Assembly (NCBI GenBank): GCA_016203305.1
Contig: JACQMY010000027.1
Coordinates: 1 to 60,302 of the forward strand
Length of the DNA stretch: 60,302 bases
Source: Candidatus Woesearchaeota archaeon
Lineage (GTDB): Archaea > Nanobdellota > Nanobdellia > Woesearchaeales > ARS49
Reading direction: 5' to 3'
Part shown: positions 1-60,302 of the stretch, in pieces
How positions within the stretch are numbered: position 1 is the stretch's first letter
Layout: the number at the start of each line of letters is the position of its first letter
Notes under the pieces: generated by a model
Database searches by the model: none
Seen by the model: only the letters and a program-made list of their open reading frames with translations
What the model was told of the DNA's origin: nothing
Translations under genes and position numbers: made by a program

Positions 1-119
1 AAAACAGTTAGTTCAACATTTTAATTAAAACAAAACAAACAACCCTGCAACAATATCACAACTTCCAAATAAATTCTCCAGTTGAAACCAAGGGGTCACA
101 CACTATTGTCATTAAAAAA

Positions 120-135
120 GGAAAGCTTTATATAT
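120..135 (+). promoter_or_regulatory. BRE/TATA-like promoter element (ggaaagctttatatat)
   Basis: A-rich tract plus TTTATATA. The identical 15-mer ggaaagctttatata recurs at 1806-1820 ahead of another gene. It lies inside the 82..969 ORF, which argues that translation starts at ATG 184. Confidence 0.5.
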
Positions 136-183
136 CAATTATCTCTACTACAGAGTAACAACAACCTATATTGGGGGTTCCAC

Positions 184-969
184 ATGATTGTTCAGAAGGA
201 ATTTTTGGCGCGATTGAAGGATTTCGGACTTAACAGTTATGAAGCAAACTTGTGGACCGCCCTGCTTTCTCGTGGTGTCGCAACAGCAGGTGAACTCTCT
301 GACATAGCTAATGTTCCTCGTAGTAGAAGTTATGATGTTCTTGAAAGTTTGGAAAGAAAGGGCTTTGTCATAATGAAGTTGGGCAAGCCAATAAAATACA
401 TTGCAGTTCCCCCTCAAGAAGTTCTAGAGCGCGTTAAAAAATCTATCAAAGAGGATGCTGATCGTCAAGCTACCATGATTGATGGTTTGAGAAAGAGCGA
501 TATTTTGAATGATTTATCCTCGTTATACACCCAAGGTATTCACTTGGTCGAGCCGGTCGACTTGACTGGTGTTGTCAAGAGTCGTCCAAACCTTTACAGC
601 CATATTGGTGCTGCTATTAAGAATGCTCAAAAATCTGTTTTGTTAATGACCAGCGAGTCTGGTCTTGTTCGAAAGTCTGATGAGCTTCGTCCTGCTTTCC
701 AGAAAGCTAAGGAGAAAGGTGTTTCAATTAAAATTTTGGCGTCTGGCAAGCCAACTGCTGCTTTCAAGGCATTGGCTGGTCTTGCTCAGGTTAAACAGGC
801 TGAAATGGTTCCTGCGCGTTTTGTCGTTATTGATGGCAAGCAGGTCATTTGCATGGTGCTGGATGATGCTCAAATTCATCCGAATTATGATTTTGGCGTC
901 TGGGCAAATACAGAGAGCTTTGCCAAGGGCTTTGAGAACATTTTCAAGCTGATTTGGGATAAGAGCTAG
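184..969 (+). CDS. TrmB-family transcriptional regulator (paralog 1)
   Basis: N-terminal winged helix typical of the TrmB family (WTALLSRGVATAGELSDIANVPRSRSYDVLESLERKGFV). ATG 184 is preceded by GGGGG at 173-177. The ORF-track start at 82 is a TTG upstream of the promoter. Confidence 0.85.
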   Translation: MIVQKEFLARLKDFGLNSYEANLWTALLSRGVATAGELSDIANVPRSRSYDVLESLERKGFVIMKLGKPIKYIAVPPQEVLERVKKSIKEDADRQATMIDGLRKSDILNDLSSLYTQGIHLVEPVDLTGVVKSRPNLYSHIGAAIKNAQKSVLLMTSESGLVRKSDELRPAFQKAKEKGVSIKILASGKPTAAFKALAGLAQVKQAEMVPARFVVIDGKQVICMVLDDAQIHPNYDFGVWANTESFAKGFENIFKLIWDKS

Positions 970-1021
970 GCAAACCTTTTTATACTTCTTTTCTTAAATC
1001 GTCATAAGTAAGAGGTGACTT

Positions 1022-1213
1022 ATGGTTGAAGATGTATTGATCAGGATTGTTCTTGCAGTGATTGTGGGAGTGTTGTTTGGTATTGTGTACTGTATGCGCG
1101 TTCTTGTGCTTATGGAGCGTCGTGTTGCTCGTATTGAGGAGCATATTGATCGTGTTGTGCACAAGGTTTTAAGCGAGGAAGTGCGCATTACTAGTAAGCT
1201 CCGGAAGAGATGA
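1022..1213 (+). CDS. small single-pass membrane protein (hypothetical)
   Basis: SD-like gaggtga at 1011-1017 before the ATG. One hydrophobic helix followed by a charged tail. ATGA overlap with the next gene. Confidence 0.5.
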   Translation: MVEDVLIRIVLAVIVGVLFGIVYCMRVLVLMERRVARIEEHIDRVVHKVLSEEVRITSKLRKR

Positions 1214-1626
1214 ACTCTTTTGAGCACTACTTGTATGATGTAATTCCTCGAGGGAGTGTTGTTGGTGTTTTGTTTCCTAAGAGCATTCTTGTTGATGTTT
1301 TGCCGCGTGTTGCTAAGGAGAAAAACGCAAAGGTGTTTTGTCTCGGTTCTGTTGAGGCGCAAAAAAAGTTTGCGCGTGAGGGTGTTTTAGTTGATCGTTC
1401 AGATGGTGTTGATGTTTTTTTGACCGAGCCTGCGGGTGTTTGTTCTGATGGTATGTGGGTTTTGCCTAGTGAGGCAAGGCTTTTGTCTCAGAATGAGGTT
1501 ATCGCGGTTGTGCCTTTAAGCGCTGTGCGTTCTGATGTGCCTGCTGAGTTTGATCTGGTTCCTGCGAGAAAGGTGTTGACTGAGAAGGGACTTTGCGCTC
1601 CTGATTGTTTGGATGAACTCATTTAA
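1210..1626 (+). CDS. short eIF-2B alpha/beta/delta-like protein (tentative)
   Basis: The C-terminal FDLVPARKVLTEKG resembles the fD.tPa..it.iiTE.G end of the eIF-2B/MtnA family. Translationally coupled to the upstream ORF. The function call is weak. Confidence 0.45.
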   Translation: MNSFEHYLYDVIPRGSVVGVLFPKSILVDVLPRVAKEKNAKVFCLGSVEAQKKFAREGVLVDRSDGVDVFLTEPAGVCSDGMWVLPSEARLLSQNEVIAVVPLSAVRSDVPAEFDLVPARKVLTEKGLCAPDCLDELI

Positions 1627-1805
1627 TAGTGTTGATTCTCGCTTGGAGAAATGCGCCTCGATGAGGGGGTATAGATATTGCAGGTCCTCTGGGTAGTATC
1701 AGCAGGTAGGTCACACCATGTAAGGGGCAGTGGTTTTCTAGCGGTTTTGTTTTCAGTAGTTAGGATTGGCACGCTTCTTGATACCACTATTTAGTGACTA
1801 ATGAT

Positions 1806-1820
1806 GGAAAGCTTTATATA
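1806..1820 (+). promoter_or_regulatory. BRE/TATA promoter (ggaaagctttatata)
   Basis: Same 15-mer as at 120-134. The TATA centre is about 27 nt upstream of ATG 1844, implying a leaderless mRNA. Confidence 0.55.
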
Positions 1821-1843
1821 GTGTTTTGCTCTTCATTGTTCTT

Positions 1844-2674
1844 ATGGCTGATGAAGATTTGCGTTTGCTTGAGTGTCGTGCGAGGGAAACAGGAGATCGT
1901 GCTGATTATTTTGCATTTCGTCATGAGCTGAAGCGTGCTGGAAAGCATGGTGGTTTGGACTTGTCTTTGCGTGGTGGTTATGCTGTGGCTGGTGCTGGCA
2001 GGAATCCGACTTATAGCGATGGTGTTGTGTTGCTTCGTAAGGATTGCAAGAGCGAGGTTGTTGGCCCTCATGATGATCTCGTGCACCCGTTTTATGCTGG
2101 CGAGGAGTGTCCGTTGTTGTTTTCTGAGACTTTGGATGCGCGTTTGGACTGTCCGGATGGTGTGTTGTGGAATACTTTTTTGAACACGTTTTCTGGTGTT
2201 TTGTGCAAGGGTAAGCGTCCGGATGACAAGGATGAAGTTGTTGAGTTCAAGATTGTGCCTTTGGCGGTTGAGTTGCTTGGTTTGCAAGGGGTTTCTGTGC
2301 CGGTCTCTTTTGATACGTATGGTGGTGAGGTTTTTAGGACTGATGAGCATAGGTGTAATGTTGTGCTTTCGTCTGCACAAGCACGCAGCAGTAAAGTTTG
2401 GCTTGCTGCTGCTGGTTACAACCAAGATCGTCTTGACCGGTATGTTGTTCGTGCTGAAAGGGAAGCGCGACAAAGAGGCAATGATTTGAGTGAATACTTT
2501 ATGAATTTCTGGGTGCTTAGGAAAAAACCAGAAACCGACCAGTTGTGGCCGTTGGTGCTGAGCGATGGCTACTATTCGGTTGCAAATGGCTACGACAGCG
2601 TCAGCTACGTTGGCCGTTTCGCTCGGGTGCGTCCGCTATCAATGCGAGCCGAAGACTTGGAAACGCGCTCTTAA
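1844..2674 (+). CDS. hypothetical protein
   Basis: Long ORF with the core-gene codon style (T/G-rich third positions). Start moved to ATG 1844 (MADEDL) downstream of the TATA box. No recognisable motifs. Confidence 0.65.
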   Translation: MADEDLRLLECRARETGDRADYFAFRHELKRAGKHGGLDLSLRGGYAVAGAGRNPTYSDGVVLLRKDCKSEVVGPHDDLVHPFYAGEECPLLFSETLDARLDCPDGVLWNTFLNTFSGVLCKGKRPDDKDEVVEFKIVPLAVELLGLQGVSVPVSFDTYGGEVFRTDEHRCNVVLSSAQARSSKVWLAAAGYNQDRLDRYVVRAEREARQRGNDLSEYFMNFWVLRKKPETDQLWPLVLSDGYYSVANGYDSVSYVGRFARVRPLSMRAEDLETRS

Positions 2675-2700
2675 ACTTAGATACTGCGTTTCCGAGTTCC

Positions 2701-2965
2701 CGAAAATCTTAGATTTTCGTGAGCGAGCCACCCGTTCAATAACCGGCGCGTAGCGCCGGCGCGCGAATTTCTCACATTAGGATTCGTTTCATTTGTTGCG
2801 GATACCCCGTTGCTTGCAACGGTTGGGTTAATGCTGCATACACCTATATCAAAGGGTATCTGTAACATTAAACCCGAGAAAACCTTTGGTTTTCTGGGCC
2901 CAGGAAATTCTCTGAATTTTCTTGGGAATCCCAACTATTATCTATAATGCCCCGCCGCTTGCGGC
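2701..2965. terminator. cluster of tetraloop-capped A-tract/T-tract hairpins (putative bidirectional terminators)
   Basis: Hairpins cgaaaatc-tta-gattttcg (2701-2719), ccggcgc-gta-gcgccgg (2743-2759), ccgttg-cttg-caacgg (2806-2821), agaaaacc-ttt-ggttttct (2877-2895), ccaggaaatt..aattttcttgg (2900-2925) and cgccg-cttg-cggcg (2952-2965). The cluster lies between convergent genes. Confidence 0.45.
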
Positions 2966-3021
2966 GATTGAGATTTTTATTTGGTCTGATGACTGTTAGG
3001 TTATCGTGGTGCGAACGTCAA

Positions 3022-3225
3022 TTATTTCTTGATCTGTTTTAGTTCTTTTTCTATCTTGACGAGTTCTGCTTCGAGGTCTTTGATTTTTTGTCTGTTGTCT
3101 TCTAGATTGAGCAGGCTTCCGCATTCTGGGCATTTAAAGTTGAATTCGTGGCTTTGTTCGAAGTCTACTCGCATGCATTTGTTTGCGCAGATGTAGAACT
3201 GGCCGTTTTTTTCTAGTTGTAATAT
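3022..3225 (-). other. tfe: TFE-alpha Zn-ribbon segment, in frame with but separated by TAA from the upstream tfe ORF
   Basis: Hand translation of the minus strand gives ILQLEKNGQFYICANKCMRVDFEQSHEFNFKCPECGSLLNLEDNRQKIKDLEAELVKIEKELKQIKK*. The CxxxC...CxxC Zn ribbon is typical of archaeal TFE-alpha. There is no start codon before the first Cys pair. Confidence 0.7.
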
Positions 3226-3534
3226 TTATAGTAGTCTTTCGTGTTTTTTCTTTTTGATGTCTTTCACAAGGTCTTTTATTCTTTTTTGGTTGAACGTCCA
3301 GTAGTAGATGTACCATCCTTTTTTCTTGTCTTTTTTTCTGATGAAGCTTACAAGATTGTGGTCATATAGCCTGTATAGCATGTTGCGTACTAGGTTGATT
3401 TCTTTTTTCATCGTGCCCGCGAGCTTAAACTCGCTGACGTTGCTTTTGTTGCGCAAGTGCTTGACTAATTGAAGGACGTCCTGTCCTGTCAGTTCAGAAA
3501 CGACTTCATCGATGGTTTTGCTTGTTATTTTCAT
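3226..3534 (-). CDS. tfe: transcription factor E (TFE-alpha) winged-helix part, ending at an in-frame TAA
   Basis: Winged helix with KKKGWYIYYWTF, characteristic of TFE/TFIIE-alpha. The stop at 3226-3228 is in frame with the Zn-ribbon segment 3022-3225. Confidence 0.8.
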   Translation of the reverse strand: MKITSKTIDEVVSELTGQDVLQLVKHLRNKSNVSEFKLAGTMKKEINLVRNMLYRLYDHNLVSFIRKKDKKKGWYIYYWTFNQKRIKDLVKDIKKKKHERLL

Positions 3535-3610
3535 TTACGGTTTGCTCTGGTGGCGGGTTTATATACTTTGCTGTTGGCTTTTAGCTCTTAGTTTTTGCAA
3601 TTATTTCCGA

Positions 3611-3700
3611 TAGCCAATTGCCAACAACCTTCATCCTAATACCTAATGCCCAACTGCCTAATCCCTTCGTCCTAATTCCTTCATCCTTCCGCCTTCACCC
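3611..3700 (+). repeat. heptanucleotide-periodic G-poor array
   Basis: ccttcat|cctaata|cctaatg ... ccttcgt|cctaatt|ccttcat|ccttccg|ccttcac. Lies between two minus-strand genes yet is C-rich on +. Overlaps the hjc stop codon (3695-3697). Confidence 0.85.
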
Positions 3701-4087
3701 TTTTATGAGTTCTTCGAACAACAGTCCTTTGAGTTCTGCGTGTTCTCTGTTTATTGCGTAATTGTTGCCTGTGTCATTTAGGTCTTCTGGGTTTACAAAT
3801 CTCCAGTGCATGCTGTTGAATCTTACTGCGATTAGTGGTCGTGCTCCTGCGCGTCTGGCGTACTCTACGAGCTCTTTTACTTCTCTTTTTTCAAGGTATT
3901 GGTTGTTTTCTTTTGTTGATTTGCATTCTATAGCGAGATTAATTCCTTGTTTGTTTGCTATTATGTCTGGCGCGGGGTATTTCATGCTGCCGCTTCCTGC
4001 TACTCTGCATGCTGTCCATTGGTTGGTTTGCCAGAAAAGGTGGATTAGTTCCCTTTCTGCATTGTTTCCTTTTTGTTTGTTGCTCAC
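3695..4087 (-). CDS. hjc: Holliday junction resolvase Hjc
   Basis: GNNAERELIHLF...RVAGSGS...PDIIA...LAIECKST matches the archaeal Hjc nuclease motifs. The length (130 aa) is typical. Confidence 0.9.
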   Translation of the reverse strand: MSNKQKGNNAERELIHLFWQTNQWTACRVAGSGSMKYPAPDIIANKQGINLAIECKSTKENNQYLEKREVKELVEYARRAGARPLIAVRFNSMHWRFVNPEDLNDTGNNYAINREHAELKGLLFEELIKG

Positions 4088-4170
4088 AATGTTTTTTTGG
4101 TTTTCCCATTATTAAACATTGTGAATGTAAAATAAGCCGTATTTATGCTCTGTTTGCCAAAAGAAAGCAA

Positions 4171-4182
4171 ATATTTAAATAT
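4171..4182 (+). promoter_or_regulatory. TATA box (atatttaaatat) for the histone gene
   Basis: Palindromic TATA-like element about 35-40 nt upstream of ATG 4215. SD-like ggggtgg at 4203-4209. Confidence 0.5.
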
Positions 4183-4214
4183 CTGGGGAGTTATGGCTTA
4201 TTGGGGTGGTTGTT

Positions 4215-4430
4215 ATGCCAAGTTCGAAACGTTTGATTCCGCTTGCCGCCATGGAGCAGCTTATGAAGCAGGCTGGCGCTGAAAGAGTGTCTGATGACGC
4301 TAAGGCTGCATTAAAGGAAGTTCTAGAGGAGTACGGAAAGCGCATTGCGATGGATGCTGTTCAGCTTGCTTCGCATGCTGGCAGAAAAACCATCAAGGCA
4401 GGTGATATTAAGTTGGCAGCGAAGAAGTGA
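4215..4430 (+). CDS. archaeal histone (HMf family)
   Basis: Histone fold: LPLAAMEQLMKQAGAERVSDDAKAALKEVLEEYGKRIAMDAVQLASHAGRKTIKAGDIKLA. ATG 4215 is preferred over GTG 4206. Confidence 0.9.
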   Translation: MPSSKRLIPLAAMEQLMKQAGAERVSDDAKAALKEVLEEYGKRIAMDAVQLASHAGRKTIKAGDIKLAAKK

Positions 4431-5321
4431 TTACAAATTAACCCGCATAAAATCATACGCGCTAAACACGTTGTCAAATGCAGTCCGCGCATCTTCCTCC
4501 AATTCCAATGTATTCTTGTATCTTGCGCTGAAATGCGTTAGTATCAATTTTTTTACGCTTGCTTGGCTTGCTATTTGTGCTGCTTGTAGTGCTGTTAGGT
4601 GTCCGTGTTCTTCTGCTTTGTCTTGCAATTTGCTGGTGTAAGTGCTGTCAATGATTAACAGGTCTGCATTGGCTGCAAGCATGCCGCAATTTTGGTTTGG
4701 CATGGTGTCGGTTATAAACACTACTTTTTTACCATTGACTATTTTGGTTGTCTCCTCTGGTGTTACTTTTTTGCCTTTCCACGTTATTGTTTCTCCTCGT
4801 TGTAATTGTCCTAATAGCGGTCCTTCGGGTATTCCTAGTTTTTTTACGTGCTCGACATTTATTCTTCTTCTGTCTTTCTCGACAAATGCATATCCTACGC
4901 ATGGCACTGGGTGTTTCATTGGCATGCTTTCCAGTCTGTAGTCTTCGTTTTCGTAGAATGTTCCTTCGTGTACTTCTGTTATGTGGATGTTGAATTTTGT
5001 TTCGAATTCTATTCCTCCGAATAGTTGTTGGAATGCTTTTTTGCTTCCTCTTGGTCCGTAGATGTCCACTGCGTGGCTTAGTTCTAGGCTTGCTATTGTT
5101 AGCAGCAGTCCCGGCAGTCCCAGAATATGGTCTCCGTGCCAGTGGCTGACTAGTATTTTGTTGACTTTTGCCAGGTTTAGGCCTGCTATTCTCATTTGTC
5201 TTTGTGTTCCTTCTGCGCAATCAAACAGCAGTCCTTCTCCTTTGTATTCTAAATACATGGCGCTTGGGTTTCTTTCTTTTGTTGGCATCATGCAGCTTGT
5301 TCCTAAAAACGTTAGTTCCAT
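4431..5321 (-). CDS. rnz: ribonuclease Z (tRNA 3' endonuclease, metallo-beta-lactamase)
   Basis: MELTFLGTS..., HWHGDH motif, length 296 aa. Confidence 0.9.
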   Translation of the reverse strand: MELTFLGTSCMMPTKERNPSAMYLEYKGEGLLFDCAEGTQRQMRIAGLNLAKVNKILVSHWHGDHILGLPGLLLTIASLELSHAVDIYGPRGSKKAFQQLFGGIEFETKFNIHITEVHEGTFYENEDYRLESMPMKHPVPCVGYAFVEKDRRRINVEHVKKLGIPEGPLLGQLQRGETITWKGKKVTPEETTKIVNGKKVVFITDTMPNQNCGMLAANADLLIIDSTYTSKLQDKAEEHGHLTALQAAQIASQASVKKLILTHFSARYKNTLELEEDARTAFDNVFSAYDFMRVNL

Positions 5322-5344
5322 GGGTTTTCTTCGCGAAAGGATGG

Positions 5345-5354
5345 TATTTAAATA
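5345..5354. promoter_or_regulatory. palindromic TATA element (tatttaaata) shared by divergent rnz and endA
   Basis: Perfect 10-nt palindrome. Its centre is about 27-29 nt from both ATGs (5321 on the minus strand, 5377 on the plus strand). Confidence 0.5.
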
Positions 5355-5376
5355 TTTGTGATGGCGTTGTGTGTGT

Positions 5377-5904
5377 ATGGACGTTGTTACTGCTTTGTGG
5401 GTGAAGGGTGCTGTTTTGACTGAGAATAGTCCTGCTGCTCGTGACTTGTTCGATAAGGGCTGTTTTGGCTTTATGCTTGGTGATGGCCGTTTGCAGCTTT
5501 CTTTGTTGGAGGCTTGTTATTTGGTTGAGAAAAAGCGGCTTGTTGTTCTTGATGGTAGGAGTAAGGAGCTTTCTTTTGACAGGTTGTGCCAGCGTGCTGC
5601 CAAGGTTGAGCATGATTTCTGGGTGCGTTATCCTGTGTTTAAGGACTTCCGTAACCGTGGATACGTCATTAAGACTGCTTTGAAGTTTGGTGCTGATTTT
5701 AGGATTTATGATCGTGGCGTTAAGCCTGGTGAGGAGCATGCTAAGTGGGTTGTTTTTCCTGTCAGAGAGTCTGCAAAGTTGACGTGGCAGGATTTTGCTG
5801 CTAAAAACCGTGTTGCTCATAGCACAAAGAAACGCTTGCTGATTGCTGTTGTTGATGATGAGGGTGATGTTAGCTATTGGGAAAGCAGATGGTTGCGGCC
5901 GTAG
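5377..5904 (+). CDS. endA: tRNA-splicing endonuclease
   Basis: LKFGADFRIYDRG...EHAKWVV is the catalytic C-terminal domain signature. ATG 5377 is chosen; GTG 5371 is possible. Confidence 0.85.
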   Translation: MDVVTALWVKGAVLTENSPAARDLFDKGCFGFMLGDGRLQLSLLEACYLVEKKRLVVLDGRSKELSFDRLCQRAAKVEHDFWVRYPVFKDFRNRGYVIKTALKFGADFRIYDRGVKPGEEHAKWVVFPVRESAKLTWQDFAAKNRVAHSTKKRLLIAVVDDEGDVSYWESRWLRP

Positions 5905-5984
5905 TGCGGCTCCCGACTAAGTGCATGGCATGTTTGGAATAAAGTATTTTGAATCGGTTTTGTGCAAGGCAGCTTAAAAATGGA

Positions 5985-6011
5985 AGTATTTATATATTAG
6001 AATATTCTAAT
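5985..6011 (+). promoter_or_regulatory. TATA box plus 16-bp perfect palindrome (candidate ArsR operator)
   Basis: tatttatatat (5987-5997) is followed by ATTAGAATATTCTAAT (5996-6011) and ends 9 nt before ATG 6020. The geometry fits a leaderless transcript with an operator between the TATA box and the start. Confidence 0.55.
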
Positions 6012-6019
6012 AAGTATTT

Positions 6020-6334
6020 ATGCGACAACTTTATGAAATGCACGCAGAGATGTGCAAGGTATTTTCGAATTCAACTCGGTTGGAAATCCTTAATCTGTTG
6101 CGAGATGGAGAACTGTCGGTTACCGGGCTTATAAAAAAGACAAATTTGAGTCAGGCGAATATTTCTCAGCACTTATCCATCATGAAGTCCAAAGGTATTG
6201 TTGCTTCACGCAGGCGAGGAAAGAACAGTTACTATATGCTTGAAAATCCGAAGATTATCAAAGCTTTTGATATTATTCGGGAAATTTTGGCTGAAAAACT
6301 AAAGGAGCAGGGGAAGATTGTTAATAGATTATGA
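6020..6334 (+). CDS. ArsR/SmtB-family metalloregulator
   Basis: The HTH CKVFSNSTRLEILNLLRDGELSVTGLIKKTNLSQANISQHLSIMKSKGIV is typical of ArsR/SmtB. Confidence 0.9.
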   Translation: MRQLYEMHAEMCKVFSNSTRLEILNLLRDGELSVTGLIKKTNLSQANISQHLSIMKSKGIVASRRRGKNSYYMLENPKIIKAFDIIREILAEKLKEQGKIVNRL

Positions 6335-6343
6335 GGCGAGGAC

Positions 6344-6898
6344 ATGAGAAAAATATTTTTCACAATGATGGTTGTTCTGTTAGCGAACGTTAGTTTGGTT
6401 TCCGCACACGAACATAATTTTGCTGAGACAAAGCAACTTATCGACTTGGGGATTGGCTGTGATAAACTCACGGATGGACAACTTGAGGCTTTTGGGGATT
6501 ATTATATGGAACAAATGCATCCTGGCGAGGCACATGGAATGGTGGATAAAATGATGGGCGGGAAAGGTTCTGAAAGCTTAAAGCAAATGCACATTCAGAT
6601 GGCTAAAATGTTTTATTGTGGTGAAGCTGTTGGTGGAATGATGGGTGGAGGCATGAACATGATGGGTGGTGGTATGATGGGTAACTATCCAGTCTATGGC
6701 GATTACGGTTATTGGATGTTTTTCTGGATATTGCTGCTCATAGCAGTCATCTTTGTCATAGTGTGGCTTGTCTACAAATTTGTGATGAAGGATAACTCGG
6801 CCTCTGAGACTCCGCTTGGTATTTTAAAGAGGCGGTTTGCCAAAGGCGAGATAACAAAAAAGCAGTTTGATGGTATGAAGAAAGATATGGGAGTCTGA
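6344..6898 (+). CDS. secreted/membrane Met-Gly-rich protein with C-terminal SHOCT domain
   Basis: Signal peptide, His/Met-rich segment (HEH, MMGGGMNMMGGGMMG), one TM helix, then LKRRFAKGEITKKQFDGMKKDM (SHOCT-like). Confidence 0.75.
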   Translation: MRKIFFTMMVVLLANVSLVSAHEHNFAETKQLIDLGIGCDKLTDGQLEAFGDYYMEQMHPGEAHGMVDKMMGGKGSESLKQMHIQMAKMFYCGEAVGGMMGGGMNMMGGGMMGNYPVYGDYGYWMFFWILLLIAVIFVIVWLVYKFVMKDNSASETPLGILKRRFAKGEITKKQFDGMKKDMGV

Positions 6899-7191
6899 TG
6901 ATTATGGAGGAAAATAGGAACGTGTGGATCTGGGTAGCGCTCGCTGTCGTAATGCTTCTATTCTTTGGCGGTTTTGGAATGGGCGGATATGGCATGATGG
7001 GTGGCATGGGTTTTGGTTTTCTCTTTATGATTCTGTTCTGGGGAGTGCTGATATGGTTGGTCATAGCACTTGTTACTGCAGCTCGATCGAGCAAAAAGGG
7101 AGATGATGCTTTGACAATGCTAAAGCGGAGATATGCTTCAGGAGAGCTCTCAAAGAAGCAGTATGAGGAGATGAAAAAGGGATTGAGATGA
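6898..7191 (+). CDS. membrane Gly-Met-rich protein with SHOCT domain
   Basis: GGFGMGGYGMMGGMGFGF, one TM helix, LKRRYASGELSKKQYEEMKKGL. ATGA overlap with the upstream gene. Confidence 0.7.
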   Translation: MIMEENRNVWIWVALAVVMLLFFGGFGMGGYGMMGGMGFGFLFMILFWGVLIWLVIALVTAARSSKKGDDALTMLKRRYASGELSKKQYEEMKKGLR

Positions 7192-7397
7192 GGCCGTTAA
7201 ACATTACTAGACTGGTCAATGGTGGGTTGTTGGTACTTGGTCTGCTCTTTTTCAAGCCGCTTGCTTATTTTGTCGCGGTGATGATGATTATCGCAGGATT
7301 AACGAATTACTGCATTATGGAGAAGTTGTTACAAAGATTGGGTTTTAAAGATGGTCGTGTTATGAAAACATCTTGTGAAGTCGAGAAGCATGGTTGA
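7188..7397 (+). CDS. DUF2892-like small membrane protein
   Basis: R..NGGLLVLGL...AGLTNYC pattern with two hydrophobic helices. Overlaps its neighbours. Confidence 0.55.
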   Translation: MRPLNITRLVNGGLLVLGLLFFKPLAYFVAVMMIIAGLTNYCIMEKLLQRLGFKDGRVMKTSCEVEKHG

Positions 7398-8121
7398 AAA
7401 ATCAATTGAAGCCCAAAAAGCGGTCGAGCTCATCGAGTGTGGCGTGGACGGGGTGCGCGAGACAAAAGTGGCATCTCAGGATACTTTAGCGGTTGAATGG
7501 GACCGCTTTATGCGATTAGGCCAGGTTGCCGCGCATGTTAACGCACTAGCGTTGCCGAAAGGAACATTAATTCTTGACGTTGGCGGTTTTGATGGCGCGT
7601 TTGCTCTCTTTGTTCCTGGTCTTCGCGTGTGGGTTGTTGATCCTATAACGACGAGTGGCAGTGGACTTGCGCTTCCTTTTCCAGATGGACATTTTGATGT
7701 TGTTGTGAGCATTGATGCACTCGAGCACGTTCCGAGAGGACAGCGTGAGCAGCTTTTGCGCGAGCTTGTGCGCGTGTGCCGCAAAAGCTTGTTCATTAAT
7801 TTTCCAGAAGCGCGGAGCATGTCTGCTCAAAGGCAAGTCTTGTCACTTGTGCAGAACAAGTTTATTCAAGAGCACGTTGAATACAACTTGCCCGGTCGTG
7901 AGGAAACAACCGCAACCCTCAAACGTTTATGTCCAGACATCAAAATCAATGCAGTGGGTCATACGAGCATCTCCGTGTGGGTCCCATGGTACGTGTTGTT
8001 TCACACTGCAAAAGATCGCGGTCTTGCAATCTCTGCGTTTCTTAAGGACCGCAAAAATGAAGTAAACCAACCGCCATTTCTCTATGACTTGCTCGAATGC
8101 AGCATGGGAGGTGCATTATGA
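7390..8121 (+). CDS. class I SAM-dependent methyltransferase
   Basis: ILDVGGFDG (motif I) and FDVVVSIDALEHVP. ATG 7390 is preferred over GTG 7375. Confidence 0.75.
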   Translation: MVEKSIEAQKAVELIECGVDGVRETKVASQDTLAVEWDRFMRLGQVAAHVNALALPKGTLILDVGGFDGAFALFVPGLRVWVVDPITTSGSGLALPFPDGHFDVVVSIDALEHVPRGQREQLLRELVRVCRKSLFINFPEARSMSAQRQVLSLVQNKFIQEHVEYNLPGREETTATLKRLCPDIKINAVGHTSISVWVPWYVLFHTAKDRGLAISAFLKDRKNEVNQPPFLYDLLECSMGGAL

Positions 8122-8441
8122 ACATTGGAATGGTTCTGAACACAAATGACCCTGAGGAGGTATGGAATGCCTTTCGCTTTGGCGTGAAGGCCCTGGGAAA
8201 GGGTCATAAAGCGAGCGCGTTCTTGTTCAACAAAGGTGTTGAAGCCGAAACTGCGGGCAATGGCAAGTTTGACATCAAGGGAATGATGCAAAATTTTCGT
8301 GAAAATGGCGGCGTTATCATGGCGTGTGGCACATGCTTGAAGCTCAGAAACAAGCCGGGAACCGCACTCTGCCCAATCAACACGCTTGATGACCTGATGC
8401 AGTTGGTCGAAACCGCAGACAAGATAATATCATTCGGATAG
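8118..8441 (+). CDS. DsrE/DsrF-like family protein
   Basis: MNIGMVLNTNDPE...ACGTCL pattern. SD gggaggtg at 8106-8113. ATGA overlap with the methyltransferase stop. Confidence 0.6.
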   Translation: MNIGMVLNTNDPEEVWNAFRFGVKALGKGHKASAFLFNKGVEAETAGNGKFDIKGMMQNFRENGGVIMACGTCLKLRNKPGTALCPINTLDDLMQLVETADKIISFG

Positions 8442-8544
8442 TAAGAAAATAGGCACTGATTCCAAGTTCACAGTCCACGTGCTTAAGGGAAGCGCACCAG
8501 ACCAATTTAGTCCTCCGGAGGCTTGAGCACCCCGTTATGGTTCT

Positions 8545-8607
8545 CACAAAAACGCTTGCGTTTTTGGGAGTTCCAGAAATCTTCGATTTCTGAGAACCTT
8601 CGGTTTT
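8545..8607. terminator. tandem A-tract/T-tract hairpins (putative bidirectional terminators)
   Basis: caaaaacg-cttg-cgtttttg, cagaaatc-ttc-gatttctg and aacc-ttcg-ggtt, lying between convergent genes. UUCG and CUUG loops. Confidence 0.5.
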
Positions 8608-8723
8608 GTAGCCTCAGCGGACACAACCGTTCGAAAAGGCAGCCTTATCGAACTATCCGTTTGAGCAGAATCAATAAGACTGTTTGAAAATACATCCTTC
8701 TTTAATGGTCTTAAATTGCTTTA

Positions 8724-9572
8724 TTATCGGATCCAGTATGAAAATCTTCCTTTCCAATTTACCCAATTATCTGGGAATGTTATTCTTTCAGCCTCAGGAA
8801 GAACGGTTTTTATGATTTCTAGCTTTTCGCCTGGCTCGATGGTTACAATGTTGGAGTGCAAATGCGTTAGACCACGATCTGCCATCTGTTGGCTCCATTG
8901 GTTGATTGTTGATGGTTCAAAGTCCCTCGCAAACTCAGCCACTGGTAACGGTCGTGAATACATGCTCATCATGATCACTTTTCTTGATTTAATGTGTTCT
9001 TCAAGAACACTTTCGAGCAGTGTTGTATTGTCAGTTCCTAAAGATAGTGAGTACATTTGCATTCTTCCTGTTGGTTCTAGAAACAACTCAGCTTGCCCAA
9101 GAATTCTTCTTGCAAGCGCAAGTCCATCATTTCCCCCATCTGTGTGCAGCGCGGCTTTCAGACCATAAGGCACAGGTACGAATGGAGGGTTGCAGATAAT
9201 GTAATCAAATTGTTCGCCTAGGACAGGATACCATAAATCACCCTGTCTGAATTCGATGTTTTTAGCATTGTTTCTTTTAGCATTCCTTTCAGCGAATTCC
9301 AATGCCCTTTGACTCATATCCGTAGCAATGACGTTTCTTGCTCTTTCGGCTGCAAAAATTCCTAGCACTCCGGACCCTGTACAAAGATCTAAAACCTTGT
9401 CACCTTTATGCACAATCATATGATCGATGAGATAATGAACACTGCTGCCGGGCCAGATAGGCAGAACATTGTCATAACGCTTATTGTCTTTTCTATCGGT
9501 TTCTATGCATTTTCCTCTGTAACAAAAGATTTCAGTAGTGTCTGTGCGTTCAATTTTTGGTGCTTCAAACAT
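8724..9572 (-). CDS. SAM-dependent methyltransferase with NPPF motif (HemK/PrmC-like or N6-adenine type)
   Basis: DLCTGSGVLG (motif I) and IICNPPFVP (motif IV). Confidence 0.7.
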   Translation of the reverse strand: MFEAPKIERTDTTEIFCYRGKCIETDRKDNKRYDNVLPIWPGSSVHYLIDHMIVHKGDKVLDLCTGSGVLGIFAAERARNVIATDMSQRALEFAERNAKRNNAKNIEFRQGDLWYPVLGEQFDYIICNPPFVPVPYGLKAALHTDGGNDGLALARRILGQAELFLEPTGRMQMYSLSLGTDNTTLLESVLEEHIKSRKVIMMSMYSRPLPVAEFARDFEPSTINQWSQQMADRGLTHLHSNIVTIEPGEKLEIIKTVLPEAERITFPDNWVNWKGRFSYWIR

Positions 9573-10224
9573 TTTTCTTTCTCCATATCATAAAGTTGCC
9601 CCACCCCTCACCATGCGTATCTTCGGGGGCATAATCTTTTTTTAACCAAAGCTCTTCAAAACCAAGTCTTGCGTATAACCTCATTAAACCATCAATGAAT
9701 TGGCCATCTTTCCTTCGAAGCCTAACATATTCTTCAGGAGTAACTCCTGAGTGCTGCCCTTGTGCGTAATCTGAACGAAGTCCTGCCACCCTGAAATCAA
9801 AATCATTCTGTTGCACAAAGTCTATTGTTGCTTGAATTAATCGCGAAGCAATTCTTCGACCCCTTTCTGAAACACCAATAGACATAACATAAAGGGCATT
9901 TCCTTCAGGATTGTGCCTGGTGCCAAATCCATATTCTTTGCCATCCTTTGCAACATCATAACCAATAGCCTCTTCGCGCGTTCTCGGCGGACTGCCAGGG
10001 TCAAAGTTGATTAAAAGGCCGGTAATGTATCCTTTGATCTCCTCGTTTTCTTCCGCGATCCAAAACAAATCACCAGGCTCTCTAAAGTAGCAATGTCTCA
10101 GGCGGTGTTCAAAAACTTCAATGGGCGCCACCCACCCTATCGGTCCGTACTCCGCGCTTTCTACTCTCATTATACCTGGCAAGTCTTCTGCCTTCGCATT
10201 CCGAATGTGAATACTTGTTTCCAT
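9565..10224 (-). CDS. GNAT-family N-acetyltransferase
   Basis: IRNAKAEDLPGI... and GVSERGRRIASRLIQ (acetyl-CoA binding R/Q-x-x-G-x-G/A-like motif). Overlaps the downstream gene by 8 nt. Confidence 0.7.
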   Translation of the reverse strand: METSIHIRNAKAEDLPGIMRVESAEYGPIGWVAPIEVFEHRLRHCYFREPGDLFWIAEENEEIKGYITGLLINFDPGSPPRTREEAIGYDVAKDGKEYGFGTRHNPEGNALYVMSIGVSERGRRIASRLIQATIDFVQQNDFDFRVAGLRSDYAQGQHSGVTPEEYVRLRRKDGQFIDGLMRLYARLGFEELWLKKDYAPEDTHGEGWGNFMIWRKKNV

Positions 10225-10331
10225 TTTACCACTAGAAGATAGAAGCGATTGGCGATCATCAAAAATTAACTCTCTCCACTAGCTGGAAAAAAGAAAACCT
10301 TATAATCGTTGGAAAGCTACAAACAGGATTT

Positions 10332-11111
10332 ATGGACACAGAACCATTGCGTCAAGCGGGTCTAACTGAGGGCGAGATTGCAGTTTACTTAGCGCTACTC
10401 AAGTTGGGTTTAAGCACAGCAGGCCCTATTGTCAAGGAAACAAAACTTCAAAGCTCAAGCGCATACCACATCCTAGACTCGCTTATTGAGAAAGGGATTA
10501 TTTCTTTTGAAATGAAGAACAAGCGCAAAAATTTCCATGCTGTTTCGCCAGAGCGCCTGATTGATTTCATCGAAGAAAAGAAAAAGAAGGTAGACGAAGA
10601 GAGACAACAAATAGAAAAAATACTTCCTTCACTTACCGCGCTGAAAGAACTGGCGCAAAAGCCAACGCAAGAAGTTCTCATTTTCGAAGGCTGGAACGGT
10701 GTTCTTTCAGCATTCAAAGAAGCCTATCGCCAGTTAAAACCAGGAACTACAGCATACGCGTACACTATTACAAAAGAATTTGGTGGCGCTGATCTGGATC
10801 AGGTCAGATGGCTAATTAACAAAATACGACAGCTTCGAGAGAATATGAACAAAAAGCTGAAACGAAAAATATTGATGAAAATCATCGCTGAAAGAGGCTC
10901 TGAAATTGGTAAAGATCAAGCTAAAACAAGCTTTACCCACGTGAAATTTATTGAGAAACATTACATAAACCCTGCTATCATAAATATTTATGGAGATGTC
11001 ACTTTAATTGCACTCTGGCTTCAAAAACCAATTGCATTCTACATCGTCAGCAAGGAAGTCGCGCAATCATTCAAAAACGATTTTGATCTGCTTTGGATCG
11101 TTGCTAAATGA
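10332..11111 (+). CDS. TrmB-family transcriptional regulator (third, divergent copy)
   Basis: LTEGEIAVYLALLKLGLSTAGPIVKETKLQSSSAYHILDSLIEKGI winged helix. TATA ccttataat about 28 nt upstream. Confidence 0.8.
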   Translation: MDTEPLRQAGLTEGEIAVYLALLKLGLSTAGPIVKETKLQSSSAYHILDSLIEKGIISFEMKNKRKNFHAVSPERLIDFIEEKKKKVDEERQQIEKILPSLTALKELAQKPTQEVLIFEGWNGVLSAFKEAYRQLKPGTTAYAYTITKEFGGADLDQVRWLINKIRQLRENMNKKLKRKILMKIIAERGSEIGKDQAKTSFTHVKFIEKHYINPAIINIYGDVTLIALWLQKPIAFYIVSKEVAQSFKNDFDLLWIVAK

Positions 11112-11344
11112 CTTCACGTTGTAGGACGGTCTTGCCTTATAGCGAGTTGAGTAAATGGTGGAACTTTTATGTGTTCCCTTGCGTGAACGATACGCACGCA
11201 ACTTGTTATCTGGGCAGTTGATGCAAAAGTTCCATAATTTCATCAGCTGCCTATAGTTCTTTGCCATTTTCTTTTGAGTATTTTTCTGGCGAGTTATTTT
11301 TTGACAAGAAGTCTTTTTATACTTGGGTTCTCATGTTATTGTGA

Positions 11345-11743
11345 ATGGTTGAGATCAATTATCCTGCGGTCGAGCACATCATTGAGTTTAATCACTTGGC
11401 TCTTGCGCTTGTTAAGGTAAAGAAGGCTGACAAGCCAGTGGTATTGAGCAAACCAAAGCTTCATGAGATTGTTGAGGAATGTGAGAAAGCGCAAGGGGAG
11501 GTTTATGATAAGGCAGTGGTTCTTTTGACCGGCATTATCAAGAAACACCCTTTTGCAAGCGGAAATCGTAGAACTGCTTTCCTTGTAATGGTAGATTTCT
11601 TGTTGGATAACAACGCTGCATGCGCTCTCAAAGACGACCCCGAAAACGCTCGCGTCTTGCCGGGGATACGTGAAGGCTTTTATACTAGTGAAGAAATCAA
11701 GGAGTGGATTAAACATGGCAAAATACACTCATTCAAAAGATAA
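11345..11743 (+). CDS. doc: Doc/Fic-family toxin (death-on-curing type)
   Basis: HPFASGNRRTAF matches the Doc variant of the Fic motif (HxFx[DN][AG]N[KR]R). Confidence 0.8.
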   Translation: MVEINYPAVEHIIEFNHLALALVKVKKADKPVVLSKPKLHEIVEECEKAQGEVYDKAVVLLTGIIKKHPFASGNRRTAFLVMVDFLLDNNAACALKDDPENARVLPGIREGFYTSEEIKEWIKHGKIHSFKR

Positions 11744-11837
11744 GAAAGTCTATGAAGCAGTTATTAGCGAGTTGGAGCACTTTCAAGAGCTCGTGAAACG
11801 TTATCCAAAGCTCCTCCGCGCAATCGGCGAGTTGTAA
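11715..11837 (+). CDS. 40-aa ORF overlapping the doc 3' end (speculative partner)
   Basis: Hand-translated as MAKYTHSKDKKVYEAVISELEHFQELVKRYPKLLRAIGEL*. Below the ORF-track length cut-off, and no homology is recognised. Confidence 0.2.
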   Translation: MAKYTHSKDKKVYEAVISELEHFQELVKRYPKLLRAIGEL

Positions 11838-11908
11838 GCGAAACATTATTATTCTTGTTCACTATTCCTAAGAAAAGATTCTCGTACCTCCAAAGTAAGC
11901 TGTTTGTG

Positions 11909-11960
11909 CCCTAAAAAATCTGCGGATTTTTGGGGCCCAGAAAACCAACGGTTTTCTTGA
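11909..11960. terminator. tandem A-tract/T-tract hairpins
   Basis: aaaaatc-tgcg-gattttt, then gggcccag plus agaaaacc-aac-ggttttct. This is the same stem and junction as at 2877-2903. Confidence 0.5.
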
Positions 11961-12039
11961 GCTTACGAAGAGGGTGCCGCCTCCCGCGTGAGTCTTGACA
12001 CCCTAAACTTTTATAATCTCTTCGTGTTCTTTTTCTTTT

Positions 12040-12969
12040 ATGGACTATCGTGACAAAATTCTTGTGATCGCGCGTGCTGCTCCTGTTTTGCCGAGTGCGA
12101 TAGCTAAGGAATTGCAGACCAACAGCATTATGGCTGGTGCCATGTTGAGTGAGATGTGTGATAAGGGGTTGCTCAAAACTTCTTCTTTGCGTGTTGGTGG
12201 CAGTCCTTTGTACTTTGTTCCTGGTAATGAGGCTCAATTGTTGAATCATGTTCAGAGTTTGAATGAGAAGGATAGGCGTACTGTTAGTTTGTTGGATGAG
12301 AAAAAGTTGTTGCGCGAGTCTGAGTGTGATCCGTTGACTAGAGTGTCTCTTGCTGCGATTAAGGATTTTGCAAAGCCTCTTGTTGTGTCTTATGATGGCA
12401 AGGAGGAGCGTTTTTGGAAGTGGTTTGCCCTTGCTGACAGCGATGCTGAAAAACTGATTGGCCAGTTATTGGAGCCGCCGAAGGCAAAAGCGCCTCAAGA
12501 GCCGAAAGAGTTGGTTAAAGAAGCGCCAAAAGAGATTGTTAAAGAGGTTAAGGAGCAAGTTCCAGTTAGGGAGCCAATTCCGATAAAGGAGCAGGCAAAG
12601 CTGCCAGATTCTGAGGCAGCGAAAGCGCCTGTTCAGAAAACTTTGGAGCCGGTTAAATTAGATGGTGATTTTGCGCAGAAATTGTTGTCTTTTTTTGCTG
12701 GAAGCAATATTCTGGTTAAGGAGCAGTCTGTTGTTAAGAAGAAGACTGAGTTTGACTTGGTGCTTGACATTCCTTCTCCTGTTGGCAGTTTGACGTATTT
12801 TTGTAAGGCTAGGAGTAAGAAGAGGGTTTCTGATGGTGACGTTAGTGCTGCTTTGGTTGAGGGTCAACTGAGACGTTTGCCTGTTTTGTTTGTTACCGAT
12901 GGTGAGCTTTCCAAGCAGGCTCAGGTAATGCTTGCCAAACTTACTGGTATTACGGTGAAAAAGGTATGA
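12040..12969 (+). CDS. winged-helix protein, function unknown
   Basis: N-terminal wHTH-like PSAIAKELQTNSIMAGAMLSEMCDKGLLK, a Lys/Glu/Pro-rich linker and a conserved-looking C-terminal domain. TATA cttttataat about 26 nt upstream suggests a leaderless transcript. Confidence 0.6.
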   Translation: MDYRDKILVIARAAPVLPSAIAKELQTNSIMAGAMLSEMCDKGLLKTSSLRVGGSPLYFVPGNEAQLLNHVQSLNEKDRRTVSLLDEKKLLRESECDPLTRVSLAAIKDFAKPLVVSYDGKEERFWKWFALADSDAEKLIGQLLEPPKAKAPQEPKELVKEAPKEIVKEVKEQVPVREPIPIKEQAKLPDSEAAKAPVQKTLEPVKLDGDFAQKLLSFFAGSNILVKEQSVVKKKTEFDLVLDIPSPVGSLTYFCKARSKKRVSDGDVSAALVEGQLRRLPVLFVTDGELSKQAQVMLAKLTGITVKKV

Positions 12970-12980
12970 TGCTGACTGTC

Positions 12981-13088
12981 AAGGAGGAAGGTATACGGTG
13001 GAAGGGTGAAGAAATTTTATCATCGTTCTTCTACCTTCGTCCTTCCGCCTTCGTCCTACAACCTAATTCCTACAACCTTCTTCCCGTT
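12981..13088 (+). repeat. heptad array with inverted arm (hairpin)
   Basis: G-rich arm aaggagg|aaggtat|acggtgg|aagggtg (12981-13012), then ccttcgt|ccttccg|ccttcgt|cctacaa|cctaatt|cctacaa|ccttctt (13034-13082). Directly after the stop at 12969. Confidence 0.85.
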
Positions 13089-13101
13089 ACCGAGGTGCTT
13101 G

Positions 13102-14112
13102 ATGGGTGTTAATTTGCGTGAATTGTTGGTGCGGAAGCCGATTTCGTTAGAGCAATTGTCTGGGAGGACTTTGGTTGTTGATGGTAATAACATGTTGTAC
13201 CAGTTTCTTTCCACTATTCGGCAGCGTGATGGTTCTTTGTTTACTGATCACAATGGGCGTGTTACTAGTCATCTTATTGGTTTGTTTTCTCGCGTGACAA
13301 ATCTCATGCAGAAAGGTATTAAGTTGGCTTTTGTTTTTGATGGTAAGGTTCCTGAGCTTAAGCATCGTGAGCTTGCCAGGCGTGCTGAGATTAAGCAGGA
13401 GGCTGAGAAGAAGTATCAGGCTGCTTTGGCCGCTGCTGACCAAGAAAGTATGCAGAAGTTTGCCGCTCGTACTTCTCGTTTGACTAAGGATATGATTGCC
13501 GAGGCTAGGCAACTGCTGTCTTTGCTTGGTTTGCCTTCTATTATTGCTCCTTCTGAGGGCGAGGCGCAGGCTGCATATATGGTCAAAAAGGGTAGCGCTT
13601 GGGCTGTTGCTTCTCAGGATTATGATAGTTTGTTGTTTGGCGCTCCTCGTTTGGTTCAGAATCTTTCCATCGAGGGCAGGCGTAAGCTTCCTGGCAAGTT
13701 GGCGTATGGTAGGGTGGAGCCGTTGTTGGTTGAGTTGGAGGAAAACTTGAAGGTTCTTGGTATTTCTCGTGAACAGTTATTTTGGCTTGCCGTGTTGGTT
13801 GGTACTGATTACGCGCCTGGGGGCGTTAAAGGTATTGGTCCTAAGAAGGGGCTTTCTTTAGTCAAGCAGTGTTCTTCTGCTGAACAAGTTTTTGCTGGAA
13901 AAGATCTTGATGGTGTTGGCTGGCAGGAAGTCTTGGATGTTTTTCAGTCAATGCCTGTTTCTGATGACTACTCGTTGGTGTGGAAGCCTGTTGACCGGCA
14001 AGCGTTGTTTGACTTTTTGGTTAAGGAGCATGATTTTAGCCAGGACCGTGTTGAGAAGGTGATTGATTTGATCGCTCCTGCTAGGAATCAGAGTAGTTTG
14101 GGTGATTTTTAA
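13102..14112 (+). CDS. fen: flap endonuclease 1
   Basis: MGVNLRELL...VVDGNNMLYQFLS N-terminus, with XPG-N/I and H3TH motifs. SD gaggtg at 13092-13097. The ORF-track extension from 13006 merely reads through the heptad array. Confidence 0.92.
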   Translation: MGVNLRELLVRKPISLEQLSGRTLVVDGNNMLYQFLSTIRQRDGSLFTDHNGRVTSHLIGLFSRVTNLMQKGIKLAFVFDGKVPELKHRELARRAEIKQEAEKKYQAALAAADQESMQKFAARTSRLTKDMIAEARQLLSLLGLPSIIAPSEGEAQAAYMVKKGSAWAVASQDYDSLLFGAPRLVQNLSIEGRRKLPGKLAYGRVEPLLVELEENLKVLGISREQLFWLAVLVGTDYAPGGVKGIGPKKGLSLVKQCSSAEQVFAGKDLDGVGWQEVLDVFQSMPVSDDYSLVWKPVDRQALFDFLVKEHDFSQDRVEKVIDLIAPARNQSSLGDF

Positions 14113-14930
14113 TGCCTACTTTGCGTGAGTTGTTGGAGAAAAAGTTGACTAAGAGTGAGCAAAAATTTATTCGTAGGAGTTTTGACGTTATTGGCGATAT
14201 TGCGATTATTGAGCTTCCTGTTGAGTTGAAGAAAAAGCAAGGCATGATTGGCAAGGTGTTGTTGTTCAGTCTTCCAAATATTCGTGTCGTGGCTGTTGAG
14301 CAGGGTGAGCATTCTGGTGCGTTTCGTCGTCAGAAGTTGAGGGTTGTTGCTGGTGAAAAACGTTTTGAGACCGTCCATAGGGAGTCTGGGACCGTCCTAG
14401 GGTTGGATGTTGCGAAGTGTTATTATTCTCCTCGTCTTGGCAGTGAGCGTTTGAGGATTGCTTCTTTTGTTAAACAAGGTGAGCGTGTGCTTGTTGCTGG
14501 CTCCGGCATTGGTGTTTATCCTTTGGTAATTGCAAGTCACAGCAAGGCTAAGGAGGTTGTTGGTGTTGAAATAAATCCTGTTGCGCACAAGTATGCGGTT
14601 AGGAACATTGCTGCAAACAAACTTGGTGACCGTGTAAAAGTGGTCAAGGGTGATGTTTTCAAGTTGTCTCTAGGCAGGTTTGATAGGATTGTTCTTGCCA
14701 TGCCTACTTTTGGCGTGGCTTTTGTTCCTCATCTTCTAAAGTTTGCAAGGAAGAGTGCTTTTTTGCACGTTCTTGATTTTGCTGAGGAGGCAGACCTTGA
14801 TGCTCCTGCCAATAAATTAGTAGAATTATGTGCTGGAAAAAAGAGAAAGTGTAAAATTTTGAGAACTGTGAGGGCTGGCCAGCCTGGTGTTCGTAAGTTT
14901 AGGGTTTGTGTTGACGCGCAAGTGTTCTGA
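14112..14930 (+). CDS. trm5: Trm5/Taw2-like (Met-10+) tRNA methyltransferase
   Basis: FDVIGDIAIIELP..., GERVLVAGSGIGVYPL, VVGVEINP. TAATG overlap with fen. Confidence 0.7.
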   Translation: MPTLRELLEKKLTKSEQKFIRRSFDVIGDIAIIELPVELKKKQGMIGKVLLFSLPNIRVVAVEQGEHSGAFRRQKLRVVAGEKRFETVHRESGTVLGLDVAKCYYSPRLGSERLRIASFVKQGERVLVAGSGIGVYPLVIASHSKAKEVVGVEINPVAHKYAVRNIAANKLGDRVKVVKGDVFKLSLGRFDRIVLAMPTFGVAFVPHLLKFARKSAFLHVLDFAEEADLDAPANKLVELCAGKKRKCKILRTVRAGQPGVRKFRVCVDAQVF

Positions 14931-14933
14931 GGA

Positions 14934-14964
14934 TTCTTCATCCTAATGCCTGCAACCTAAAACC
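14934..14964 (+). repeat. short heptad array
   Basis: ttcttca|tcctaat|gcctgca|acctaaa, between convergent trm5 and pan. Confidence 0.6.
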
Positions 14965-14972
14965 CGGCACAA

Positions 14973-16106
14973 TTACCCAAACATTCTCAAGTAATCCTGT
15001 CCTTCTGTTTTTACTTCTTCGTTGACCTTTGCAATGGCGTTCATAAAGTCTTGTTCTGTTATTTTTGTTCTGTTTTCTCTGATTGCAAAATATCCTGCTT
15101 CTGTTGCTACTGCTTTGATTTCTGCTCCGCTGAATCCTTCCATTTCTTTGATGATTTTGTCTGTGTTTATTTTTGCCAGGGTCATGTTTCGTGTGTGGAT
15201 TTTGTGGATTTCTTTTCTTCCTTCTTCGTTCGGTAGTGGTACGTGTATGAGTCTGTCTAGTCTTCCTGGGCGGGTTATTGCCGGGTCTAGTATGTCTTTT
15301 CTGTTTGTGCATCCGATGATTTTGACATTGCCTAGTGGGTTGAAGCCATCGACTTCTGCTAGTAATTGCATGAATGTTCTTTGTACTTCTCTTTCTCCGC
15401 TTGTTCCTACGTCTATTCTGACTGCTGCTATTGCGTCTACTTCGTCGATGAATATGATGCTTGGTGCTTTTTCGCGTGCGAGTTGGAAGATTTCTTTGAC
15501 TAGTTTTGCTCCTTCTCCTATGAACTTTTGCACTAGTTCGCTGCCTACTACTTCTATGAATGTGCTTTTGGTGCTTGCCGCTACTGCTTTTGCTAGTAGG
15601 GTTTTTCCTGTTCCTGGTGGTCCATAGAGTAGGATGCCTTTTGGTGGTTCTATTCCTATTTTTTTGAATAGTTCTGGTTTCATTAATGGCAGTTCTATGA
15701 CCTCTTTTATTTCGCGTTCTTGTGCCTGTAGTCCGCCGACGTTTTGCCACGTTAGTGTTGGCTTGTCTATGATTACGAATTTGTCCGCGTCAAATTTGCG
15801 TACTTGGTCTACTTTTCTGATGATTGTGAGGTTTTTTTGTTCTGCTAGAACTGAGTCTCCTGGTGATATTTTTCCTAGTCCTCCTGCTGAGTCTACTAGG
15901 AATTCGTTTCCGTTTGGTAGTCTGATGAGTACTTTGTCGTCTAATAGATCGCGGACTTCGCATAGTATTAGTGGTGTTCGTTTGAACTTTTCTAGCTCGC
16001 GTTCTAGGTTTGTTACGCTTTCTCGTAGGAACTTGTTTTCTTCTTCCACGCCTCCTATGCTGGTTTGATAGCCGAACGTGATGCCGTTGGTTTTATCATT
16101 ACTCAT
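14973..16106 (-). CDS. pan: proteasome-activating nucleotidase (AAA+ Rpt-like)
   Basis: N-terminal coiled coil, OB region, Walker A GILLYGPPGTGKT, Walker B IIFIDEVDA. Confidence 0.93.
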   Translation of the reverse strand: MSNDKTNGITFGYQTSIGGVEEENKFLRESVTNLERELEKFKRTPLILCEVRDLLDDKVLIRLPNGNEFLVDSAGGLGKISPGDSVLAEQKNLTIIRKVDQVRKFDADKFVIIDKPTLTWQNVGGLQAQEREIKEVIELPLMKPELFKKIGIEPPKGILLYGPPGTGKTLLAKAVAASTKSTFIEVVGSELVQKFIGEGAKLVKEIFQLAREKAPSIIFIDEVDAIAAVRIDVGTSGEREVQRTFMQLLAEVDGFNPLGNVKIIGCTNRKDILDPAITRPGRLDRLIHVPLPNEEGRKEIHKIHTRNMTLAKINTDKIIKEMEGFSGAEIKAVATEAGYFAIRENRTKITEQDFMNAIAKVNEEVKTEGQDYLRMFG

Positions 16107-16201
16107 GTTTTTTTATGCTCGTGTTGGGTATTTAAACCTTGCGACGTAGCACTGGACAGCAGGGCAAAACTTATTTAAAAACCAGGTCGTCTGCTTTTCA
16201 G

Positions 16202-17035
16202 ATGAAGGTTCTTCCCGCTACTGCTTTGAGTGCGTGGGTTTCTTGTCCTCGTCAATTTTTCATGCAGTATGTTGTTGGCAAGGAGGTTAGGTTGAATCGT
16301 GCGATGGCTCTTGGCTTGGTTAAGCATAAGGTGCACGAACTGGTTAGCAGGGAGGAGGAGCGTTTGGTGTGCGCGTTGCGCTCAAATGATGCTGTTCAGC
16401 AGGTTTTGGAGCGTGAATGTATTGCCTTGTTGCGTTCTGCTGTTGTGCATAATTCTAATGTTTTGCGTTCTGTTCAGGTTACTTTGTCTGATGCTTTTCA
16501 GCAGAGTGTTGCTGTTGCCAAGGCGAGCGCTTCTGATTGCTGTGCTCGTGTTGTTCCGTTGCTCGCGCAGGGTTTGCAGGGTGAGGCGTTATGGCATGCT
16601 TTGGTGCCTAAGGTTAAGTCTGAGTATGCTGTTCAGAGTAAGGTGTTGGGCTTGAAGGGGCGTATTGACCGTTTGGAGATTCATGGTGCGCGTTTAGTTC
16701 CTGTGGAGATTAAAAGTGGTAAAGTGCCTGTTGATGGGGTGTTTGACCATCATCGTATTCAGGTGGCGAGTTATGCTTTGTTGTTGGAGGAATTGTTTCA
16801 GACTTCTGTGCCTGAGGCCATTGTTCACTATGTTGATGGTAGTGCTAGGCGTTCTGTTGTTCTTAACCCTTTTACTAGGGACTGGGTGCTTGATGTTGCT
16901 GCTAAAGCCAGGTCAGCATGGGAATCCTGTGTTGTTCCTAAGGGTTGTGGTCATGATGGTTGTGCTGCTTGTGTTGAGTGTGATTCTGCTGCTGTTCTTA
17001 GTCAACTGGAAGCGCGTAGAGAAAAGTTTAAATAG
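16202..17035 (+). CDS. Cas4/RecB-like PD-(D/E)xK nuclease with 4-Cys cluster
   Basis: N-terminal Cys (SCPRQ), GRIDRL...VEIKSGK, QVASY, and C-terminal CGHDGCAACVEC. ATG 16202 chosen. No other cas genes or CRISPR array are present in the window. Confidence 0.7.
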   Translation: MKVLPATALSAWVSCPRQFFMQYVVGKEVRLNRAMALGLVKHKVHELVSREEERLVCALRSNDAVQQVLERECIALLRSAVVHNSNVLRSVQVTLSDAFQQSVAVAKASASDCCARVVPLLAQGLQGEALWHALVPKVKSEYAVQSKVLGLKGRIDRLEIHGARLVPVEIKSGKVPVDGVFDHHRIQVASYALLLEELFQTSVPEAIVHYVDGSARRSVVLNPFTRDWVLDVAAKARSAWESCVVPKGCGHDGCAACVECDSAAVLSQLEARREKFK

Positions 17036-17079
17036 CTTGGCGTGGTGTTGTCATTTCATAACAGTAAAGGTGATTGGCA

Positions 17080-17343
17080 ATGGTTGATGATCAAAAGAAG
17101 TTCTCGAAGCAGTTGATTGGTAAGACTGTTGTTAGCAAGAGTGGTAAGCGTTTTGGTGAGGTTGGTGATATTGTTTTTGAGACTAAGAGTGGAGAGCTTA
17201 TTCATGTTGTTTTGAAGAGTCCTACGCAATATACTGAAAAGCTTGAGTTGGAGAAGAGCAAGTCTGGTGAGTTGTTGATTCCTTTCAGCTCTGTTATTGC
17301 TATGGGTGACTTCCTCGTTATTTCTGAGGAAGACATAGTTTAA
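17080..17343 (+). CDS. PRC-barrel domain protein
   Basis: LIGKTVVSKSGKRFGEVGDIVFETKSGELIHVVL. SD aaaggtgat precedes ATG 17080. Confidence 0.7.
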   Translation: MVDDQKKFSKQLIGKTVVSKSGKRFGEVGDIVFETKSGELIHVVLKSPTQYTEKLELEKSKSGELLIPFSSVIAMGDFLVISEEDIV

Positions 17344-17371
17344 GTTGTAGCTAGCTAGTGGCAGGCGCACC

Positions 17372-17491
17372 GACTACAAACTACACACTACAAACTAACG
17401 GCCAATAGCTAGGTTGAAGGTGTAAGGTTGAAGGGTGAAGATCTTCTGTCTTCGTCCTTCTCCCTTCCACCTTAGTCCTACATCCTACAAA
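17372..17491 (+). repeat. heptad array with inverted arm (hairpin)
   Basis: actacaa|actacac|actacaa|actaacg|gccaata, then the G-rich arm ggttgaaggtgtaaggttgaagggtgaag, then cttcgtccttctcccttccacc ... ctacaaa. Confidence 0.85.
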
Positions 17492-17524
17492 CTTTTTTAT
17501 ACTTCTACAGAGCGCGGTTTGTTT

Positions 17525-18484
17525 ATGGACGGAGAGAGCACGATCTGGACTGAGAAGTATCGCCCTAAGAGTTTTGAGGAGTTGACTGGTCAGGAGGAGA
17601 TTGTTGAGAAGCTTGCTGCTTTTGTTAAGCAGCGGAACGTTCCTCACCTGTTGTTTGCCGGTCCTGCTGGTGTTGGTAAGAGTACTCTTGCTTTGGTTGT
17701 TGCTCGTTCTTTGTTTGGTGATAAGTGGCGTGAGAATTTTCTTGAGCTGAACTCTAGTGATGAGCGGGGTATCGATGTTGTGCGTGTTAAGGTGAAGGAT
17801 TTTGCCAGGACTAAGGCGATTGGCGACGTTCCTTTTAAGATTATTTTTCTGGACGAGTGTGATGCTTTGACTAAGGAGGCTCAGCAGGCTCTTCGTAGGA
17901 CGATGGAGAATTATACTGCTACTTGTCGTTTTATTCTTGCTGCGAACTATAGCAGTAAGATTATTGATCCTATTCAGAGCAGGTGTGCTGTTTTCCGTTT
18001 TAGGCCGTTGTCTGCTGAGCAGATTTCTCAGCTTGTTGACCGTATTGCGAAGCAGGAGGGTGTTTCTATTGATCCTAAGGCAAAGGAGGCTTTGGTTGCT
18101 GTTGCTGATGGTGATTGTCGTCGTTTGACTAATATTTTGCAGAGCTGTGCTGCTTTGTCCAAGCATTTGACTCCTGAGACGGTTTTTTCTCTTGCTAGCG
18201 TTGCTAGTCCTGCTGAGGTTAAGGAAGTGATGGCTTCTGCTTTGAAGGGCGATTTTATCATTGCGCGTGGTAAGTTGTTGGATGTTATGTTGCGTTATGG
18301 TCTTTCTGGTCTTGATGCTGTTAAGCAGATTCAGCAGGAAGTTTGGAACTTGCAGATTGATAATCGTAAGAAGGTTGCTTTGATTGACAAGTGTGGCGAA
18401 ACAGAATTTAGAATTGTTGAAGGTGCTGACGAGTTTATTCAACTGGAGGCTTTGTTGGCTCAGTTTGTGGTTGCTGGACAATGA
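17525..18484 (+). CDS. rfcS: replication factor C small subunit
   Basis: WTEKYRP, GPAGVGKST, DECD, SRC motifs. TATA ttttttatac about 25 nt upstream of ATG 17525. The ORF-track start at 17435 reads through the heptad array. Confidence 0.93.
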   Translation: MDGESTIWTEKYRPKSFEELTGQEEIVEKLAAFVKQRNVPHLLFAGPAGVGKSTLALVVARSLFGDKWRENFLELNSSDERGIDVVRVKVKDFARTKAIGDVPFKIIFLDECDALTKEAQQALRRTMENYTATCRFILAANYSSKIIDPIQSRCAVFRFRPLSAEQISQLVDRIAKQEGVSIDPKAKEALVAVADGDCRRLTNILQSCAALSKHLTPETVFSLASVASPAEVKEVMASALKGDFIIARGKLLDVMLRYGLSGLDAVKQIQQEVWNLQIDNRKKVALIDKCGETEFRIVEGADEFIQLEALLAQFVVAGQ

Positions 18485-18942
18485 GGCTGCTTGAGGGTGC
18501 TGATCTTGAGACTGCAGTGAGTTGGATGGCTTTTGCGGCAGTCGAGGCCGAGGATTCTTCTTGCAGAAAGGCAAAGCGCGGTGTTGTTCTAGTTCGGGGG
18601 GGGGGTTGCTTATTGGGAAGGGTCATAACGCTCCTCCTTGTGGGTTTGCGTGTGAGCCAAGGTATTGTGAGCCTAGTTGTTCAGGTTATGCTGTGCATGC
18701 TGAGATGAATGCGCTTGCTGATGCTGTGCGTGGTGGGTGTGATGTTCGTGGTTCTACTATGTATCAGGTTCGTGTGGAGGATGGTGTTATACAGGATTCG
18801 CGTCCTCCTGTGTCCTGATTGTAGTAAGCACTTGTTGGCGTTTGGTGTTGCGTATTTTGTGTTGAAGCACGCTGCTGGTGTTACTGTTTATGATGTGAGC
18901 GAATTGCACGTGCTTGGCTTGGATAACGCGCGAAATAAATAA
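18481..18942 (+). pseudogene. dCMP/cytidine deaminase-family gene interrupted by two frameshifts
   Basis: Three frames join to give SSCRKAKRGVVLVRGG / LLIGKGHNAPP...HAEMNAL...SRPP / CPDCSKHLL (HAExNA and PCxxC zinc motifs). The breaks are at the G10 run (18596-18605) and at about 18810. ATGA overlap with rfcS. Confidence 0.75.
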
Positions 18943-18946
18943 TCGT

Positions 18947-19040
18947 CTACACACTACCAACAGCCTTCGTCCTAATGCCCAACGCCTACTACCTACGCAC
19001 TACTTACTACAAACTATCTTCATCCTACGTTCTAACCTAT
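18947..19040 (+). repeat. heptad array
   Basis: ctacacactaccaacagccttcgtcctaatgcccaacgcctactacctacgcactacttactacaaactatcttcatcctacg, between convergent genes. Confidence 0.8.
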
Positions 19041-19978
19041 TACTGTTCTCCAGAACTCTTTACTGTTATTGTTGTTTGTATGCTTTGTTCGTAGTCGTAT
19101 GATAGTTCGATGTTGACTAGTTGTTCAAAGTCTGTTTTTGTGGTTATCGGCTGTGTGCAGCTGATGGTTTTGATGCCGCCATATAGTGTTGTCCATCCTG
19201 CTGCTCCGTTTGCAGTGCTTTCCAATGCCGTGCATTGTAGTCCTGCTATTCCGGTGTTGACTGTTACGTAAACTCTGTCTTCGTTTTTGCGGTCACTTCT
19301 ATCGCAGTTTTTGGCTCGTTCGAAGACGTTTCCTGTTCCTGCGTTGCGTACGTCAAATGTGAATCCTATTCTGTCTTTGCTTCGCGTGCTTTCTTTGAAG
19401 TTTGTTGCTTGTACTGGGCTTCCGCTGTTGTGGACTGGTTTGTCTTGGTTTATTTCGCAGATGCCGCCTGTTTCTGGGTTTAGCAGGTCTTCTCGTACGC
19501 ATATTTTGCTTACTGCTTTGGTTTTGTACAAATAGCATGCTTCTGCTCTTAGTGTGTATTGTGTTGTTGCTCCTGCTATTTTGCTTTTGTAATTCATTCC
19601 TGTGAATTCTACGAATGCAGGTGGTGGCGCTATTGTTTGTCCTTGTGGTGTTTTTCTTTGTTCTATCACGTCGTCTGGGCTTACTCGTGTTAGTTCTGCT
19701 TCTGTTTTGCTGAATTCTGCAGGGTTTATTCCGCTGAGCTTGACTCTTACGTTTTCTTTTGGAACTAGTGTTTCTCCTTTGTTTTCCAGTCTTACAACAA
19801 CGTCAAATGGGTCTGTTCCGCCGTCAAACACGTCTTTTCTTAGGTTTTCAAAGCTTAATTGGAGTCCTTGTGCGCCGCCTACAAATGGGCTTTCCAGGTT
19901 GACTGCTTGTTTTTTGGGTTCTTGTTTGCATCCGATTAGGAGAATTGTTAGTATTGCTAAAATTATGATTTTTTTCAT
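19040..19978 (-). CDS. secreted lipobox protein, paralog family member 1 (unknown function)
   Basis: Signal peptide ending LLIGC. Shares ACY.Y.T.A...(I/V)C, a G(S/Q)(P/GAP)V.(A/V)T block and F.(I/V).(V/I)(R/Q)N.G.G with 20088..21032 and 21152..22078. Confidence 0.75.
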   Translation of the reverse strand: MKKIIILAILTILLIGCKQEPKKQAVNLESPFVGGAQGLQLSFENLRKDVFDGGTDPFDVVVRLENKGETLVPKENVRVKLSGINPAEFSKTEAELTRVSPDDVIEQRKTPQGQTIAPPPAFVEFTGMNYKSKIAGATTQYTLRAEACYLYKTKAVSKICVREDLLNPETGGICEINQDKPVHNSGSPVQATNFKESTRSKDRIGFTFDVRNAGTGNVFERAKNCDRSDRKNEDRVYVTVNTGIAGLQCTALESTANGAAGWTTLYGGIKTISCTQPITTKTDFEQLVNIELSYDYEQSIQTTITVKSSGEQ

Positions 19979-20046
19979 TGTTTCCTCTTTTATGTGTTCT
20001 TCAGAATACTGTTTTTATAAACTTTGTGTCGTACAGTACGCGGGGA

Positions 20047-20090
20047 GTCTTCATTCCTCCGCCTTCTTCCTACAGCCTAGCGCCTACTTA
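20047..20090 (+). repeat. heptad array
   Basis: tcttcattcctccgccttcttcctacagcctagcgcctactta, between two minus-strand genes. C-rich on +. Confidence 0.75.
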
Positions 20091-21032
20091 CGGCACTGCT
20101 CTTATCTCTATTGGTTTGGCTATGCTTTGTCTGTACCCGTATCTTATGATTACGTTTAGCGGTGTTAAGTATGCTGTTTGTCCTTGTGCGTCTACTTCGC
20201 AGAAGACTTGTCCTGCGCCGTTTACTAGTCTTACGTGGCCGTCTTTGTCTAGTCCTTTGCATGTTGGCTTAATGCTTGTTCCTGAGATCTGGACATCGGT
20301 AAACTGGACAAAGTCAACTTCGTCAAATGCGAGTCCGGGGCTATAGGGACTGCATTTGTTGATGTATTGTGTTCCGTAGCGGAAGACGTTTCCTCCTCCA
20401 ACGTTTTGTATGTTGATGATGAATCTTGTTTTGCTTGGTTGTGGTTCTACTTGTACACTGGTGACTGCTATTGGGGCGCCTTGGCTTCCTGTGCCTGCTG
20501 TGGTGGGGGTGCAGACTTTTTGGACGTTTGTTGGTGCATAGGGTTGTGGATCTATGCAGACTTGTGCGCTTGCTATTGTTTCGTAGTTGTAGCATGCTGT
20601 TGCGAGTATGAGTGGTTGGTACTTGTCTATTCTTTTGTCTGTTAGGCTTCGTATTTGGCCTTTCCAGTTCAGTGTGTCAAATCCTCCTCTGCTGATGAAT
20701 GCTGTTCTGCCGTCTAGTATTGGTATTGGCATGCCGTCCATTCCTATGCCTGTGATTATGTTGTGGTCAAATCCGGATAAATACACTCTGTCTCCTCCGC
20801 CTCCTATTTTGCTCGTTCCTACATTTTCTATTTGTAGCATTACGTTGAATGGGTCTCTGTCGTACATTCGTGATGGTGGCAGGTTTTGCACAAACTGGAG
20901 TGTTATTCCTTGGCTTCCTGTTCTGAAGTCTGTTGGTTGTGGTGCTTGTTTTGATGGCTGTATTTGGCATGCGAGTAGTGCTACCAGAAGTAATGCTGCC
21001 ATCACGCTCTTTTTCATGTTCTTGTCTTTCAT
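20088..21032 (-). CDS. secreted lipobox protein, paralog family member 2
   Basis: Signal peptide ending ALLAC. Conserved ATACYNYETIASAQVCID, GSQGAPIAVTSV and INIQNVGGGN. Confidence 0.75.
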   Translation of the reverse strand: MKDKNMKKSVMAALLLVALLACQIQPSKQAPQPTDFRTGSQGITLQFVQNLPPSRMYDRDPFNVMLQIENVGTSKIGGGGDRVYLSGFDHNIITGIGMDGMPIPILDGRTAFISRGGFDTLNWKGQIRSLTDKRIDKYQPLILATACYNYETIASAQVCIDPQPYAPTNVQKVCTPTTAGTGSQGAPIAVTSVQVEPQPSKTRFIINIQNVGGGNVFRYGTQYINKCSPYSPGLAFDEVDFVQFTDVQISGTSIKPTCKGLDKDGHVRLVNGAGQVFCEVDAQGQTAYLTPLNVIIRYGYRQSIAKPIEIRAVP

Positions 21033-21074
21033 TGAACTCTTTTTAAATACTTTTTGGTGTGTTGTGGCCCACTG

Positions 21075-21156
21075 TCTTCATTCTTCCGCCTTATTCCTTC
21101 GTCCTATATCCTAATGCCTACAACCTAAAGCTAACAGCTAATAGCCAACAACTAAC
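21075..21156 (+). repeat. heptad array
   Basis: cttcattcttccgccttattccttcgtcctatatcctaatgcctacaacctaaagctaacagctaatagccaacaactaac. Overlaps the stop of 21152..22078. Confidence 0.8.
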
Positions 21157-22078
21157 ATGGTGGTTGTCCCGGCAGCCTTGTTATAGTGACTGGCAGTACT
21201 GCTGTGTTCATGTATCCGTAGTCGAGTTGTACTTCTAGGATTGTGCTGAACGTGCCTTCGAGTTGGCCGTAGCTTTTGCCTGCTCTGCAGACTATTCGTG
21301 TTTCCTTGCCTTCTTCTAGGCGTGCTTGTCTTGGTGTGCAATCTAGTTGTTCGTCTTGTAGTTGTACGTTTACGTCTACTCTGCTTTCTAGTGTTGCTGT
21401 TTCTGATGTTCCGCATGCTGCTTCTACTGCGTCCTGGCTTATTGCTCTTCCGTTGCCGAGGTTTTGTACGTATATGACGAATGTTGGCTTTACGTTTGGC
21501 CCGTCTGGTGTCATGCTTGGCTCGACGCGTGTTACTGCTACTGGTGCTCCCTGTCCTCCGCCGAGTGAGGTTAGTTGTGCTCTGCAGGTTTTTTGCGGGT
21601 TTAGATTGCGCAGGTCTGGGTCTATGCATACTGGCACGCCTGCGTACGTTTCGTAGTCATAGCATGCTTGGAAAATGACTGGGGTGTCGTATACTTCTAG
21701 TTGGCTTGGCAGCCCTGGATTTCTTACTTTTAGTGCTACTTGTTGTATTCCTCCTGTTGGGTTGTATTGGCTTTTTCCTTCTAGGTTGAATGTTTTTTGG
21801 CGTTCTCTTTTTTGTGTTGGCTGTATCACTTGGTCTTCCAAAATAAAACTATACACGCCGTTTTCTATGTCTGCTGTTCCGAGATTTTTTAGCATTAGTA
21901 ATAGGTCTGCTTCTTGGCACATGTAGATGTTGTTCATGCTTGTTGGTTGAAATCTTGCGTCTAGTGCTTGTGTTCCTGTTGCTATGTATGGTGGCATTTG
22001 TGTTTGTTGTCCGAATTGGAACTGGCATGCCGCGAGGAGTAACAAGCTAATTGCCAAAAGCCAAACGCCGTTCTTCAT
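21152..22078 (-). CDS. secreted lipobox protein, paralog family member 3
   Basis: Signal peptide ending LLAAC. Conserved FQACYDYETYAGVPVCID, GGQGAPVAVTRV and IYVQNLGNG. Confidence 0.75.
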   Translation of the reverse strand: MKNGVWLLAISLLLLAACQFQFGQQTQMPPYIATGTQALDARFQPTSMNNIYMCQEADLLLMLKNLGTADIENGVYSFILEDQVIQPTQKRERQKTFNLEGKSQYNPTGGIQQVALKVRNPGLPSQLEVYDTPVIFQACYDYETYAGVPVCIDPDLRNLNPQKTCRAQLTSLGGGQGAPVAVTRVEPSMTPDGPNVKPTFVIYVQNLGNGRAISQDAVEAACGTSETATLESRVDVNVQLQDEQLDCTPRQARLEEGKETRIVCRAGKSYGQLEGTFSTILEVQLDYGYMNTAVLPVTITRLPGQPPC

Positions 22079-22236
22079 CCTTCCACCTTCGTCCTACAAT
22101 CACTAGCTTTTAGCCTTTGGCCTTTAGCCGTTAGTACTAATAGCCAACAGCCAATTGCTAATAGCCAAAAGCCTACATCCTTCGTCCTAACGCCTAATGC
22201 CCAACGCCTAATGCCTACTTCCTTCACCCTTTGGCT
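22079..22236 (+). repeat. heptad array (about 22 units)
   Basis: ccttcca|ccttcgt|cctacaa|tcactag|cttttag|cctttgg|cctttag|ccgttag|tactaat|agccaac|agccaat|tgctaat|agccaaa|agcctac|... Starts immediately after the ATG of 21152..22078. Confidence 0.88.
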
Positions 22237-23834
22237 CATCTTCTTTCCTCTTCTATCGTCACATCAACTGTCTTTTTGATGCGGAAGACGTAGTCTATTT
22301 CTGTTTTAAAGCTTCTTATCGCGAGTGGCGCATTGGCAAGGAGTTGTTGTGTGCTTGCTAGGTCTGTCTGTATTCTTATTGTTTTGAATGGTTGTGCTAG
22401 GTCTTCTTCGCTGTATAATTCTTTTAGTTGTTCTTCTGTGAACGTGCATACTTGTTCCTTTGTCTTGCTTGCCGTGCAGCTTGGCGTTATAAAGTCGTAT
22501 CCGCTTATGCTTTCAAACTGTAGTCCTGGTGGTAGTGTTACTTGTAGTCCTTTGAGTTTTATTAGTTGTCCGTCCACCCATGCTCGTTCTAGTGTGAGCG
22601 TGAGTGTTGGTCCTATGTCTTGGTCTTTGATGAGTGTGACTGGTTGTTTTCCTGCTTTCATTCCTATTCTCATTGGTCCTGCTGTGTATATTGCTGCGGG
22701 GTTTTGGTCTGTTATTTGGAATGCGTCTAGTGGTTCTGTTCCTTGTCGTCTGTAGCTTCTTACTGTTTCTTGGTCCATGAAGTAGCTTTTCAGGTATGCT
22801 GATGTTGTGAAGTCAAAGGCTGCTTCGAGTGCTATTGTGTAACTGCCTGTTTTGTTTAGCTTGCTTGCTGGGATGAAACAGTCAATGTCTAGTACTTCGT
22901 GTTCTTCTATGGTGAATGTTGGTTGTGGTCTGATGCTTCCTGCTGTTTTTGTTGTTTGCTCGCTGCAGTTTAGGGTTATTCTGAGCGGTTCTCCTTCGAT
23001 TGTTGTTTTGTAGCTTTCTGCTCTTAGGCGTGCGTATGCGTCGATGACTCCTGTTTTCGAAACTGTTTTGTCTACAACATTTACATCTTCCAAAAATACT
23101 CCTAGTGGTTTGGTGCTTTGTGCTTCTACTCCTGCTTCGTAGTCTCCTGTCGCGATGAGCATTTGTCTTCTGATTTCTTCTTGTGTTCCTGTGACGATTG
23201 TTTTGCTTCCTTTTGTGAGGCTGCTCCATGCTTCTGTCCATGCTTTTTGTTGGCCTTCTAGTGCGCTGTATGCCAGCCCGCTGCTTGGGAACATTCTGTA
23301 CCCGCTTAGTCCTACGAAAAATCCATAGAAGATGAGGTTTGCGAGGAGCACGATGACAAGGGCCATTTTGTAGTCTTTTGCTCCTAGCGCGAAAAGCATC
23401 ACTAAGATTGGGATTGGGACGGTTAGTGCGATTGGCGCCTTGGTCAGGGTGAGTACCCAGATTAATGCTATCTGGATGGTTAGAAGTATGGTGCCGATCA
23501 GGATTCCGATGCAGAATTTGTTGCCGTGAATCGCTCCGAATATAATGGTGGCGAGGATGATGCCGAGTGGGAAGGTGATGTATGTTTGTACTTCGAATAT
23601 GCTGAGTAGTTTGTACGATACTCCAAAGAGGATGAATAGAATTAGGCCGGTTATGCCCAGTGTTATGTATTTGTGTAGGTCAAATGGTTGCGCTGGTGCT
23701 GCTTGTGTGATGATTGTTGGCGCGGGTGCTGCGGCTGCAGGTGGCGTTTTTCCTGACTTTTCAAGAAGTTTTGCTGCGATGAGACCAACTGGTCCGCCAA
23801 CCGCGGCTCCTACTAGTTTTTCTTTCCATCCCAT
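22236..23834 (-). CDS. polytopic membrane protein with large C-terminal extracytoplasmic domain (unknown)
   Basis: Ala/Pro-rich N-terminus, about 5-6 hydrophobic helices, then a roughly 330-aa beta-rich soluble domain. Same operon as the lipobox paralogs. Confidence 0.75.
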   Translation of the reverse strand: MGWKEKLVGAAVGGPVGLIAAKLLEKSGKTPPAAAAPAPTIITQAAPAQPFDLHKYITLGITGLILFILFGVSYKLLSIFEVQTYITFPLGIILATIIFGAIHGNKFCIGILIGTILLTIQIALIWVLTLTKAPIALTVPIPILVMLFALGAKDYKMALVIVLLANLIFYGFFVGLSGYRMFPSSGLAYSALEGQQKAWTEAWSSLTKGSKTIVTGTQEEIRRQMLIATGDYEAGVEAQSTKPLGVFLEDVNVVDKTVSKTGVIDAYARLRAESYKTTIEGEPLRITLNCSEQTTKTAGSIRPQPTFTIEEHEVLDIDCFIPASKLNKTGSYTIALEAAFDFTTSAYLKSYFMDQETVRSYRRQGTEPLDAFQITDQNPAAIYTAGPMRIGMKAGKQPVTLIKDQDIGPTLTLTLERAWVDGQLIKLKGLQVTLPPGLQFESISGYDFITPSCTASKTKEQVCTFTEEQLKELYSEEDLAQPFKTIRIQTDLASTQQLLANAPLAIRSFKTEIDYVFRIKKTVDVTIEEERR

Positions 23835-23966
23835 AGTGACGCGTGGTTCTTGTATGTGCTCTGGCAGGTTTGCAACGGTTTCTGTATTTTTTCTGGCTGC
23901 TTCGTCGATGACTCGTGTTGCCTATTCTGCCTCTCAAATTTTTTTGTCTCTTTTAGATCAGGCATC

Positions 23967-25127
23967 TCATTCCGCCTTGATGGTAAGTTTGACGATGTTG
24001 AGCTCGGTGAATGGTTTGATTTCTACGTAGTTGTTTCCTTCTCTGACGAGTGTGGTGATGTCTTTTTCGTATTCTGGGTCTATTTGGTTGATTGCGTCAA
24101 ACTTTCCGTTTACGTTGAGTTGTGCTTGTTTTTTCTCTCCGTCGTCTACGAATTCCATGCGGAGTATGACTCTGAAATCTCTGTCTAGGATGTCGTCATA
24201 TAGTTCGCTTTTTAGTGTGAAATAGTCTATGTAGCTTTTGACTGGTTTCAGGATGGTGCGTACTCTGATGTTTTCAAATCTGTAACTTCCCTTGGTGATT
24301 TTGAAAGTGAGTGTGTTTTTGCTTTCTCTTAGGTCTTCTTTGTACAGGTCTTGTCTGTTTATGCTGTCGCAGCTTGGTGTTGAGCTGTAGACTGCTTTTC
24401 CGTTTAGTTCTATGGTGACTGGTCCTACGTCTTGTTGTTCGCATATTGCGTAGAAGTCTAGGAATGCGTTGTCTAGATGGTCTTTTTCGCTTTCTGATAT
24501 TGTGAATGTGCTGCTGCTTGTTTGTCGTTCTGTTTCAACTAGCTCGCCTACTACTTTGATGTCTGTTAGTGCGTATTTTTTCTTGCTGAAGAATCCTCCT
24601 GTGACGCTGAATTCTAGTTGGTTTGTGCTTCTCAGTAATTGTTTTGGTAGTATTACTGGTGGCGGATTCTGTACTGGTATGTATCCTTGGAATATTGGTT
24701 GTCCGTTTAGTGTTATTATTAGTTCTCCTGCGCGTTCTAGTGTTTGGAAGCTTAGCATGATGTTTTCTGTTTTTTCTGGCTCGTGTAGCGTGAAGGTCAT
24801 TGTTTTTTGTTGTCCGCTGAACCATCCTGTTGAGACTGTGAATGGGTTTTCTTGTGCCAGGACTGCTGCTTGTTTGCTTTCTGCTAGGTAGATGTTGGCT
24901 AGTTCGTGGTCGTTTACTGCTCTTTCTGTGAATTCTAGTCTTCCTGGTGATTCGTCAAGCAGTATGCGTTCTTCGAGTGAGGTTGCATTTTCTCCTTCTA
25001 GGAGTGCTCGTCTTTCTTCTGCCGGCAGAAATAGTATGTATCCGATGAAGAGTAGTGTTATGATGCCGATGAGTGCTACTGCTGGACTTCCGCTTTGGAT
25101 TGGGCTCTTGCCGCGCTTATTCATCAT
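23967..25127 (-). CDS. N-terminally anchored secreted protein (possible class III signal peptide)
   Basis: MMNKRGKSPIQSGSPAVALIGIITLLFIGYILF. It has the same MNKRG start as pilin-like genes at 50894 and 55126. It is the first gene of the minus-strand operon. Confidence 0.7.
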   Translation of the reverse strand: MMNKRGKSPIQSGSPAVALIGIITLLFIGYILFLPAEERRALLEGENATSLEERILLDESPGRLEFTERAVNDHELANIYLAESKQAAVLAQENPFTVSTGWFSGQQKTMTFTLHEPEKTENIMLSFQTLERAGELIITLNGQPIFQGYIPVQNPPPVILPKQLLRSTNQLEFSVTGGFFSKKKYALTDIKVVGELVETERQTSSSTFTISESEKDHLDNAFLDFYAICEQQDVGPVTIELNGKAVYSSTPSCDSINRQDLYKEDLRESKNTLTFKITKGSYRFENIRVRTILKPVKSYIDYFTLKSELYDDILDRDFRVILRMEFVDDGEKKQAQLNVNGKFDAINQIDPEYEKDITTLVREGNNYVEIKPFTELNIVKLTIKAE

Positions 25128-25196
25128 TCACCTTTTTTAAGATGGTGCTTCTTCAGAGCGAATAGTATTTAAATGTTTTTACCTGTCAGTATGCTG

Positions 25197-25262
25197 AGTT
25201 AGTAGTGTGTAGTCAGTAGTTAGTAGATTTCTACAAACCACACACTACAAACTACACACTAA
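25197..25262 (+). repeat. heptad array with inverted arm
   Basis: gttagtagtgtgtagtcagtagttagtag, then ctacaaaccacacactacaaactacacacta. Lies in a divergent promoter region. Confidence 0.8.
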
Positions 25263-25263
25263 T

Positions 25264-26307
25264 ATGAAAATATTGGAGAAGAACTTGAGGCAGGGGGAGG
25301 TCAAGGTACTTGTTGAGTCTCCTGAGGATGTTTGGTTTTTGTCTCAGCTGATTGACTCGGGAGATATAATTAAGGGTAAAACTTTTCGTAAGATGAAGGT
25401 TTCTGAGGAGGCTGATGCGACTAAGCGTGCTGTTTTCATGGCTGTGCGTGCTGAGAAGGTTGAATACTTGCCTGGTATGTTGAGGATTAATGGCAAGGTT
25501 GTTGATGGTCCTGAGGATGTTGCAAGGGGCAGCTATCATACTTTTGCTGTTGAGCAGGGCTTGTCTTTTTCTATTGTTAAGGAGCATTGGCTTGGCTTTC
25601 AGTTGGATCGTTTGCAGGAGGCTGCAGAGCAGCGAAAGGCGAAAATTTTGATTTGTGTTTTTGATCGTGAGGAGGCGTTTTTTGCTTTGTTGAAGGCTTC
25701 CGGTGTTGAGCTGCTCTCACACATTCAGGGTGATGTTGAGCGGAAGCGTGTTCAGACTTCTTCAAAAGTTAATTTTTTTGAACAGGTTGTCAAGCAGATT
25801 CAAGATTATGATGTTCGTTTTGAGTGTGATGCTGTTGTTGTGGCGTCTCCTGCTTTTTGGAAGGAGGAATTGTTGAAGGTTGTCAAGGATGACAAGTTGA
25901 GGAGGAAGCTTGTTCTTGCTTCTTGTTCTTCTGTTGATGAGGGCGCTATTGATGAGGTGCTTAAACGAGACGAGGTGCGTTCTGCTTTGCGGCAGGAGCG
26001 TACTTCGCGTGAGATGCTTTTGGTCGACCAGGTGTTGGGCGAGATTGCAAAAAAGGGTCCTGTTGTTTATGGTTTAAAACAGACAGAGACTGCTGCGTCT
26101 GCTGGCGCGATTTCTACTTTGCTCGTTACCGACAGTTTGATTTCTAAGCTTCGGGAACGGAATGAGTTTGCTCAGGTTGATGCTATAATGCGCCTGGTTG
26201 ACAGGCAGAAGGGGAAGGTTGTTATTGTTTCTCATGAGCATGCTGGTGGCAAGCGTCTTGATGGCTTGGGCGGCATTGCTGCTTTGTTGCGTTACCGTCT
26301 TGAATAG
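25264..26307 (+). CDS. pelA: Pelota (Dom34 homolog, mRNA surveillance)
   Basis: MKILEKNLRQGEVKVLVESPEDVWFLSQLI..., with three eRF1-like domains. 347 aa. Confidence 0.9.
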   Translation: MKILEKNLRQGEVKVLVESPEDVWFLSQLIDSGDIIKGKTFRKMKVSEEADATKRAVFMAVRAEKVEYLPGMLRINGKVVDGPEDVARGSYHTFAVEQGLSFSIVKEHWLGFQLDRLQEAAEQRKAKILICVFDREEAFFALLKASGVELLSHIQGDVERKRVQTSSKVNFFEQVVKQIQDYDVRFECDAVVVASPAFWKEELLKVVKDDKLRRKLVLASCSSVDEGAIDEVLKRDEVRSALRQERTSREMLLVDQVLGEIAKKGPVVYGLKQTETAASAGAISTLLVTDSLISKLRERNEFAQVDAIMRLVDRQKGKVVIVSHEHAGGKRLDGLGGIAALLRYRLE

Positions 26308-26464
26308 CAACCTACAAACTACCTTCGTCCTTCTTCCTTCCGCCTTCGTCCTAATACCTACAACCTTCCTCCTTCACCCTTCGTCCTAATACCTTCTCCC
26401 TTCATCCTACAACCTAATACCTTCAAACTACACACTACTAACTACTAACTACAAACAACTAACC
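26308..26464 (+). repeat. heptad array (20 units in perfect register from 26322)
   Basis: ccttcgt|ccttctt|ccttccg|ccttcgt|cctaata|cctacaa|ccttcct|ccttcac|ccttcgt|cctaata|ccttctc|ccttcat|cctacaa|cctaata|ccttcaa|actacac|actacta|actacta|actacaa|acaacta. Confidence 0.92.
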
Positions 26465-26504
26465 ATGAAGAACGCATCAAAATGACGATGTTTGAGTTGC
26501 TAAA

Positions 26505-26704
26505 TGTTTAAATAACACTGGGCGTTGTTAAAAATCTAACTCCGGAGTAGTAATTCCCCGCTGGAGTTGCGTGCAATGATGGGTTCACCAACAGGTGGGA
26601 ACCAAAAAGTTTTAATACCTGATTGGTTACCTCATGCGAATAACAAAAACGTGTTACGGAAATGTCGGAGTGACGTTTCCGTCGTGAAAAAGGGGGGAGG
26701 GTAA
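26505..26704 (+). promoter_or_regulatory. TATA box plus about 160-nt structured leader (three hairpins) upstream of the TrmB paralog 2 gene
   Basis: TATA tgtttaaataa (26505-26515). Hairpins at 26538-26568 (aactccgg/ctggagtt), 26581-26603 (ggttcacc/ggtgggaacc) and 26657-26681 (cggaaatgtc/gacgtttccg with one G-U pair). SD ggggggaggg at 26692-26701. Confidence 0.35.
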
Positions 26705-27511
26705 ATGATAGTCAAAGATGATTTTTTGAGTAAGCTGCGCCGGTATTTTGTTTTGAACTTGTATGAAGTGAAGATTTGGACTGCGTTGTTGTCACGAGGC
26801 GTGGCAACAGCAGGCGAGTTGTCTGATATTGCGAACGTTCCTCGCAGTAGGAGTTATGATGTTCTTGAAAGTTTGGAAAGAAAGGGCTTTGTCATTATGA
26901 AGTTGGGCAAGCCGATTAAATACATCGCCGTTCCTCCGCAGGAAGTTTTGGAGCGTGTGAAGAAGAATTTGAGCGAGGAAGCTTCCGAGCGTGTCAAGCG
27001 TTTGGAAGAGCTGAAGACAACTGATGTGCTTGAAGAGCTTAACTCTTTGCACACGCAGGGTATTGAGTTGGTCGAGCCTTCTGAGCTGTCTGGCAGTTTG
27101 CGTGGCCGTCATAATTTGTACTCGCATTTGGAGCTTGCCATTCGTAATGCTCAGCAGAGTGTTACGTTGATGACAACTTCTCAGGGCTTGTTGCGTAAGG
27201 TTGAGGGTTTCAAGCCATTGTTTGAGAAGTTGAAGAAGCGTGGCGTGAAGGTTCGCATTGCTGCTCCTTTGACTAAGGACTCCAAGGACGCGATTAAGGA
27301 TCTTGGTGATGTTGCCGAGCTTCGTCATAGCGAGGGCAAGGCGCGTTTCTGCATCGTTGATGGCAAGGAGCTTGTCTTCATGATTATGGACGATGCTAAT
27401 GTGCACCCGACTTATGATGTTGGCATTTGGGTTAACACGCCGTTTTTCGCGTCTGCATTGGAGAACATGTTCAATGTTGCGTGGAAGTCTATGAAGCCAG
27501 CAGGCAAGTAG
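26705..27511 (+). CDS. TrmB-family transcriptional regulator (paralog 2)
   Basis: A 63-aa stretch (WTALLSRG...LERVKK) is identical to the protein encoded at 184..969. The C-terminal domains have diverged. Confidence 0.88.
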   Translation: MIVKDDFLSKLRRYFVLNLYEVKIWTALLSRGVATAGELSDIANVPRSRSYDVLESLERKGFVIMKLGKPIKYIAVPPQEVLERVKKNLSEEASERVKRLEELKTTDVLEELNSLHTQGIELVEPSELSGSLRGRHNLYSHLELAIRNAQQSVTLMTTSQGLLRKVEGFKPLFEKLKKRGVKVRIAAPLTKDSKDAIKDLGDVAELRHSEGKARFCIVDGKELVFMIMDDANVHPTYDVGIWVNTPFFASALENMFNVAWKSMKPAGK

Positions 27512-27521
27512 TGCTTTTTTT

Positions 27522-29045
27522 ATGGACCTCAAAAAATTAGCGCAGAGTTTGCACTTGTATGAACGGCGGGTGTTGCCGGAGATCGAGCAACACCCATTCG
27601 TGTCTGCGTTGTCTCAAGCCTCTGGTTTGAAGGAGGTCGAGGTGACGCGTGCTCTGCAGTGGTTGGAGAACAAGAAGCTTATTCGCGTGTCTGTTGAGCC
27701 TCGTGATGTTGTTTTCTTGGATAAGAATGGTTCTAAGTATGCAAGGGAGGGATTGCCTGAGCGTAAGTTTTTGCAGGCTGTTCAGGTTAAGGAAATGCCT
27801 GTTGGCAGGCTTGCTGAGAAGACTGGTCTTTCTTCTGAGGAGGTTAATGTTTGTATCGGCTTGTTGCGCCAGAAGGCTGCTATTGTTTTGTTGAAGGATA
27901 AGGAGTTGAAGGTTAAGCTTGCCGAGCATGGTGCTCATGTTTTGAAGAATGACTTTCCTGAGGAGCGTTTTTTGAGGCGTGATTTTCCTGTTGATGTTTC
28001 TGCTTTGTCTAAGGAGGAGCGCGCGATTGTTGACCAGTTGCGTCGTAGGAAGCAGATAATTCGTGTCGATGCTGAGCGTGTTAAGAAGGCGTTGTTGACT
28101 GATCTGGGTAAAAAGTTGGTGGATCTTGGCGTGCGTGATGAGAATGTTATTGACGCTCTTTCTCCTCAGGTTCTTTCTTCTGGTTCTTGGAAGAGTAAGC
28201 AGTTTCGTCGTTATGATGTTATGAGTGGGGTTCCTCAGGTTTCTGGTGGTAAGAAGCAGCCTTATCGTGCTTTTTTGGATGTCGTTAGGCAGAAGTTTGT
28301 TTCTCTTGGCTTTAAGGAGATGTCTGGTCCTTTGGTTGAGACTGATTTTTGGTGTATGGATGCTTTGTTCATGCCTCAGTTTCATAGTGCTCGTGACATT
28401 CATGATGCTTATTTTGTGAAGGAGCCGAAGTCTGGCAAGCTTGATGAGCGTTTGGTGCAGCGTGTTAAGGATGCTCACGAGCGTGGTGGTTCTACTGGCT
28501 CGCGCGGCTGGGGCTATGAGTTTGATGTTGATCGCACTCACCGTCATTTGTTGAGGACGCAAGGCACTGCTTGTAGCGCGCGTATGCTTGCTTCGAAGGA
28601 CTTGCGTATTCCTGGCAGGTATTTTGGTATTAGTCGTGCTTTCCGTTATGATGTTATTGATGCTACTCATTTGCCTGATTTTAATCAGGTTGAAGGCATT
28701 GTTATTGAGGAGGGTATGACGTTTCGTCACTTGATTGGTTTGCTTAAGTTGTTTGCAAAGGAGTTTGCTGATGCTGAGGAAGTGCGTTTGGTGCCTGGTT
28801 ATTTTCCGTTTACTGAGCCGAGTGTGGAATTGTATGCAAAGCATCCGCAGCTTGGTTGGATTGAGTTGGGTGGTGCTGGCATGTTCCGTCCTGAGGTTGT
28901 TGTTCCTTTGCTTGGGAAGTATGTTCCTGTTTGTGCGTGGGGTCTTGGTATTGATCGTTTGGGCATGTTTAAGCTTGGTTTGAAGGATATTCGTAATTTG
29001 TTTTCGCACGACTTGGCGTTTTTGCGCCAGTCGAAGGTGATGTGA
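27522..29045 (+). CDS. pheS: phenylalanine--tRNA ligase alpha subunit
   Basis: Class II aaRS motifs (FRPEVV, GLGIDRL). Archaeal-type long N-terminal wHTH repeats. Confidence 0.93.
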   Translation: MDLKKLAQSLHLYERRVLPEIEQHPFVSALSQASGLKEVEVTRALQWLENKKLIRVSVEPRDVVFLDKNGSKYAREGLPERKFLQAVQVKEMPVGRLAEKTGLSSEEVNVCIGLLRQKAAIVLLKDKELKVKLAEHGAHVLKNDFPEERFLRRDFPVDVSALSKEERAIVDQLRRRKQIIRVDAERVKKALLTDLGKKLVDLGVRDENVIDALSPQVLSSGSWKSKQFRRYDVMSGVPQVSGGKKQPYRAFLDVVRQKFVSLGFKEMSGPLVETDFWCMDALFMPQFHSARDIHDAYFVKEPKSGKLDERLVQRVKDAHERGGSTGSRGWGYEFDVDRTHRHLLRTQGTACSARMLASKDLRIPGRYFGISRAFRYDVIDATHLPDFNQVEGIVIEEGMTFRHLIGLLKLFAKEFADAEEVRLVPGYFPFTEPSVELYAKHPQLGWIELGGAGMFRPEVVVPLLGKYVPVCAWGLGIDRLGMFKLGLKDIRNLFSHDLAFLRQSKVM

Positions 29046-30679
29046 TGCCGAGTATTACTTTTTCAGCTGATGATTTTTGGTCGTTGATTGGCAAGAAGTT
29101 GTCTGAGGATGAGCTTCGTAGGCTTCTTGATTTGGCTAAGGCTGAGTTGGATGCTGCTTTGACGAGCGAGATGACTGTTAAGTTTAATGATACTAACCAG
29201 CCTTATTTGTGGAGTCCTGAGGGTCTTGCTAGGTTTTTCCGTGCTGCTTTGGGCAAGCGCGTGTTGCCTTTGAAATTGCAGAAGTCTGATATTGTTGTGA
29301 ATGTTGATAAGAGCGTTGCTGCTGTTCGTCCGTTTATTGCGTGTTTTCTTGCAAAAGGTCCTGCTCTTTCTGAGTATTTGGTGGCTCAATTGATTCAGTT
29401 GCAGGAAAAATTAGCAGAGAATTTTGGCAGGCAGCGTAAGAAGGTTGGCGCTGGCTTGTTTCCGGCTTCTGGCATGCCGTTTCCTTTGAGTTATAAGGCT
29501 GTTTCTCCGGATGCTGTTTCTTTTGTTCCTCTTGGCATGAAGCAGGAATTGTCGCTTAAGGAGGTTTTGGAGAAGCATCAGAAGGGCAAGGAGTATGCTA
29601 ATTTGTTGAAAGATGCGAAGAAATATCCTTTGGTTCTTAATGGGAAGGGTGAAGTTTTGACTTTCCCGCCAATTATTAACTCAGATATTACTGGGAAAGT
29701 GAAGCCTGGTGATAAGGAGTTGTTGTGCGAGGTTACTGGCACTGATTTTGAGGGTGTTATGTTGGTTTCGACAATTTTCGCTTACGCGTTGTCTGACCGT
29801 GGCTTTGCTATTTATCCTGCTAAGGTCAAGTATGGTTCTAAGTCTTTTGTTACTCCTCGTGTTGATCCTTCTTTGGTGAAGTTTGATCAAAGCTTGGTGA
29901 AGTCTTTGCTTGGCTTGGATCTTTCTTCTATTGAGGTTAAACATCTTTTGGAGCGTGCTCAGTATGTTGTTAAGGGTCCTGGCAAGGTTGAGCTTCCTCC
30001 GTATCGTGCGGATGTCATGCATTCTGTTGATGTTGTTGAGGATGTTGCCATAATGTATGGGTATGGTGATTTCCATGCTTTGCCTTTGACTTCATTTACT
30101 CCTGGTGGTGTTGAGTCTTTGCAGGAGTTTGTTGACTTGTTGCGTGTTTTGTGTGTTGGTTGTGGTTATCAGGAGTTGATGAGTGCTGTTTTGTCTAACA
30201 AGCAAGTATTATATGATAAGATGAACGTGCGTGATTTTGGTACTGTTGAGATTGAGAATATTATGAGTCAGACGTTTTCTTGTGTGCGTACTTGGCTTTT
30301 GCCTGTTTTGATGGACGTTTTGTCTAAGAACCGTCATGTTGATTACCCTCAGAGATTGTTTGAAGAGGGTCTTGTTACTCAGCGTGGGAAGGATGTTGTT
30401 GACGAGCGGCATCTTGCTGTTGTTTCCTGTCATGCTGCTGCTGGTTTTACTGAGATGAGGCAGCTGGTTGAGAGCATTCTTAGATCAGCAGGTGTTTCTT
30501 TCTCGCTTGAGGAGTTTGAGATGGGTTGTTTTATTCCTGGCAGGGCAGCTCGTGTTATGGTTAATGGCAGGGAAGTTGGCTTTTTTGGCGAGGTTCATCC
30601 TGTTGTTTTGGAGAAGTTTGGTTTGTCTATGCCTGTTGCAGGGTGCGAGCTTAATCTTACTTCTTTGCGGCAGCAGTAG
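29045..30679 (+). CDS. pheT: phenylalanine--tRNA ligase beta subunit
   Basis: B3/B4 and B5 domains (MPSITFSADDFWSLIGKKLSEDEL...). TGATG overlap with pheS. Confidence 0.92.
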   Translation: MPSITFSADDFWSLIGKKLSEDELRRLLDLAKAELDAALTSEMTVKFNDTNQPYLWSPEGLARFFRAALGKRVLPLKLQKSDIVVNVDKSVAAVRPFIACFLAKGPALSEYLVAQLIQLQEKLAENFGRQRKKVGAGLFPASGMPFPLSYKAVSPDAVSFVPLGMKQELSLKEVLEKHQKGKEYANLLKDAKKYPLVLNGKGEVLTFPPIINSDITGKVKPGDKELLCEVTGTDFEGVMLVSTIFAYALSDRGFAIYPAKVKYGSKSFVTPRVDPSLVKFDQSLVKSLLGLDLSSIEVKHLLERAQYVVKGPGKVELPPYRADVMHSVDVVEDVAIMYGYGDFHALPLTSFTPGGVESLQEFVDLLRVLCVGCGYQELMSAVLSNKQVLYDKMNVRDFGTVEIENIMSQTFSCVRTWLLPVLMDVLSKNRHVDYPQRLFEEGLVTQRGKDVVDERHLAVVSCHAAAGFTEMRQLVESILRSAGVSFSLEEFEMGCFIPGRAARVMVNGREVGFFGEVHPVVLEKFGLSMPVAGCELNLTSLRQQ

Positions 30680-30965
30680 TTTTTTCTGCCGGTTTTTTCG
30701 CTGGTGCTTTCTGAGTCTTTGGTGTCGTGCGTACTTTTGCCACGCGTGCTTTGATGCCTAGTGCGTTGCAGACTGTTTCGTGGCTTGCTCCTTTTGTTAC
30801 TTCTAGTGTTTGTGGGAGCATTTCTAGGTGTGCTATGTTGCACTTTTTTCTGCGTGTTTCGCCGTCTATGAGTACGTTTTTTTCGTCTAGAATGTCTATG
30901 ATGACGCATTTTTTTCCTGCGTCTCTTCCTGCTATTTTCACGCAAACTCTTCCTATTTCTATCAT
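30657..30965 (-). CDS. rpl14e: 50S ribosomal protein L14e
   Basis: KOW-like IEIGRVCVKIAGRDAGKKCVIIDILD with a Lys/Ala-rich tail. The 3' end overlaps the pheT 3' end (convergent). Confidence 0.8.
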   Translation of the reverse strand: MIEIGRVCVKIAGRDAGKKCVIIDILDEKNVLIDGETRRKKCNIAHLEMLPQTLEVTKGASHETVCNALGIKARVAKVRTTPKTQKAPAKKPAEKTTAAAKK

Positions 30966-31002
30966 GTTTTTTCCTCTCCTCGTGTGTAAGTCGTCACCGT
31001 GC

Positions 31003-31290
31003 TTACTGGAGGTGTGATCGTGCTTTGGCTATTATTGTGCGTCTTGTGCATGGGCTGCAGAGCATTCCGCCATATGGTCTTTCTGGTCGTCTGCTGCTTT
31101 TTGCGAGCTTGCGTACTTGTGTTTTTGTTCCGCGTGCCACTCCTGGAAGTACTCCTCCGCATTGCGCGCATTGTGGTGCTGCGTTTTTTCTCCTTCTGTA
31201 GTGGAGGGTTGTTCCTGAGGGTGTGCGTACGAATACGCGCCTCATTGTTCGTGATCGGTATCTTGGCTGCACCATAGTCGGGTGGCGCAA
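31003..31290 (-). CDS. rpl34e: 50S ribosomal protein L34e
   Basis: RYRSRTMRRVFVRTPSG...CAQCG...RPYGGMLCSPC. The true start may be M6 (31275), because the TATA tttataaata (reverse complement of 31288-31297) overlaps the first codons. Confidence 0.85.
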   Translation of the reverse strand: MRHPTMVQPRYRSRTMRRVFVRTPSGTTLHYRRRKNAAPQCAQCGGVLPGVARGTKTQVRKLAKSSRRPERPYGGMLCSPCTRRTIIAKARSHLQ

Positions 31291-31298
31291 GGGGGTAT

Positions 31299-32105
31299 TT
31301 ATAAAGGTTGCGGCCTCGGGGGTCGAGGGGGACGGGGGTTAAGTCCCCCTCGCGCGTAATCTCTGCTGTTTGCAAGGTTTTCTGGAGCGTGGCCAACGAA
31401 TGTTCGAATGTCGCATTGTTTGGCCTGTTTTCTCAACTGTTCAACTTCTTCCGTTCTTAGTTTTCTCCAGGTTCCTTTGGCTAGCGTGCTTAGTGCTAGG
31501 CTTGCTATTTTTGTTCTTACTAGCCTGTTTACGTGGTATCCTAGTGATAGGAACAGTTCTCTTACTATGTGTTTTCTTCCTTCGTGTATTGTTATTGTTG
31601 CGCTTTTTCCGCTTGTTGTTATGTTGTGTATTGTTACTGCCTTGCCGTCTATTGGCACTCCTTCTGTGATTTTTTCTATGTCTTTTATTGTGAGTGGCTT
31701 GTCGAGTGTTGCTCTGTATTCTTTGTGTATGTTGTATCTTGGGTGTGTTAGTTGGTTTGCAAAGTTTCCGTCGTTTGTGAACAGCAATAGTCCTTCTGTG
31801 TTTTTGTCTAGTCTTCCTATTGGGTAGATTTTTGGTTTTCTGGGCACTAGTTGCATTACGGTTTTCATGTCATGTGTTTCGTGTGTTGTTGTTACGTATC
31901 CTGTTGGCTTGTTGAGCATGATGTATGTTTTTTCTTCTAGTGCAATTGGTTTTCCGTCGATTAGTATCTTGTCTGTTTGTTCTGCGTTGTCTCCTAGTTT
32001 TACGATTTTTCCGTTTACTGTTACTCTTCCTTCTTTGATTAACTCTTCTGCTTTTCTTCGTGATGCTATTCCTGCTGCTGACATTATTTTTTGTATTCGT
32101 TCCAT
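31299..32105 (-). CDS. RsuA/RluB-family pseudouridine synthase with S4 domain
   Basis: S4: IASRRKAEELIKEGRVTVNG. Catalytic GRLDKNTEGLLLFTNDG. Pro/Arg-rich tail. A 9-bp GC hairpin (31325-31351) lies within the tail-coding region. Confidence 0.85.
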   Translation of the reverse strand: MERIQKIMSAAGIASRRKAEELIKEGRVTVNGKIVKLGDNAEQTDKILIDGKPIALEEKTYIMLNKPTGYVTTTHETHDMKTVMQLVPRKPKIYPIGRLDKNTEGLLLFTNDGNFANQLTHPRYNIHKEYRATLDKPLTIKDIEKITEGVPIDGKAVTIHNITTSGKSATITIHEGRKHIVRELFLSLGYHVNRLVRTKIASLALSTLAKGTWRKLRTEEVEQLRKQAKQCDIRTFVGHAPENLANSRDYARGGLNPRPPRPPRPQPL

Positions 32106-32248
32106 TCTTCCGCCTTCGTCCTACTGCACGAGTTTGTAGCTTGTAGTCGGTAGTGCGTAGTACTACAAACTACTTACTACAACCTACTCCCTACGTCCTT
32201 CTACCGTCATCCTAATTCCTAAAACCTAATACCTACAACCTATATCCT
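32104..32248 (+). repeat. composite heptad array with inverted arm
   Basis: Contains the 60-nt block 32113-32172, which recurs at 32838-32904. Confidence 0.85.
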
Positions 32249-32279
32249 CGTAAGTCTTTTAAATACCTATCTGAATGGT

Positions 32280-32828
32280 ATGGCTATGATTGATGTTGTT
32301 TTCCCTGATGGTAATGAGTCTGAGTTTTTGGCTATGGCAAAGCGTTTAGGTATTGATGGCTTGTTGTTTGTGTATAGGAAGAGGACTTCTGCTGCTGGCA
32401 GGGTTGGCTTGTTGGTTGATGCTTCTGGTGTTTCTCGTGCTCGTGATGCTGGTTTTTTGACTGTTTGTCTTGCTTCTCGGGAGGCTGTTGAGCGTGGTGC
32501 TGATTTGGTTTTTGGTTTTGAGCTGGTGGAGGGTCGTGACCCGACTCATTTTCGTCGTTCTGAGCTTAATCAGGTGGTTTGTCGTCTTGCTTCTGATAAG
32601 GGTGTGCAGATTGGTTTTTCTTTTGCGTCAGTTCTTGCGTCATCTGGTATGCAGCGTGCTGTTTTGCTTGGTCGGTTGATGCAGAATGTTCGTTTGTGTG
32701 AGAAGTATGGTGTTCGTGTTCGTTTGGCGAGTTTTGCGAGTTCTCCTTGGCAGATGCGTGCTCCGGCAGAAATGGTTTCCTTATTTTCAGAGTTGGGTGT
32801 GCGTAATGCGAGAAAGTATTTGGGATAA
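32280..32828 (+). CDS. rnp3: RNase P protein component 3 (Rpp30-like), short form
   Basis: PHP/TIM-barrel-like pattern: DLVFGFE...LNQVVCRLASDKGVQIGFSF...KYGVRVRLASFASSPWQMRAP. Only 182 aa. Confidence 0.6.
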   Translation: MAMIDVVFPDGNESEFLAMAKRLGIDGLLFVYRKRTSAAGRVGLLVDASGVSRARDAGFLTVCLASREAVERGADLVFGFELVEGRDPTHFRRSELNQVVCRLASDKGVQIGFSFASVLASSGMQRAVLLGRLMQNVRLCEKYGVRVRLASFASSPWQMRAPAEMVSLFSELGVRNARKYLG

Positions 32829-32925
32829 TTCCTACATCCTTCGTCCTACAGCACGAGTTTGTAGCTTGTAGTAAGTAGTCGGTAGTGCGTAGTACTACAA
32901 ACTATCTTCACCCTTCATCCTAATA
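32829..32925 (+). repeat. composite heptad array with inverted arm
   Basis: The 67-nt block 32838-32904 equals the 32113-32172 block plus one extra heptad (aagtagt). Overlaps the stop of 32920..33360. Confidence 0.85.
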
Positions 32926-33360
32926 TCTCGTTATCTTCTCACATTCTTCTCTTTTTGGTGTGAATGCTTCTGCGTTTAGTGTTACTAGGTTTTTGCACCA
33001 TTGTGCGCTGTTTCCTAGCTCGTTGCACATTTCTGGGTTTTGTGTTGCCCATGCTTTGCATAGGCTTTCTGCGCATTGTTCTGGTTTTTTGCTGGCTATG
33101 GCTTGGCAATCTAGGTCGTTTTGTTGGCAGTTTGTTGGTTCATTTGACAGGTATGCTTTGCATCGTGATGCGTGTGGTTGTGTTAGTTCTGCGCAAAGGC
33201 TTGGATTGTTTGTTTTGAGTGCGGTGAGTAGTTTTTGCGTGTCTGTTTGTTTTGTCACGCATGATTTTATGATGCGTTCGTTTTGGTATTTATTCATGCC
33301 TTGATATAGTGCTGCTCCTGCAAGAAGTATGATGAATATGGTGATCGCCGCTTTTTTCAT
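32920..33360 (-). CDS. small secreted Cys-rich protein (unknown)
   Basis: Signal/anchor MKKAAITIFIILLAGAALY and about 10 Cys in a helical-looking repeat pattern. Confidence 0.6.
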   Translation of the reverse strand: MKKAAITIFIILLAGAALYQGMNKYQNERIIKSCVTKQTDTQKLLTALKTNNPSLCAELTQPHASRCKAYLSNEPTNCQQNDLDCQAIASKKPEQCAESLCKAWATQNPEMCNELGNSAQWCKNLVTLNAEAFTPKREECEKITRY

Positions 33361-33431
33361 TAGGCTGTTGTGAAGAGGAAGATATTTAAAGCTTTTTAAG
33401 TTAAGGGGGTCTTGTTAGAGGAAAAAGGGGT

Positions 33432-35096
33432 ATGAGTTGGTTTCGTGGAGTGTTTTCGGTACTGTTTATGGTACTGTGTAGTCTTTTGGTGTCTGCTCAG
33501 TCTGCTACTATTTCTGTTGTTTCTTTGAGGGACCAATCTCAGAGTACGTATCTTTACTTGCATCCCAGCCAGCCTCAGTATTTTTCTTTGGGTTCTGACG
33601 TTGTGGTTACGAAGATTTCAGTTAGGTCTCATTCGTCTTATTATGGTGGTGGTTCGTTGTCTTTGTGTTTGAGTTTTGATAGTGATGCTGCGCAGACTTG
33701 TGTTCCGTTGCAGGGTTCTGATATTAATATTCCGATTGTTCCTAGGAAGGCGAGTACTGCTGTTTTTTCTGTTCGTGGTGACGTGGAGTATGGTGGTTAT
33801 TATTATGTTTACATTAACCAGGTTTCTTGGACTTCTGGTCCTGGTTCCTCTGTGTCGAGAACTTATTCGTCTATTGGCCAGTCTGGTCCTGTTCAGCTTG
33901 GCTCGGCGCGTGATTTTGTTGCTCAGCAGGGTACTGTTACTGTTTCATCTAGTGATTCTAAGGTTGTTGCTTGGTTTCAGGATGCTACTGCTCTGGTTGG
34001 CACGGTAAGTCCTACTTCCAGGACGTCTACAACTCATCCTGATGATAAGGTTCAAGTGTGTTTGAATACTGATGGTAATAAGGATTCGCAGGGCGCTCCT
34101 GTTTGTGACTATGTTGATGCTCAGAATTGTAATTCTCGTAATAGAGATTGGCTTTTGGGTCATTGTTGTGGGGATGCTCCTTATGCTGGTTGTGGTTTTT
34201 ATGGTGATTTGCAGGCTTTGTGTGGGCAGGATGCTTCTGGTCGTTTTAGGTGGGCGCCTCTTTCGAGTGTTGGCGTGATTTTTTCGTTGGATACTTGTCC
34301 GAAGGCTGATGTTGTTTCGAATGGTCAGAAGTTTTTCACTTGTTCTGATGTTCCTGCTGGTATGTCAAATCTTGAGAAGTTTCAGGGCAAGGTCGCGATT
34401 GGTGGCCACGAGTATGCTTGTGAGGGTGCGCGCGTTGCCGAGTGTGGTGGCTCTTCTCCTTTTTCTGCTGGTGCTAAGAAGGTTGGTGCTTCTTTGACTA
34501 TTGGTGGTTTGGTTTACCAGTGTGGTGCTGATGGTACTTGGAAGCAGAGTTTTGATGCTGACAAGGCTTCTTGTGTTGCTGCTGGCTTGAAGTGGACTGG
34601 TTCGAAGTGTTGTGGTGAGCTGGCTGATTCTTTGTCGACTTATGAGGACCAGTATGATCCTGCAAGGGGTGGGGATCCTGGTGGTTGTTTCAAGAGTTCT
34701 TTTGTTGCTTCTGGCAGTTCTGTTGCCGGTAACAAAGATGTTGTTAACTATCGTGGCAAGTTTTATTTGTGCGAGCCTGATCCTTCTAAGCCGTCAACTT
34801 CTGTTCAATTGTTCCAGGGTACTGGTGTTTCTCTTGTGAAGAGTGGTGCTTGTGGTTCTCCGTTGCAGAATGCGTTGCTTTCTGGTAGCTTGCCGCACGT
34901 GGTGTGTGCGCCTGGTGGTTCGTGGCAGTTTGTTTCTCGAACAGAGCTTCATTTTGCTAAATCTATTGCTTGGCAGCCTTTTGGTGTGCTTGAGCGTGAT
35001 GGTTGTTGTCCTGAACAGCAGTGTTGGGATGGTCTGCGTTGTCGCGACAGGAACGAGTATCAGACTGTTGGTTCGAGGGGGTACAAATGTCGATAA
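33432..35096 (+). CDS. secreted Cys-rich protein (unknown), first gene of the 12-kb surface operon
   Basis: Sec-type signal MSWFRGVFSVLFMVLCSLLVSAQS. Cys-rich C-terminal half with CCGD/CCGE motifs. SD aaagggg. Confidence 0.75.
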   Translation: MSWFRGVFSVLFMVLCSLLVSAQSATISVVSLRDQSQSTYLYLHPSQPQYFSLGSDVVVTKISVRSHSSYYGGGSLSLCLSFDSDAAQTCVPLQGSDINIPIVPRKASTAVFSVRGDVEYGGYYYVYINQVSWTSGPGSSVSRTYSSIGQSGPVQLGSARDFVAQQGTVTVSSSDSKVVAWFQDATALVGTVSPTSRTSTTHPDDKVQVCLNTDGNKDSQGAPVCDYVDAQNCNSRNRDWLLGHCCGDAPYAGCGFYGDLQALCGQDASGRFRWAPLSSVGVIFSLDTCPKADVVSNGQKFFTCSDVPAGMSNLEKFQGKVAIGGHEYACEGARVAECGGSSPFSAGAKKVGASLTIGGLVYQCGADGTWKQSFDADKASCVAAGLKWTGSKCCGELADSLSTYEDQYDPARGGDPGGCFKSSFVASGSSVAGNKDVVNYRGKFYLCEPDPSKPSTSVQLFQGTGVSLVKSGACGSPLQNALLSGSLPHVVCAPGGSWQFVSRTELHFAKSIAWQPFGVLERDGCCPEQQCWDGLRCRDRNEYQTVGSRGYKCR

Positions 35097-36220
35097 GAGG
35101 GGTGCTGATAGTTTTGTTGCTTGCTCCTTTGGTTGTTGCTCAGGGCGCTCAGTGGGTTCCTGCTACTATTCGTTCTAATTGGCAGCAGACGAGTACTGGT
35201 TTTTGCAGGGAAGAGAGCCAATGTTTGGTTAGTAATGGTTTTAGTGAGGATTTTGATAATAATCCTGGGAGTTATTGGGATGGTTTGGAGAATCCTTCTA
35301 ATGGGCCTAAGTGTATTAATGATACTCAGTTTATTTTGGATAATTATTGTGACTGGGGTGAGTGGAGTTCTCGTACTCGTTTGGTTGCTACTCAGTTGTT
35401 GGGTGTTGCTTTGTCCTTGAGTCCTGATAATTTTTCTTTGTATTGTGATAAGTATGAGAATGTTTTGAATAGGCATTCTTATTCGAATGATCGTGGTTTT
35501 GTGCGTGACTTTTTCAGAAAGGCTTGTCCGCAGGGGTTTTCGCGTTCTGTTGTTGAGGATTGTGTTAATAGCGTGTGTGTTTTGCGTTATGGTGCTTCTG
35601 TTGCTGTTGGTGCTTCTTTGAATAGGGAGGTTGATGATGGCACTCAGAGCTTTTTGTTTGCTTTGAATGCTAATAGTAATGATTGTCGTTCTGCTATTGA
35701 TTCTGATGTTAAGTTTGATCGTTGTGCTGCTCCTAGTGTTTGGTATAATCATAAGACGAATAGTTTGTTGTACGCTCCTGGCTTGCCTTCTTTGCCTGAT
35801 CCTTCTGCTTTGGCGGGTGATTTTTTTATTCGCCCTTTTTCAGAGAAGCTTTCTCCTTGGGTGTTTTCTTTTGTGCACCGTCCTGCTAAGCAGAGTTTGA
35901 ACTATTCTTTTTTTAGCGCTACTCCTCAATTTACTCATGTTTATCTTGCTAAGAATGATGTTAAGTTTGTTTACGCGTTTAAGCAGTTGAATGTTACTTT
36001 GCGTCAGGTTGATTATGCTGGCTGGTATTTTTCGAATTTTGAGCTTCCTCGTGATGCGTGTGCTCGCATGGTTAAGCGTGTGGATGATACTGCGAGTTGT
36101 GAGTCTCAGCCTTCTCCTACTGAGTTTTATATTGTTGCTCATAAGCTTCCTCCTGTTGGGAGGTTTTTCCAGCCTAGTGTTGTTGATTCTTGGAGTGAGG
36201 TTGTTGGGAGGATTCGATGA
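35087..36220 (+). CDS. secreted Cys-containing protein (unknown)
   Basis: MSIRGVLIVLLLAPLVVAQG signal. The start overlaps the upstream stop by 10 nt. SD gaggggg. Confidence 0.72.
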   Translation: MSIRGVLIVLLLAPLVVAQGAQWVPATIRSNWQQTSTGFCREESQCLVSNGFSEDFDNNPGSYWDGLENPSNGPKCINDTQFILDNYCDWGEWSSRTRLVATQLLGVALSLSPDNFSLYCDKYENVLNRHSYSNDRGFVRDFFRKACPQGFSRSVVEDCVNSVCVLRYGASVAVGASLNREVDDGTQSFLFALNANSNDCRSAIDSDVKFDRCAAPSVWYNHKTNSLLYAPGLPSLPDPSALAGDFFIRPFSEKLSPWVFSFVHRPAKQSLNYSFFSATPQFTHVYLAKNDVKFVYAFKQLNVTLRQVDYAGWYFSNFELPRDACARMVKRVDDTASCESQPSPTEFYIVAHKLPPVGRFFQPSVVDSWSEVVGRIR

Positions 36221-37491
36221 GGGGCCAGGTGACTGTTTTCATTTTGATCGGCATTTTGGTTGTTATAGCGTTCGGCATTACGTTGTACGCTGGCAGTAGT
36301 TTGCAGAAAAAGGAGTTTTCTCAGGGTTCTGAGCAGGCTGGTGTGCAGCAGTTGCAGGATTATGTGCAGACTTGTTTGAATCTTGCTGTTGGTGAGGCTT
36401 TGTCTTTGCTTGGTAAGCAAGGCGGCTTTTTGTATGATAGCCAGGGTGGTCTTTTGCAGCAGGGCAGTGTTGCTTTTGCTAAATTTCCTGGTTCTTCTGG
36501 CGTGTTGGATGTTCCTTACTTGGTGGTGCCGCCTGTTGGTGACCTTGGTGGTGTTTTCGTGAGCAATCCTCCTGGATACCCGTTTGATTCTTTTCCTTTT
36601 AGTCCTGAGGATGGGAGTTTGTTTTTTACTGGTTATTATGGGGTTAGTAAGCTGGCTCCTTTGTATAAGGTGACTGCTTCTGGCGAGCCTGTTGCTGGTT
36701 CTGTTCAGCAGTCGCTTGAAGCCTTTATTGGCAAAAAGACTGCTGTGTGTGCTGATTTCAGGGAGTTTGAGGCTAAGGGTTTTGATGTTGTTTCTGGTTC
36801 TGGTGTGTTGTCTTTGGTGTTTGCTCAGCGTCAGGAGCAGTTTGTTGGTGAGCAGTACGTGACTGTTGAGCTTTTGTGGCCTTTGGAGGTTTCAACTCCT
36901 GGGAAGGAGAAGGTTTTGTTGAAGGATTTTGCTACTAGGGTTAATGTTCGTCTTGCTACTATGTATTATTTTGTTAAGTCTTTGGTTGATGGTGATGTGA
37001 CTGATGTTTCCTTTGCTCCGAGTTCGTCTGGCAACATTAAGGTTGAGCGTCAATCTTTTGGTGAGGATAGTGTGCTTGTTGTTCGTGATGAGCAGAGTTC
37101 TTTGCAGAATCGTCCTTTTGAGTTTGTTGTGTTGCGTAAGAATAGGATTCCTGCGTTGTGGGCTATTGATACTAAGCCGTTGGAGAGGGTTGTGTTTCAC
37201 GTGACTCCTGAGCGTCGTGGTACTAGGGTGGTTGTTGAGGGCAATAAGTTGTTGTTCCGTGATCCTTGTCCTGATGATGGTGTTTCGAATCCTTTTGTGT
37301 TGGAGCTTAATGCTTCTGATCCTGATGAGGATGTGGTGTCTTTTGTTGCTAAGGTTGTTGGTCGTTCTGAGAGCGAGTTGGCTGACGTTGGTACTTTTAA
37401 GGTGCAAGTGTTTGCGAAGGATGATGCGAACTTGCCGCTTGATTCGTTTGATAGCCAGGTGTTTGACGTGAAGGTGGCGTTATGCGAATAG
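36217..37491 (+). CDS. pilin-like protein (class III signal peptide) with large C-terminal domain
   Basis: MRGQ|VTVFILIGILVVIAFGITLY. ATGA overlap. DPDED-containing Ig/cadherin-like segment near the C-terminus. Confidence 0.7.
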   Translation: MRGQVTVFILIGILVVIAFGITLYAGSSLQKKEFSQGSEQAGVQQLQDYVQTCLNLAVGEALSLLGKQGGFLYDSQGGLLQQGSVAFAKFPGSSGVLDVPYLVVPPVGDLGGVFVSNPPGYPFDSFPFSPEDGSLFFTGYYGVSKLAPLYKVTASGEPVAGSVQQSLEAFIGKKTAVCADFREFEAKGFDVVSGSGVLSLVFAQRQEQFVGEQYVTVELLWPLEVSTPGKEKVLLKDFATRVNVRLATMYYFVKSLVDGDVTDVSFAPSSSGNIKVERQSFGEDSVLVVRDEQSSLQNRPFEFVVLRKNRIPALWAIDTKPLERVVFHVTPERRGTRVVVEGNKLLFRDPCPDDGVSNPFVLELNASDPDEDVVSFVAKVVGRSESELADVGTFKVQVFAKDDANLPLDSFDSQVFDVKVALCE

Positions 37492-40400
37492 CAAATCTCA
37501 TTAATTTTGGAAGGAATTTTGTGAGATTTGCTATACTGGCAGAACGCACTATTTTTTCGCCATTAATGCGTTCTGATAGAAGTTCGTTGATACTGATTAC
37601 CTTGGTGTTGGTGTTCGTTCTAGCCATGCCTGTCTTGGCTCAGGAGCGTGGTTGTTGTTGTGATCCTGTTGTGAAGAATGGGAGTATTCAGACACGCGAG
37701 GATTGTGATCGTCAGAAGTTTATTTTTGCTGGCTTCCCGGGCTTTAAGACTTGCAGCGATCATTGTAATGCTACTTTAGGCAAGATTGCTGTTGGTTTTT
37801 GTGGGGATGGTATTTGTCAGGCGAATGAGAATGCTTTGTCGTGTTCTGCTGATTGTGCTCCTTTGCAGGCTGGTTGTGGCAGTCCTACGTTCCGTCCTGC
37901 TCCTCGGGATTTGACGGTTGTTCCTGTGCGTGGTGAGAAGGCTTTTGCGTTGTCTTTTTCCATTCCTTGTCCTGTTGACTTTTTGTCTATTTCGCGTTGT
38001 AAGGGTTTGGGGTGTGGGGACTTTTCAAAGATTGCTGATATTGCTCCTGCAACTTCATTTAATGACGAGGATGAGTCTTTGTTGTTCGCTACTGATTATA
38101 CTTATTCTGTTGTTGCTCATTATCGTCAGGTTGGCGATAGCGAGCCTGGTGTTGCTTCTGGTAATTTGGGTGATTTGGAGTGTTGGAAGCAATTGGAGTC
38201 TTCTTTTTGTATTTCTCCGTTTTTTTATGAGCGTTTCCGGTCTTATCTTTTGTCGAATGGTTATGCGCAGTATGATGCTGCTGACTTTGCTTCTCAGTTT
38301 GATCGTTTTGTTGAGCTCGCTTTTGGTGGTCGTTTTAATCGTGCTTGGCGTTGTAATGGTAATGTTCTTGTTGGTCCTCAGGTTTCTTGTGAGGGTGATC
38401 AGGTTTGTCGTGCTGATGAGCGTGGTGCTAACTGTATGTCTCGTGAGGATTGTGGTGGTGGGGATCCTTTCGGCTTGTATTCTGCTGTTTCTGGGTGCGA
38501 GGGTGTGTTGCCTCGTTATTGCTTTTTTGACAAGAGTGCCACTGTTCAGGATAAGTGTTATGATTGTGATCCTAGGATGTCGTGTTATGATTACAAGTCT
38601 TCTGGTGCTTGTCAGCGGGATAATTGTGGTGTTGGCGAGTGTGAGTGGCGTTCTACTTTTAGTGATGTTGGTGCTGGTGTTTGTATTGATAAGAAGAAGA
38701 GTAATTGTGCGTTTTGTGATAAAAGGGGGACTGATGGTGTTGGTAACATTGATGCGTTTAGTGCGTTGTGGGATTCTTGTCGTGAGGAGAAGAGTTCTGC
38801 TCTTAGCACGAACTTATTCCCTTGCTTTTTTGATAAGGAGTTGAGGATTAGTAAGAGTTGTGATGAGGCTTCTTGTTCTGATTATACTCGTTTGCAGTGT
38901 GGTTCTCCTGGGGCTATTACTTTGAATCCTGATAACTCGCTTGCTACTTTTAGTACTGATCCTTGTGGTATTCGTGTGTGCCAGTTTGATGCTGTTTCTG
39001 GCTGTGCAAAAAAGGCTGATGGTCGTTCTTCTTTTAGGGATTGTAAATTTGGCAACAAGTCGTGCGAGCGTGATTATTTTGCTCCTGTTACTACTTTGAT
39101 TCCTTTTGGTGTTGGTGGCAGGATTGATGGTTTGAACGTTCGTATTTTTGATAAGGTTTCAAAGCTTGTTGCTCCCAGGGATTTTGCTGGCCAGACTGGT
39201 TATAAGACGTTTTTGTGCGTTAAGAGTGCTTCTAATGATTGTCGTGATGCTGCTGCTTTCCCTATTTTGACTACTGCTACTCAGCTTTTGTTGAAGAATC
39301 GGTTTTTGAAGGATGTTAAGGATGGTAAGGCTCGGACTCTTGCGCAATTGGAGGTTGGCAATAATACTATTGCGTTTTATAGTCGTGATCCTGCCAGTAA
39401 CTTGGAGGTTGTTAAGGAGTCTGTTGTTGTTGCCTGTGATGCGTGTCAGGGTCCTACTTTGGTGAATGCTTCTGTTAGTGGTGGCCGCTTTTTGGGTGGA
39501 GAGTTTTTCACTTCTGCTACTATTCCGACTTTTACTTTGGAGTTTGATGAGCCTACTTTGATTACTTATGCCGAGTTGCGTTCTGAGCTTGGTAATGTTC
39601 CTCTTGCTCAGGTTTCGCAGGGTGTTGTTACTTCTCATCAGTTTGTTGCTTCTCAGGCGTTAAGAGGGAATTATTCTTTTGGCGTGAATGGTAAGAACGT
39701 GCAGGGTGTTTTTGTTAACAATACTGGCTTGTCTTATCTTGTGGTTGTTGATCCTTCGTTGGCTGACGTGCGTATTTCTCCTCCTGATGGGAGTATTTTG
39801 AACAAGACGTCTATTGATATTGTTTTGGAATTTTCTCGTCCGGTTACTTTGTCTAGGATTCAGATTGTTTTGGAGAGTTTTTCTGATCCGTTTGTTAAGC
39901 GTCAGATTTCAAGGGATATTACTGACTTGTTTAAGGTCGATAATAATAACAGGACTTTTACTGCTTCTGTTACTAATTTGACTGGTGGTGGTATGCATAC
40001 GATTGTTGTTGACGCTCTTGGTTTCAATGGTTTGCCGATTTTTAAGCAGAGTAGCGTGTTTATTGCTACTTTAAAGCCTAATTTGCGTCTTTCTCAGCCT
40101 GCGTTTGGTGTTACGCCGTATGTTTCGTTTGATGCTGTTGTGGAGAGTCCTTTGCCTAGCGTGTGTGCTTATGTGTTTAACACTCCTACTGCTCCTAGTT
40201 CTCAGGATTTTGATTTTTTCAAAAAGTTTTCTGGGGAGATGTACTTGCATAGTGCTTCTGGTTTGCAGATTGGTGATCCTGCTCAAGAGGTATTCTTGTT
40301 GCATGCGTATTGTCGTTTGAACTTGTTCGGTTTGGTCAATCGTACTTTTCCTATTTCGTTTGATCCTGAGCCTCCTTTTATTGTGAAGTCTTGGGCAGAG

Positions 40401-42632
40401 CCTGGTGTTATTTCTGAGAGGTTCTTTCCTGATCAGGAATTGTTTGTGGCTGCTTTGAAGGTTCAGTTGGACAAGCCTGGGTTTTGTAAGTTTTCGCGTT
40501 CTGTGAGCACGTTTGAGGCTATGGAGGGGGTTTTCCCTGGGTTTGATCTTGCTCCTAAGGTTACTTTGTCTGCTGAGGTGAATGTTTCTTCGCAGAGTTC
40601 CTTTACTTATTATGTTGCGTGTAAGGGTAAAAACCAATTAGTTTCTGAGCCTGTTCAGATCAAGTTTGGTGTTGACTTGTCCCGGCCGCTTTCTGTTTCT
40701 AGCAGCACTCCTTTTGGGTCTAGGACTACTAACTTTACTGTTGGCGTTTTTGCTAATAAGCGGGTGTTTTGTTATGTTGGTGAGCGGGAGAATGATGCTA
40801 CGAAATGTATGGGTGCGTGCAGGAGTGCGTATTCTCAGGCGCAGGAGCAGGAAGTTTCTGGTGAGGGGAATTATACTTATTTCGTGCAGTGTGCTCATGC
40901 TTCTGGTGAGAAGTCTGATGTGTTGCGTATTCCTGTTTTGGTTGATACTTCTGTTCCTGAGATGGAGTACGTGACTGATGATAGTGCTTTGGAGGATGTG
41001 GAGGTTTCTTGGAGTTTGCGTAAGTTGCGTGTTGCGTTCAAGGGCAATGATGCTGAGAGTGGCATTGATCATTATCTTGTTTCTTTGCGTAATTTGCAGT
41101 CTAAGCGGCTTGTGTTCAAGGATATGGTGGTGAACGTTACTCATGGTCAGCCGTTTTACGTGTCAACTAATGAGAACGGCACTCCTTTGAGGTTGGCTAA
41201 TGGTGATCATTACCAATTCATAGTTAAGGCTGTAAACAGGGTTGGTCAGGAAAGTGCTGCTTTGGAGAGTGATGGTGTTGCTATTGATTCTTCGCAGCAG
41301 CCTGATGATTGTGCGAATGGTGACTTGGATGGTGAGGAGTCTGATGTTGATTGTGGTGGTGCGTGTAATCCGTGCGAGTCTGGCTTGCGTTGTGCTTTGG
41401 ATAGGGATTGTGTGACTAATTATTGTAATGCTCGTGTTTGTGAGCTTGCGAAGTGTACTGATGGTGCTATGAATGGTTTGGAGTCTGATGTTGATTGTGG
41501 TGGTAAGTTTTGTCCGAAGTGTGGTGAGGAGAAATCGTGTATTGTGGAGAGTGATTGTGATACTGATTATTGTGATCCTGTGAGGAAGTTGTGTGCTGTT
41601 GCTCCTCCTTGTGCTGACAAGGCCGCTTCTCCCGGTGAGACTGATGTTGATTGTGGTGGTCCTTGTACTCCTTGTGTTGAGGGTAAGGGTTGTCTGGAGC
41701 ATACTGATTGCGCCTCTGGTTTGAGTTGTGATCCTGAGACTAAGGCTTGTTCGACTAAGAAGGTTGGCGATGATGATGCGGATGGTGTTTTGGACGATAA
41801 GGATAAGTGTCCAGGCACGCCTGTTGAGGAGTCTGCTGATGAGTCTGGTTGTGGTTTGAGTCAACTGTTTAGTGTTGGTGATGATATTAATGATAAGTGG
41901 CGTATGGACTTTTTCGGCTGTATTGATTGTCCTGAGGCTGCTGCTGATGGTGACTTTGATGGTGATGGCTTGGTGAACTTGCGCGAGTTTGAGCTTTCTT
42001 CTAATCCGAAGTTGAGGGATAGTGATGGTGATGGCTGGCGTGATGGTCTTGAGGTGGAAAAAGGGACTAATGTTTTGGATCCTTCAAGTCATCCGCCTAG
42101 TGCTTTCAAGGCTTTGTTGTGGTTGTTGCTTGGTGTTTTGGTGTTTGGTAGTGTTGCGTATGGTGGTTTCTTGTTGTCTAAGATGAGGCGTGAGGTTGAG
42201 CGTGTTGAGGAGCGTGTTGAGAGGCGTGAGGAAGCTCGGCGTGTGGAGACTTTGCGTGTTGATGAGCTTGAGCATTTGCGTTCTTTTGCTCATAAGGTTG
42301 AGCTTCCTGAGAAGGACTGGGTTTCTTTGGAGCGCGAGATTAAGAAAAAGCCTTTGCCTAAGAAGCGCTTTAGGGAGGAGTTGGAGCGTTTGCGTCGTAT
42401 TGCTCGTCGTGAGACTGTCGGAACTCCTTTGGAGCGTTTGCGTTCTGTTCTTGGTGACTTGTCTGAGCGTGAGCGTAGGGAGTTGGAGCGTAAGTTGGAG
42501 ATGTTTAAGCGTGGCGAGCTTCCGAGGGAGGAGGCTGATGTGTTGTTTAAGAAGTTGCAGGTTACGGCTGAGTATTATAAGACGCATCGTGAGGAGTTTG
42601 AGCGGGAGTTGAGGCGTTATGGCAAACGATAG
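37482..42632 (+). CDS. giant (1716 aa) membrane-anchored surface protein with Cys-rich modules and Ca-binding-type repeats
   Basis: Signal peptide (LILITLVLVFVLAMPVLAQE; alternative start at ATG 37566). CGDGICQANENALSCSADC module. Three tandem E(S/T)DVDCGG.C..C modules. DxDxDG thrombospondin-type-3-like repeats. TM helix LLWLLLGVLVFGSVAYGGFLL. Arg/Glu coiled-coil cytoplasmic tail. Confidence 0.85.
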   Translation: MRIANLINFGRNFVRFAILAERTIFSPLMRSDRSSLILITLVLVFVLAMPVLAQERGCCCDPVVKNGSIQTREDCDRQKFIFAGFPGFKTCSDHCNATLGKIAVGFCGDGICQANENALSCSADCAPLQAGCGSPTFRPAPRDLTVVPVRGEKAFALSFSIPCPVDFLSISRCKGLGCGDFSKIADIAPATSFNDEDESLLFATDYTYSVVAHYRQVGDSEPGVASGNLGDLECWKQLESSFCISPFFYERFRSYLLSNGYAQYDAADFASQFDRFVELAFGGRFNRAWRCNGNVLVGPQVSCEGDQVCRADERGANCMSREDCGGGDPFGLYSAVSGCEGVLPRYCFFDKSATVQDKCYDCDPRMSCYDYKSSGACQRDNCGVGECEWRSTFSDVGAGVCIDKKKSNCAFCDKRGTDGVGNIDAFSALWDSCREEKSSALSTNLFPCFFDKELRISKSCDEASCSDYTRLQCGSPGAITLNPDNSLATFSTDPCGIRVCQFDAVSGCAKKADGRSSFRDCKFGNKSCERDYFAPVTTLIPFGVGGRIDGLNVRIFDKVSKLVAPRDFAGQTGYKTFLCVKSASNDCRDAAAFPILTTATQLLLKNRFLKDVKDGKARTLAQLEVGNNTIAFYSRDPASNLEVVKESVVVACDACQGPTLVNASVSGGRFLGGEFFTSATIPTFTLEFDEPTLITYAELRSELGNVPLAQVSQGVVTSHQFVASQALRGNYSFGVNGKNVQGVFVNNTGLSYLVVVDPSLADVRISPPDGSILNKTSIDIVLEFSRPVTLSRIQIVLESFSDPFVKRQISRDITDLFKVDNNNRTFTASVTNLTGGGMHTIVVDALGFNGLPIFKQSSVFIATLKPNLRLSQPAFGVTPYVSFDAVVESPLPSVCAYVFNTPTAPSSQDFDFFKKFSGEMYLHSASGLQIGDPAQEVFLLHAYCRLNLFGLVNRTFPISFDPEPPFIVKSWAEPGVISERFFPDQELFVAALKVQLDKPGFCKFSRSVSTFEAMEGVFPGFDLAPKVTLSAEVNVSSQSSFTYYVACKGKNQLVSEPVQIKFGVDLSRPLSVSSSTPFGSRTTNFTVGVFANKRVFCYVGERENDATKCMGACRSAYSQAQEQEVSGEGNYTYFVQCAHASGEKSDVLRIPVLVDTSVPEMEYVTDDSALEDVEVSWSLRKLRVAFKGNDAESGIDHYLVSLRNLQSKRLVFKDMVVNVTHGQPFYVSTNENGTPLRLANGDHYQFIVKAVNRVGQESAALESDGVAIDSSQQPDDCANGDLDGEESDVDCGGACNPCESGLRCALDRDCVTNYCNARVCELAKCTDGAMNGLESDVDCGGKFCPKCGEEKSCIVESDCDTDYCDPVRKLCAVAPPCADKAASPGETDVDCGGPCTPCVEGKGCLEHTDCASGLSCDPETKACSTKKVGDDDADGVLDDKDKCPGTPVEESADESGCGLSQLFSVGDDINDKWRMDFFGCIDCPEAAADGDFDGDGLVNLREFELSSNPKLRDSDGDGWRDGLEVEKGTNVLDPSSHPPSAFKALLWLLLGVLVFGSVAYGGFLLSKMRREVERVEERVERREEARRVETLRVDELEHLRSFAHKVELPEKDWVSLEREIKKKPLPKKRFREELERLRRIARRETVGTPLERLRSVLGDLSERERRELERKLEMFKRGELPREEADVLFKKLQVTAEYYKTHREEFERELRRYGKR

Positions 42633-43128
42633 GGCTCAGATGATTCAGCAGGTGTTTGTGTTTATTCTTGCAGGTCTTGTTTTTATTTTGATCATTAGTT
42701 ATGGCTATAAGGCTATTAGTTATTTTATGGAGCGTCAGGAGCAGGTTGTTTTGGTTGATTTTCGTACGGATTTGGAGATTGCTGTTGAGGGTGTGAAGCG
42801 TGATTTTCAGAGTGTGCGTAAGGTTCAGTTGAAGCTTCCGAGTGAGTATGATGGTGTTTGTTTTTTTGATTACTCGACTTGTGATGGTGTTGTCAGGCCT
42901 GTTCTTGAGCTTCCTGGCAGGTCTGTTGAGGTTTCCTGGGCTGCTGAGGCGTGCAAGGGCGGCAGTCAGAATGTGTTTATTGTTCCGCGTGTTTCTGAGT
43001 CGATAGACTTGCCTGATGTGGAGGTTGTCGGTGGTTTTGTTTGTGTTCCAAATGTTAATGGTGTGACTGTTCGTATGGAGGGCACTGGCAGAAAAGCGAA
43101 GGTTTCTGCGTGGGAGCAAGATGAATAG
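42619..43128 (+). CDS. pilin-like protein (class III signal peptide)
   Basis: MANDRAQ|MIQQVFVFILAGLVFILIISYG. Overlaps the 3' end of the giant gene by 14 nt. Confidence 0.65.
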   Translation: MANDRAQMIQQVFVFILAGLVFILIISYGYKAISYFMERQEQVVLVDFRTDLEIAVEGVKRDFQSVRKVQLKLPSEYDGVCFFDYSTCDGVVRPVLELPGRSVEVSWAAEACKGGSQNVFIVPRVSESIDLPDVEVVGGFVCVPNVNGVTVRMEGTGRKAKVSAWEQDE

Positions 43129-44188
43129 TAGGGGTTTTGAGGAGCAGTTTCATTGGATCTTTGTCATGATAGCTGGTGGCGTGATTTTGGGTTTTTTCTT
43201 TATGGTTGCGCAAAAGCAGCGTTCTTTGAGTCAGGAGCACTTGCAAGTTACCCTCGCTACTGATGTTGAGGATATTTTTGTTGGCGCTCTTGTTAGCAAG
43301 GGTGCTGCTCAGCTTTTGCCTTTGCCTTCTGATGGTATTGGTTTTGAATGTAATAGGGGGTGTGCGTGTTTTTTTAGTATTTCTAGGGCGCGTAAGGATT
43401 TTGGTGAGAAGTCCATGTTTGCTCCGTCTATTTTGGAGGGCGAGGATGCGTTGTTGTGGACTGTTGATTGGAAGCAGCCGTATCGGGTTTCGAATTTTAT
43501 TTTTGCTACTAATCCTGATTATAGGTATGTTTTCGTGTTTGATGATAGTGATGGTGAGAGTAGGAGGTTGTTGGAGGTTGTTACTAAGAGTTTGCCTCCG
43601 CCTTTGAGAAGGCAGGGTGTTGTTGTTGCTTCTGTTGTGTATGTGAATGTTTCTCTTGATGATCTTTCTTCTCTGGATGCTGAGGAGTTCGTGCATAACA
43701 GGTTTGTTTTTTTGAACATTCCTCTTGAGCGTGTGCGTTCTGTTCAGTTGGCTCGTTCTTTGCGCAGGGTTTCTTCTGGTGTTAGTGTTGATAAGACTGC
43801 TATTGGTTTTTACTCTTATGATGGGAGCTTTAACCAGGTTGACTATGTTGCGTATAGTGGGTTGCCTAGTGTGTTTGCCGCCATTTTTTCTGCTGATAAT
43901 GTTATGTTCAAGTGTAGTATGGAGACTGCGTTTGAGCGGTTGGCTGTTGTTTCTGCTGTTTACGAGCGTCGTTCTGCTACGTTGGATGAGGCGCTTGCCG
44001 AGTCTAAACCTTGGTGTTCTTATGGTTCTATTGGTCAGGCGTTGGGTGAGCAGCGGAAAGTGGCTGAGAGTGTTGCTGCTGATTTGAAGAAGGCGAAGGA
44101 TCAGATTGCTTCTTTGTCTAGGATTTCTAGTGGTTTGGAGAAGTTGAATGGGGAGCTTGTTCAGGCTAGTTGTCCGGAGTTGTTCTGA
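43121..44188 (+). CDS. pilin-like protein (class III signal peptide)
   Basis: MNSRG|FEEQFHWIFVMIAGGVILGFFFMV. 8-nt overlap with the upstream gene. Confidence 0.68.
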   Translation: MNSRGFEEQFHWIFVMIAGGVILGFFFMVAQKQRSLSQEHLQVTLATDVEDIFVGALVSKGAAQLLPLPSDGIGFECNRGCACFFSISRARKDFGEKSMFAPSILEGEDALLWTVDWKQPYRVSNFIFATNPDYRYVFVFDDSDGESRRLLEVVTKSLPPPLRRQGVVVASVVYVNVSLDDLSSLDAEEFVHNRFVFLNIPLERVRSVQLARSLRRVSSGVSVDKTAIGFYSYDGSFNQVDYVAYSGLPSVFAAIFSADNVMFKCSMETAFERLAVVSAVYERRSATLDEALAESKPWCSYGSIGQALGEQRKVAESVAADLKKAKDQIASLSRISSGLEKLNGELVQASCPELF

Positions 44189-44766
44189 TGGCGCGGCTTC
44201 TTCGTCCTACTTCCTACAACCTAACGCCTTCGTCCTTCGTCCTTCATCCTACGCCCTACTACCTTCGTCCTACAAACTACAAACTACGAACTGCAAAGGG
44301 CCAGGTTAAGATGTTCGAGACCGTGGGAGTGTTGGTCGTGTTTTTCTTTTTGCTTATTTCCGGTTCTGTGTTTTATTTTGGTGCGCAGAAGTCTTCTTTG
44401 CAGAAGGAGAAGGTTAAGGCTTCTGAGCAGCAGGCGTTGCAGGTTGTTTTGAAGGCTTTGTACTTGCCTGAGCTTGATTGTTCTTTTTTGAAGGCTCAGC
44501 GTGAGAATTGTATTGATAAGTTGAAATTGCGGCATGTTGCTGCTTTGATGCGTAATGAGTCTGTGTTTTCTAATTATTATCCTGAGTTTGGCTACGCGAC
44601 TATTCGCGTGCAGGAGTTGTATCCTGCTGGCGAGTCTGTTGATGTTTATGTTCGTAAGGCTGAGGAGTATTCTTCTATTTTGGTTACTCAGAGTCCGATT
44701 TTGTTGTACGATCCTGTGAGGGAGACTTATGGTTTTGGTGTTATTGAGGTGGCTGCTTATGTCTAG
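44188..44766 (+). CDS. pilin-like protein whose predicted leader is encoded by a heptad array
   Basis: TGATG coupling at 44186-44190. The leader MARLLRPTSYNLTPSSFVLHPTPYYLRPTNYKLRTAKGQ precedes VKMFETVGVLVVFFFLLISG. The only alternative start, ATG 44311, would remove the KGQ motif. Confidence 0.55.
   Translation: MARLLRPTSYNLTPSSFVLHPTPYYLRPTNYKLRTAKGQVKMFETVGVLVVFFFLLISGSVFYFGAQKSSLQKEKVKASEQQALQVVLKALYLPELDCSFLKAQRENCIDKLKLRHVAALMRNESVFSNYYPEFGYATIRVQELYPAGESVDVYVRKAEEYSSILVTQSPILLYDPVRETYGFGVIEVAAYV
44197..44292 (+). repeat. heptad array (inside the 5' end of ORF 44188..44766)
   Basis: cttcttcgtcctacttcctacaacctaacgccttcgtccttcgtccttcatcctacgccctactaccttcgtcctacaaactacaaactac. Confidence 0.85.
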
Positions 44767-45310
44767 TCGACAAACTACGGACTACGCACTACAAACTACT
44801 AACTACAAACCACAAACTAGGGGCCAGATGGAGATTTTCGGTCTGGTCGTTATTGTTATTCTTGTCGCTCTTGGTTTGTTGTTCGCTGTTGTAGTGTTGA
44901 CTAAAAAGCCTGCTCAGCAGTCTCAGAGGGTTAAGGAGAGCATTCAGGCTGCTAATTTTTTGAATACTTTGTTGGGCACTACTGTTGAGAATTGTAACAG
45001 GCGTACGATGAGGGAGTTAGTGCAGGATTGTGCTTTGGCGTCTGTTGGCAGTGGTGAGTGGCTTGGTGATTCTTTGTGCGAAGATGGTGTTTCGACTTGT
45101 AAAAAGCTTAATTCAACTACTGCTTTGTTGTTGGACGCTACTTTGGGTGAGTGGGGTAAGAGGTATAATTTTTTCATGGCCGGTTCTGATGCTATTGAGC
45201 TTGTTCAGATTAGGAATGGTGATTGTAAGGGTGAGCGTGAGGGCAGCACTCGTCCTGAGATTGTGCGTCCTGGTTTTTCTATTAATGTTACGTTGCACAT
45301 TTGCAGATGA
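44759..45310 (+). CDS. pilin-like protein with heptad-array-encoded leader
   Basis: MSSRQTTDYALQTTNYKPQTRGQ|MEIFGLVVIVILVALGLLFAVVVL. ATG 44759 overlaps the upstream stop. The alternative start ATG 44828 lacks the RGQ motif. Confidence 0.55.
   Translation: MSSRQTTDYALQTTNYKPQTRGQMEIFGLVVIVILVALGLLFAVVVLTKKPAQQSQRVKESIQAANFLNTLLGTTVENCNRRTMRELVQDCALASVGSGEWLGDSLCEDGVSTCKKLNSTTALLLDATLGEWGKRYNFFMAGSDAIELVQIRNGDCKGEREGSTRPEIVRPGFSINVTLHICR
44770..44819 (+). repeat. heptad array (ACTACNN class)
   Basis: acaaactacggactacgcactacaaactactaactacaaaccacaaacta. Confidence 0.8.
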
Positions 45311-45326
45311 TCGAGGGCAAAGGCAG

Positions 45327-45425
45327 CAGGTGTAAGGGTGAAGAACGCACTATTCTTCCTTCACCCTTCGTCCTAACACCTACGTCCTTCCGCCTTCATC
45401 CTACAACCCTACACACTACAAACTA
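45327..45425 (+). repeat. heptad array with inverted arm (hairpin after the operon end)
   Basis: aagggtgaag ... cttcaccctt forms a 10-bp stem, followed by cgtcctaacacctacgtccttccgccttcatcctacaaccctacacactacaaacta. Confidence 0.85.
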
Positions 45426-46313
45426 GCTGTTTAGTGCCGCTGTTGATGCGCTGAAGTCTGCTATTTTGAGGACGATATGATGTAGGTGGCTGAGTGTTAT
45501 TGGGTCTTCGTTTTTTTCTAGTTCTCGCGTGATTTTGTTTTCCAGTGTTTTGAATTTTTGTGCTAGCGTGCTTAGGTTTTCTAGTTTGAAGTTGTAGTAG
45601 AGTTCGTAGTATTCTCTTAGTAGTTTGTTTGTTTCATTTAACAGCATTAGTGCTTGTGTGTTGGTTTTTTTCTTGTTTAGGTGTTGGCAGAGGTATTTGT
45701 AGTCGTCTGCTATTTTTTCTAAATTCCATATTATGACGTATAGGAAGCTGGTTTTTATCGTGTCTGGGTGTCCTTTTTTGTTTAGTGTTCTTTCGCAGAA
45801 GTTTGTTAGTTGGTTGTTGGTTTTCTCTAGAGTTAGGAGTGCTTGGAGTGGTTTGCTTTCTTTTGCGAGTTCGTGGGTTTGTTCTGCTAGTTGTAGTGTT
45901 ACTATGAATGCTCTTCTTAGGATTGTGTCGAACTGGTCGTCTAGGTCTTGGCTTACTGATCGGATGGTGCAGGTGTTTTTTGTTTTGTGCACGATTGCGA
46001 AGCCGATGAATAGGTCTTTTATGAGTTCTTCTACAATTGTATGTTGTTTGTCGTCTAGGGTTAGTTCTATTTGGTCGTATCCTTTTTTGTGTAAACTGCT
46101 TAGCGTCCAGCGTAGTGCTCTTTCGTCTAATTTTGTCGAATTGATCGAGCTGGTTTTTATTGTTCTTTGTTTGCCCGTTCCCACAACTAGTGTTGGTCCT
46201 TTTTCTGTTACTTCCAGTTCGTCTCCTTTGTTTATTCCGTATTGTTTTATCCAGTGGGTTGGTATGCTGAGTACGTATGTTTTGCCTGCTATTTGTATGA
46301 CTTTGCGTTTCAT
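45423..46313 (-). CDS. AbrB/SpoVT-domain plus PhoU-like regulator
   Basis: N-terminal KVIQIAGKTYVLSIPTHWIKQYGINKGDELEV (AbrB-type swapped hairpin), followed by two helical PhoU-like repeats. Confidence 0.7.
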   Translation of the reverse strand: MKRKVIQIAGKTYVLSIPTHWIKQYGINKGDELEVTEKGPTLVVGTGKQRTIKTSSINSTKLDERALRWTLSSLHKKGYDQIELTLDDKQHTIVEELIKDLFIGFAIVHKTKNTCTIRSVSQDLDDQFDTILRRAFIVTLQLAEQTHELAKESKPLQALLTLEKTNNQLTNFCERTLNKKGHPDTIKTSFLYVIIWNLEKIADDYKYLCQHLNKKKTNTQALMLLNETNKLLREYYELYYNFKLENLSTLAQKFKTLENKITRELEKNEDPITLSHLHHIVLKIADFSASTAALNS

Positions 46314-46362
46314 GCTTGTTTTGTCGTCAGTTTAATATATAAAACCAGTGGCGTGCGCTGTG

Positions 46363-48081
46363 ATGAGTGCTGAAAAGTCTGTTTCGGTTGGAGATTGTGC
46401 TTTTTATGGAACTTCTGCTCTTGTTTGCTACTATTTTTGGAAGAATGGTTTTGGTGAGAATCTTTCTTTTTTGGAGGCGTTGGGTAAGAATTTGTTGTTG
46501 ATAAGCCCAATTATTGCCGGCCTTGGGGCGAATGTTGCTGCGTGGGCTGCGAGAGCTTACACAAAAGATAATTTTTTTCGTGAGCGTACTCGTTTGTCTG
46601 ACTATGGTGTGCTTTCTGGTCTTGAGAAAGAGGTGTTGGAAGAGGTTCCTCCAATTATGAACTTGCAGGGTGAGCAACGCGTGGGCGGGAGTTTGGAGGA
46701 GTTTTTGGATGGGTCTGCAACAGGGCGTCATGGGGGGCGTGCGTTGTTTTTGAAGTATCGTAATCCGCTTTCGCTTATGCGTGCAGCGCGTGGTTTTGTC
46801 GCGAGGGGGGAGTATGATTCTGGTTTTGATTGTTTGAAGTCTGCTATCGAGTGGTCTGATGGCAAGCGTCCAAGTCCTGGATTGCTTTCCATGTTTGGTG
46901 CGCAGTGTTCCCGTTTGGTGAGGGGTGTTGCAAGGAATGTTGAAGTGCGTGATGTTCGTAACTATATTTTTGGTGCTGTTGAGGAGGCGTTGATTGATCC
47001 TGGGCGTGCTTGGCATTTGTCAGAGCTTGGTCGTCGTGTTGCTGATGAATTTAACAGTCCTTTGAAGCTTGAGATGTATATTTTCCATGCGTTGTTGGCA
47101 TCTGCTCAGCGTCGTTCTGACGAGCAGGCTGCTTGGAGGGATATTTATGGGCTTGTTAGGACGCATGGCAAGTTGGCTCCTGCTAGTGATCGCGAGTCTC
47201 GTAATGATGTTCGTATTTTGGATAGTTATTTTTTTGCCGATTCGTTTACTTTTCGTTTTTATCCGCGCAAGGACGAGCTGGTGCGTTTTTGTGATGAGCG
47301 TAATGTTCTTGCGGATGCTGTTCCTGAGGCGGATTGGCCGCTTCCTTATGCTATAGCGGAGGATCCTGGGCGTGGTTATGTTTTGTTGTTGAGGTTTATT
47401 CGTGGTGAGTTGTTGTATGATGCTTTGCGTCGTGGTGACAAATCTCGTATGGGTGGGGCTCTTTCTATTGTTGCTAAGATTCATGCGCGGTATCCTTTGG
47501 ATCGTGTTAAGCCTGTTGACTTGGATGGCAAGTTGAGGAAGAAGTTGTATGATCCTGTGTTTGGGATTCCTCGCGAGTTGGCTGACGCGCTTTTTGCTAG
47601 TCGCGAGCCGATTATTCGTGCTGTGCGCATGATGCCTGATGTTGGGAATACTGATCGTCATCTTGACCAGGTTGTTCTTGCTAGACGGATTGGCGCGCTT
47701 GATTGTGAGGTTGATGGTAGTGTTCCGTGTACTTTTGATGTTGCGAACATGTTGTTGTACCGTGATTTTTTCACAGAGCGTGAGCGTCGTGAATACGTCT
47801 TAGGGTATGCTGCTGATGCAGAAAAGGAAGGGTTGCATTTGGATAAAAGCAAGTTGTCTTGTGCTTTTCATAATTCTGGGATTTATCGTTTGGTTTGTCT
47901 TGCTGGTGCGTGGAGTGATCCTGGCAGGCCTTCTATGCATGGTGAGCGTAAGCCGGCTATTGTTCGTGCCATTCGTGAGTTGCGTGGTGTTCGTGATGAG
48001 TGTCCTGATTTTTATGCGCAATATGCTCGGCAGTATGAGCGTTGGGAGTCTGGTTTGGAGCGCATGGCAGCGCTGTTCTGA
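46363..48081 (+). CDS. protein-kinase-like (APH/HipA/PI3K-like catalytic loop) protein, unknown specificity
   Basis: GNTDRHLDQVVL, followed by IGALDCE, resembles a kinase-fold catalytic loop plus a DFG-like motif. TATA tttaatatata about 27 nt upstream of ATG 46363. Confidence 0.45.
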   Translation: MSAEKSVSVGDCAFYGTSALVCYYFWKNGFGENLSFLEALGKNLLLISPIIAGLGANVAAWAARAYTKDNFFRERTRLSDYGVLSGLEKEVLEEVPPIMNLQGEQRVGGSLEEFLDGSATGRHGGRALFLKYRNPLSLMRAARGFVARGEYDSGFDCLKSAIEWSDGKRPSPGLLSMFGAQCSRLVRGVARNVEVRDVRNYIFGAVEEALIDPGRAWHLSELGRRVADEFNSPLKLEMYIFHALLASAQRRSDEQAAWRDIYGLVRTHGKLAPASDRESRNDVRILDSYFFADSFTFRFYPRKDELVRFCDERNVLADAVPEADWPLPYAIAEDPGRGYVLLLRFIRGELLYDALRRGDKSRMGGALSIVAKIHARYPLDRVKPVDLDGKLRKKLYDPVFGIPRELADALFASREPIIRAVRMMPDVGNTDRHLDQVVLARRIGALDCEVDGSVPCTFDVANMLLYRDFFTERERREYVLGYAADAEKEGLHLDKSKLSCAFHNSGIYRLVCLAGAWSDPGRPSMHGERKPAIVRAIRELRGVRDECPDFYAQYARQYERWESGLERMAALF

Positions 48082-48084
48082 TTT

Positions 48085-48200
48085 TCTACACACTACTTAC
48101 TACAAACTATCTTCGTCCTTCTTCCTTCGCCCTTCCGCCTTCGTCCTTCATCCTAACGCCTAATACCCAATGCCTAATCCCTTCCACCTTATACCTTTCT
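48085..48200 (+). repeat. heptad array
   Basis: ctacacactacttactacaaactatcttcgtccttcttccttcgcccttccgccttcgtccttcatcctaacgcctaatacccaatgcctaatcccttccacc. Confidence 0.85.
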
Positions 48201-48262
48201 TATACTTCTTAAGAATCGAATTGATACGTGTTGTTTGCTTGTTTTTGTTTGAGGTGATCGTT

Positions 48263-48745
48263 ATGAAGAGGTCTGATGTTAAGTTGGTGGCTGGCTTGCG
48301 ACGGAATGCTCGTTTGTCTTTGACAAACTTGGCACGTAAGACGTGTTTGCCCTTGAGCACGTTGCATGAGCGTTTGCGTAGTCATGCGCGTTCTGGCGTT
48401 ATGCGTCCTATTTTGTTGTTGGACTTTGCGCGTCTTGGCTTTTCAGCTTCTGCTTTTGTTAAGCTGGCTGTTGACAATAAGGACAAGGATGCTATTTTTT
48501 CTTTTTTGAGGGTTCATCCGAATGTTAATGCGTTGTTCCGTATTAACAATGGCTGGCACGTTCTTGCCGAGGTTGTTTTTCATGACATGTCTGCTTTGGA
48601 GGATTTTGTTGAGCAGGTGGAAGCGAAGTTTACTGTGAAACAGAAGGATGTTTGCTATGTGCTTGGCGAGGTGGCGCGTGAGAATTTTCTTGGAGATGCT
48701 AAGAGTGCGGAGGAATTGTTGAAGGTTGGTGATGAGCGAGAGTAG
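48263..48745 (+). CDS. Lrp/AsnC-family transcriptional regulator
   Basis: HTH LVAGLRRNARLSLTNLARKTCLPLSTLHERL plus a RAM-like C-terminal domain. SD gaggtgat at 48251-48258. The ORF-track start at 48170 reads through the array. Confidence 0.8.
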   Translation: MKRSDVKLVAGLRRNARLSLTNLARKTCLPLSTLHERLRSHARSGVMRPILLLDFARLGFSASAFVKLAVDNKDKDAIFSFLRVHPNVNALFRINNGWHVLAEVVFHDMSALEDFVEQVEAKFTVKQKDVCYVLGEVARENFLGDAKSAEELLKVGDERE

Positions 48746-48851
48746 TAAACGCCGGGGAATGAGTACATATTCTGTCTTGCCTCGACAAAATTTGAGGAAA
48801 CAGTTGGATGATAGCAAGATTTAAATAATAGTTAGTTTTAACCTAACGAAT

Positions 48852-49394
48852 ATGAAAAAGGACGAATTGGTGTTGGACTTGTTTTTCAATGAGCCAACCA
48901 AACACTGGCATTTCGAGGAAATATTGACTGCTGTTAAGATCAGTAGGCCGCAAGCTGCAGGATGGTTGCGAAAATTCGTCAAGGAAGGGCTAGTCAGAAG
49001 AATTAAGCCAAAAGGTAAAATGCCTTATCATGTGGGAAATTATGAAAGTTCCACATATCAGGCAAGGAAGCGGTTGTTTGCGCTGAACAAGCTTGAAAAG
49101 CAGGGTTTTCTTAGCCATTTAACTAGCTTGCCAAAAGCGCAGGCAGTCATAATGTTTGGCAGCATGAGCCGCTGGGACTGGAATAAAGAAAGCGATATAG
49201 ACCTTTTCGTGTACGGCGATCCAGAAGGCTTCGACAAGGGTGCATTTAGAGCGAAATTGGGTCGTGAAATTGAAACATTCGTATGCAAAGATAAGGAAGA
49301 CCTGCAGAGGCTTAAACCCGCGCTCTTACGAAACATATTAGAAGGGTATTTAATCAAGGGAACACTTAATTTCGTGCAGGTTGCGCATGCGTGA
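48852..49394 (+). CDS. nucleotidyltransferase (MNT-type) with N-terminal wHTH
   Basis: GSMSRWDWNKESDIDLFVY (GS-x-n-DxD minimal nucleotidyltransferase motif). Confidence 0.7.
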   Translation: MKKDELVLDLFFNEPTKHWHFEEILTAVKISRPQAAGWLRKFVKEGLVRRIKPKGKMPYHVGNYESSTYQARKRLFALNKLEKQGFLSHLTSLPKAQAVIMFGSMSRWDWNKESDIDLFVYGDPEGFDKGAFRAKLGREIETFVCKDKEDLQRLKPALLRNILEGYLIKGTLNFVQVAHA

Positions 49395-49854
49395 AGACAG
49401 AAGTTTAGCTGGTGTTTTCAAAGGTTGTACTAATGAAGGCTCATTCAGCCCTCTTGCAAAAATTGATACAGACCAAGTCCGTGCAATGTTCGATGTTGCC
49501 TTAGCGGACTTTGGCACGGTCAAAGAGTGGAGCAAGAAAGCGGCAAGAGAGAGCGGACAGTGGAATGCAATCTACAAATTGGCCTATGACGTTCTTCACA
49601 CGCTTTCTGAGGCATTCCTTGTGTTTGATAAGATAAAAGCAAGAACGCACGAATGCGTATTTGCCTATCTCTGTGAAAAACATCCTGAATTTGAATTCGA
49701 TTGGAATTTTTTTGAGAAAGTCAGAACGGTAAGAAATCGCAGTATTTACTATGGCGAACCTGCGTCATATGCGCATTGGAAAGAAATAGACTTACAAATC
49801 AATCTCTACATTAAAACTTTGGAAAAAGCGGTTGAAACAAGGCAAAAAGTTTAA
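49387..49854 (+). CDS. HEPN-like helical protein paired with the nucleotidyltransferase
   Basis: Overlaps the MNT gene by 8 nt. All-helical, about 155 aa, with an RNRSIYYG segment near the C-terminal third. A canonical Rx4-6H motif is not evident. Confidence 0.45.
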   Translation: MREDRSLAGVFKGCTNEGSFSPLAKIDTDQVRAMFDVALADFGTVKEWSKKAARESGQWNAIYKLAYDVLHTLSEAFLVFDKIKARTHECVFAYLCEKHPEFEFDWNFFEKVRTVRNRSIYYGEPASYAHWKEIDLQINLYIKTLEKAVETRQKV

Positions 49855-49983
49855 AGCTGGCGGAGTAATTAGTCACAGGATGAGAAAGATCATAAAGCAG
49901 TTGATTGAGGGTTACAAAAAAGAGGCGTTGGCAGTTCTCAAGGAGTGGGAGCCTGCGTCTGAGACAGAAGAGCGATAAGTTCT

Positions 49984-50250
49984 GATTCTACAAACCACAC
50001 ACTACAAACTACCAACTACAAACTATCTTCATCCTTCCGCCTTCATCCTAATACCTAACGCCTAATACCTAATTGAGGTTGAAGGTATAAGGTGGAAGGA
50101 TGAAGACCGTTGTTCTTCCGCCTTCTTCCTTCACCCTTCGTCCTAATACCTAACGCCTAATACCTAATTGAGGTTGAAGGTATAAGGTGGAAGGATGAAG
50201 ACCGTTGTTCTTCCGCCTTCTTCCTTCCACCTTCATCCTACCCAATGCCT
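49984..50250 (+). repeat. long heptad array containing two hairpin modules and an 87-nt perfect direct duplication
   Basis: 50046-50132 is identical to 50141-50227. Each copy holds the inverted arm aggttga|aggtata|aggtgga|aggatga. Confidence 0.9.
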
Positions 50251-50252
50251 AC

Positions 50253-50266
50253 AAAAAGCTTAAATA
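50253..50266 (+). promoter_or_regulatory. BRE/TATA-like element (aaaaagcttaaata)
   Basis: Resembles aaagctttatata at 120 and 1806. Lies about 40 nt upstream of ATG 50304. SD agaggtg at 50291-50297. Confidence 0.45.
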
Positions 50267-50303
50267 CGCGGGTAGCTGTCTTTGTGTGAAAGAGGTGTTA
50301 TGT

Positions 50304-50618
50304 ATGAAAGGACAAGGGCTTCCGATTACGACAATCATTATTGCTGCTTTAGGTATTATTGTGTTGGTGGTTGTTGGCGCGATTTTTTCAGGTCAGATTG
50401 GTAAGTTTGGTCGTGCTGCTTCCGAGTGTACGGGCAGGTGTGTTGTGAAGAGTCCTTCCATTGCTATGCAGAATTCTGGTGCTACTTTCGAGCAGGATAC
50501 TGCTTGTAATCCTGAGTTTGAAACTAGGTTGACTGGCACGTATATTGCAAAGGGCACTCCTAAGGATCAGAAGATTCAGGACTTTATGTGCACTGCGTGT
50601 TGTGTTGCTACAGGATAG
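50304..50618 (+). CDS. pilin-like protein 1 (class III signal peptide)
   Basis: MKGQG|LPITTIIIAALGIIVLVVVGAIF. Cys-containing C-terminal domain ending CTACC. Confidence 0.78.
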   Translation: MKGQGLPITTIIIAALGIIVLVVVGAIFSGQIGKFGRAASECTGRCVVKSPSIAMQNSGATFEQDTACNPEFETRLTGTYIAKGTPKDQKIQDFMCTACCVATG

Positions 50619-50619
50619 T

Positions 50620-50862
50620 ATGAAAGCGCAGGGCTTGCCGGTTACTATGATTATCATTGTAGCGATAGGCCTTATCGTGTTGGTCATCATGGGCTATATT
50701 GTGTCTCAGAAGACCACTCAGTTCGGCAAGGGCACGAAAGAGGTTGCTGGCCAGGAGTGTAAAGTTCCTGTTGGCACGCCTATGCTTATCGAGGATTGCC
50801 AGGATCCTGTGTATGGTGCTTTCTCGAACGTTCGTGCTGATCAGGTGTGTTGTAAGCGATAA
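50620..50862 (+). CDS. pilin-like protein 2 (paralog of 50304..50618)
   Basis: MKAQG|LPVTMIIIVAIGLIVLVIMGYIV. C-terminus ...QVCCKR. Confidence 0.78.
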   Translation: MKAQGLPVTMIIIVAIGLIVLVIMGYIVSQKTTQFGKGTKEVAGQECKVPVGTPMLIEDCQDPVYGAFSNVRADQVCCKR

Positions 50863-50893
50863 GATTTTATAATCTGTTTTTTCTATTCTCTTT

Positions 50894-51004
50894 ATGAACA
50901 AAAGAGGAGATGTTTCTATGTTTGAGCAGGTGGCTATGGGTATTATTGTTGCTGTCATTATTGGCTTGGCGATTTACATCTTCATGAAGAAGGTGTTGGC
51001 GTGA
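50894..51004 (+). CDS. 36-aa mini pilin-like peptide
   Basis: Hand-translated as MNKRGD|VSMFEQVAMGIIVAVIIGLAIYIFMKKVLA*. Below the ORF-track cut-off. GTGA overlap with the next gene. Confidence 0.5.
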   Translation: MNKRGDVSMFEQVAMGIIVAVIIGLAIYIFMKKVLA

Positions 51005-52080
51005 ACAGGCGTGCTGCTGAGCCGATATATATCGTGGTTGGCATGATTGTTATTGCTATTTCTTTGCTGGCGATTTTTGGTGTTTTGGGTGGTTTGAAGG
51101 CTGCTATTTTTGGCACGGCTGAGAAACAGCAGTGTAGTTGGGATTTGTTTTTGTCTGCTTTGGTCAGCAAGGTTCCTTTTGCTGAGAAGGAGGCTGGTGC
51201 TTGTAAGATGCAGACGTTAACGGTTGACAAGAAAGCTCTTGATGCGCGTAAGAAGTTGTCCTTTGTCAAGAAGGGGTTGAAAAAATCTCAAAGTCCTGGC
51301 AATCCTGCTCGCGAGTATTTTCCTGATGAAACTAAGATTGACGAGTGGGCGTTGGATTATTTGATGGCTGAACAGTTGAAGGGTTGTTGGGATAAGGTGT
51401 GGAAGGGTAAGTTGAACATTTTTGCTAGGGGCAAGGTTGAGGATCAGAGTATTTGTGTTGTTTGTTCGCAATTGGTTTGGGGAAGGGATCTGCCTGGTTC
51501 GATTTTGTATCCTAAGGATGGGATGATCACTTCTCTTGATGCATGGTTGAAAACAACGTCTATTCCTGGTCAGTCTAAGTTTTATTATGATCATATTGCT
51601 GAGGGTCAGACCGTTCCTCCGAATCCTGCGGCGTTTGCATTTTATACTAATACGCCTTACGCTGTTGTGTATATGGAAGTTGTGGATTCATATTGGACTG
51701 GGTTCACTAGTTTTTGGAAAGATCATCCTGAGCTTGATTTGGGGCTGTTGGTAGCTGGTGTTGTAATTCCTCGCTTGGGCGCGGTTAGGCTAGTGCAGCA
51801 AGTTGCGCTTGTTCCGCGGGTTGCTGCGGGTGTTAAGCTCGCTACTGCTGGTGCGCGTGTTGTTGGCCTTGTTGGCGCAGGGAGCGTTTTTTATGATCAG
51901 GCGGCTGCGCTTTATGGCGGAAACATTTTTGCATTGAACGCTTTAAAGGCCATGCGCGAGGAGATGAAAAGTAAAGGGTTGAGCACAGGAAAGGTTTTAT
52001 TGTTTGCTCCGTTTTCAACGCTTCGTGATCCTATTGATTCGCCAAATGGAGGTCTGGGATGTACAAAAGTGATCGCGTGA
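51001..52080 (+). CDS. pilin-like protein 4 (359 aa)
   Basis: GTG start. MNRRAAE|PIYIVVGMIVIAISLLAIFG. Hydrophobic Gly/Ala/Val-rich segment near the C-terminus. Confidence 0.7.
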   Translation: MNRRAAEPIYIVVGMIVIAISLLAIFGVLGGLKAAIFGTAEKQQCSWDLFLSALVSKVPFAEKEAGACKMQTLTVDKKALDARKKLSFVKKGLKKSQSPGNPAREYFPDETKIDEWALDYLMAEQLKGCWDKVWKGKLNIFARGKVEDQSICVVCSQLVWGRDLPGSILYPKDGMITSLDAWLKTTSIPGQSKFYYDHIAEGQTVPPNPAAFAFYTNTPYAVVYMEVVDSYWTGFTSFWKDHPELDLGLLVAGVVIPRLGAVRLVQQVALVPRVAAGVKLATAGARVVGLVGAGSVFYDQAAALYGGNIFALNALKAMREEMKSKGLSTGKVLLFAPFSTLRDPIDSPNGGLGCTKVIA

Positions 52081-52217
52081 ACAAAAAGGGTCAGGAGATT
52101 CCTGGTTGGATGTTTATTATTGGCATTATTCTTGGCTTGCTTGGCTTGGGCGTGTTGATTTATATCGCGATGAAGTCTGGTCGTCTGGGTTCAGAGGCTA
52201 TTGGTGGTTTGGGATGA
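52059..52217 (+). CDS. 52-aa pilin-like peptide
   Basis: Hand-translated as MYKSDRVNKKGQ|EIPGWMFIIGIILGLLGLGVLIYIAMKSGRLGSEAIGGLG*. The alternative GTG start at 52077 forms a GTGA overlap with the upstream stop. Confidence 0.5.
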   Translation: MYKSDRVNKKGQEIPGWMFIIGIILGLLGLGVLIYIAMKSGRLGSEAIGGLG

Positions 52218-52780
52218 ATAGTAAGGGTATTAGCATGATTTTTGTCGTGCTGATTTTGGGTATTGTGGTAATTGCTGTCAGCATTCCTGTTTTCATGTTG
52301 GGCAAGAAGACTGCTGATAAGGGTGTGTTGAAGACGTTGAGTGATGTTCTTTTTGGCGAGCAAACAGACGCGGCGTCTGCGAGGGGGAGGCTTCCTACTC
52401 CTGATCCAGTGGTTTTGCCTCCGGACAAGCGTGCCGCGATTGATATGTTGTTGGCGTACATTATTGATTGTCATGTGAAGTATAGGGATTTTAAGCAGTG
52501 GAATTGTGCAGAGATTTTCACGCACGAGATGGGTGGTGTGCGTATTTCTAAGGCTGAATTGTTGAGCGATGCTAATATCGCTTATTTGAAGTCTCAAGGG
52601 GTTAGTGATGTTGAGTGGGGCAGTGGGGAGGGCATGATTACTTTTTTGGGCAGGACACGGGATCCTGTGCCTCTTGCAGTGCTTTGTTATTATAGTGGTG
52701 CAGCTGAGCTTGGTGGGGACATAGCCCATTTTGATAAAGTTCGTCTTATGACTGGGTTTGTGCTTGGTCCGTGCAGCTAA
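52214..52780 (+). CDS. pilin-like protein 6
   Basis: MNSKG|ISMIFVVLILGIVVIAVSIPVF. ATGA overlap with the upstream peptide. Confidence 0.7.
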   Translation: MNSKGISMIFVVLILGIVVIAVSIPVFMLGKKTADKGVLKTLSDVLFGEQTDAASARGRLPTPDPVVLPPDKRAAIDMLLAYIIDCHVKYRDFKQWNCAEIFTHEMGGVRISKAELLSDANIAYLKSQGVSDVEWGSGEGMITFLGRTRDPVPLAVLCYYSGAAELGGDIAHFDKVRLMTGFVLGPCS

Positions 52781-52804
52781 AGGTTTAAATATGCGTGATT
52801 GTTG

Positions 52805-53140
52805 ATGAACTTCATGCACAAAAGGGGCGCTGAGTTTGCAGTGGGTACGGTGATAATGATTGTTCTTGGTTTGATAGTGCTCGTCATTCTGAGCGTGGTT
52901 GTTCGTAACTATGTGACAAAGGGTACTAAGCAGTATTCTGAGATTGGCGAGCAGGCTCAGGCTGGTGCTGATGTTTGCCAGTCTATTTTGAGTGGTCGTT
53001 CTTGTGCGTCGAGTTGTTCTGGTGATTATGAGAATGCTCCTAACCCTCCTGGTGGTGTGTGGTCTGATTGTGGTAAGGCGGGAACAAAATTGGCGGAGAA
53101 GCGGGTGTGTTGTCAGAAGAGGGAGTCTGTTTCTCCGTAA
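52805..53140 (+). CDS. pilin-like protein 7
   Basis: M(NFM)HKRGA|EFAVGTVIMIVLGLIVLVILSVV. TATA aggtttaaatat at 52781-52792. Start at ATG 52805 or 52814. C-terminus ...RVCCQK is like proteins 1 and 2. Confidence 0.72.
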   Translation: MNFMHKRGAEFAVGTVIMIVLGLIVLVILSVVVRNYVTKGTKQYSEIGEQAQAGADVCQSILSGRSCASSCSGDYENAPNPPGGVWSDCGKAGTKLAEKRVCCQKRESVSP

Positions 53141-53149
53141 TTTTCTCAG

Positions 53150-53281
53150 TCTACACACTACTTACTACAAACCACTTACTAATTGCCAACAGCCACCTAA
53201 TGCCAAACGCCGTTCTTCTCCCTTCCGCCTTCTTCCTTCATCCTTCTCCCTTCCACCTTCGCCCTTCTTCCTTCACCCACT
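53150..53281 (+). repeat. heptad array
   Basis: ctacacactacttactacaaaccacttactaattgccaacagccacctaatgccaaacgccgttcttctcccttccgccttcttccttcatccttctcccttccaccttcgcccttcttccttcaccc. Confidence 0.88.
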
Positions 53282-53284
53282 ATC

Positions 53285-53292
53285 TTTATAAA
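53285..53292 (+). promoter_or_regulatory. TATA box (tttataaa)
   Basis: Its centre is about 27 nt upstream of ATG 53316, which fits a leaderless transcript. It immediately follows the heptad array. Confidence 0.55.
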
Positions 53293-53315
53293 CTTCTTTC
53301 CGCTGTTTTTGCGTT

Positions 53316-53852
53316 ATGAAAAGAGGTCAGTTTTTGTCTCCGCAGTTTTTGGTTATTTTGGTTGTTACTGCGTTGGCGATTGGTTTTGGCATTTATGGGT
53401 TGGTTAAGGTTATGGGCGGTTTTGCTGGTTCTGCTGGTGAGGCAGTTGCTTATTTTGATGTTGTTGTTCAGTCTGTTAAGAATACTGTTTCTATTGATCA
53501 GCCGATAACCTTGTTTGCGTATAAGGAGACGGATAAGAAACCAATGCGTTTGTACTTTCAGTCTCCTGATGCTGATGTTCAGGTTGGCAAGTGTCCTAGG
53601 GGTGTTCCTTGTATGTGTGTTTTGGCTGATGTTGGTGGTAAGCCTGTGGAGAAGTGTGAGGTGCTTGCTGTTGCTAAGGAGAAGCTTATTGGTGAGGATT
53701 TGAGGGGTTTTTCTGGTATGGCGCGTTGCCCAGTGGCTTGTCGTGGTGAGGTTGTGTGTATTCCGAATGAATTAAAGCGTATTGATGTTCAGGATGGTCA
53801 GAAGTTAATCGTAGGGCGTGATTGTAATACTTTGTTCGTGAGGGTTGCATGA
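53316..53852 (+). CDS. pilin-like protein 8
   Basis: MKRGQ|FLSPQFLVILVVTALAIGFGIYGLV. Confidence 0.75.
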   Translation: MKRGQFLSPQFLVILVVTALAIGFGIYGLVKVMGGFAGSAGEAVAYFDVVVQSVKNTVSIDQPITLFAYKETDKKPMRLYFQSPDADVQVGKCPRGVPCMCVLADVGGKPVEKCEVLAVAKEKLIGEDLRGFSGMARCPVACRGEVVCIPNELKRIDVQDGQKLIVGRDCNTLFVRVA

Positions 53853-54667
53853 GTCGTGGTCAGGTTGACTTGTGGTCGTTGGTTTTAACACCGACTTTTT
53901 TCATTGCTTTGGTTTTGGTTATTTTTTTGGGTGGTATGTTGGCGAAGATTTACTTGTTGGGTTCTGATAGGCGTTTGGACATGGATGTTTTTTCTGCTGA
54001 TGGCGCGTTGGATGTTGACGATGCTTATTTGTTGCCGCCGGACATGAATTTTGCTAAGGACTCGACTGGTATTGCGCAGGGTTTGTATTTATTTTTCGAG
54101 CAAGGGAAAGTGGTTGCTTCTGAGTCTTCTCCTGATAAGGGGCGTTATTTCTATTTCACTGGGGATAACCGGTATGAGTTCAATGGCGTTAGGGTTTCAG
54201 GCAGTTATACTATGGTGAGAGATGGTAATGTTGTTGAAGTTCGTCAGCTTGGTCCTGTGAGCTTGCGTTTGCCGTTTTGTGAGAGGGGTTCTGCAAGAAT
54301 AACTAGGGCAAAGTTGGTTGGTCGTGATGTTGATGGTTTGCGTTCTTTGTTGCAGGGTTTGCGGCAGCAGGTGTGGGGGGATAGTGGTGCGTGGGTTGGT
54401 GTTGCGCGTTCGCCAGTGAATGTTATACGTGTTAAGGCGTTGCGTGATGTTGAGAGTGCGAGGCTTGGTTGTTGGGTTCAACAGTCGTTGTTGAGGTCTT
54501 TGCCTGATGTTAAGGTTGCTTTAGTGCCGGCATCGCCTTTTGGTGTTGGCTTGGAGTCTGAGATGGCGGGTTCTCCTGCTGTGCTTGTTGAGGTTCCTGT
54601 TGGCTTGCAGGATCGTGCTGTTGCTTTGGCTATTGTTGGGGGTCTTGATGCGTATGCTCCGCGGTAA
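53849..54667 (+). CDS. pilin-like protein 9
   Basis: MSRGQ|VDLWSLVLTPTFFIALVLVIFLGG. ATGA overlap. Confidence 0.72.
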   Translation: MSRGQVDLWSLVLTPTFFIALVLVIFLGGMLAKIYLLGSDRRLDMDVFSADGALDVDDAYLLPPDMNFAKDSTGIAQGLYLFFEQGKVVASESSPDKGRYFYFTGDNRYEFNGVRVSGSYTMVRDGNVVEVRQLGPVSLRLPFCERGSARITRAKLVGRDVDGLRSLLQGLRQQVWGDSGAWVGVARSPVNVIRVKALRDVESARLGCWVQQSLLRSLPDVKVALVPASPFGVGLESEMAGSPAVLVEVPVGLQDRAVALAIVGGLDAYAPR

Positions 54668-55133
54668 TAGAGGTGTTTTGTCTGCGCGTGATGCTATGTG
54701 GTTGATAGTTTACGTCATGGTGGCTATGGCTGTTGCGTTTGCTTTGGCTAAGTTTCCTGAAGGGTTGTTGCAGCGTGTTTCTCAGCCGGTTATGGTTGAT
54801 GCTGAGCTTATGTCTTTGCGCGCGCAGACTTTGTTGACTTTTGTTGATCCGTTTACTGGTTGGCAGCAGAGTGTGTATGCTGGTCCTGTTTCTGCGCGTA
54901 TGGGTTCTTTGGTTTTGAGTCCTAAGAAGTTTGGGTTAGAGATCTCGTCAGGAGCTGATAAGTACTATCCGAGCGCTCAGTCTGAGAAGTTTTTCAAGGC
55001 GGCTCGTGAGTTTGCTCCGAGTAGGAATTATGCGTTGCATGAAAAGACATACCAATATAGAGACGCGTCCGGCCGTCCTGTGTCTGTTCGCGTTACTCAG
55101 GTGTATCCAACTTCTTATGAGGCTTATGAATAA
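54648..55133 (+). CDS. pilin-like protein 10
   Basis: MRMLRGNRG|VLSARDAMWLIVYVMVAMAVAFA. Overlaps the upstream gene by 20 nt. The ORF-track start at 54540 lies in an overlapping frame. Confidence 0.6.
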   Translation: MRMLRGNRGVLSARDAMWLIVYVMVAMAVAFALAKFPEGLLQRVSQPVMVDAELMSLRAQTLLTFVDPFTGWQQSVYAGPVSARMGSLVLSPKKFGLEISSGADKYYPSAQSEKFFKAAREFAPSRNYALHEKTYQYRDASGRPVSVRVTQVYPTSYEAYE

Positions 55134-55662
55134 GCGTGGTGATTTGCAGGCTTTGTCGTTGGTGTTGTTCGTGCCAGCTATTGCTTTGTTTATGATTTTG
55201 TTTTACGTGTTTGTTGGCTTGTCGATTGATGAGCCGCAGGTTAAGGTTCAGAGGACTGCGTTGAGTAATACTTATGCTAGGGCTGAGGTTTTTGAGTTTT
55301 TGAACCAGCCGGTTGCTGGCGTGCCTCGTTGGATGTTGCTTCCTTTGCAGCCTGTTGATGATGTTAAAGCTCAATTGACAGAGTTTTACAGTCGTACTGA
55401 GGGCGTTTCTGTTCATTCTGTAACTTGCGCCAAGACCGAGCCTGTGTTGCATTGTGAACTTTATTTGAAGCTTAACGTTCCGTATGAGGACTTGGTGGCG
55501 TTGACGCCTGGCGGGCCGTTGTTGTTTGCGTATCGTGCTTCTGCTGCCGTGTTGAGTAATGAGTTTGTGAACGAGCGTGTTGTTTTGCCTTTGCGTGTTG
55601 GCCAGCAGGCTGACGTGTTGGTGTTTGAGTTGAAGGGGGTGAGCGAGCCGCTTGCTCGGTAG
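55126..55662 (+). CDS. pilin-like protein 11
   Basis: MNKRGD|LQALSLVLFVPAIALFMILFYVFVG. 8-nt overlap with the upstream gene. Confidence 0.7.
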   Translation: MNKRGDLQALSLVLFVPAIALFMILFYVFVGLSIDEPQVKVQRTALSNTYARAEVFEFLNQPVAGVPRWMLLPLQPVDDVKAQLTEFYSRTEGVSVHSVTCAKTEPVLHCELYLKLNVPYEDLVALTPGGPLLFAYRASAAVLSNEFVNERVVLPLRVGQQADVLVFELKGVSEPLAR

Positions 55663-55664
55663 TT

Positions 55665-56453
55665 ATGCGTATTGTTAACAGTAGAAAGGGTGTTGATTTT
55701 ATGGTGTTGATGTTTTTTGCAGTTTTGATTTTGTTGGCTGCTTTGTACGCTCAGCTTTTTGCCAAGGCTGAGGCGCCCGCGAGAGTTATTGGTGAGTCTC
55801 AGATTCCGCTTGTGAATGCGTTGCATGATCGTGTGGTTTTGGACATGTTTATGCGTGGTGCTGTTGAGTTTTCGCTTGGCAGAGCTACTGATGTTCTTGT
55901 TCAAAAGGGAGGTTTTGCAGAGGCTCCTTGTGGTGGTGTTGTTGATGGTTGTTTTGTTGTGAACAAGGATGATGATCCTAAGCGGGTTTGTCGTCCTGAT
56001 TTCATGGCGTTGACTCGTCAGGAATTTAACACTGCAATGGATGGTTTTGTTGCAAAGTATAATGAACAGTCAAGGGTTGTTCTTCCTTTGCAGAATTTTG
56101 AGGTTTCTGCTGATCAGGGTCGTTTTACTGCTGTTTCCATAAGTCCTGTTGAGCTTCCTTTGCGGAGGGTTTCTAGTCCGGTGGTTATTGGTAAGGTTGC
56201 TTGGCGTCCTGGTGTTGATATTGTCAGCCCGAATTTGCCGTTTTCATCGTTTGATGCTGCTTTCCGTACTTTGCAGGATGTTGCTACCGCCTGTCACGGT
56301 GATGCTGATGCTCAGTCGTGTGCTTTGCGTCGCGTTCCTGTTGCTTGGAATTTTGAGAAGAAGGGTGATGTGTTTGCTTTCCGTGTTCCTGTTGGCAGGT
56401 TTAAGGTGTGTTATGGTTTGCATGTTGTTGGTGCAGCACAAACTACTAGCTAA
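55665..56453 (+). CDS. pilin-like protein 12
   Basis: MRIVNSRKG|VDFMVLMFFAVLILLAALYA. Starts 2 nt after the upstream stop. Confidence 0.7.
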   Translation: MRIVNSRKGVDFMVLMFFAVLILLAALYAQLFAKAEAPARVIGESQIPLVNALHDRVVLDMFMRGAVEFSLGRATDVLVQKGGFAEAPCGGVVDGCFVVNKDDDPKRVCRPDFMALTRQEFNTAMDGFVAKYNEQSRVVLPLQNFEVSADQGRFTAVSISPVELPLRRVSSPVVIGKVAWRPGVDIVSPNLPFSSFDAAFRTLQDVATACHGDADAQSCALRRVPVAWNFEKKGDVFAFRVPVGRFKVCYGLHVVGAAQTTS

Positions 56454-56462
56454 AAACCAAGT

Positions 56463-56545
56463 TCTTCTTCCTACAACCTTCATCCTTCCGCCTTCGTCCT
56501 AATACCTACTTCCTTCCGCCTTCATCCTAATTCCTACCACCTAAA
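56463..56545 (+). repeat. heptad array
   Basis: ttcttcttcctacaaccttcatccttccgccttcgtcctaatacctacttccttccgccttcatcctaattcctaccacctaa. Confidence 0.88.
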
Positions 56546-56587
56546 TTCTTATAAATAAGTTCTATACTGCTTTTGTTGGGGTGCTTA

Positions 56588-57559
56588 ATGATTCGGATGC
56601 CTTTGCCTGATATGTTGGCGAGATTGAAGGAGAAGTCTGGTCTTTCCGAGCAGGATATTCTTGCGAAGATTGATGCGAAGTGTGCTTCTTTGTCTGGTTT
56701 GATTTCTAAGGAGGGTGCTGCGCATATTATTTCGAATGAGCTTGGTGTTAAGTTGTTGGAGAGTTCTGGTAAGATTCGTGACTTGTTGCCTGGCATGCGT
56801 AATGTTGAAATTCTTGGTCGGGTTACTCAGGTTTTTGATGTTAGGGAGTTTCAGCGTGCTGATGGTTCTGGTGGTAAGGTTGGTAGTTTCCTTGTTGGTG
56901 ATGATTCTGGTATTGTGCGGATTGTTTGTTGGGGTACTCAGGCTGAGGTTCTTCGCCAGCTTTCTGCTGGTATGCCTTTGAAGATTTCTGGTGGTTTGGT
57001 TAGGGAGAACCAGCGGGGGTATAAGGAGGTGCATTTGAACGAGGCTTCTCGTGTTAACTTGTCTCCTCAGGAGCCGGTTCCTGAGGTTGGTAAGGTTCAA
57101 AGGAAGACTTTGCGTGAGCTTCAGGAGTCTGATGATCAGGTTGAGATCATGGGCACTGTTGTGCAGGTATTTGATCCTAAGTTTTTCGAGGTTTGTCCTC
57201 AGTGTAATACGAGGGTTAAGGAGGTTGAGGGTCATTGGTCTTGCGGTGAGCACGGCACGGTTGTTCCTGACTATAGTTATTTGGTGAATGTTTTCCTTGA
57301 TGATGGTACTGAGAACTTGCGTGTTGTTTTGTTTAGAAACCAGGCTGAGAAGTTGTTGGATAAGACTAAGGAGCAGATGGTTGCTTATCGTGTTGCTCCT
57401 GATTCTTTTGAGCCTTTGAAGACTGAGTTGTTGGGCGAGCAGTTTAAGTTTGTTGGTCGTGTGAAGAAGAATACTTTTTTTGATCGTTTGGAATTTATTG
57501 CCAACCAGGTTAAGAAGGCAAATGCTGATGAGGAGTTGGCCAAGCTTGATCCGCAGTGA
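56588..57559 (+). CDS. rpa: RPA-like single-stranded DNA-binding protein (OB folds plus Zn ribbon)
   Basis: N-terminal helical domain (LSEQDILAKIDAKCASLSGLISKEGAAHIISNELGV), OB fold, and CPQC...CGEHG zinc ribbon. TATA ttcttataaata at 56546-56557. Confidence 0.8.
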   Translation: MIRMPLPDMLARLKEKSGLSEQDILAKIDAKCASLSGLISKEGAAHIISNELGVKLLESSGKIRDLLPGMRNVEILGRVTQVFDVREFQRADGSGGKVGSFLVGDDSGIVRIVCWGTQAEVLRQLSAGMPLKISGGLVRENQRGYKEVHLNEASRVNLSPQEPVPEVGKVQRKTLRELQESDDQVEIMGTVVQVFDPKFFEVCPQCNTRVKEVEGHWSCGEHGTVVPDYSYLVNVFLDDGTENLRVVLFRNQAEKLLDKTKEQMVAYRVAPDSFEPLKTELLGEQFKFVGRVKKNTFFDRLEFIANQVKKANADEELAKLDPQ

Positions 57560-57601
57560 TTGCGAAAGGCTTTTAAATGTCATTGACTAGTGGTCACTGT
57601 C

Positions 57602-57985
57602 ATGAATCAGGACGTCTTTAATGAGTTGATTGATACGCTTGGTGCAGTTGTTGGCACGTTTCGTTCAGTGGAAACGTTTCCAAAACAAACGGATATTCTT
57701 CTTGCTATGGTTTTGCAGGTTGTTGGGCGTTTGAAAGTGGAAGTGCCAAATCCTTCTCAAGAAGAGCTTGATGCAATTATAGAGTTGCAAACAGGGTTGG
57801 TTGAATTTAAGGATAATGTGTCAAAGTATGGAAGGAATCTGGTGAAAGCAAGAGCCGATTTTAAAGAAAATTTAAGGGGGCTTCTCAAAGAGCTTGATGG
57901 TATCGCTGTTGCCAATCCACAGTATGGTTTGCGGTTGAGAAGTCTGCAAGGGTATAGGCTGCTCAGGAAGCTGGTGGGCGTATGA
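57602..57985 (+). CDS. hypothetical helical protein (cassette gene 1)
   Basis: TATA ggcttttaaatg at 57569-57580, about 25 nt upstream of ATG 57602. Composition lacks the core T/G excess. No motif recognised. Confidence 0.6.
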   Translation: MNQDVFNELIDTLGAVVGTFRSVETFPKQTDILLAMVLQVVGRLKVEVPNPSQEELDAIIELQTGLVEFKDNVSKYGRNLVKARADFKENLRGLLKELDGIAVANPQYGLRLRSLQGYRLLRKLVGV

Positions 57986-58671
57986 ATCATTTGCAAGCTG
58001 GTTCGAAGAGGCTGGCAGATATTCTTGCCGAGTGTGATGAGTGGTATCATTTTGATGTCTCCACCGCGTCCCGGAGCGTGAGAATTCGATTAATGCAGGA
58101 TGATGAAATTCTTTTTGATGGTTATGAGTTAAAGAAAGCGAAATGTGCGCGAATAGCATATGATGCTTCTCTTCTATTTGGTTCAGGGCGATATAATTTC
58201 AATGGAACTTCGGTAACTGCAGAGAGTGTCAGCAAGTTTTGTCTTGGGCTTGAGGATTGGTTGGAACAGAGGGAACGGGGAAATCCAGTGAGTAACGACC
58301 TCCGTGATGCAAACTCGCTTCTTGATAGGATTGCGAAGGATGCGGGAATTCCTCAATATATGGTTGCGAGCTATTTGCGTTTAAGTGCGCAGTTTCCAAT
58401 TCCTGCTTTTGAGGATTTAGGCTCGCATATTCGTGCTGGAAAAATGAATGGGCTAAAAACAAATCTTGCATTTTTTAAAGATGAACTCGAGCGGGGGACG
58501 GATGTCCGAATTTTAAACGTTGAGCAGCTTCATCCTTTTGTTGTCAAAGACGGCAATATCGTTGCCTGCGTTTTTGATCCGAAAATGAGGGTGTATCAAA
58601 CTACAAGCCCGAGTGCATACGATTTTCGCAATGTACTGCGACAGCATTCTGCCGATCATCGTTATCTATAA
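57982..58671 (+). CDS. hypothetical protein (cassette gene 2)
   Basis: ATGA overlap with cassette gene 1. 229 aa, no motif recognised. Confidence 0.6.
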   Translation: MNHLQAGSKRLADILAECDEWYHFDVSTASRSVRIRLMQDDEILFDGYELKKAKCARIAYDASLLFGSGRYNFNGTSVTAESVSKFCLGLEDWLEQRERGNPVSNDLRDANSLLDRIAKDAGIPQYMVASYLRLSAQFPIPAFEDLGSHIRAGKMNGLKTNLAFFKDELERGTDVRILNVEQLHPFVVKDGNIVACVFDPKMRVYQTTSPSAYDFRNVLRQHSADHRYL

Positions 58672-58746
58672 GCTTATTGCCTTGGCACAGTATGATCTTT
58701 TCAAATCACTTCATAATCATATTTGGTGGGTGGCAACGTGGAGACC

Positions 58747-58835
58747 ACTTTTTTTGACCGTTTGGAATTCATTGCTAACCAGGTGAAAAAGGCTAATCCT
58801 GAGGAGGAGTTGGCTAAGTTGAATCCGCAGCAATA
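58747..58835 (+). pseudogene. orphan duplicate of the rpa 3' end
   Basis: 58747-58830 aligns to 57473-57556 without gaps (12 mismatches in 84 nt by hand count). It encodes TFFDRLEFIANQVKKANPEEELAKLNPQQ*, compared with TFFDRLEFIANQVKKANADEELAKLDPQ* at the end of rpa. Confidence 0.8.
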
Positions 58836-58845
58836 GTTGCCAGCC

Positions 58846-58952
58846 GTCTTCATCCTTCCGCCTTCGTCCTAATGCCAAATGCCCAACGCCCTAATACCTT
58901 CGTCCTTCCGCCTTCATCCGCCTACAACCTAATACCCAACAGCCAAAAGCTA
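58846..58952 (+). repeat. heptad array
   Basis: gtcttcatccttccgccttcgtcctaatgccaaatgcccaacgccctaataccttcgtccttccgccttcatccgcctacaacctaatacccaacagccaaaagc. Confidence 0.88.
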
Positions 58953-58994
58953 TTATACGCGTTCGTAGTTCTATCGATCAAAAGGGTGATTCTC

Positions 58995-59459
58995 ATGATG
59001 GGCAGAACTCATATGGCAATAGGATTTCTAGTAGGCTTGTTAGTTTTGCCTTTTGTTCAGCCGGATAACAGTCTGTTGTTCGTATTTTTAGTAACGTTTG
59101 CAAGCTTGTGGCCGGATGTCGATCATGAGAACAGTAAGATCAATCGGTTGCTTCCGATAACGCGTTGGATTCCGCGCGTGTTTGTGCATCGTGGTTTTTT
59201 TCATAGCGTTTTTCCAGCATTAATATTATATGGTGTGTTTTGGTATTTTGGCTTGGCGTGGATTGGTCTTCCGCTTGCGCTTGGCTACTTGACCCATTTA
59301 GCTTCTGATTGTCTTACGCGGCTTGGTTGTAATTTGTTGCACCCGGTTAGCACGTTTCGCATTCAGGGTTTTGTCTGGACTGATGGCTTGGTTGAGTTTG
59401 CGTTGTTTGGTGTGGTTGTAGTTCTTGATGTCGTTGTTGGCGTTATGCGTTTCTTTTGA
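58995..59459 (+). CDS. DUF457/YdjM-like membrane-bound metal-dependent hydrolase
   Basis: MMGRTHMAIGFLVG...WPDVDHENSKI...HRGFFHS...THLASD. SD aagggtgat precedes ATG 58995. The ORF-track start at 58872 reads through the array. Confidence 0.7.
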   Translation: MMGRTHMAIGFLVGLLVLPFVQPDNSLLFVFLVTFASLWPDVDHENSKINRLLPITRWIPRVFVHRGFFHSVFPALILYGVFWYFGLAWIGLPLALGYLTHLASDCLTRLGCNLLHPVSTFRIQGFVWTDGLVEFALFGVVVVLDVVVGVMRFF

Positions 59460-59465
59460 CATTCG

Positions 59466-59645
59466 TCTACAAACTGCGGGCTAATGGCCACTGGCCAACA
59501 TCCTTCGTCCTAATTCCTACAACCTAACGCCTAATACCTACATCCTTCGTCCTAATACCTAATAGCCAAAAGCCTACATCCTTCGTCCTAATACCTTCTT
59601 CCGCCTTCATTCTTCGTCCCAATCCCCACTTCCCACTGGACACTA
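59466..59645 (+). repeat. heptad array (about 25 units)
   Basis: ...catccttcgtcctaattcctacaacctaacgcctaatacctacatccttcgtcctaatacctaatagccaaaagcctacatccttcgtcctaataccttcttccgccttcattcttcgtcccaatccccacttccc. Confidence 0.88.
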
Positions 59646-59770
59646 GACAGGCCCTCTCGCGGCATATTTAAACCGCTCTTGGTATTAGAGTACTCATTGT
59701 GAGCACCTCACTCGGAGGTTATCCGGGCTGAAACAAAACGGGAAGCTTCGCCAACAAGGTTGGTGAAGGC

Positions 59771-60205
59771 TTGACGATGCAAAGCATCGGCAAGAACCAA
59801 GAGGTGAACGAAATGGAAACGACAAACAGACAAGGAATTGAGGTGGCCTCGAGCCATCAGTTGGTTAACAGCCAACAGGCCAATAGCCAAGAGCTAATAG
59901 CTAACAGCCAACAGTTAACAGCGGGTCAGGAGCCAAGTGCTCAGCCGCATGAGGACAAGCGTGTGCCTGCCAGGCGTTTTACTACTGGCGCGATTAGCGC
60001 GACAGTCTGGAAAAACAGCAATGTGAACCGTGATGGTAAGGTGTTTGAGACGCATACTGTGAGTTTGCAGCGCCGTTATGCTGATCGTTCTGGTCAGTGG
60101 CAGAGCACGAATTCTTTGCGTGTGAACGACTTGCCTAAGGCAATGCTTGTTTTGGACGAGGCATATAAGTTTTTGGTTCTCCAATCCAAGGAGGAGGCTC
60201 AATAA
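59771..60205 (+). CDS. hypothetical protein; N-terminal third contains a heptad array, so the true start is uncertain
   Basis: The conserved-looking C-terminal part is RRFTTGAISATVWKN...RRYADRSGQWQSTNSLRVNDL. 59866-59922 is ttaacag|ccaacag|gccaata|gccaaga|gctaata|gctaaca|gccaaca|gttaaca. An alternative in-frame GTG at 59963 has a gagga SD. Confidence 0.5.
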   Translation: MTMQSIGKNQEVNEMETTNRQGIEVASSHQLVNSQQANSQELIANSQQLTAGQEPSAQPHEDKRVPARRFTTGAISATVWKNSNVNRDGKVFETHTVSLQRRYADRSGQWQSTNSLRVNDLPKAMLVLDEAYKFLVLQSKEEAQ

Positions 60206-60255
60206 TTTTTTTAACTTTTTTTAATTTGGTATAAAACAAAAAAAGGTGATGACTG

Positions 60256-60302
60256 ATGGCAAAAGCGTACAAGGAAAATGATGTTTTGAGGATTGATACT
60301 CC
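60256..60302 (+). CDS. 5' end of an ORF running off the window
   Basis: SD aaggtgat, then ATG 60256 (MAKAYKENDVLRIDT...). Too short to identify. Confidence 0.3.
   Translation, partial: MAKAYKENDVLRIDT

Follow-up and report, generated by a model that had tools for sequence, protein, structure and literature searches.

The Epd pilus locus of Methanococcus maripaludis ('system 1') is an example of an archaeal locus that brings together many different proteins with class III signal peptides; a peptidase of its own, two platform proteins and an ATPase lie there beside three or four minor pilins. The system comprises major and minor subunits, some of its pilin genes lie apart from the machinery, and Q at +1 is typical of EppA/EpdA substrates. 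Pilin-rich 'system 1' has also been reported in some DPANN archaea (bioRxiv 10.64898/2026.04.22.720090). Among bacteria, the GspG-K (T2SS), FimU-PilVWXE (T4P) and ComGC-GG (competence) sets are tightly coupled operons of unrelated subunits that have nothing in common but the N-terminal processing site and the hydrophobic helix; beside a small subunit made in abundance they encode several low-copy ones, believed to make up a tip or priming complex. In the Sulfolobus bindosome (Bas system), pilin-type N-termini are fused to functional non-pilin surface domains, the substrates being sugar-binding proteins tied to ABC transporters and served by a dedicated ATPase and platform protein. Finally, Woesearchaeota and Pacearchaeota encode giant lytic-transglycosylase proteins of up to 3000 aa, stand-alone and extracellular, for which pilin-type leaders have not been described (Castelle 2015/2021; Vigneron 2022).

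The window analyzed here, a 60,302-nucleotide stretch of a Woesearchaeota (DPANN) genome, carries an array of twelve consecutive genes (g01 to g12; 50304–56453, + strand) that resembles each of these systems in part. The organism is a tiny archaeon of symbiotic type; a preliminary description of this DNA had made host contact conditional on an episymbiotic archaeon, of which DPANN membership is the part borne out. Beyond that description, the array proves to be conserved in synteny: it recurs in at least 12 related genomes and, in these loci, which were fetched with the RPA gene as anchor, that gene (an OB-fold single-stranded-DNA-binding protein; 56573–57559, +) always adjoins it on the right. 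By sequence comparison the twelve genes fall into at least nine unrelated families, whose order is kept in at least 12 genomes, a likeness to minor-pilin operons; unlike the bacterial operons, the array has twice as many subunits. To its left lie an AbrB/MazE-type DNA-binding protein (45423–46313, −) with conserved synteny, a 577-aa protein with one transmembrane helix (46348–48081, +) that separates the two pilin-like arrays in most relatives, and an Lrp/AsnC-type regulator identified by Pfam (48170–48745, +), found just 5' of the array in relatives. A nucleotidyltransferase and HEPN-like pair (48852–49854, +) sits between this regulator and g01; it is missing from that position in most relatives (e.g. 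L009, L013, L028, L031) and is therefore not considered part of the system. The upstream half of the super-locus (36217–45310, +), syntenic in L005, L013, L027 and L028, contributes five more pilin-like genes (36217–37491, 42619–43128, 43121–44188, 44170–44766 and 44729–45310) and a 1716-aa secreted protein (37482–42632, +). In L024, the counterpart of the gene at 44729 directly adjoins a g01-like gene. With a minus-strand gene at 23967, all six additional pilin-like genes of the preliminary description exist.

The tight coupling of the array is likewise real: genes are joined by ATGA or GTGA overlaps or else separated by gaps of 1–33 nt, the exception being 175 nt before g08. TATA-like boxes, two of them already proposed, lie 22–40 nt 5' of g07, g08 and g01, where they may act as promoters: TTTAAATA (52784–52791, +), 22 nt from g07; TTTATAAA (53285–53292, +), 23 nt from g08 and following a G-free intergenic heptad array (53151–53278, within 53151–53292, +); and TTAAATA (50260–50266, +), approximately 38 nt from g01 and preceded by an array of heptads and inverted repeats (49988–50240).

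All twelve proteins begin with a basic leader of 3–9 residues that ends in [KR][GA] and precedes a hydrophobic helix of approximately 20 residues, as had been noticed from the letters alone. Mean Kyte-Doolittle hydropathy in the 18-residue window after each leader is 2.5–3.5, and the consensus leader is M-N-K-K-G; the start codons of g07, g10 and g11 are uncertain by two to three codons, because other gene callers choose nearby ATGs. Sites cut by FlaK, PibD and EppA have K/R at −2 and G/A at −1, with Q at +1 for EppA. The array N-termini match such prepilin-peptidase sites in their predicted form, with K/R at −2 and often −3, G/A at −1 and frequent Q at +1, so that the KG↓Q type of site (arrows mark predicted cleavage) is common to the array and Epd/'system 1'. 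They carry the archaeal recognition motif, unlike the bacterial operons, and have neither G↓F-x-x-x-E nor a conserved E5. Only three of the twelve match the strict FlaFind pattern, as polar or acidic residues usually fill positions +1 to +6.

The positive-inside rule would likewise give an uncleaved anchor a basic leader, and these proteins could instead be uncleaved signal anchors, i.e. N-in/C-out single-pass proteins of a membrane-tethered envelope or surface complex that needs neither peptidase nor ATPase and makes no filament. In the related loci, a few polytopic proteins also begin with K/R-G before their first helix, and [KR][GA] occurs in the leaders of about three of 10 unrelated window proteins with an N-terminal transmembrane helix (manual count). 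At that background rate, however, twelve of twelve would arise by chance with a probability of ~5e-7. The motif is moreover kept in ~140 orthologues, each of the twelve genes having motif-bearing orthologues, and is absent from only ~4 array genes in related genomes. In 124 array proteins, K occupies −3 in 71%, −1 is divided between G (68%) and A (32%), and 32% have Q at +1, a tenfold enrichment that speaks against anchoring. Among 133 clusters of g04 homologues (whole-protein HMMER), ~108 of 122 full-length members (~89%) carry [KR][GA] immediately ahead of the helix. Nor does the positive-inside rule call for a small residue at −1; G/A nonetheless occupies that position in about 90–97% of over 250 divergent sequences, and G is retained even when the K/R ahead of it has moved by one position. 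We regard plain anchoring as rather unlikely, if the foremost competitor to a processed set.

The composition of the array suggests a division between bulk and specialized subunits. Three small Cys-rich paralogues form family F1: g01 (50304–50618, +; 104 aa; MKG↓QGLPITTIIIAALG, reading MKG↓QGLPITT), a candidate major subunit with a CC end, g02 (50620–50862, +; 80 aa; MKA↓QGLPVT), which terminates in CCKR, and g07 (52814–53140, +; 108 aa; MHKRG↓AEFAVGTVIMIVLG, reading MHKRG↓AEF), with CC close to its C-terminus. The C-terminal Cys pair pointed out previously is invariant within this family. Orthologues of g01 are 45–72% identical, and their mature N-terminal 30 aa average 73% pairwise identity against 41% for the remainder; across F1, identity over the N-terminal 30 residues is 73%, 57% and 44%, compared with 41%, 35% and 33% in the heads. 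This pairing of a conserved helix with a variable head is the pattern of major pilins, and a near-invariant helix would be unusual for a passive anchor. In families F4 and F8 conservation of the helix does not exceed that of the head, which favors anchoring. Two further, helix-only mini-proteins are present: g03 (50894–51004, +; 36 aa; family F3; MNKRG↓DVSMFEQV), conserved in L009, L013, L017, L005 and L015, and g05 (52077–52217, +; 46 aa; GTG start; family F5; MNKKG↓QEIPGW, with a conserved PGW). As anchors these would anchor nothing.

The larger members attach unrelated heads to the same N-terminus. They comprise g04 (51001–52080, +; 359 aa; GTG start; family F4; MNRRA↓AEP), with an α/β head; g06 (52214–52780, +; 188 aa; MNSKG↓ISM), whose sole clear orthologue is in L009, other loci holding a non-homologous gene at the same position; the Cys-rich g08 (53316–53852, +; 178 aa; family F8; MKRG↓QFL); g09, discussed below; g10 (54654–55133, +; 159 aa; family F10; MLRGNRG↓VLS); g11 (55126–55662, +; 178 aa; family F11; MNKRG↓DLQ); and g12 (55665–56453, +; 262 aa; family F12; MRIVNSRKG↓VDF), which has a long helix and an α/β head, is the most widely conserved member and is the last array gene before RPA in every case. 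The g04 family spans 134 clusters at E<=1e-3, g04 included, and none of 119 members matches Pfam; its head has six nearly invariant Cys and a low-confidence Ala/Gly/Val-rich segment (residues 251–295). AlphaFold models of g04 (pLDDT 79.5, pTM 0.76) and g12 (pLDDT 75) predict one continuous N-terminal helix, of 48 (8–55) and 72 (10–81) residues, respectively, followed by a globular head, which supports the architecture expected of pilin-like proteins. Foldseek searches of the PDB returned no match for either model (best E for g04 3.4), and no pilin.

These models also bear on the reading in which the N-termini are ordinary Sec signal peptides, cut by signal peptidase I to release soluble secreted proteins. 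Each protein does have a basic n-region before a hydrophobic stretch, but the stretches are 20–25 residues long with no AxA-type site after them, and the modeled helices run on for 48–72 residues into the folded protein. The window's other secreted proteins have ordinary Sec signals (e.g. ...SLLVSAQS at 33432, ...PLVVAQG at 35087) or lipoboxes that look different, which places the array leaders in a separate signal class and makes the Sec reading highly improbable.

Assembly machinery was indeed out of sight: secretion ATPase, platform protein and prepilin peptidase are absent from the whole window, and none was found up to 10 kb from the array across ~15 related loci. The array is in this respect unlike Epd, comprising 12 pilin-like genes (17–18 if the upstream half is included) but lacking machinery for tens of kb. 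It also differs from Epd/'system 1' in that curated pilin, archaellin and class III models (PF04021, PF07790, PF01917, NCBIfam) match none of the twelve proteins, even at E<=1, and the heads have no known fold. Searches of Pfam, NCBIfam and PDB sequences gave no significant match to known families, profile searches of PDB sequences being empty. These absences fit uncleaved anchors and weigh against a filament. In favor of a filament, archaea commonly encode pilin genes away from their machinery (PMC4858521); against one, a groundwater study states that DPANN genomes miss type IV pilus components (bioRxiv 10.1101/2020.05.14.094862).

The one head with recognizable ancestry belongs to g09 (53849–54667, +; 272 aa; family F9; MSRG↓QVD), in which a middle domain is followed by a degenerate Amidase_3 (murein amidase) domain in which, to judge from the alignment, neither the DPGHG nor the SLH zinc-ligand segment is present. 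Its orthologues in L006, L011 and L016 match PF01520 above the gathering score (35.1, 33.7 and 43.2 bits), some orthologues retain intact catalytic motifs, and hhalign joins the motif-less and intact subgroups with 99.7% probability (E 8.7e-27, 268 columns). By these profiles, the g09 head is a descendant of a murein amidase. Relatives of g12 in L024 and L023 bear a C-terminal SLT (lytic transglycosylase) domain (26.0 and 19.1 bits), which g12 of the window lacks; with the zinc ligands of g09 also missing, no active hydrolase is evident in the window. To our knowledge, neither helix-only members nor enzyme-derived heads have a bacterial counterpart.

Such domains invite comparison with the bindosome, although no transporter is linked to the array and its recognizable domains are murein hydrolases or their remnants. 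The proteins might be processed and yet form no long filament, showing their heads, some of them enzyme-derived, at the surface, as proposed for Sulfolobus sugar-binding proteins. The motif evidence serves this reading as well as it does a filament, and the large unrelated heads on most members, the enzyme-derived domains behind a pilin-like helix and the bindosome precedent (bioRxiv 10.64898/2026.04.22.720090) fit this arrangement. Three small paralogues with a conserved helix and two helix-only proteins nevertheless resemble bulk filament material, and a bindosome would still require an ATPase and platform protein, neither seen here; we consider surface display of this kind improbable, less so than Sec export but more so than anchoring.

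The hydrolase link suggests for the array the target proposed for the giant transglycosylases of the same lineage, namely bacterial peptidoglycan, though here the hydrolase domains are small, placed behind a pilin-like helix, and degenerate or absent in the window. There is already a suspicion that Woesearchaeota use transglycosylases to attack bacterial walls (PMC9723730, PMC8204110). Amidase descent in g09 and SLT domains on g12 relatives make it plausible that the structure binds peptidoglycan, and contact with bacterial walls is thus a narrower guess than host contact in general.

We favor, at about an even chance, a set of subunits for a variant archaeal type IV filament or pseudopilus with machinery encoded elsewhere, perhaps for bacterial-wall contact. 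The twelve genes and the five or six upstream pilin-like genes would supply a filament-like surface structure specific to Woesearchaeota-type DPANN archaea. Each protein would be inserted so that its short basic leader stays on the cytoplasmic side of the membrane; cleavage after G/A would fall to a prepilin-type (class III) signal peptidase whose gene lies outside the locus; and a machine of ATPase and platform protein, likewise from another site, would use the hydrophobic N-terminal helix to build a filament or short pseudopilus. The small, Cys-rich g01, g02 and g07, with their almost invariant helix, would be the bulk subunits, g03 and g05 helix-only subunits, and g04, g06 and g08–g12 low-copy 'minor' subunits with unrelated head domains. 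Bacterial peptidoglycan would plausibly be bound by this structure and, in some relatives, cut. The uncharacterized filament or attachment organelle of the preliminary description is thus upheld in part: the conserved prepilin-peptidase-like N-termini, the g04 and g12 models and the F1 pattern argue for it, and the want of a pilin model or fold match argues against it. The array suggests a surface structure not described before that may serve contact with bacteria and that has no assembly genes close by.

Each of the twelve plus-strand genes of the array (g01-g12, 50304-56453) encodes a protein that opens with a leader of 3-9 residues, with a net charge of +1 to +3 and K/R then G/A at its end; a few polar or acidic residues lead from there into a stretch of some 20 strongly hydrophobic ones (mean hydropathy 2.5-3.5 over 18 residues). 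The preliminary description of twelve consecutive pilin-like leaders was correct as written, with the K/R-G/A leader standing directly before the hydrophobic segment in 12 of 12 proteins. We take this to be the recognition pattern of the archaeal prepilin peptidases FlaK, PibD and EppA. On manual reading the strict FlaFind pattern, [KRDE][GA][ALIFQMVED][ILMVTAS]x3, is fitted by g03, g06 and g10 only (3/12), the other nine having polar or acidic residues at positions +2 to +6 ahead of the helix. Such N-termini might instead be uncleaved signal anchors of proteins that make up a membrane-tethered complex, a possibility that we hold tentatively and as a minority view. The [KR][GA] pair is found in the leader of about three in ten unrelated window proteins with an N-terminal transmembrane helix, and at that rate the chance of 12 out of 12 is ~5e-7.

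Ordinary Sec signals are a further alternative, and a very improbable one, because neither an AxA-type site nor a lipobox after a 7-15-residue h-region was found in the array proteins, in which the hydrophobic stretches run to 20-25 residues. Other exported proteins of the window carry ordinary Sec signals (e.g. ...LLVSAQS, ...PLVVAQG) or lipoboxes, so the array proteins form a separate signal class. Shine-Dalgarno-like purine-rich stretches precede most array starts, and we considered whether the K/R-G codons are merely a Shine-Dalgarno-like nucleotide signal; this was rejected, since most array genes have no downstream start codon.

The genes are closely coupled, with ATGA/GTGA overlaps or gaps of 1-33 nt at every junction except for a 175-nt gap before g08. 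TATA-like boxes lie 22-40 nt 5' of g01, g07 and g08, which makes the proposed division into about three transcription units plausible. Many intergenic regions of the window also hold G-free arrays that repeat every 7 nt (units CCTTCAT, CCTAATA, CTACAAA), usually just 5' of a gene and its TATA-like box; examples are at 13023-13084, 26321-26463, 32163-32242, 44200-44297, 44770-44819, 45353-45402, 48111-48161, 49988-50240, 53151-53278, 56464-56537 and 59498-59633. The array before g01 consists of 2.3 copies of a 95-bp unit and has inverted repeats of 17-36 nt within it. In-frame read-through of these heptads yields spurious N-terminal ORF extensions. Strand asymmetry is extreme: GC skew rises to +0.40 and AT skew falls to -0.50. 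The plus strand carries most genes and has a base composition of 35% T, 27% G, 20% A and 18% C; its poverty in A produces long spurious minus-strand ORFs, e.g. 52160-53158 and 56585-57583.

The window also encodes archaeal PheRS α and β, RFC, PAN, a FEN-1-like protein, RNase P p30 and RPA. The RPA gene (56573-57559), just downstream of the array, served as the anchor for gathering related loci among contigs of GTDB species representatives. Orthologues of RPA, 52-82% identical, were found on 21 contigs, together with one relative of 40% identity; these contigs are mostly labelled Woesearchaeota, Nanoarchaeota or Nanoarchaeia, and several are labelled 'uncultured Methanosarcinales'. On this basis the window belongs to a DPANN archaeon of Woesearchaeota type. 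A tblastn search of these loci with g01-g12 found the array upstream of RPA in unchanged order, with all twelve genes present in L009 (MAG SURF_65) and most of them in L006, L011, L013, L017, L019, L005, L014, L015 and L024. A metagenome scan with a 16-sequence alignment added 5 loci; metagenome loci L027-L029, one of them on an 875-kb contig, give the same picture, as do further contigs with independent JGI and ENA gene calls, in which no array gene is assigned a Pfam family. A scan of genome contigs with g09 gave no match, and short contigs from three sequencing runs hold identical copies of g09 and its neighbours. As judged from this shared gene content and order, the array is a conserved locus and not an accident of one genome.

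The conserved order extends further. Large secreted proteins are followed by four or five pilin-like genes (36217-45310 in the window), an AbrB/MazE-type regulator encoded on the other strand, an uncharacterised 575-640-aa protein, an Lrp/AsnC regulator, the array of 12-13 genes, RPA, YdjM and, further downstream, RadA. In L024 the upstream pilin-like genes directly abut a g01-like gene, which makes the two pilin-like clusters of the window two halves of a single super-locus. Two of the upstream pilin-like genes (44290-44313, 44815-44830) no longer have a start codon for their leader: the K/R-G-Q codons remain, no ATG, GTG or TTG lies ahead of them, and a heptad array reaches them, while their orthologues start MRGQVKMFETVG and MSKGQMEIFG. 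Both are probably translated from an internal Met (44311, 44828), giving a leaderless N-terminus, as though pre-processed. Between the two pilin-like arrays most relatives keep a counterpart of the window's 577-aa protein (46348-48081), which adjoins the AbrB-type and AsnC-type regulators. It has a single N-terminal transmembrane helix, no Pfam or PDB sequence match, and a GNTDRHLDQ motif that, to our eye, recalls HipA-type kinases; it may be a regulator of the locus. A nucleotidyltransferase/HEPN-like pair (48852-49854) is inserted between the AsnC regulator and g01. It is missing there in most relatives and a similar pair lies inside the array of another contig (L030:811-1798), which points to a mobile cassette, toxin-antitoxin-like, with this locus as its target. 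In L011, L014, L015 and L016 a conserved short sequence lies just 5' of several array genes, reading ...AFSS(L/F)EKLRFS(R/K)R[AG] or ...KKGSAEQSSAGLFSP.RKKG in translation; it looks like a repeated nucleotide element between array genes, possibly a hairpin.

Among 124 array proteins, a set chosen by the motif, most leaders have 4-5 residues, and the consensus is M-N-K-K-G. K stands at position -3 in 71%, and position -1 holds G in 68% and A in 32%; Q occupies +1 in 32%, about 10 times background, and an acidic residue occurs somewhere in +1 to +6 in 61%. When these loci were inspected without regard to the motif, only some four array genes lacked it, most apparent misses being start-codon artefacts. 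An exhaustive HMMER search with g04 provides a test of the motif that is independent of the motif-selected set. It returned 134 clusters including g04 (50% identity, E<=1e-3), i.e. 133 homologues, with 42 clusters at E<=1e-10. Among 122 full-length homologues, ~108 (~89%) carry K/R-G/A directly before the helix and about 10 more carry K/R-x-G. These alignments indicate that the small residue of the leader motif is evolutionarily conserved.

Behind this shared N-terminus the proteins diverge. Clustering gives ten families: F1 (g01/g02/g07) and F3, F4, F5, F6, F8, F9, F10, F11 and F12, each named after its gene. All-against-all hhalign of the head domains related no two families at >=50% probability, so that no paralogy is detectable among the 'minor' subunits, and the array comprises at least nine unrelated proteins with only the N-terminal module in common. 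The F1 proteins are short (80-108 aa), with a nearly invariant N-terminus, [KR][GA]-QGLPI(T/S)TIIIAALG(L/I)(I/V)VLV, and a small head containing four invariant Cys. The terminal CC pairs remarked on earlier are present in g01, g02 and g07, and are invariant across the family. The first 30 mature residues of the g01, g02 and g07 orthologues are 73%, 57% and 44% identical, vs 41%, 35% and 33% for the rest. Helices are not better conserved than heads in F4 or F8, and in these alignments the preferential conservation of the F1 helix is the pattern of major pilins. Two further conserved members, g03 (36 aa) and g05 (46 aa), consist of the helix only.

None of the twelve proteins matched Pfam PF04021 (Class_IIIsignal), PF07790 (Pilin_N), PF01917 (archaellin) or the NCBIfam pilin models at E<=1; the one faint pilin-type trace was g06 against UpsB (E 0.015; 15 bits, where the cut-off is 70). 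Otherwise the twelve yielded nothing in Pfam and NCBIfam but sub-threshold noise from the transmembrane helix, and the F1, F9 and F12 alignments matched nothing in sequence-profile searches of the PDB. Over Pfam, NCBIfam and PDB sequence profiles together, no array family has a significant match. A homologous-protein search with full-length g04 returned g04 alone, and one with the g12 alignment minus its transmembrane helix returned 11 matches.

Structural predictions were obtained for two of the head-bearing proteins. The AlphaFold2 model of g04 (119 homologues; pLDDT 79.5, pTM 0.76) comprises a single helix (8-55) and an α/β head whose core exceeds pLDDT 90; that of g12, built from only 11 sequences (pLDDT 75), has a helix at 10-81 and again an α/β head. 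Both models thus show a long N-terminal helix (~50 aa) with a hydrophobic first half, followed by a globular head. The search for pilin folds proposed in the preliminary description came back negative, with Foldseek against the PDB returning no pilin among the matches to either head (best E 3.4 for g04 and 0.19 for g12). On these models the architecture of the array proteins is pilin-like, but there is no support for placing them in any known pilin family. Within the otherwise confident g04 model, residues 251-295 (51751-51885) form a low-confidence, hydrophobic 45-residue insert rich in Ala/Gly/Val, which differs in length among homologues and gives weak glycine-zipper matches in two of them; it could conceivably be a candidate membrane-active loop.

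Assembly machinery was sought throughout the window and its relatives. The original remark that none is in sight holds for the 60-kb window, which encodes no secretion ATPase, polytopic platform protein or A24-type peptidase; likewise, in ~15 related loci, no ATPase, platform protein or class III peptidase of a complete type IV filament system lies within 10 kb on either side. The Walker-A proteins of the window were rejected as secretion ATPases, being PAN, RFC and a Pelota-like protein, and in relatives the only such proteins close to the array are a RadB-like one and RadA, which is what the 350-aa P-loop protein encoded downstream of RPA proved to be. The membrane proteins of the window are YdjM (58872-59459) and proteins without peptidase motifs, among them the 532-aa protein at 22236-23834 on the minus strand. 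The 577-aa protein was likewise discounted as machinery, given its single transmembrane helix and want of matches, as were two platform candidates in relatives, polytopic proteins (445-490 aa) encoded ~7 kb downstream, which have no T2SSF match and are taken, from their sequence motifs, to be GT-C-type glycosyltransferases. The 532-aa protein, with five transmembrane helices, belongs to a second envelope gene cluster on the minus strand (19040-25127), in which the members scanned have no family matches; its neighbours are three paralogous lipobox proteins (19040-19978, 20088-21032, 21152-22078) and a further pilin-like protein (23967-25127) that begins MMNKRG-KSPIQ.... Archaeal pilin genes are commonly sited away from their machinery (PMC4858521). 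The literature on type IV filaments in DPANN archaea is split: TFF system 1 or 4A is present in some (bioRxiv 10.64898/2026.04.22.720090), whereas a groundwater study described DPANN genomes as missing type IV pilus components (bioRxiv 10.1101/2020.05.14.094862). The leaders might also be cleaved without a long filament being built, giving a bindosome-like assembly, which we consider unlikely.

A connection to murein hydrolases emerged from a Pfam scan of 97 array proteins from related loci, in which three F9 orthologues match Amidase_3 (PF01520) above the gathering score of 27 bits (L006:7479-8483, 35.1 bits; L011:7221-8243, 33.7; L016:617-1561, 43.2). All three keep the DPGHG, SLH and LEIGN segments. 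The g09 protein itself has no Pfam match to PF01520 (N-acetylmuramoyl-L-alanine amidase), and hhalign related the motif-less F9 subgroup, which includes g09, to the intact subgroup with a probability of 99.7% (E 8.7e-27, 268 columns). It follows that in g09 the pilin-like helix is succeeded by a middle domain and then by a degenerate amidase domain. The zinc-binding His/Glu/His and the catalytic Glu of the enzymes are not retained as a set in g09, in which DPGHG and SLH are deleted or replaced and the Glu of LVE alone is left. By the residue assignment presumed for Amidase_3, the g09 domain is without two of the three putative zinc ligands. F12 provides a second case: two more distant genomes encode relatives of it that have a lytic transglycosylase (SLT) domain at the C-terminus (26.0 bits in L024 and 19.1 in L023, vs a cut-off of 21.3). 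Earlier reports credit Woesearchaeota with large lytic transglycosylases and propose that they live on bacteria as predators or episymbionts; in the parts of these reports available to us, no connection is drawn between such enzymes and pilin-type leaders (PMC9723730, PMC8204110). In a survey of archaeal peptidoglycan hydrolases, the only signal peptides reported are of the Sec and Tat types (PMC12352652).

The best-supported reading, to which we assign about an even chance, is that the array encodes a lineage-specific set of subunits for a type IV-filament-like structure. Within it, the F1 proteins would be the bulk subunits, g03 and g05 helix-only subunits, and the seven unrelated head-bearing proteins minor or tip subunits, with processing and assembly left to genes in other parts of the genome. 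An ancestry among amidases and SLT domains suggests that such a structure would grip bacterial peptidoglycan or, in some relatives, cut it. A broader proposal is that Woesearchaeota-type DPANN possess an unrecognised organelle derived from type IV filaments, with ~17 subunit families, all new folds, in which minor subunits derive from murein amidases and lytic transglycosylases and in some lineages still are such enzymes. This pilus would grip or pierce cell walls for attachment to, or feeding on, bacterial hosts, and its machinery may be too divergent or remote to be noticed, so that surveys score type IV pili as absent. This broader proposal, taken as a whole, is improbable.

Class III signal peptides and clusters of pilin genes are already known, and the array is therefore not categorically new. 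We found no prior description of a set of this size and conservation with no match to a known pilin family or fold, with helix-only members and enzyme-derived heads, and with a constant separation from machinery. The array bears on how uncultured DPANN archaea touch their hosts and on which hosts these are; groundwater surveys have taken pili as a marker of CPR bacteria, not of DPANN. Peptidoglycan hydrolase surveys that predict Sec and Tat signals only could miss enzymes behind class III-type leaders. If the proposal is true, it would supply ~10 testable families, here confined to Woesearchaeota-type genomes and metagenome contigs, together with a concrete candidate attachment organelle for Woesearchaeota, and would lend support to bacteria as their partners or prey.

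Follow-up and report, generated by a model that had tools for sequence, protein, structure and literature searches.

An orphaned rpa gene end beside a rare two-gene cassette in a groundwater Woesearchaeota genome

In a Woesearchaeota contig of 60,302 nucleotides (the window, i.e. the whole stretch of DNA that was analysed; all features described here are on its + strand), the 3' end of rpa is present twice, on either side of a discrete, conserved and promoter-bearing cassette of two overlapping genes that we call A and B. Both copies of the gene end diverged as coding alleles, and the second copy is an orphan. We tentatively explain this repeat as a recombination scar: a haplotype with the cassette and another without it would have recombined, displacing one gene end. 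In DPANN archaea, whose genomes are tiny and whose ways of gaining genes are poorly known, the locus would thus preserve, at sequence level, a dated exchange at a housekeeping gene between two close relatives.

The two rpa tails

The rpa gene (56597..57559, 320 aa) was assigned from Pfam signatures and orthologues and codes for a replication protein A-like single-strand DNA-binding protein. Its product harbours a tRNA_anti-codon OB fold (PF01336, 1.4e-12) and a Rep_fac-A_C domain (PF08646, 7.6e-12), both above the cut-offs. Orthologues with 74-82% identity and conserved synteny are found in Woesearchaeota MAGs, the closest RPA proteins being 79-82% identical to that of the window. A repeat search revealed a gap-free direct repeat of 89 nt, 84% identical, in two copies (57468-57556 and 58742-58830). 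It encompasses the 84-nt duplication of the rpa 3' end reported in the first-pass annotation of this DNA (57473-57556 vs 58747-58830), for which we counted exactly 12 mismatches (86% identity) and no gaps. Copy 1 (57468..57556) is the functional 3' end of rpa, with its last 28 codons and up to 5 nt upstream, and copy 2 (58742..58836) is an orphaned 3' end of 28 codons followed by one extra Gln codon and TAG. The protein tails are those given at first pass, ...ANADEELAKLDPQ for copy 1 and ...ANPEEELAKLNPQQ for copy 2. The repeat ends exactly at the last rpa codon, and the direct repeats overlap the gene 3' end around the cassette. Its longest identical blocks are three stretches of 11 nt, one of them at the left edge; a block of this length is enough of a crossover core for some recombinases and is not diagnostic.

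A 35-nt core pattern of the repeat has no occurrence in the window other than these two, with none expected in shuffles. Logan contigs from three groundwater runs, which are independent metagenome assemblies, cover the structure at ~9-10x, with one contig spanning 56533-58854 and another 57527-59531. The structure is therefore not an assembly artefact, and shuffles and spanning contigs together rule out both chance and misassembly as the source of the repeat. Upstream of copy 2, identity between the copies falls to ~50% within 24 nt, and inspection of the sequence revealed three in-frame stops. Neither rpa-like sequence nor a gene body was found 5' of copy 2. The possibility that copy 2 belongs to a longer degenerate rpa paralogue was rejected on the basis of this lack of upstream homology, of the in-frame stops and of B being unrelated to RPA.

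The differences between the tails are mostly synonymous, as had been proposed: 9 of the 12 mismatches are at third codon positions, and 8 of the 11 altered codons are synonymous. Nei-Gojobori analysis assigned 8 differences as synonymous and 4 as non-synonymous, with pS of 0.50, pN of 0.06 and a ratio of 0.12. The probability of finding no more than three amino-acid changes under random substitution is 9e-5, and that obtained under a model of neutral decay of copy 2 is ~4e-4 to 0.015; in the neutral simulation, a stop arises in copy 2 with a probability of 0.36. Because the tails differ almost only at synonymous sites, they represent two rpa alleles that diverged while coding rather than a decaying in-situ duplicate, and this synonymous bias likewise disfavours a target-site duplication. 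One of the gene ends therefore came from other DNA, and the second became an orphan, which agrees with the replacement gene end that the first-pass annotation had attributed to an element.

The two tails are more similar to each other (52/60) than to the tail of any relative (at most 50/60), and their G3+T3 content is core-like, at ~0.8 in both (0.80 in copy 2). From these two features we infer that both parents came from this lineage. Copy 2 also lies in a native context. A heptamer (CCTNNNN)n array (58846..58950) starts 11 nt past its stop, as arrays do after other native gene ends, including those of the gene upstream of rpa (array at 56470-56542) and of ydjM (59488-59596). The window contains 20 such arrays on the + strand, and a single, chance-level match was found in the loci of ~60 relatives.

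The A-B cassette and its relatives

The TATA box and two overlapping ORFs noted between the copies at first pass are present, and the gene calls of public contigs independently give the same products. The promoter is of the BRE/TATA type (57563..57585), with the box TTTTAAAT at 57571-57578. It starts 3 nt past the rpa stop and ends ~17 nt ahead of the ATG of A. Its sequence CGAAAGGCTTTTAAATGTCATTG matches CGAAAGCCTTTTAAATGTCATTC upstream of A' in L030, one of the relatives, and every A gene has TTTTAAA or a similar TATA-like box at the same distance. Genes A (57602..57985, 127 aa) and B (57982..58671, 229 aa) overlap by 4 nt, and both are uncharacterised. K-mer-seeded searches returned only self matches for both proteins, and exhaustive HMMER searches were needed to identify homologues. 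Those of A number seven, with 26-54% identity, and their genes are always located immediately 5' of a B gene, usually with an ATGA overlap. For B, the search of 1.84 billion cluster representatives yielded eight that are true homologues. A-B is a pair of archaeal genes that forms a rare cassette and has a TATA promoter of its own.

That A and B have no recognisable motif was confirmed by the lack of Pfam, PHROGs, PADLOC or PDB profile matches, and no toxin, antitoxin or DNA-binding domain was detected with Pfam and PADLOC in nine B and seven A family members. A single-sequence AlphaFold2 prediction of B was useless (pLDDT 40), whereas an alignment of nine sequences yielded a model with pLDDT of 86.8 and pTM of 0.80. 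No Foldseek match of this model to the PDB or BFVD was better than E 0.085 or TM 0.21. An RNase H-like fold recurs among the weak matches, but without the conserved acidic residues, and was not retained; the CUB-repeat protein P0011 was a spurious match. A and B form a new, lineage-restricted protein pair, with B confidently modelled and its predicted fold devoid of a known neighbour.

Between the B stop and copy 2 lies a 70-nt spacer (58672..58741) that contains no ORF and for which similarity searches returned nothing significant anywhere. It opens with AAGCTTATT, a 9-mer shared with the BRE/TATA region of ydjM, 3' of B'', in L030, a weak piece of evidence. No conserved 3' end common to the A-B cassettes, no inverted repeat within or beside the cassette and no tRNA or Rfam RNA near it were found. 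The cassette has no integrase, as had been stated: it consists only of A and B, neither of which matches a Pfam, PHROG or PDB entry. Scanned parts of the window are likewise devoid of integrases, and the vicinity of the cassette of transposases.

The first-pass annotation had also described the composition of the cassette as foreign, which holds only in part. G3+T3 is 0.70 in A and 0.67 in B, as against 0.91 in rpa, along which it is uniform, and 0.83-0.87 in the upstream genes, but ydjM (0.73) and dn2 (0.66), the label that we gave to the next gene downstream of ydjM, deviate about equally. Because they do so both in the window and in L030, composition is not decisive for the foreignness of A-B. 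In three genomes with differing biases, the third-position composition of A-B is nearer 0.5 than that of rpa and the core genes located 5' of it.

The ydjM gene (58995..59459; membrane-bound metal-dependent hydrolase family, Pfam YdjM 3e-24) is a conserved neighbour of rpa and lies downstream of it in nearly all relatives. Among ~50 of them, it is usually located directly 3' of rpa or after other small genes, and the rpa-ydjM junction is variable, with SET, HIT-like, NUDIX or GNAT genes in different relatives. This junction is thus a hot spot of gene content. The cassette is indeed an insertion relative to most relatives, from which it is absent and many of which have an empty site, with ydjM 5-53 nt past rpa. 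None of the ~50 relatives has a second rpa tail or two rpa genes at this locus. Searches of genome and metagenome collections and of the contigs of the sample identified no closer relative, no sister strain with either parental haplotype and no empty-site variant. No viral contig carries a member of the A family or an rpa tail, and neither a circle nor an empty-site joint was found in the Logan contigs of four runs, which drop rare variants.

L030 is the only relative with A-B at the rpa locus, and L030/L031 belongs to the same RPA subclade as the window. The gene order there is rpa, HIT-like gene, A', B', B'', ydjM, without a tail duplicate. One relative therefore has the same genes without the duplication, an arrangement that the first-pass annotation had set against its own reading. 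A'-B' is followed in L030 by a second promoter, a 26-codon remnant of the A C-terminus and an intact B''. Tandem duplication of the cassette with partial deletion is found in both L030 and L063, and B is intact where A is truncated in these two genomes. The pair behaves like accessory or conflict genes, i.e. patchy, multi-copy and with one partner often degraded.

A different target is found in L026, in which the A-B cassette directly follows the archaeal SRP RNA gene (Rfam RF01857, 127 bits) and the 15 nt at the 3' end of that gene are perfectly duplicated on the flank of the cassette. A third copy of the SRP RNA end (13/15) precedes the next cassette. The displaced copies sit after cassette 1 and after a NUDIX gene, and both share the same sharp 15-nt boundary. 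No flanking repeats were found at the L030, L025, L033 and L063 cassettes. A 15-nt repeat around the L028 cassette was rejected as a footprint, being a near-palindrome beside two outward TATA boxes and probably a shared operator. In the window and in L026, the cassette is tightly bounded, with 3-21 nt ahead of its promoter and 0-70 nt past the B stop, which suggests a discrete mobile unit. The cassettes are found in varied contexts among genomes. With only 26-54% identity between copies, A-B is not an actively spreading element.

Origin of the repeat

In the displacement scenario that we tentatively favour, two closely related Woesearchaeota haplotypes would have differed at the variable rpa-ydjM junction. 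The first would have had the promoter-A-B cassette right after rpa, and the second rpa, then the heptamer array of the lineage, then ydjM. DNA of one haplotype might have entered the other through a homologous exchange, located in rpa or else in ydjM, at one end and through non-homologous joining at the other. The non-homologous joint would be at 58741/58742, within the cassette-free rpa allele and ~84-89 nt from its 3' end. The rpa gene would then end with the tail of one allele (copy 1), followed by the cassette and the 70-nt spacer, and the tail of the other allele (copy 2) would have become a non-coding orphan that has kept its array and ydjM. Such an event would not require a dedicated integrase, and the pattern would be one of homology-facilitated illegitimate recombination, or '3'-end displacement'. 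Which tail is the resident one and the enzymology of the joint are matters of inference rather than observation.

The functional gene end and the orphan remnant, 70 nt past B, are alleles of each other, without gaps and with an intact frame. We counted in favour of displacement the coding-type divergence, the kinship of the tails, the native context of copy 2 and the variability of the locus. Also counted were L030/L031 as a possible donor arrangement, with A-B between rpa and ydjM and no duplication, analogous scars beside other cassettes (L030, L026), the lack of mobile-element signs and, weakly, the 9-mer of the spacer. Module-free loci are common and the module-bearing L030 has no duplication, but with RPA identities of at most 82% these relatives are not close enough to be the actual parents. 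Against displacement, the sharp 15-nt boundary of both SRP RNA ends in L026 is more readily reconciled with a defined att core than with illegitimate joints formed at random, the cassette has tight edges, and no sister strain with a parental haplotype was found. Furthermore, the HIT-like gene separates rpa from A in L030, and the postulated donor arrangement, rpa directly followed by A, is therefore unobserved. To our knowledge, DNA uptake or exchange has not been demonstrated for these organisms.

Site-specific integration, proposed at first pass and updated here, is a rather unlikely origin that nevertheless deserves serious consideration. The 1.2-kb promoter-A-B segment would be a non-autonomous cassette carrying the target gene end as attP, inserted at the rpa 3' end by a recombinase provided in trans by the genome, a virus or a plasmid; the repeats would represent attL and attR, and crossover would take place in a core at their left edge (ACTTTTTTTGA). 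Direct repeats of a gene 3' end are the classical footprint of such events, and the leftmost repeat block is an 11-nt identity. The perfect 15-nt duplicate and the third copy at the SRP RNA gene of L026, reminiscent of tandem accretion, keep an att-like reading alive. The tight cassette boundaries in both genomes, the varied contexts and the third-position composition of A-B are also consistent with integration. Insertion relative to most relatives, two coding alleles and a cassette without integrase are supported parts of the original proposal, but no support was found for its 'site-specific' part. The scanned window has no integrase, no identical core exceeds 11 nt, the site is unused in ~50 other rpa loci, and neither a viral or episomal copy nor excision, circle or empty-site joints were found in contigs. 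In addition, targets (rpa and SRP RNA) and repeat lengths (84-89 nt vs 15 nt) are unlike within one cassette family, the four cassettes without flanking repeats show no such footprint, and the divergence of the copies argues against active spread.

A bolder proposal, which we regard as improbable, is that A-B represents a new kind of mobile two-gene cassette of DPANN archaea, inserting at, or travelling with, the very 3' ends of conserved genes (in our case rpa, and SRP RNA in L026). It would duplicate the gene end without an integrase in cis, and recombination would be performed by B, whose predicted fold is new and has weak, non-significant RNase H-like resemblances, or by a host or viral enzyme in trans. 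Alternatively, A-B might be a polymorphic toxin/immunity-like system using captured gene ends as homology anchors, like CDI/Rhs orphan modules. If gene-end duplication is common for this cassette, it would represent an unrecognised route of cassette mobility in archaea.

An intragenomic origin, in which the rpa region was duplicated in tandem, both copies were kept for long and the second was then mostly deleted to leave copy 2 as the end of a decayed paralogue, is very improbable. Coding-type divergence of the tails is also expected between long-lived paralogues, and tandem duplication with partial deletion does happen in the A-B family. However, the sequence 5' of copy 2 is not rpa-like and has stops in frame, B is not similar to RPA, two rpa genes are found at this locus in none of ~50 relatives, and the scenario requires that two deletions were precise and that a reduced genome kept a redundant gene for long. 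Lastly, it is hardly credible that copy 2 is under selection of its own, as a small ORF (e.g. from GTG 58739, ~32 codons, coding for the helix conserved at the RPA C-terminus) or as a cis element whose synonymous pattern reflects ongoing constraint: the low pN/pS, intact frame and natural-looking stop and the TATA-like AAGCTTATT ~60 nt upstream are in keeping with it, but a stand-alone tail occurs in no relative examined, and with only 12 differences a 28-codon frame stays intact by chance about two times in three.

Likeness to known systems

[quoted passage not shown] As in those systems, the incoming DNA would have had its anchor in a conserved gene upstream and would have installed a new gene end with a downstream module, the old 3' end being moved downstream as an orphan. 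There is also no recombinase gene, and partner genes are orphaned (B'' in L030, B in L063). In contrast, the displaced end here is that of the housekeeping gene rpa, with a nearly identical protein sequence, rather than a variable toxin tip. The host belongs to the DPANN archaea, no toxin or immunity domains are known in the cassette proteins, and the mechanism is putative.

Integrase-mediated insertion at gene 3' ends is known for archaeal SSV-type and pNOB8-type elements and for bacterial tRNA and tmRNA islands, and integrase-less, att-flanked derivatives, i.e. cis-mobilisable elements or CIMEs, also exist. Our locus resembles these in that the direct repeats correspond to the 3' end of the target gene, which would be restored by a diverged, element-supplied end, and in the accretion-like tandem stacking at the SRP RNA gene of L026. 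Unlike them, the cassette is only 1.2 kb long and has no integrase in cis, partner element or long identical core, its targets and repeat lengths vary, and the site is unused in ~50 relatives. It also differs from integron gene cassettes, having no attC-type inverted repeat, with no IntI found in the scanned parts of the window. As it stands, the structure would be a tidy, unsurprising recombination scar in a groundwater Woesearchaeota genome.

The first-pass annotation had raised the idea of a toxin-antitoxin or defence cassette, which stays a guess because no family matches A or B; A-B matches no toxin, antitoxin or PADLOC model. Our own guess is a conflict or immunity-like module of two components, evolving fast, with B able to stand alone. 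The larger, downstream B survives where A is truncated, the opposite of what would be tolerable if A were the antitoxin and B the toxin. Nevertheless, A-B resembles type II toxin-antitoxin and other small defence pairs in its small size, its 4-nt ATGA overlap and its own promoter. Its patchy distribution, with several diverged copies per locus and one partner often degraded, and its departure from the composition of the upstream core genes, from which ydjM and dn2 deviate similarly, are further likenesses.

The duplicated rpa 3' end and the enclosed cassette

The 3' end of rpa, a replication protein A-like gene (56597..57559, + strand), is present twice in the window, with no copy expected by chance. 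The direct repeat (57468-57556 and 58742-58830) is 89 nt long, gap-free and 84% identical. An 84-nt repeat with 12 mismatches and no gaps was reported in the first-pass annotation, whose mismatch count and protein tails were correct. As a single metagenome contig covers 56533-58854 and a second one covers 57527-59531, an assembly artefact was ruled out as the source of the structure.

The copies enclose a TATA-type promoter (57563-57585) and two genes, A (57602-57985; 127 aa) and B (57982-58671; 229 aa), which overlap at an ATGA and are followed by a 70-nt spacer. The cassette promoter follows the first copy by 3 nt. The stop codon of the second copy is followed after 11 nt by a heptamer array, as are the ends of the upstream gene and of ydjM (58995..59459, + strand). 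Three in-frame stops are present 5' of the second copy, and no rpa-like sequence was found there. B is unrelated to RPA.

In three genomes of differing biases, third-position composition deviates less from 0.5 in the cassette than in the upstream core genes. However, ydjM and the gene that follows it, dn2, are similarly offset, both in the window and in the relative L030. Thus, the deviation that was first taken for foreign composition exists, but composition alone does not prove a foreign origin.

The rpa-ydjM junction and the A-B gene pair in relatives

RPA orthologues with 74-82% identity and conserved neighbours were found in Woesearchaeota/Nanoarchaeota (DPANN) MAGs, with the gene order upstream gene, rpa, ydjM, dn2 maintained. 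The DNA of the window is also represented in Logan contigs from three groundwater metagenome runs, at ~9-10x. In many of the ~50 rpa loci, ydjM is located 5-53 nt after rpa, and hence the empty sites for which the first-pass annotation proposed to look do exist. Other loci harbour 0.5-2.7 kb of differing small genes at this position, coding for SET-domain, HIT-like, NUDIX or GNAT proteins, as well as small unknown ORFs. The rpa-ydjM junction (L003-L062) is therefore a gene-content hot spot in Woesearchaeota. No second rpa tail is present in any of these ~50 loci.

One of two informative relatives (L030/L031/L032) has an RPA 76% identical to that of the window and in a common NJ subclade. In its locus, rpa is followed by a HIT-like gene, a promoter and A' (54%), B' (35%), a second promoter-like box, a 26-codon remnant of the A C-terminus, B'' (31%), ydjM, dn2 and RadA. 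The A promoters of L030 and the window are near-identical (CGAAAGSCTTTTAAATGTCATT). A cassette-bearing haplotype of the locus thus exists within the clade. No duplicate of the rpa tail was found there, and therefore a relative carries the same genes without the duplication, a situation that the first-pass annotation had listed as one that would refute its reading. The spacer after B starts with AAGCTTATT (58672-58680), a 9-mer identical to one in the BRE/TATA region of ydjM, 3' of B'' in L030; the spacer may perhaps derive from an earlier B-ydjM intergenic region.

Before the intact B'', A is reduced to its final 26 codons and the promoter-like box (L030 8622-8761). Similarly, an A pseudogene with an internal deletion and a frameshift (L063 3252-3470) accompanies an intact B. 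These remnants show that B can persist without A.

A and B constitute a new protein pair. In agreement with the initial reading that neither has a recognizable motif, they matched no Pfam, PHROGs, PADLOC or PDB sequence profile, and a k-mer-seeded search of 5.8 billion proteins returned only the query itself. Eight true B homologues, with 24-38% identity, were identified when 1.84 billion representatives were scanned exhaustively with HMMER. Each of those with a readable context follows an A-like gene of ~127 aa, or what is left of one, that carries a TATA box of its own. These cassettes are found beside NUDIX and methyltransferase genes (L025), 3' of the SRP RNA gene (L026/L027), or between transketolase and oxidoreductase genes (L033). 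Where identifiable, including through the RPA of L030, the host belongs to Woesearchaeota. A 15-nt near-palindrome, ATTAACCATAGTTAA, flanks the L028 cassette (145-159 and 1367-1381) and likewise that of L029, each copy adjoining a gene start and a TATA box that faces outward. Probably it is an operator shared by two divergent promoters, the alternative being an insertion footprint, and it was not counted among the footprints.

The AlphaFold2 model of B, based on a nine-sequence alignment, is confident (pLDDT 86.8, pTM 0.80), with a predicted N-terminal beta-meander and a helical middle. In Foldseek searches of PDB and BFVD with this model, the best values reached were only E 0.085 and TM 0.21. 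The pair has its own promoter, is translationally coupled, rare, patchy, multi-copy and fast-diverging, with A lost repeatedly and B retained. These traits seem to resemble those of conflict or immunity-type accessory modules, and they would argue against a simple 'A antitoxin/B toxin' pair.

Origin of the second rpa tail

Third codon positions hold 9 of the 12 differences between the copies. By the Nei-Gojobori method, Sd is 8 and Nd 4, with pS 0.50, pN 0.06 and a ratio of 0.12; the probability that 12 random substitutions alter no more than three amino acids is P = 9e-5. Most of the divergence therefore arose while both copies were still the ends of functional rpa genes in two separate lineages. 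The tails are identical at 52/60 positions, no relative's tail exceeding 50/60, and both have a core-type third-position bias of ~0.8. The parental alleles were therefore those of close relatives within the array-bearing, G+T-biased lineage.

Whatever the model, two rpa alleles must have come together. We tentatively favour recombination of two haplotypes, one with the cassette and one without it, in which one side of the exchange would be homologous and the other joint, at 58741/58742, illegitimate, resulting in displacement of the rpa 3' end. A 3'-end displacement of the same kind is the model put forward for Rhs tips and for Vibrio T6SS effector-immunity arrays (PMC5361080). The rpa-tail duplication would thus be a known kind of scar in a new form, joined to a new protein pair. 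Displacement would account for the coding-type divergence of the tails, the native array context of the second copy and the L030 haplotype with its analogous remnants, and it would explain why no recombinase is present and why the duplication is unique among ~50 loci. It might also explain the ydjM-promoter-like 9-mer that opens the spacer. Nevertheless, no parental haplotype close enough in sequence to test it was found, and the cassette is tightly delimited.

Alternatively, a recombinase acting in trans might have integrated an integrase-less cassette site-specifically. This is less probable, yet the tight delimitation keeps it a serious rival, as does the L026/L027 cassette. The latter begins ~20 nt past the archaeal SRP RNA gene (RF01857, 127 bits; L026 7282-7559), whose final 8 nt and T-run (GTCCGCCCACTTTTT) are repeated without a mismatch at the first B stop codon (8675-8689). 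A third copy (13/15, 9480-9494) follows a NUDIX gene and directly precedes a second A-B cassette. Here too, a cassette of this family thus lies between copies of a conserved gene's 3' end, and the identical 15-nt boundaries of both SRP RNA remnants look more att-core-like than displacement would suggest. In the metagenome contigs, neither excision nor circle joints were detected. Of the integration initially proposed, the data support an insertion that replaced the gene end, but they do not show integrase-type site specificity. Neutral decay of the second copy after in-situ duplication predicts 60-75% non-synonymous changes and is disfavoured (P 0.015 to 4e-4); tandem duplication followed by deletion is improbable, and selection on the second copy as a small ORF slightly more so.

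Strand bias, heptamer arrays and accessory genes

The two DNA strands differ in composition to an extreme degree. Genes of the + strand have a G3+T3 of ~0.85-0.92, and those of the - strand an A3+C3 of ~0.85. The latter include real genes, coding for tRNase Z (4431-5321), the PAN AAA ATPase (14973-16106) and a pseudouridine synthase (31299-32105), and therefore the bias tracks the DNA strand rather than the direction of transcription. In relatives, the strand bias is mostly far weaker, or opposite.

Approximately 20 intergenic (CCTNNNN)n arrays, almost all on the + strand, are distributed over 3614-59596 (e.g. 26322-26422, 56470-56542, 58854-58913 and 59488-59596). At the three gene ends examined, they start ~10-40 nt past the stop codon. 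A search of ~60 relatives' loci yielded a single, chance-level match. In the metagenome contigs, array words reach depths of 100-300x, compared with ~10x for unique DNA, and the window and the Logan contigs differ by 4 nt in length at 58919/58920.

The window also harbours small accessory-type genes. A nucleotidyltransferase gene (Polbeta/NTP_transf_2) with an unknown ORF overlapping its end (48852-49854) and a Fic/DOC-domain gene (11345-11743) are found where the strand bias is weaker, and a 296-aa protein with a MazE/AbrB-type N-terminus is encoded at 45423-46313 (- strand).
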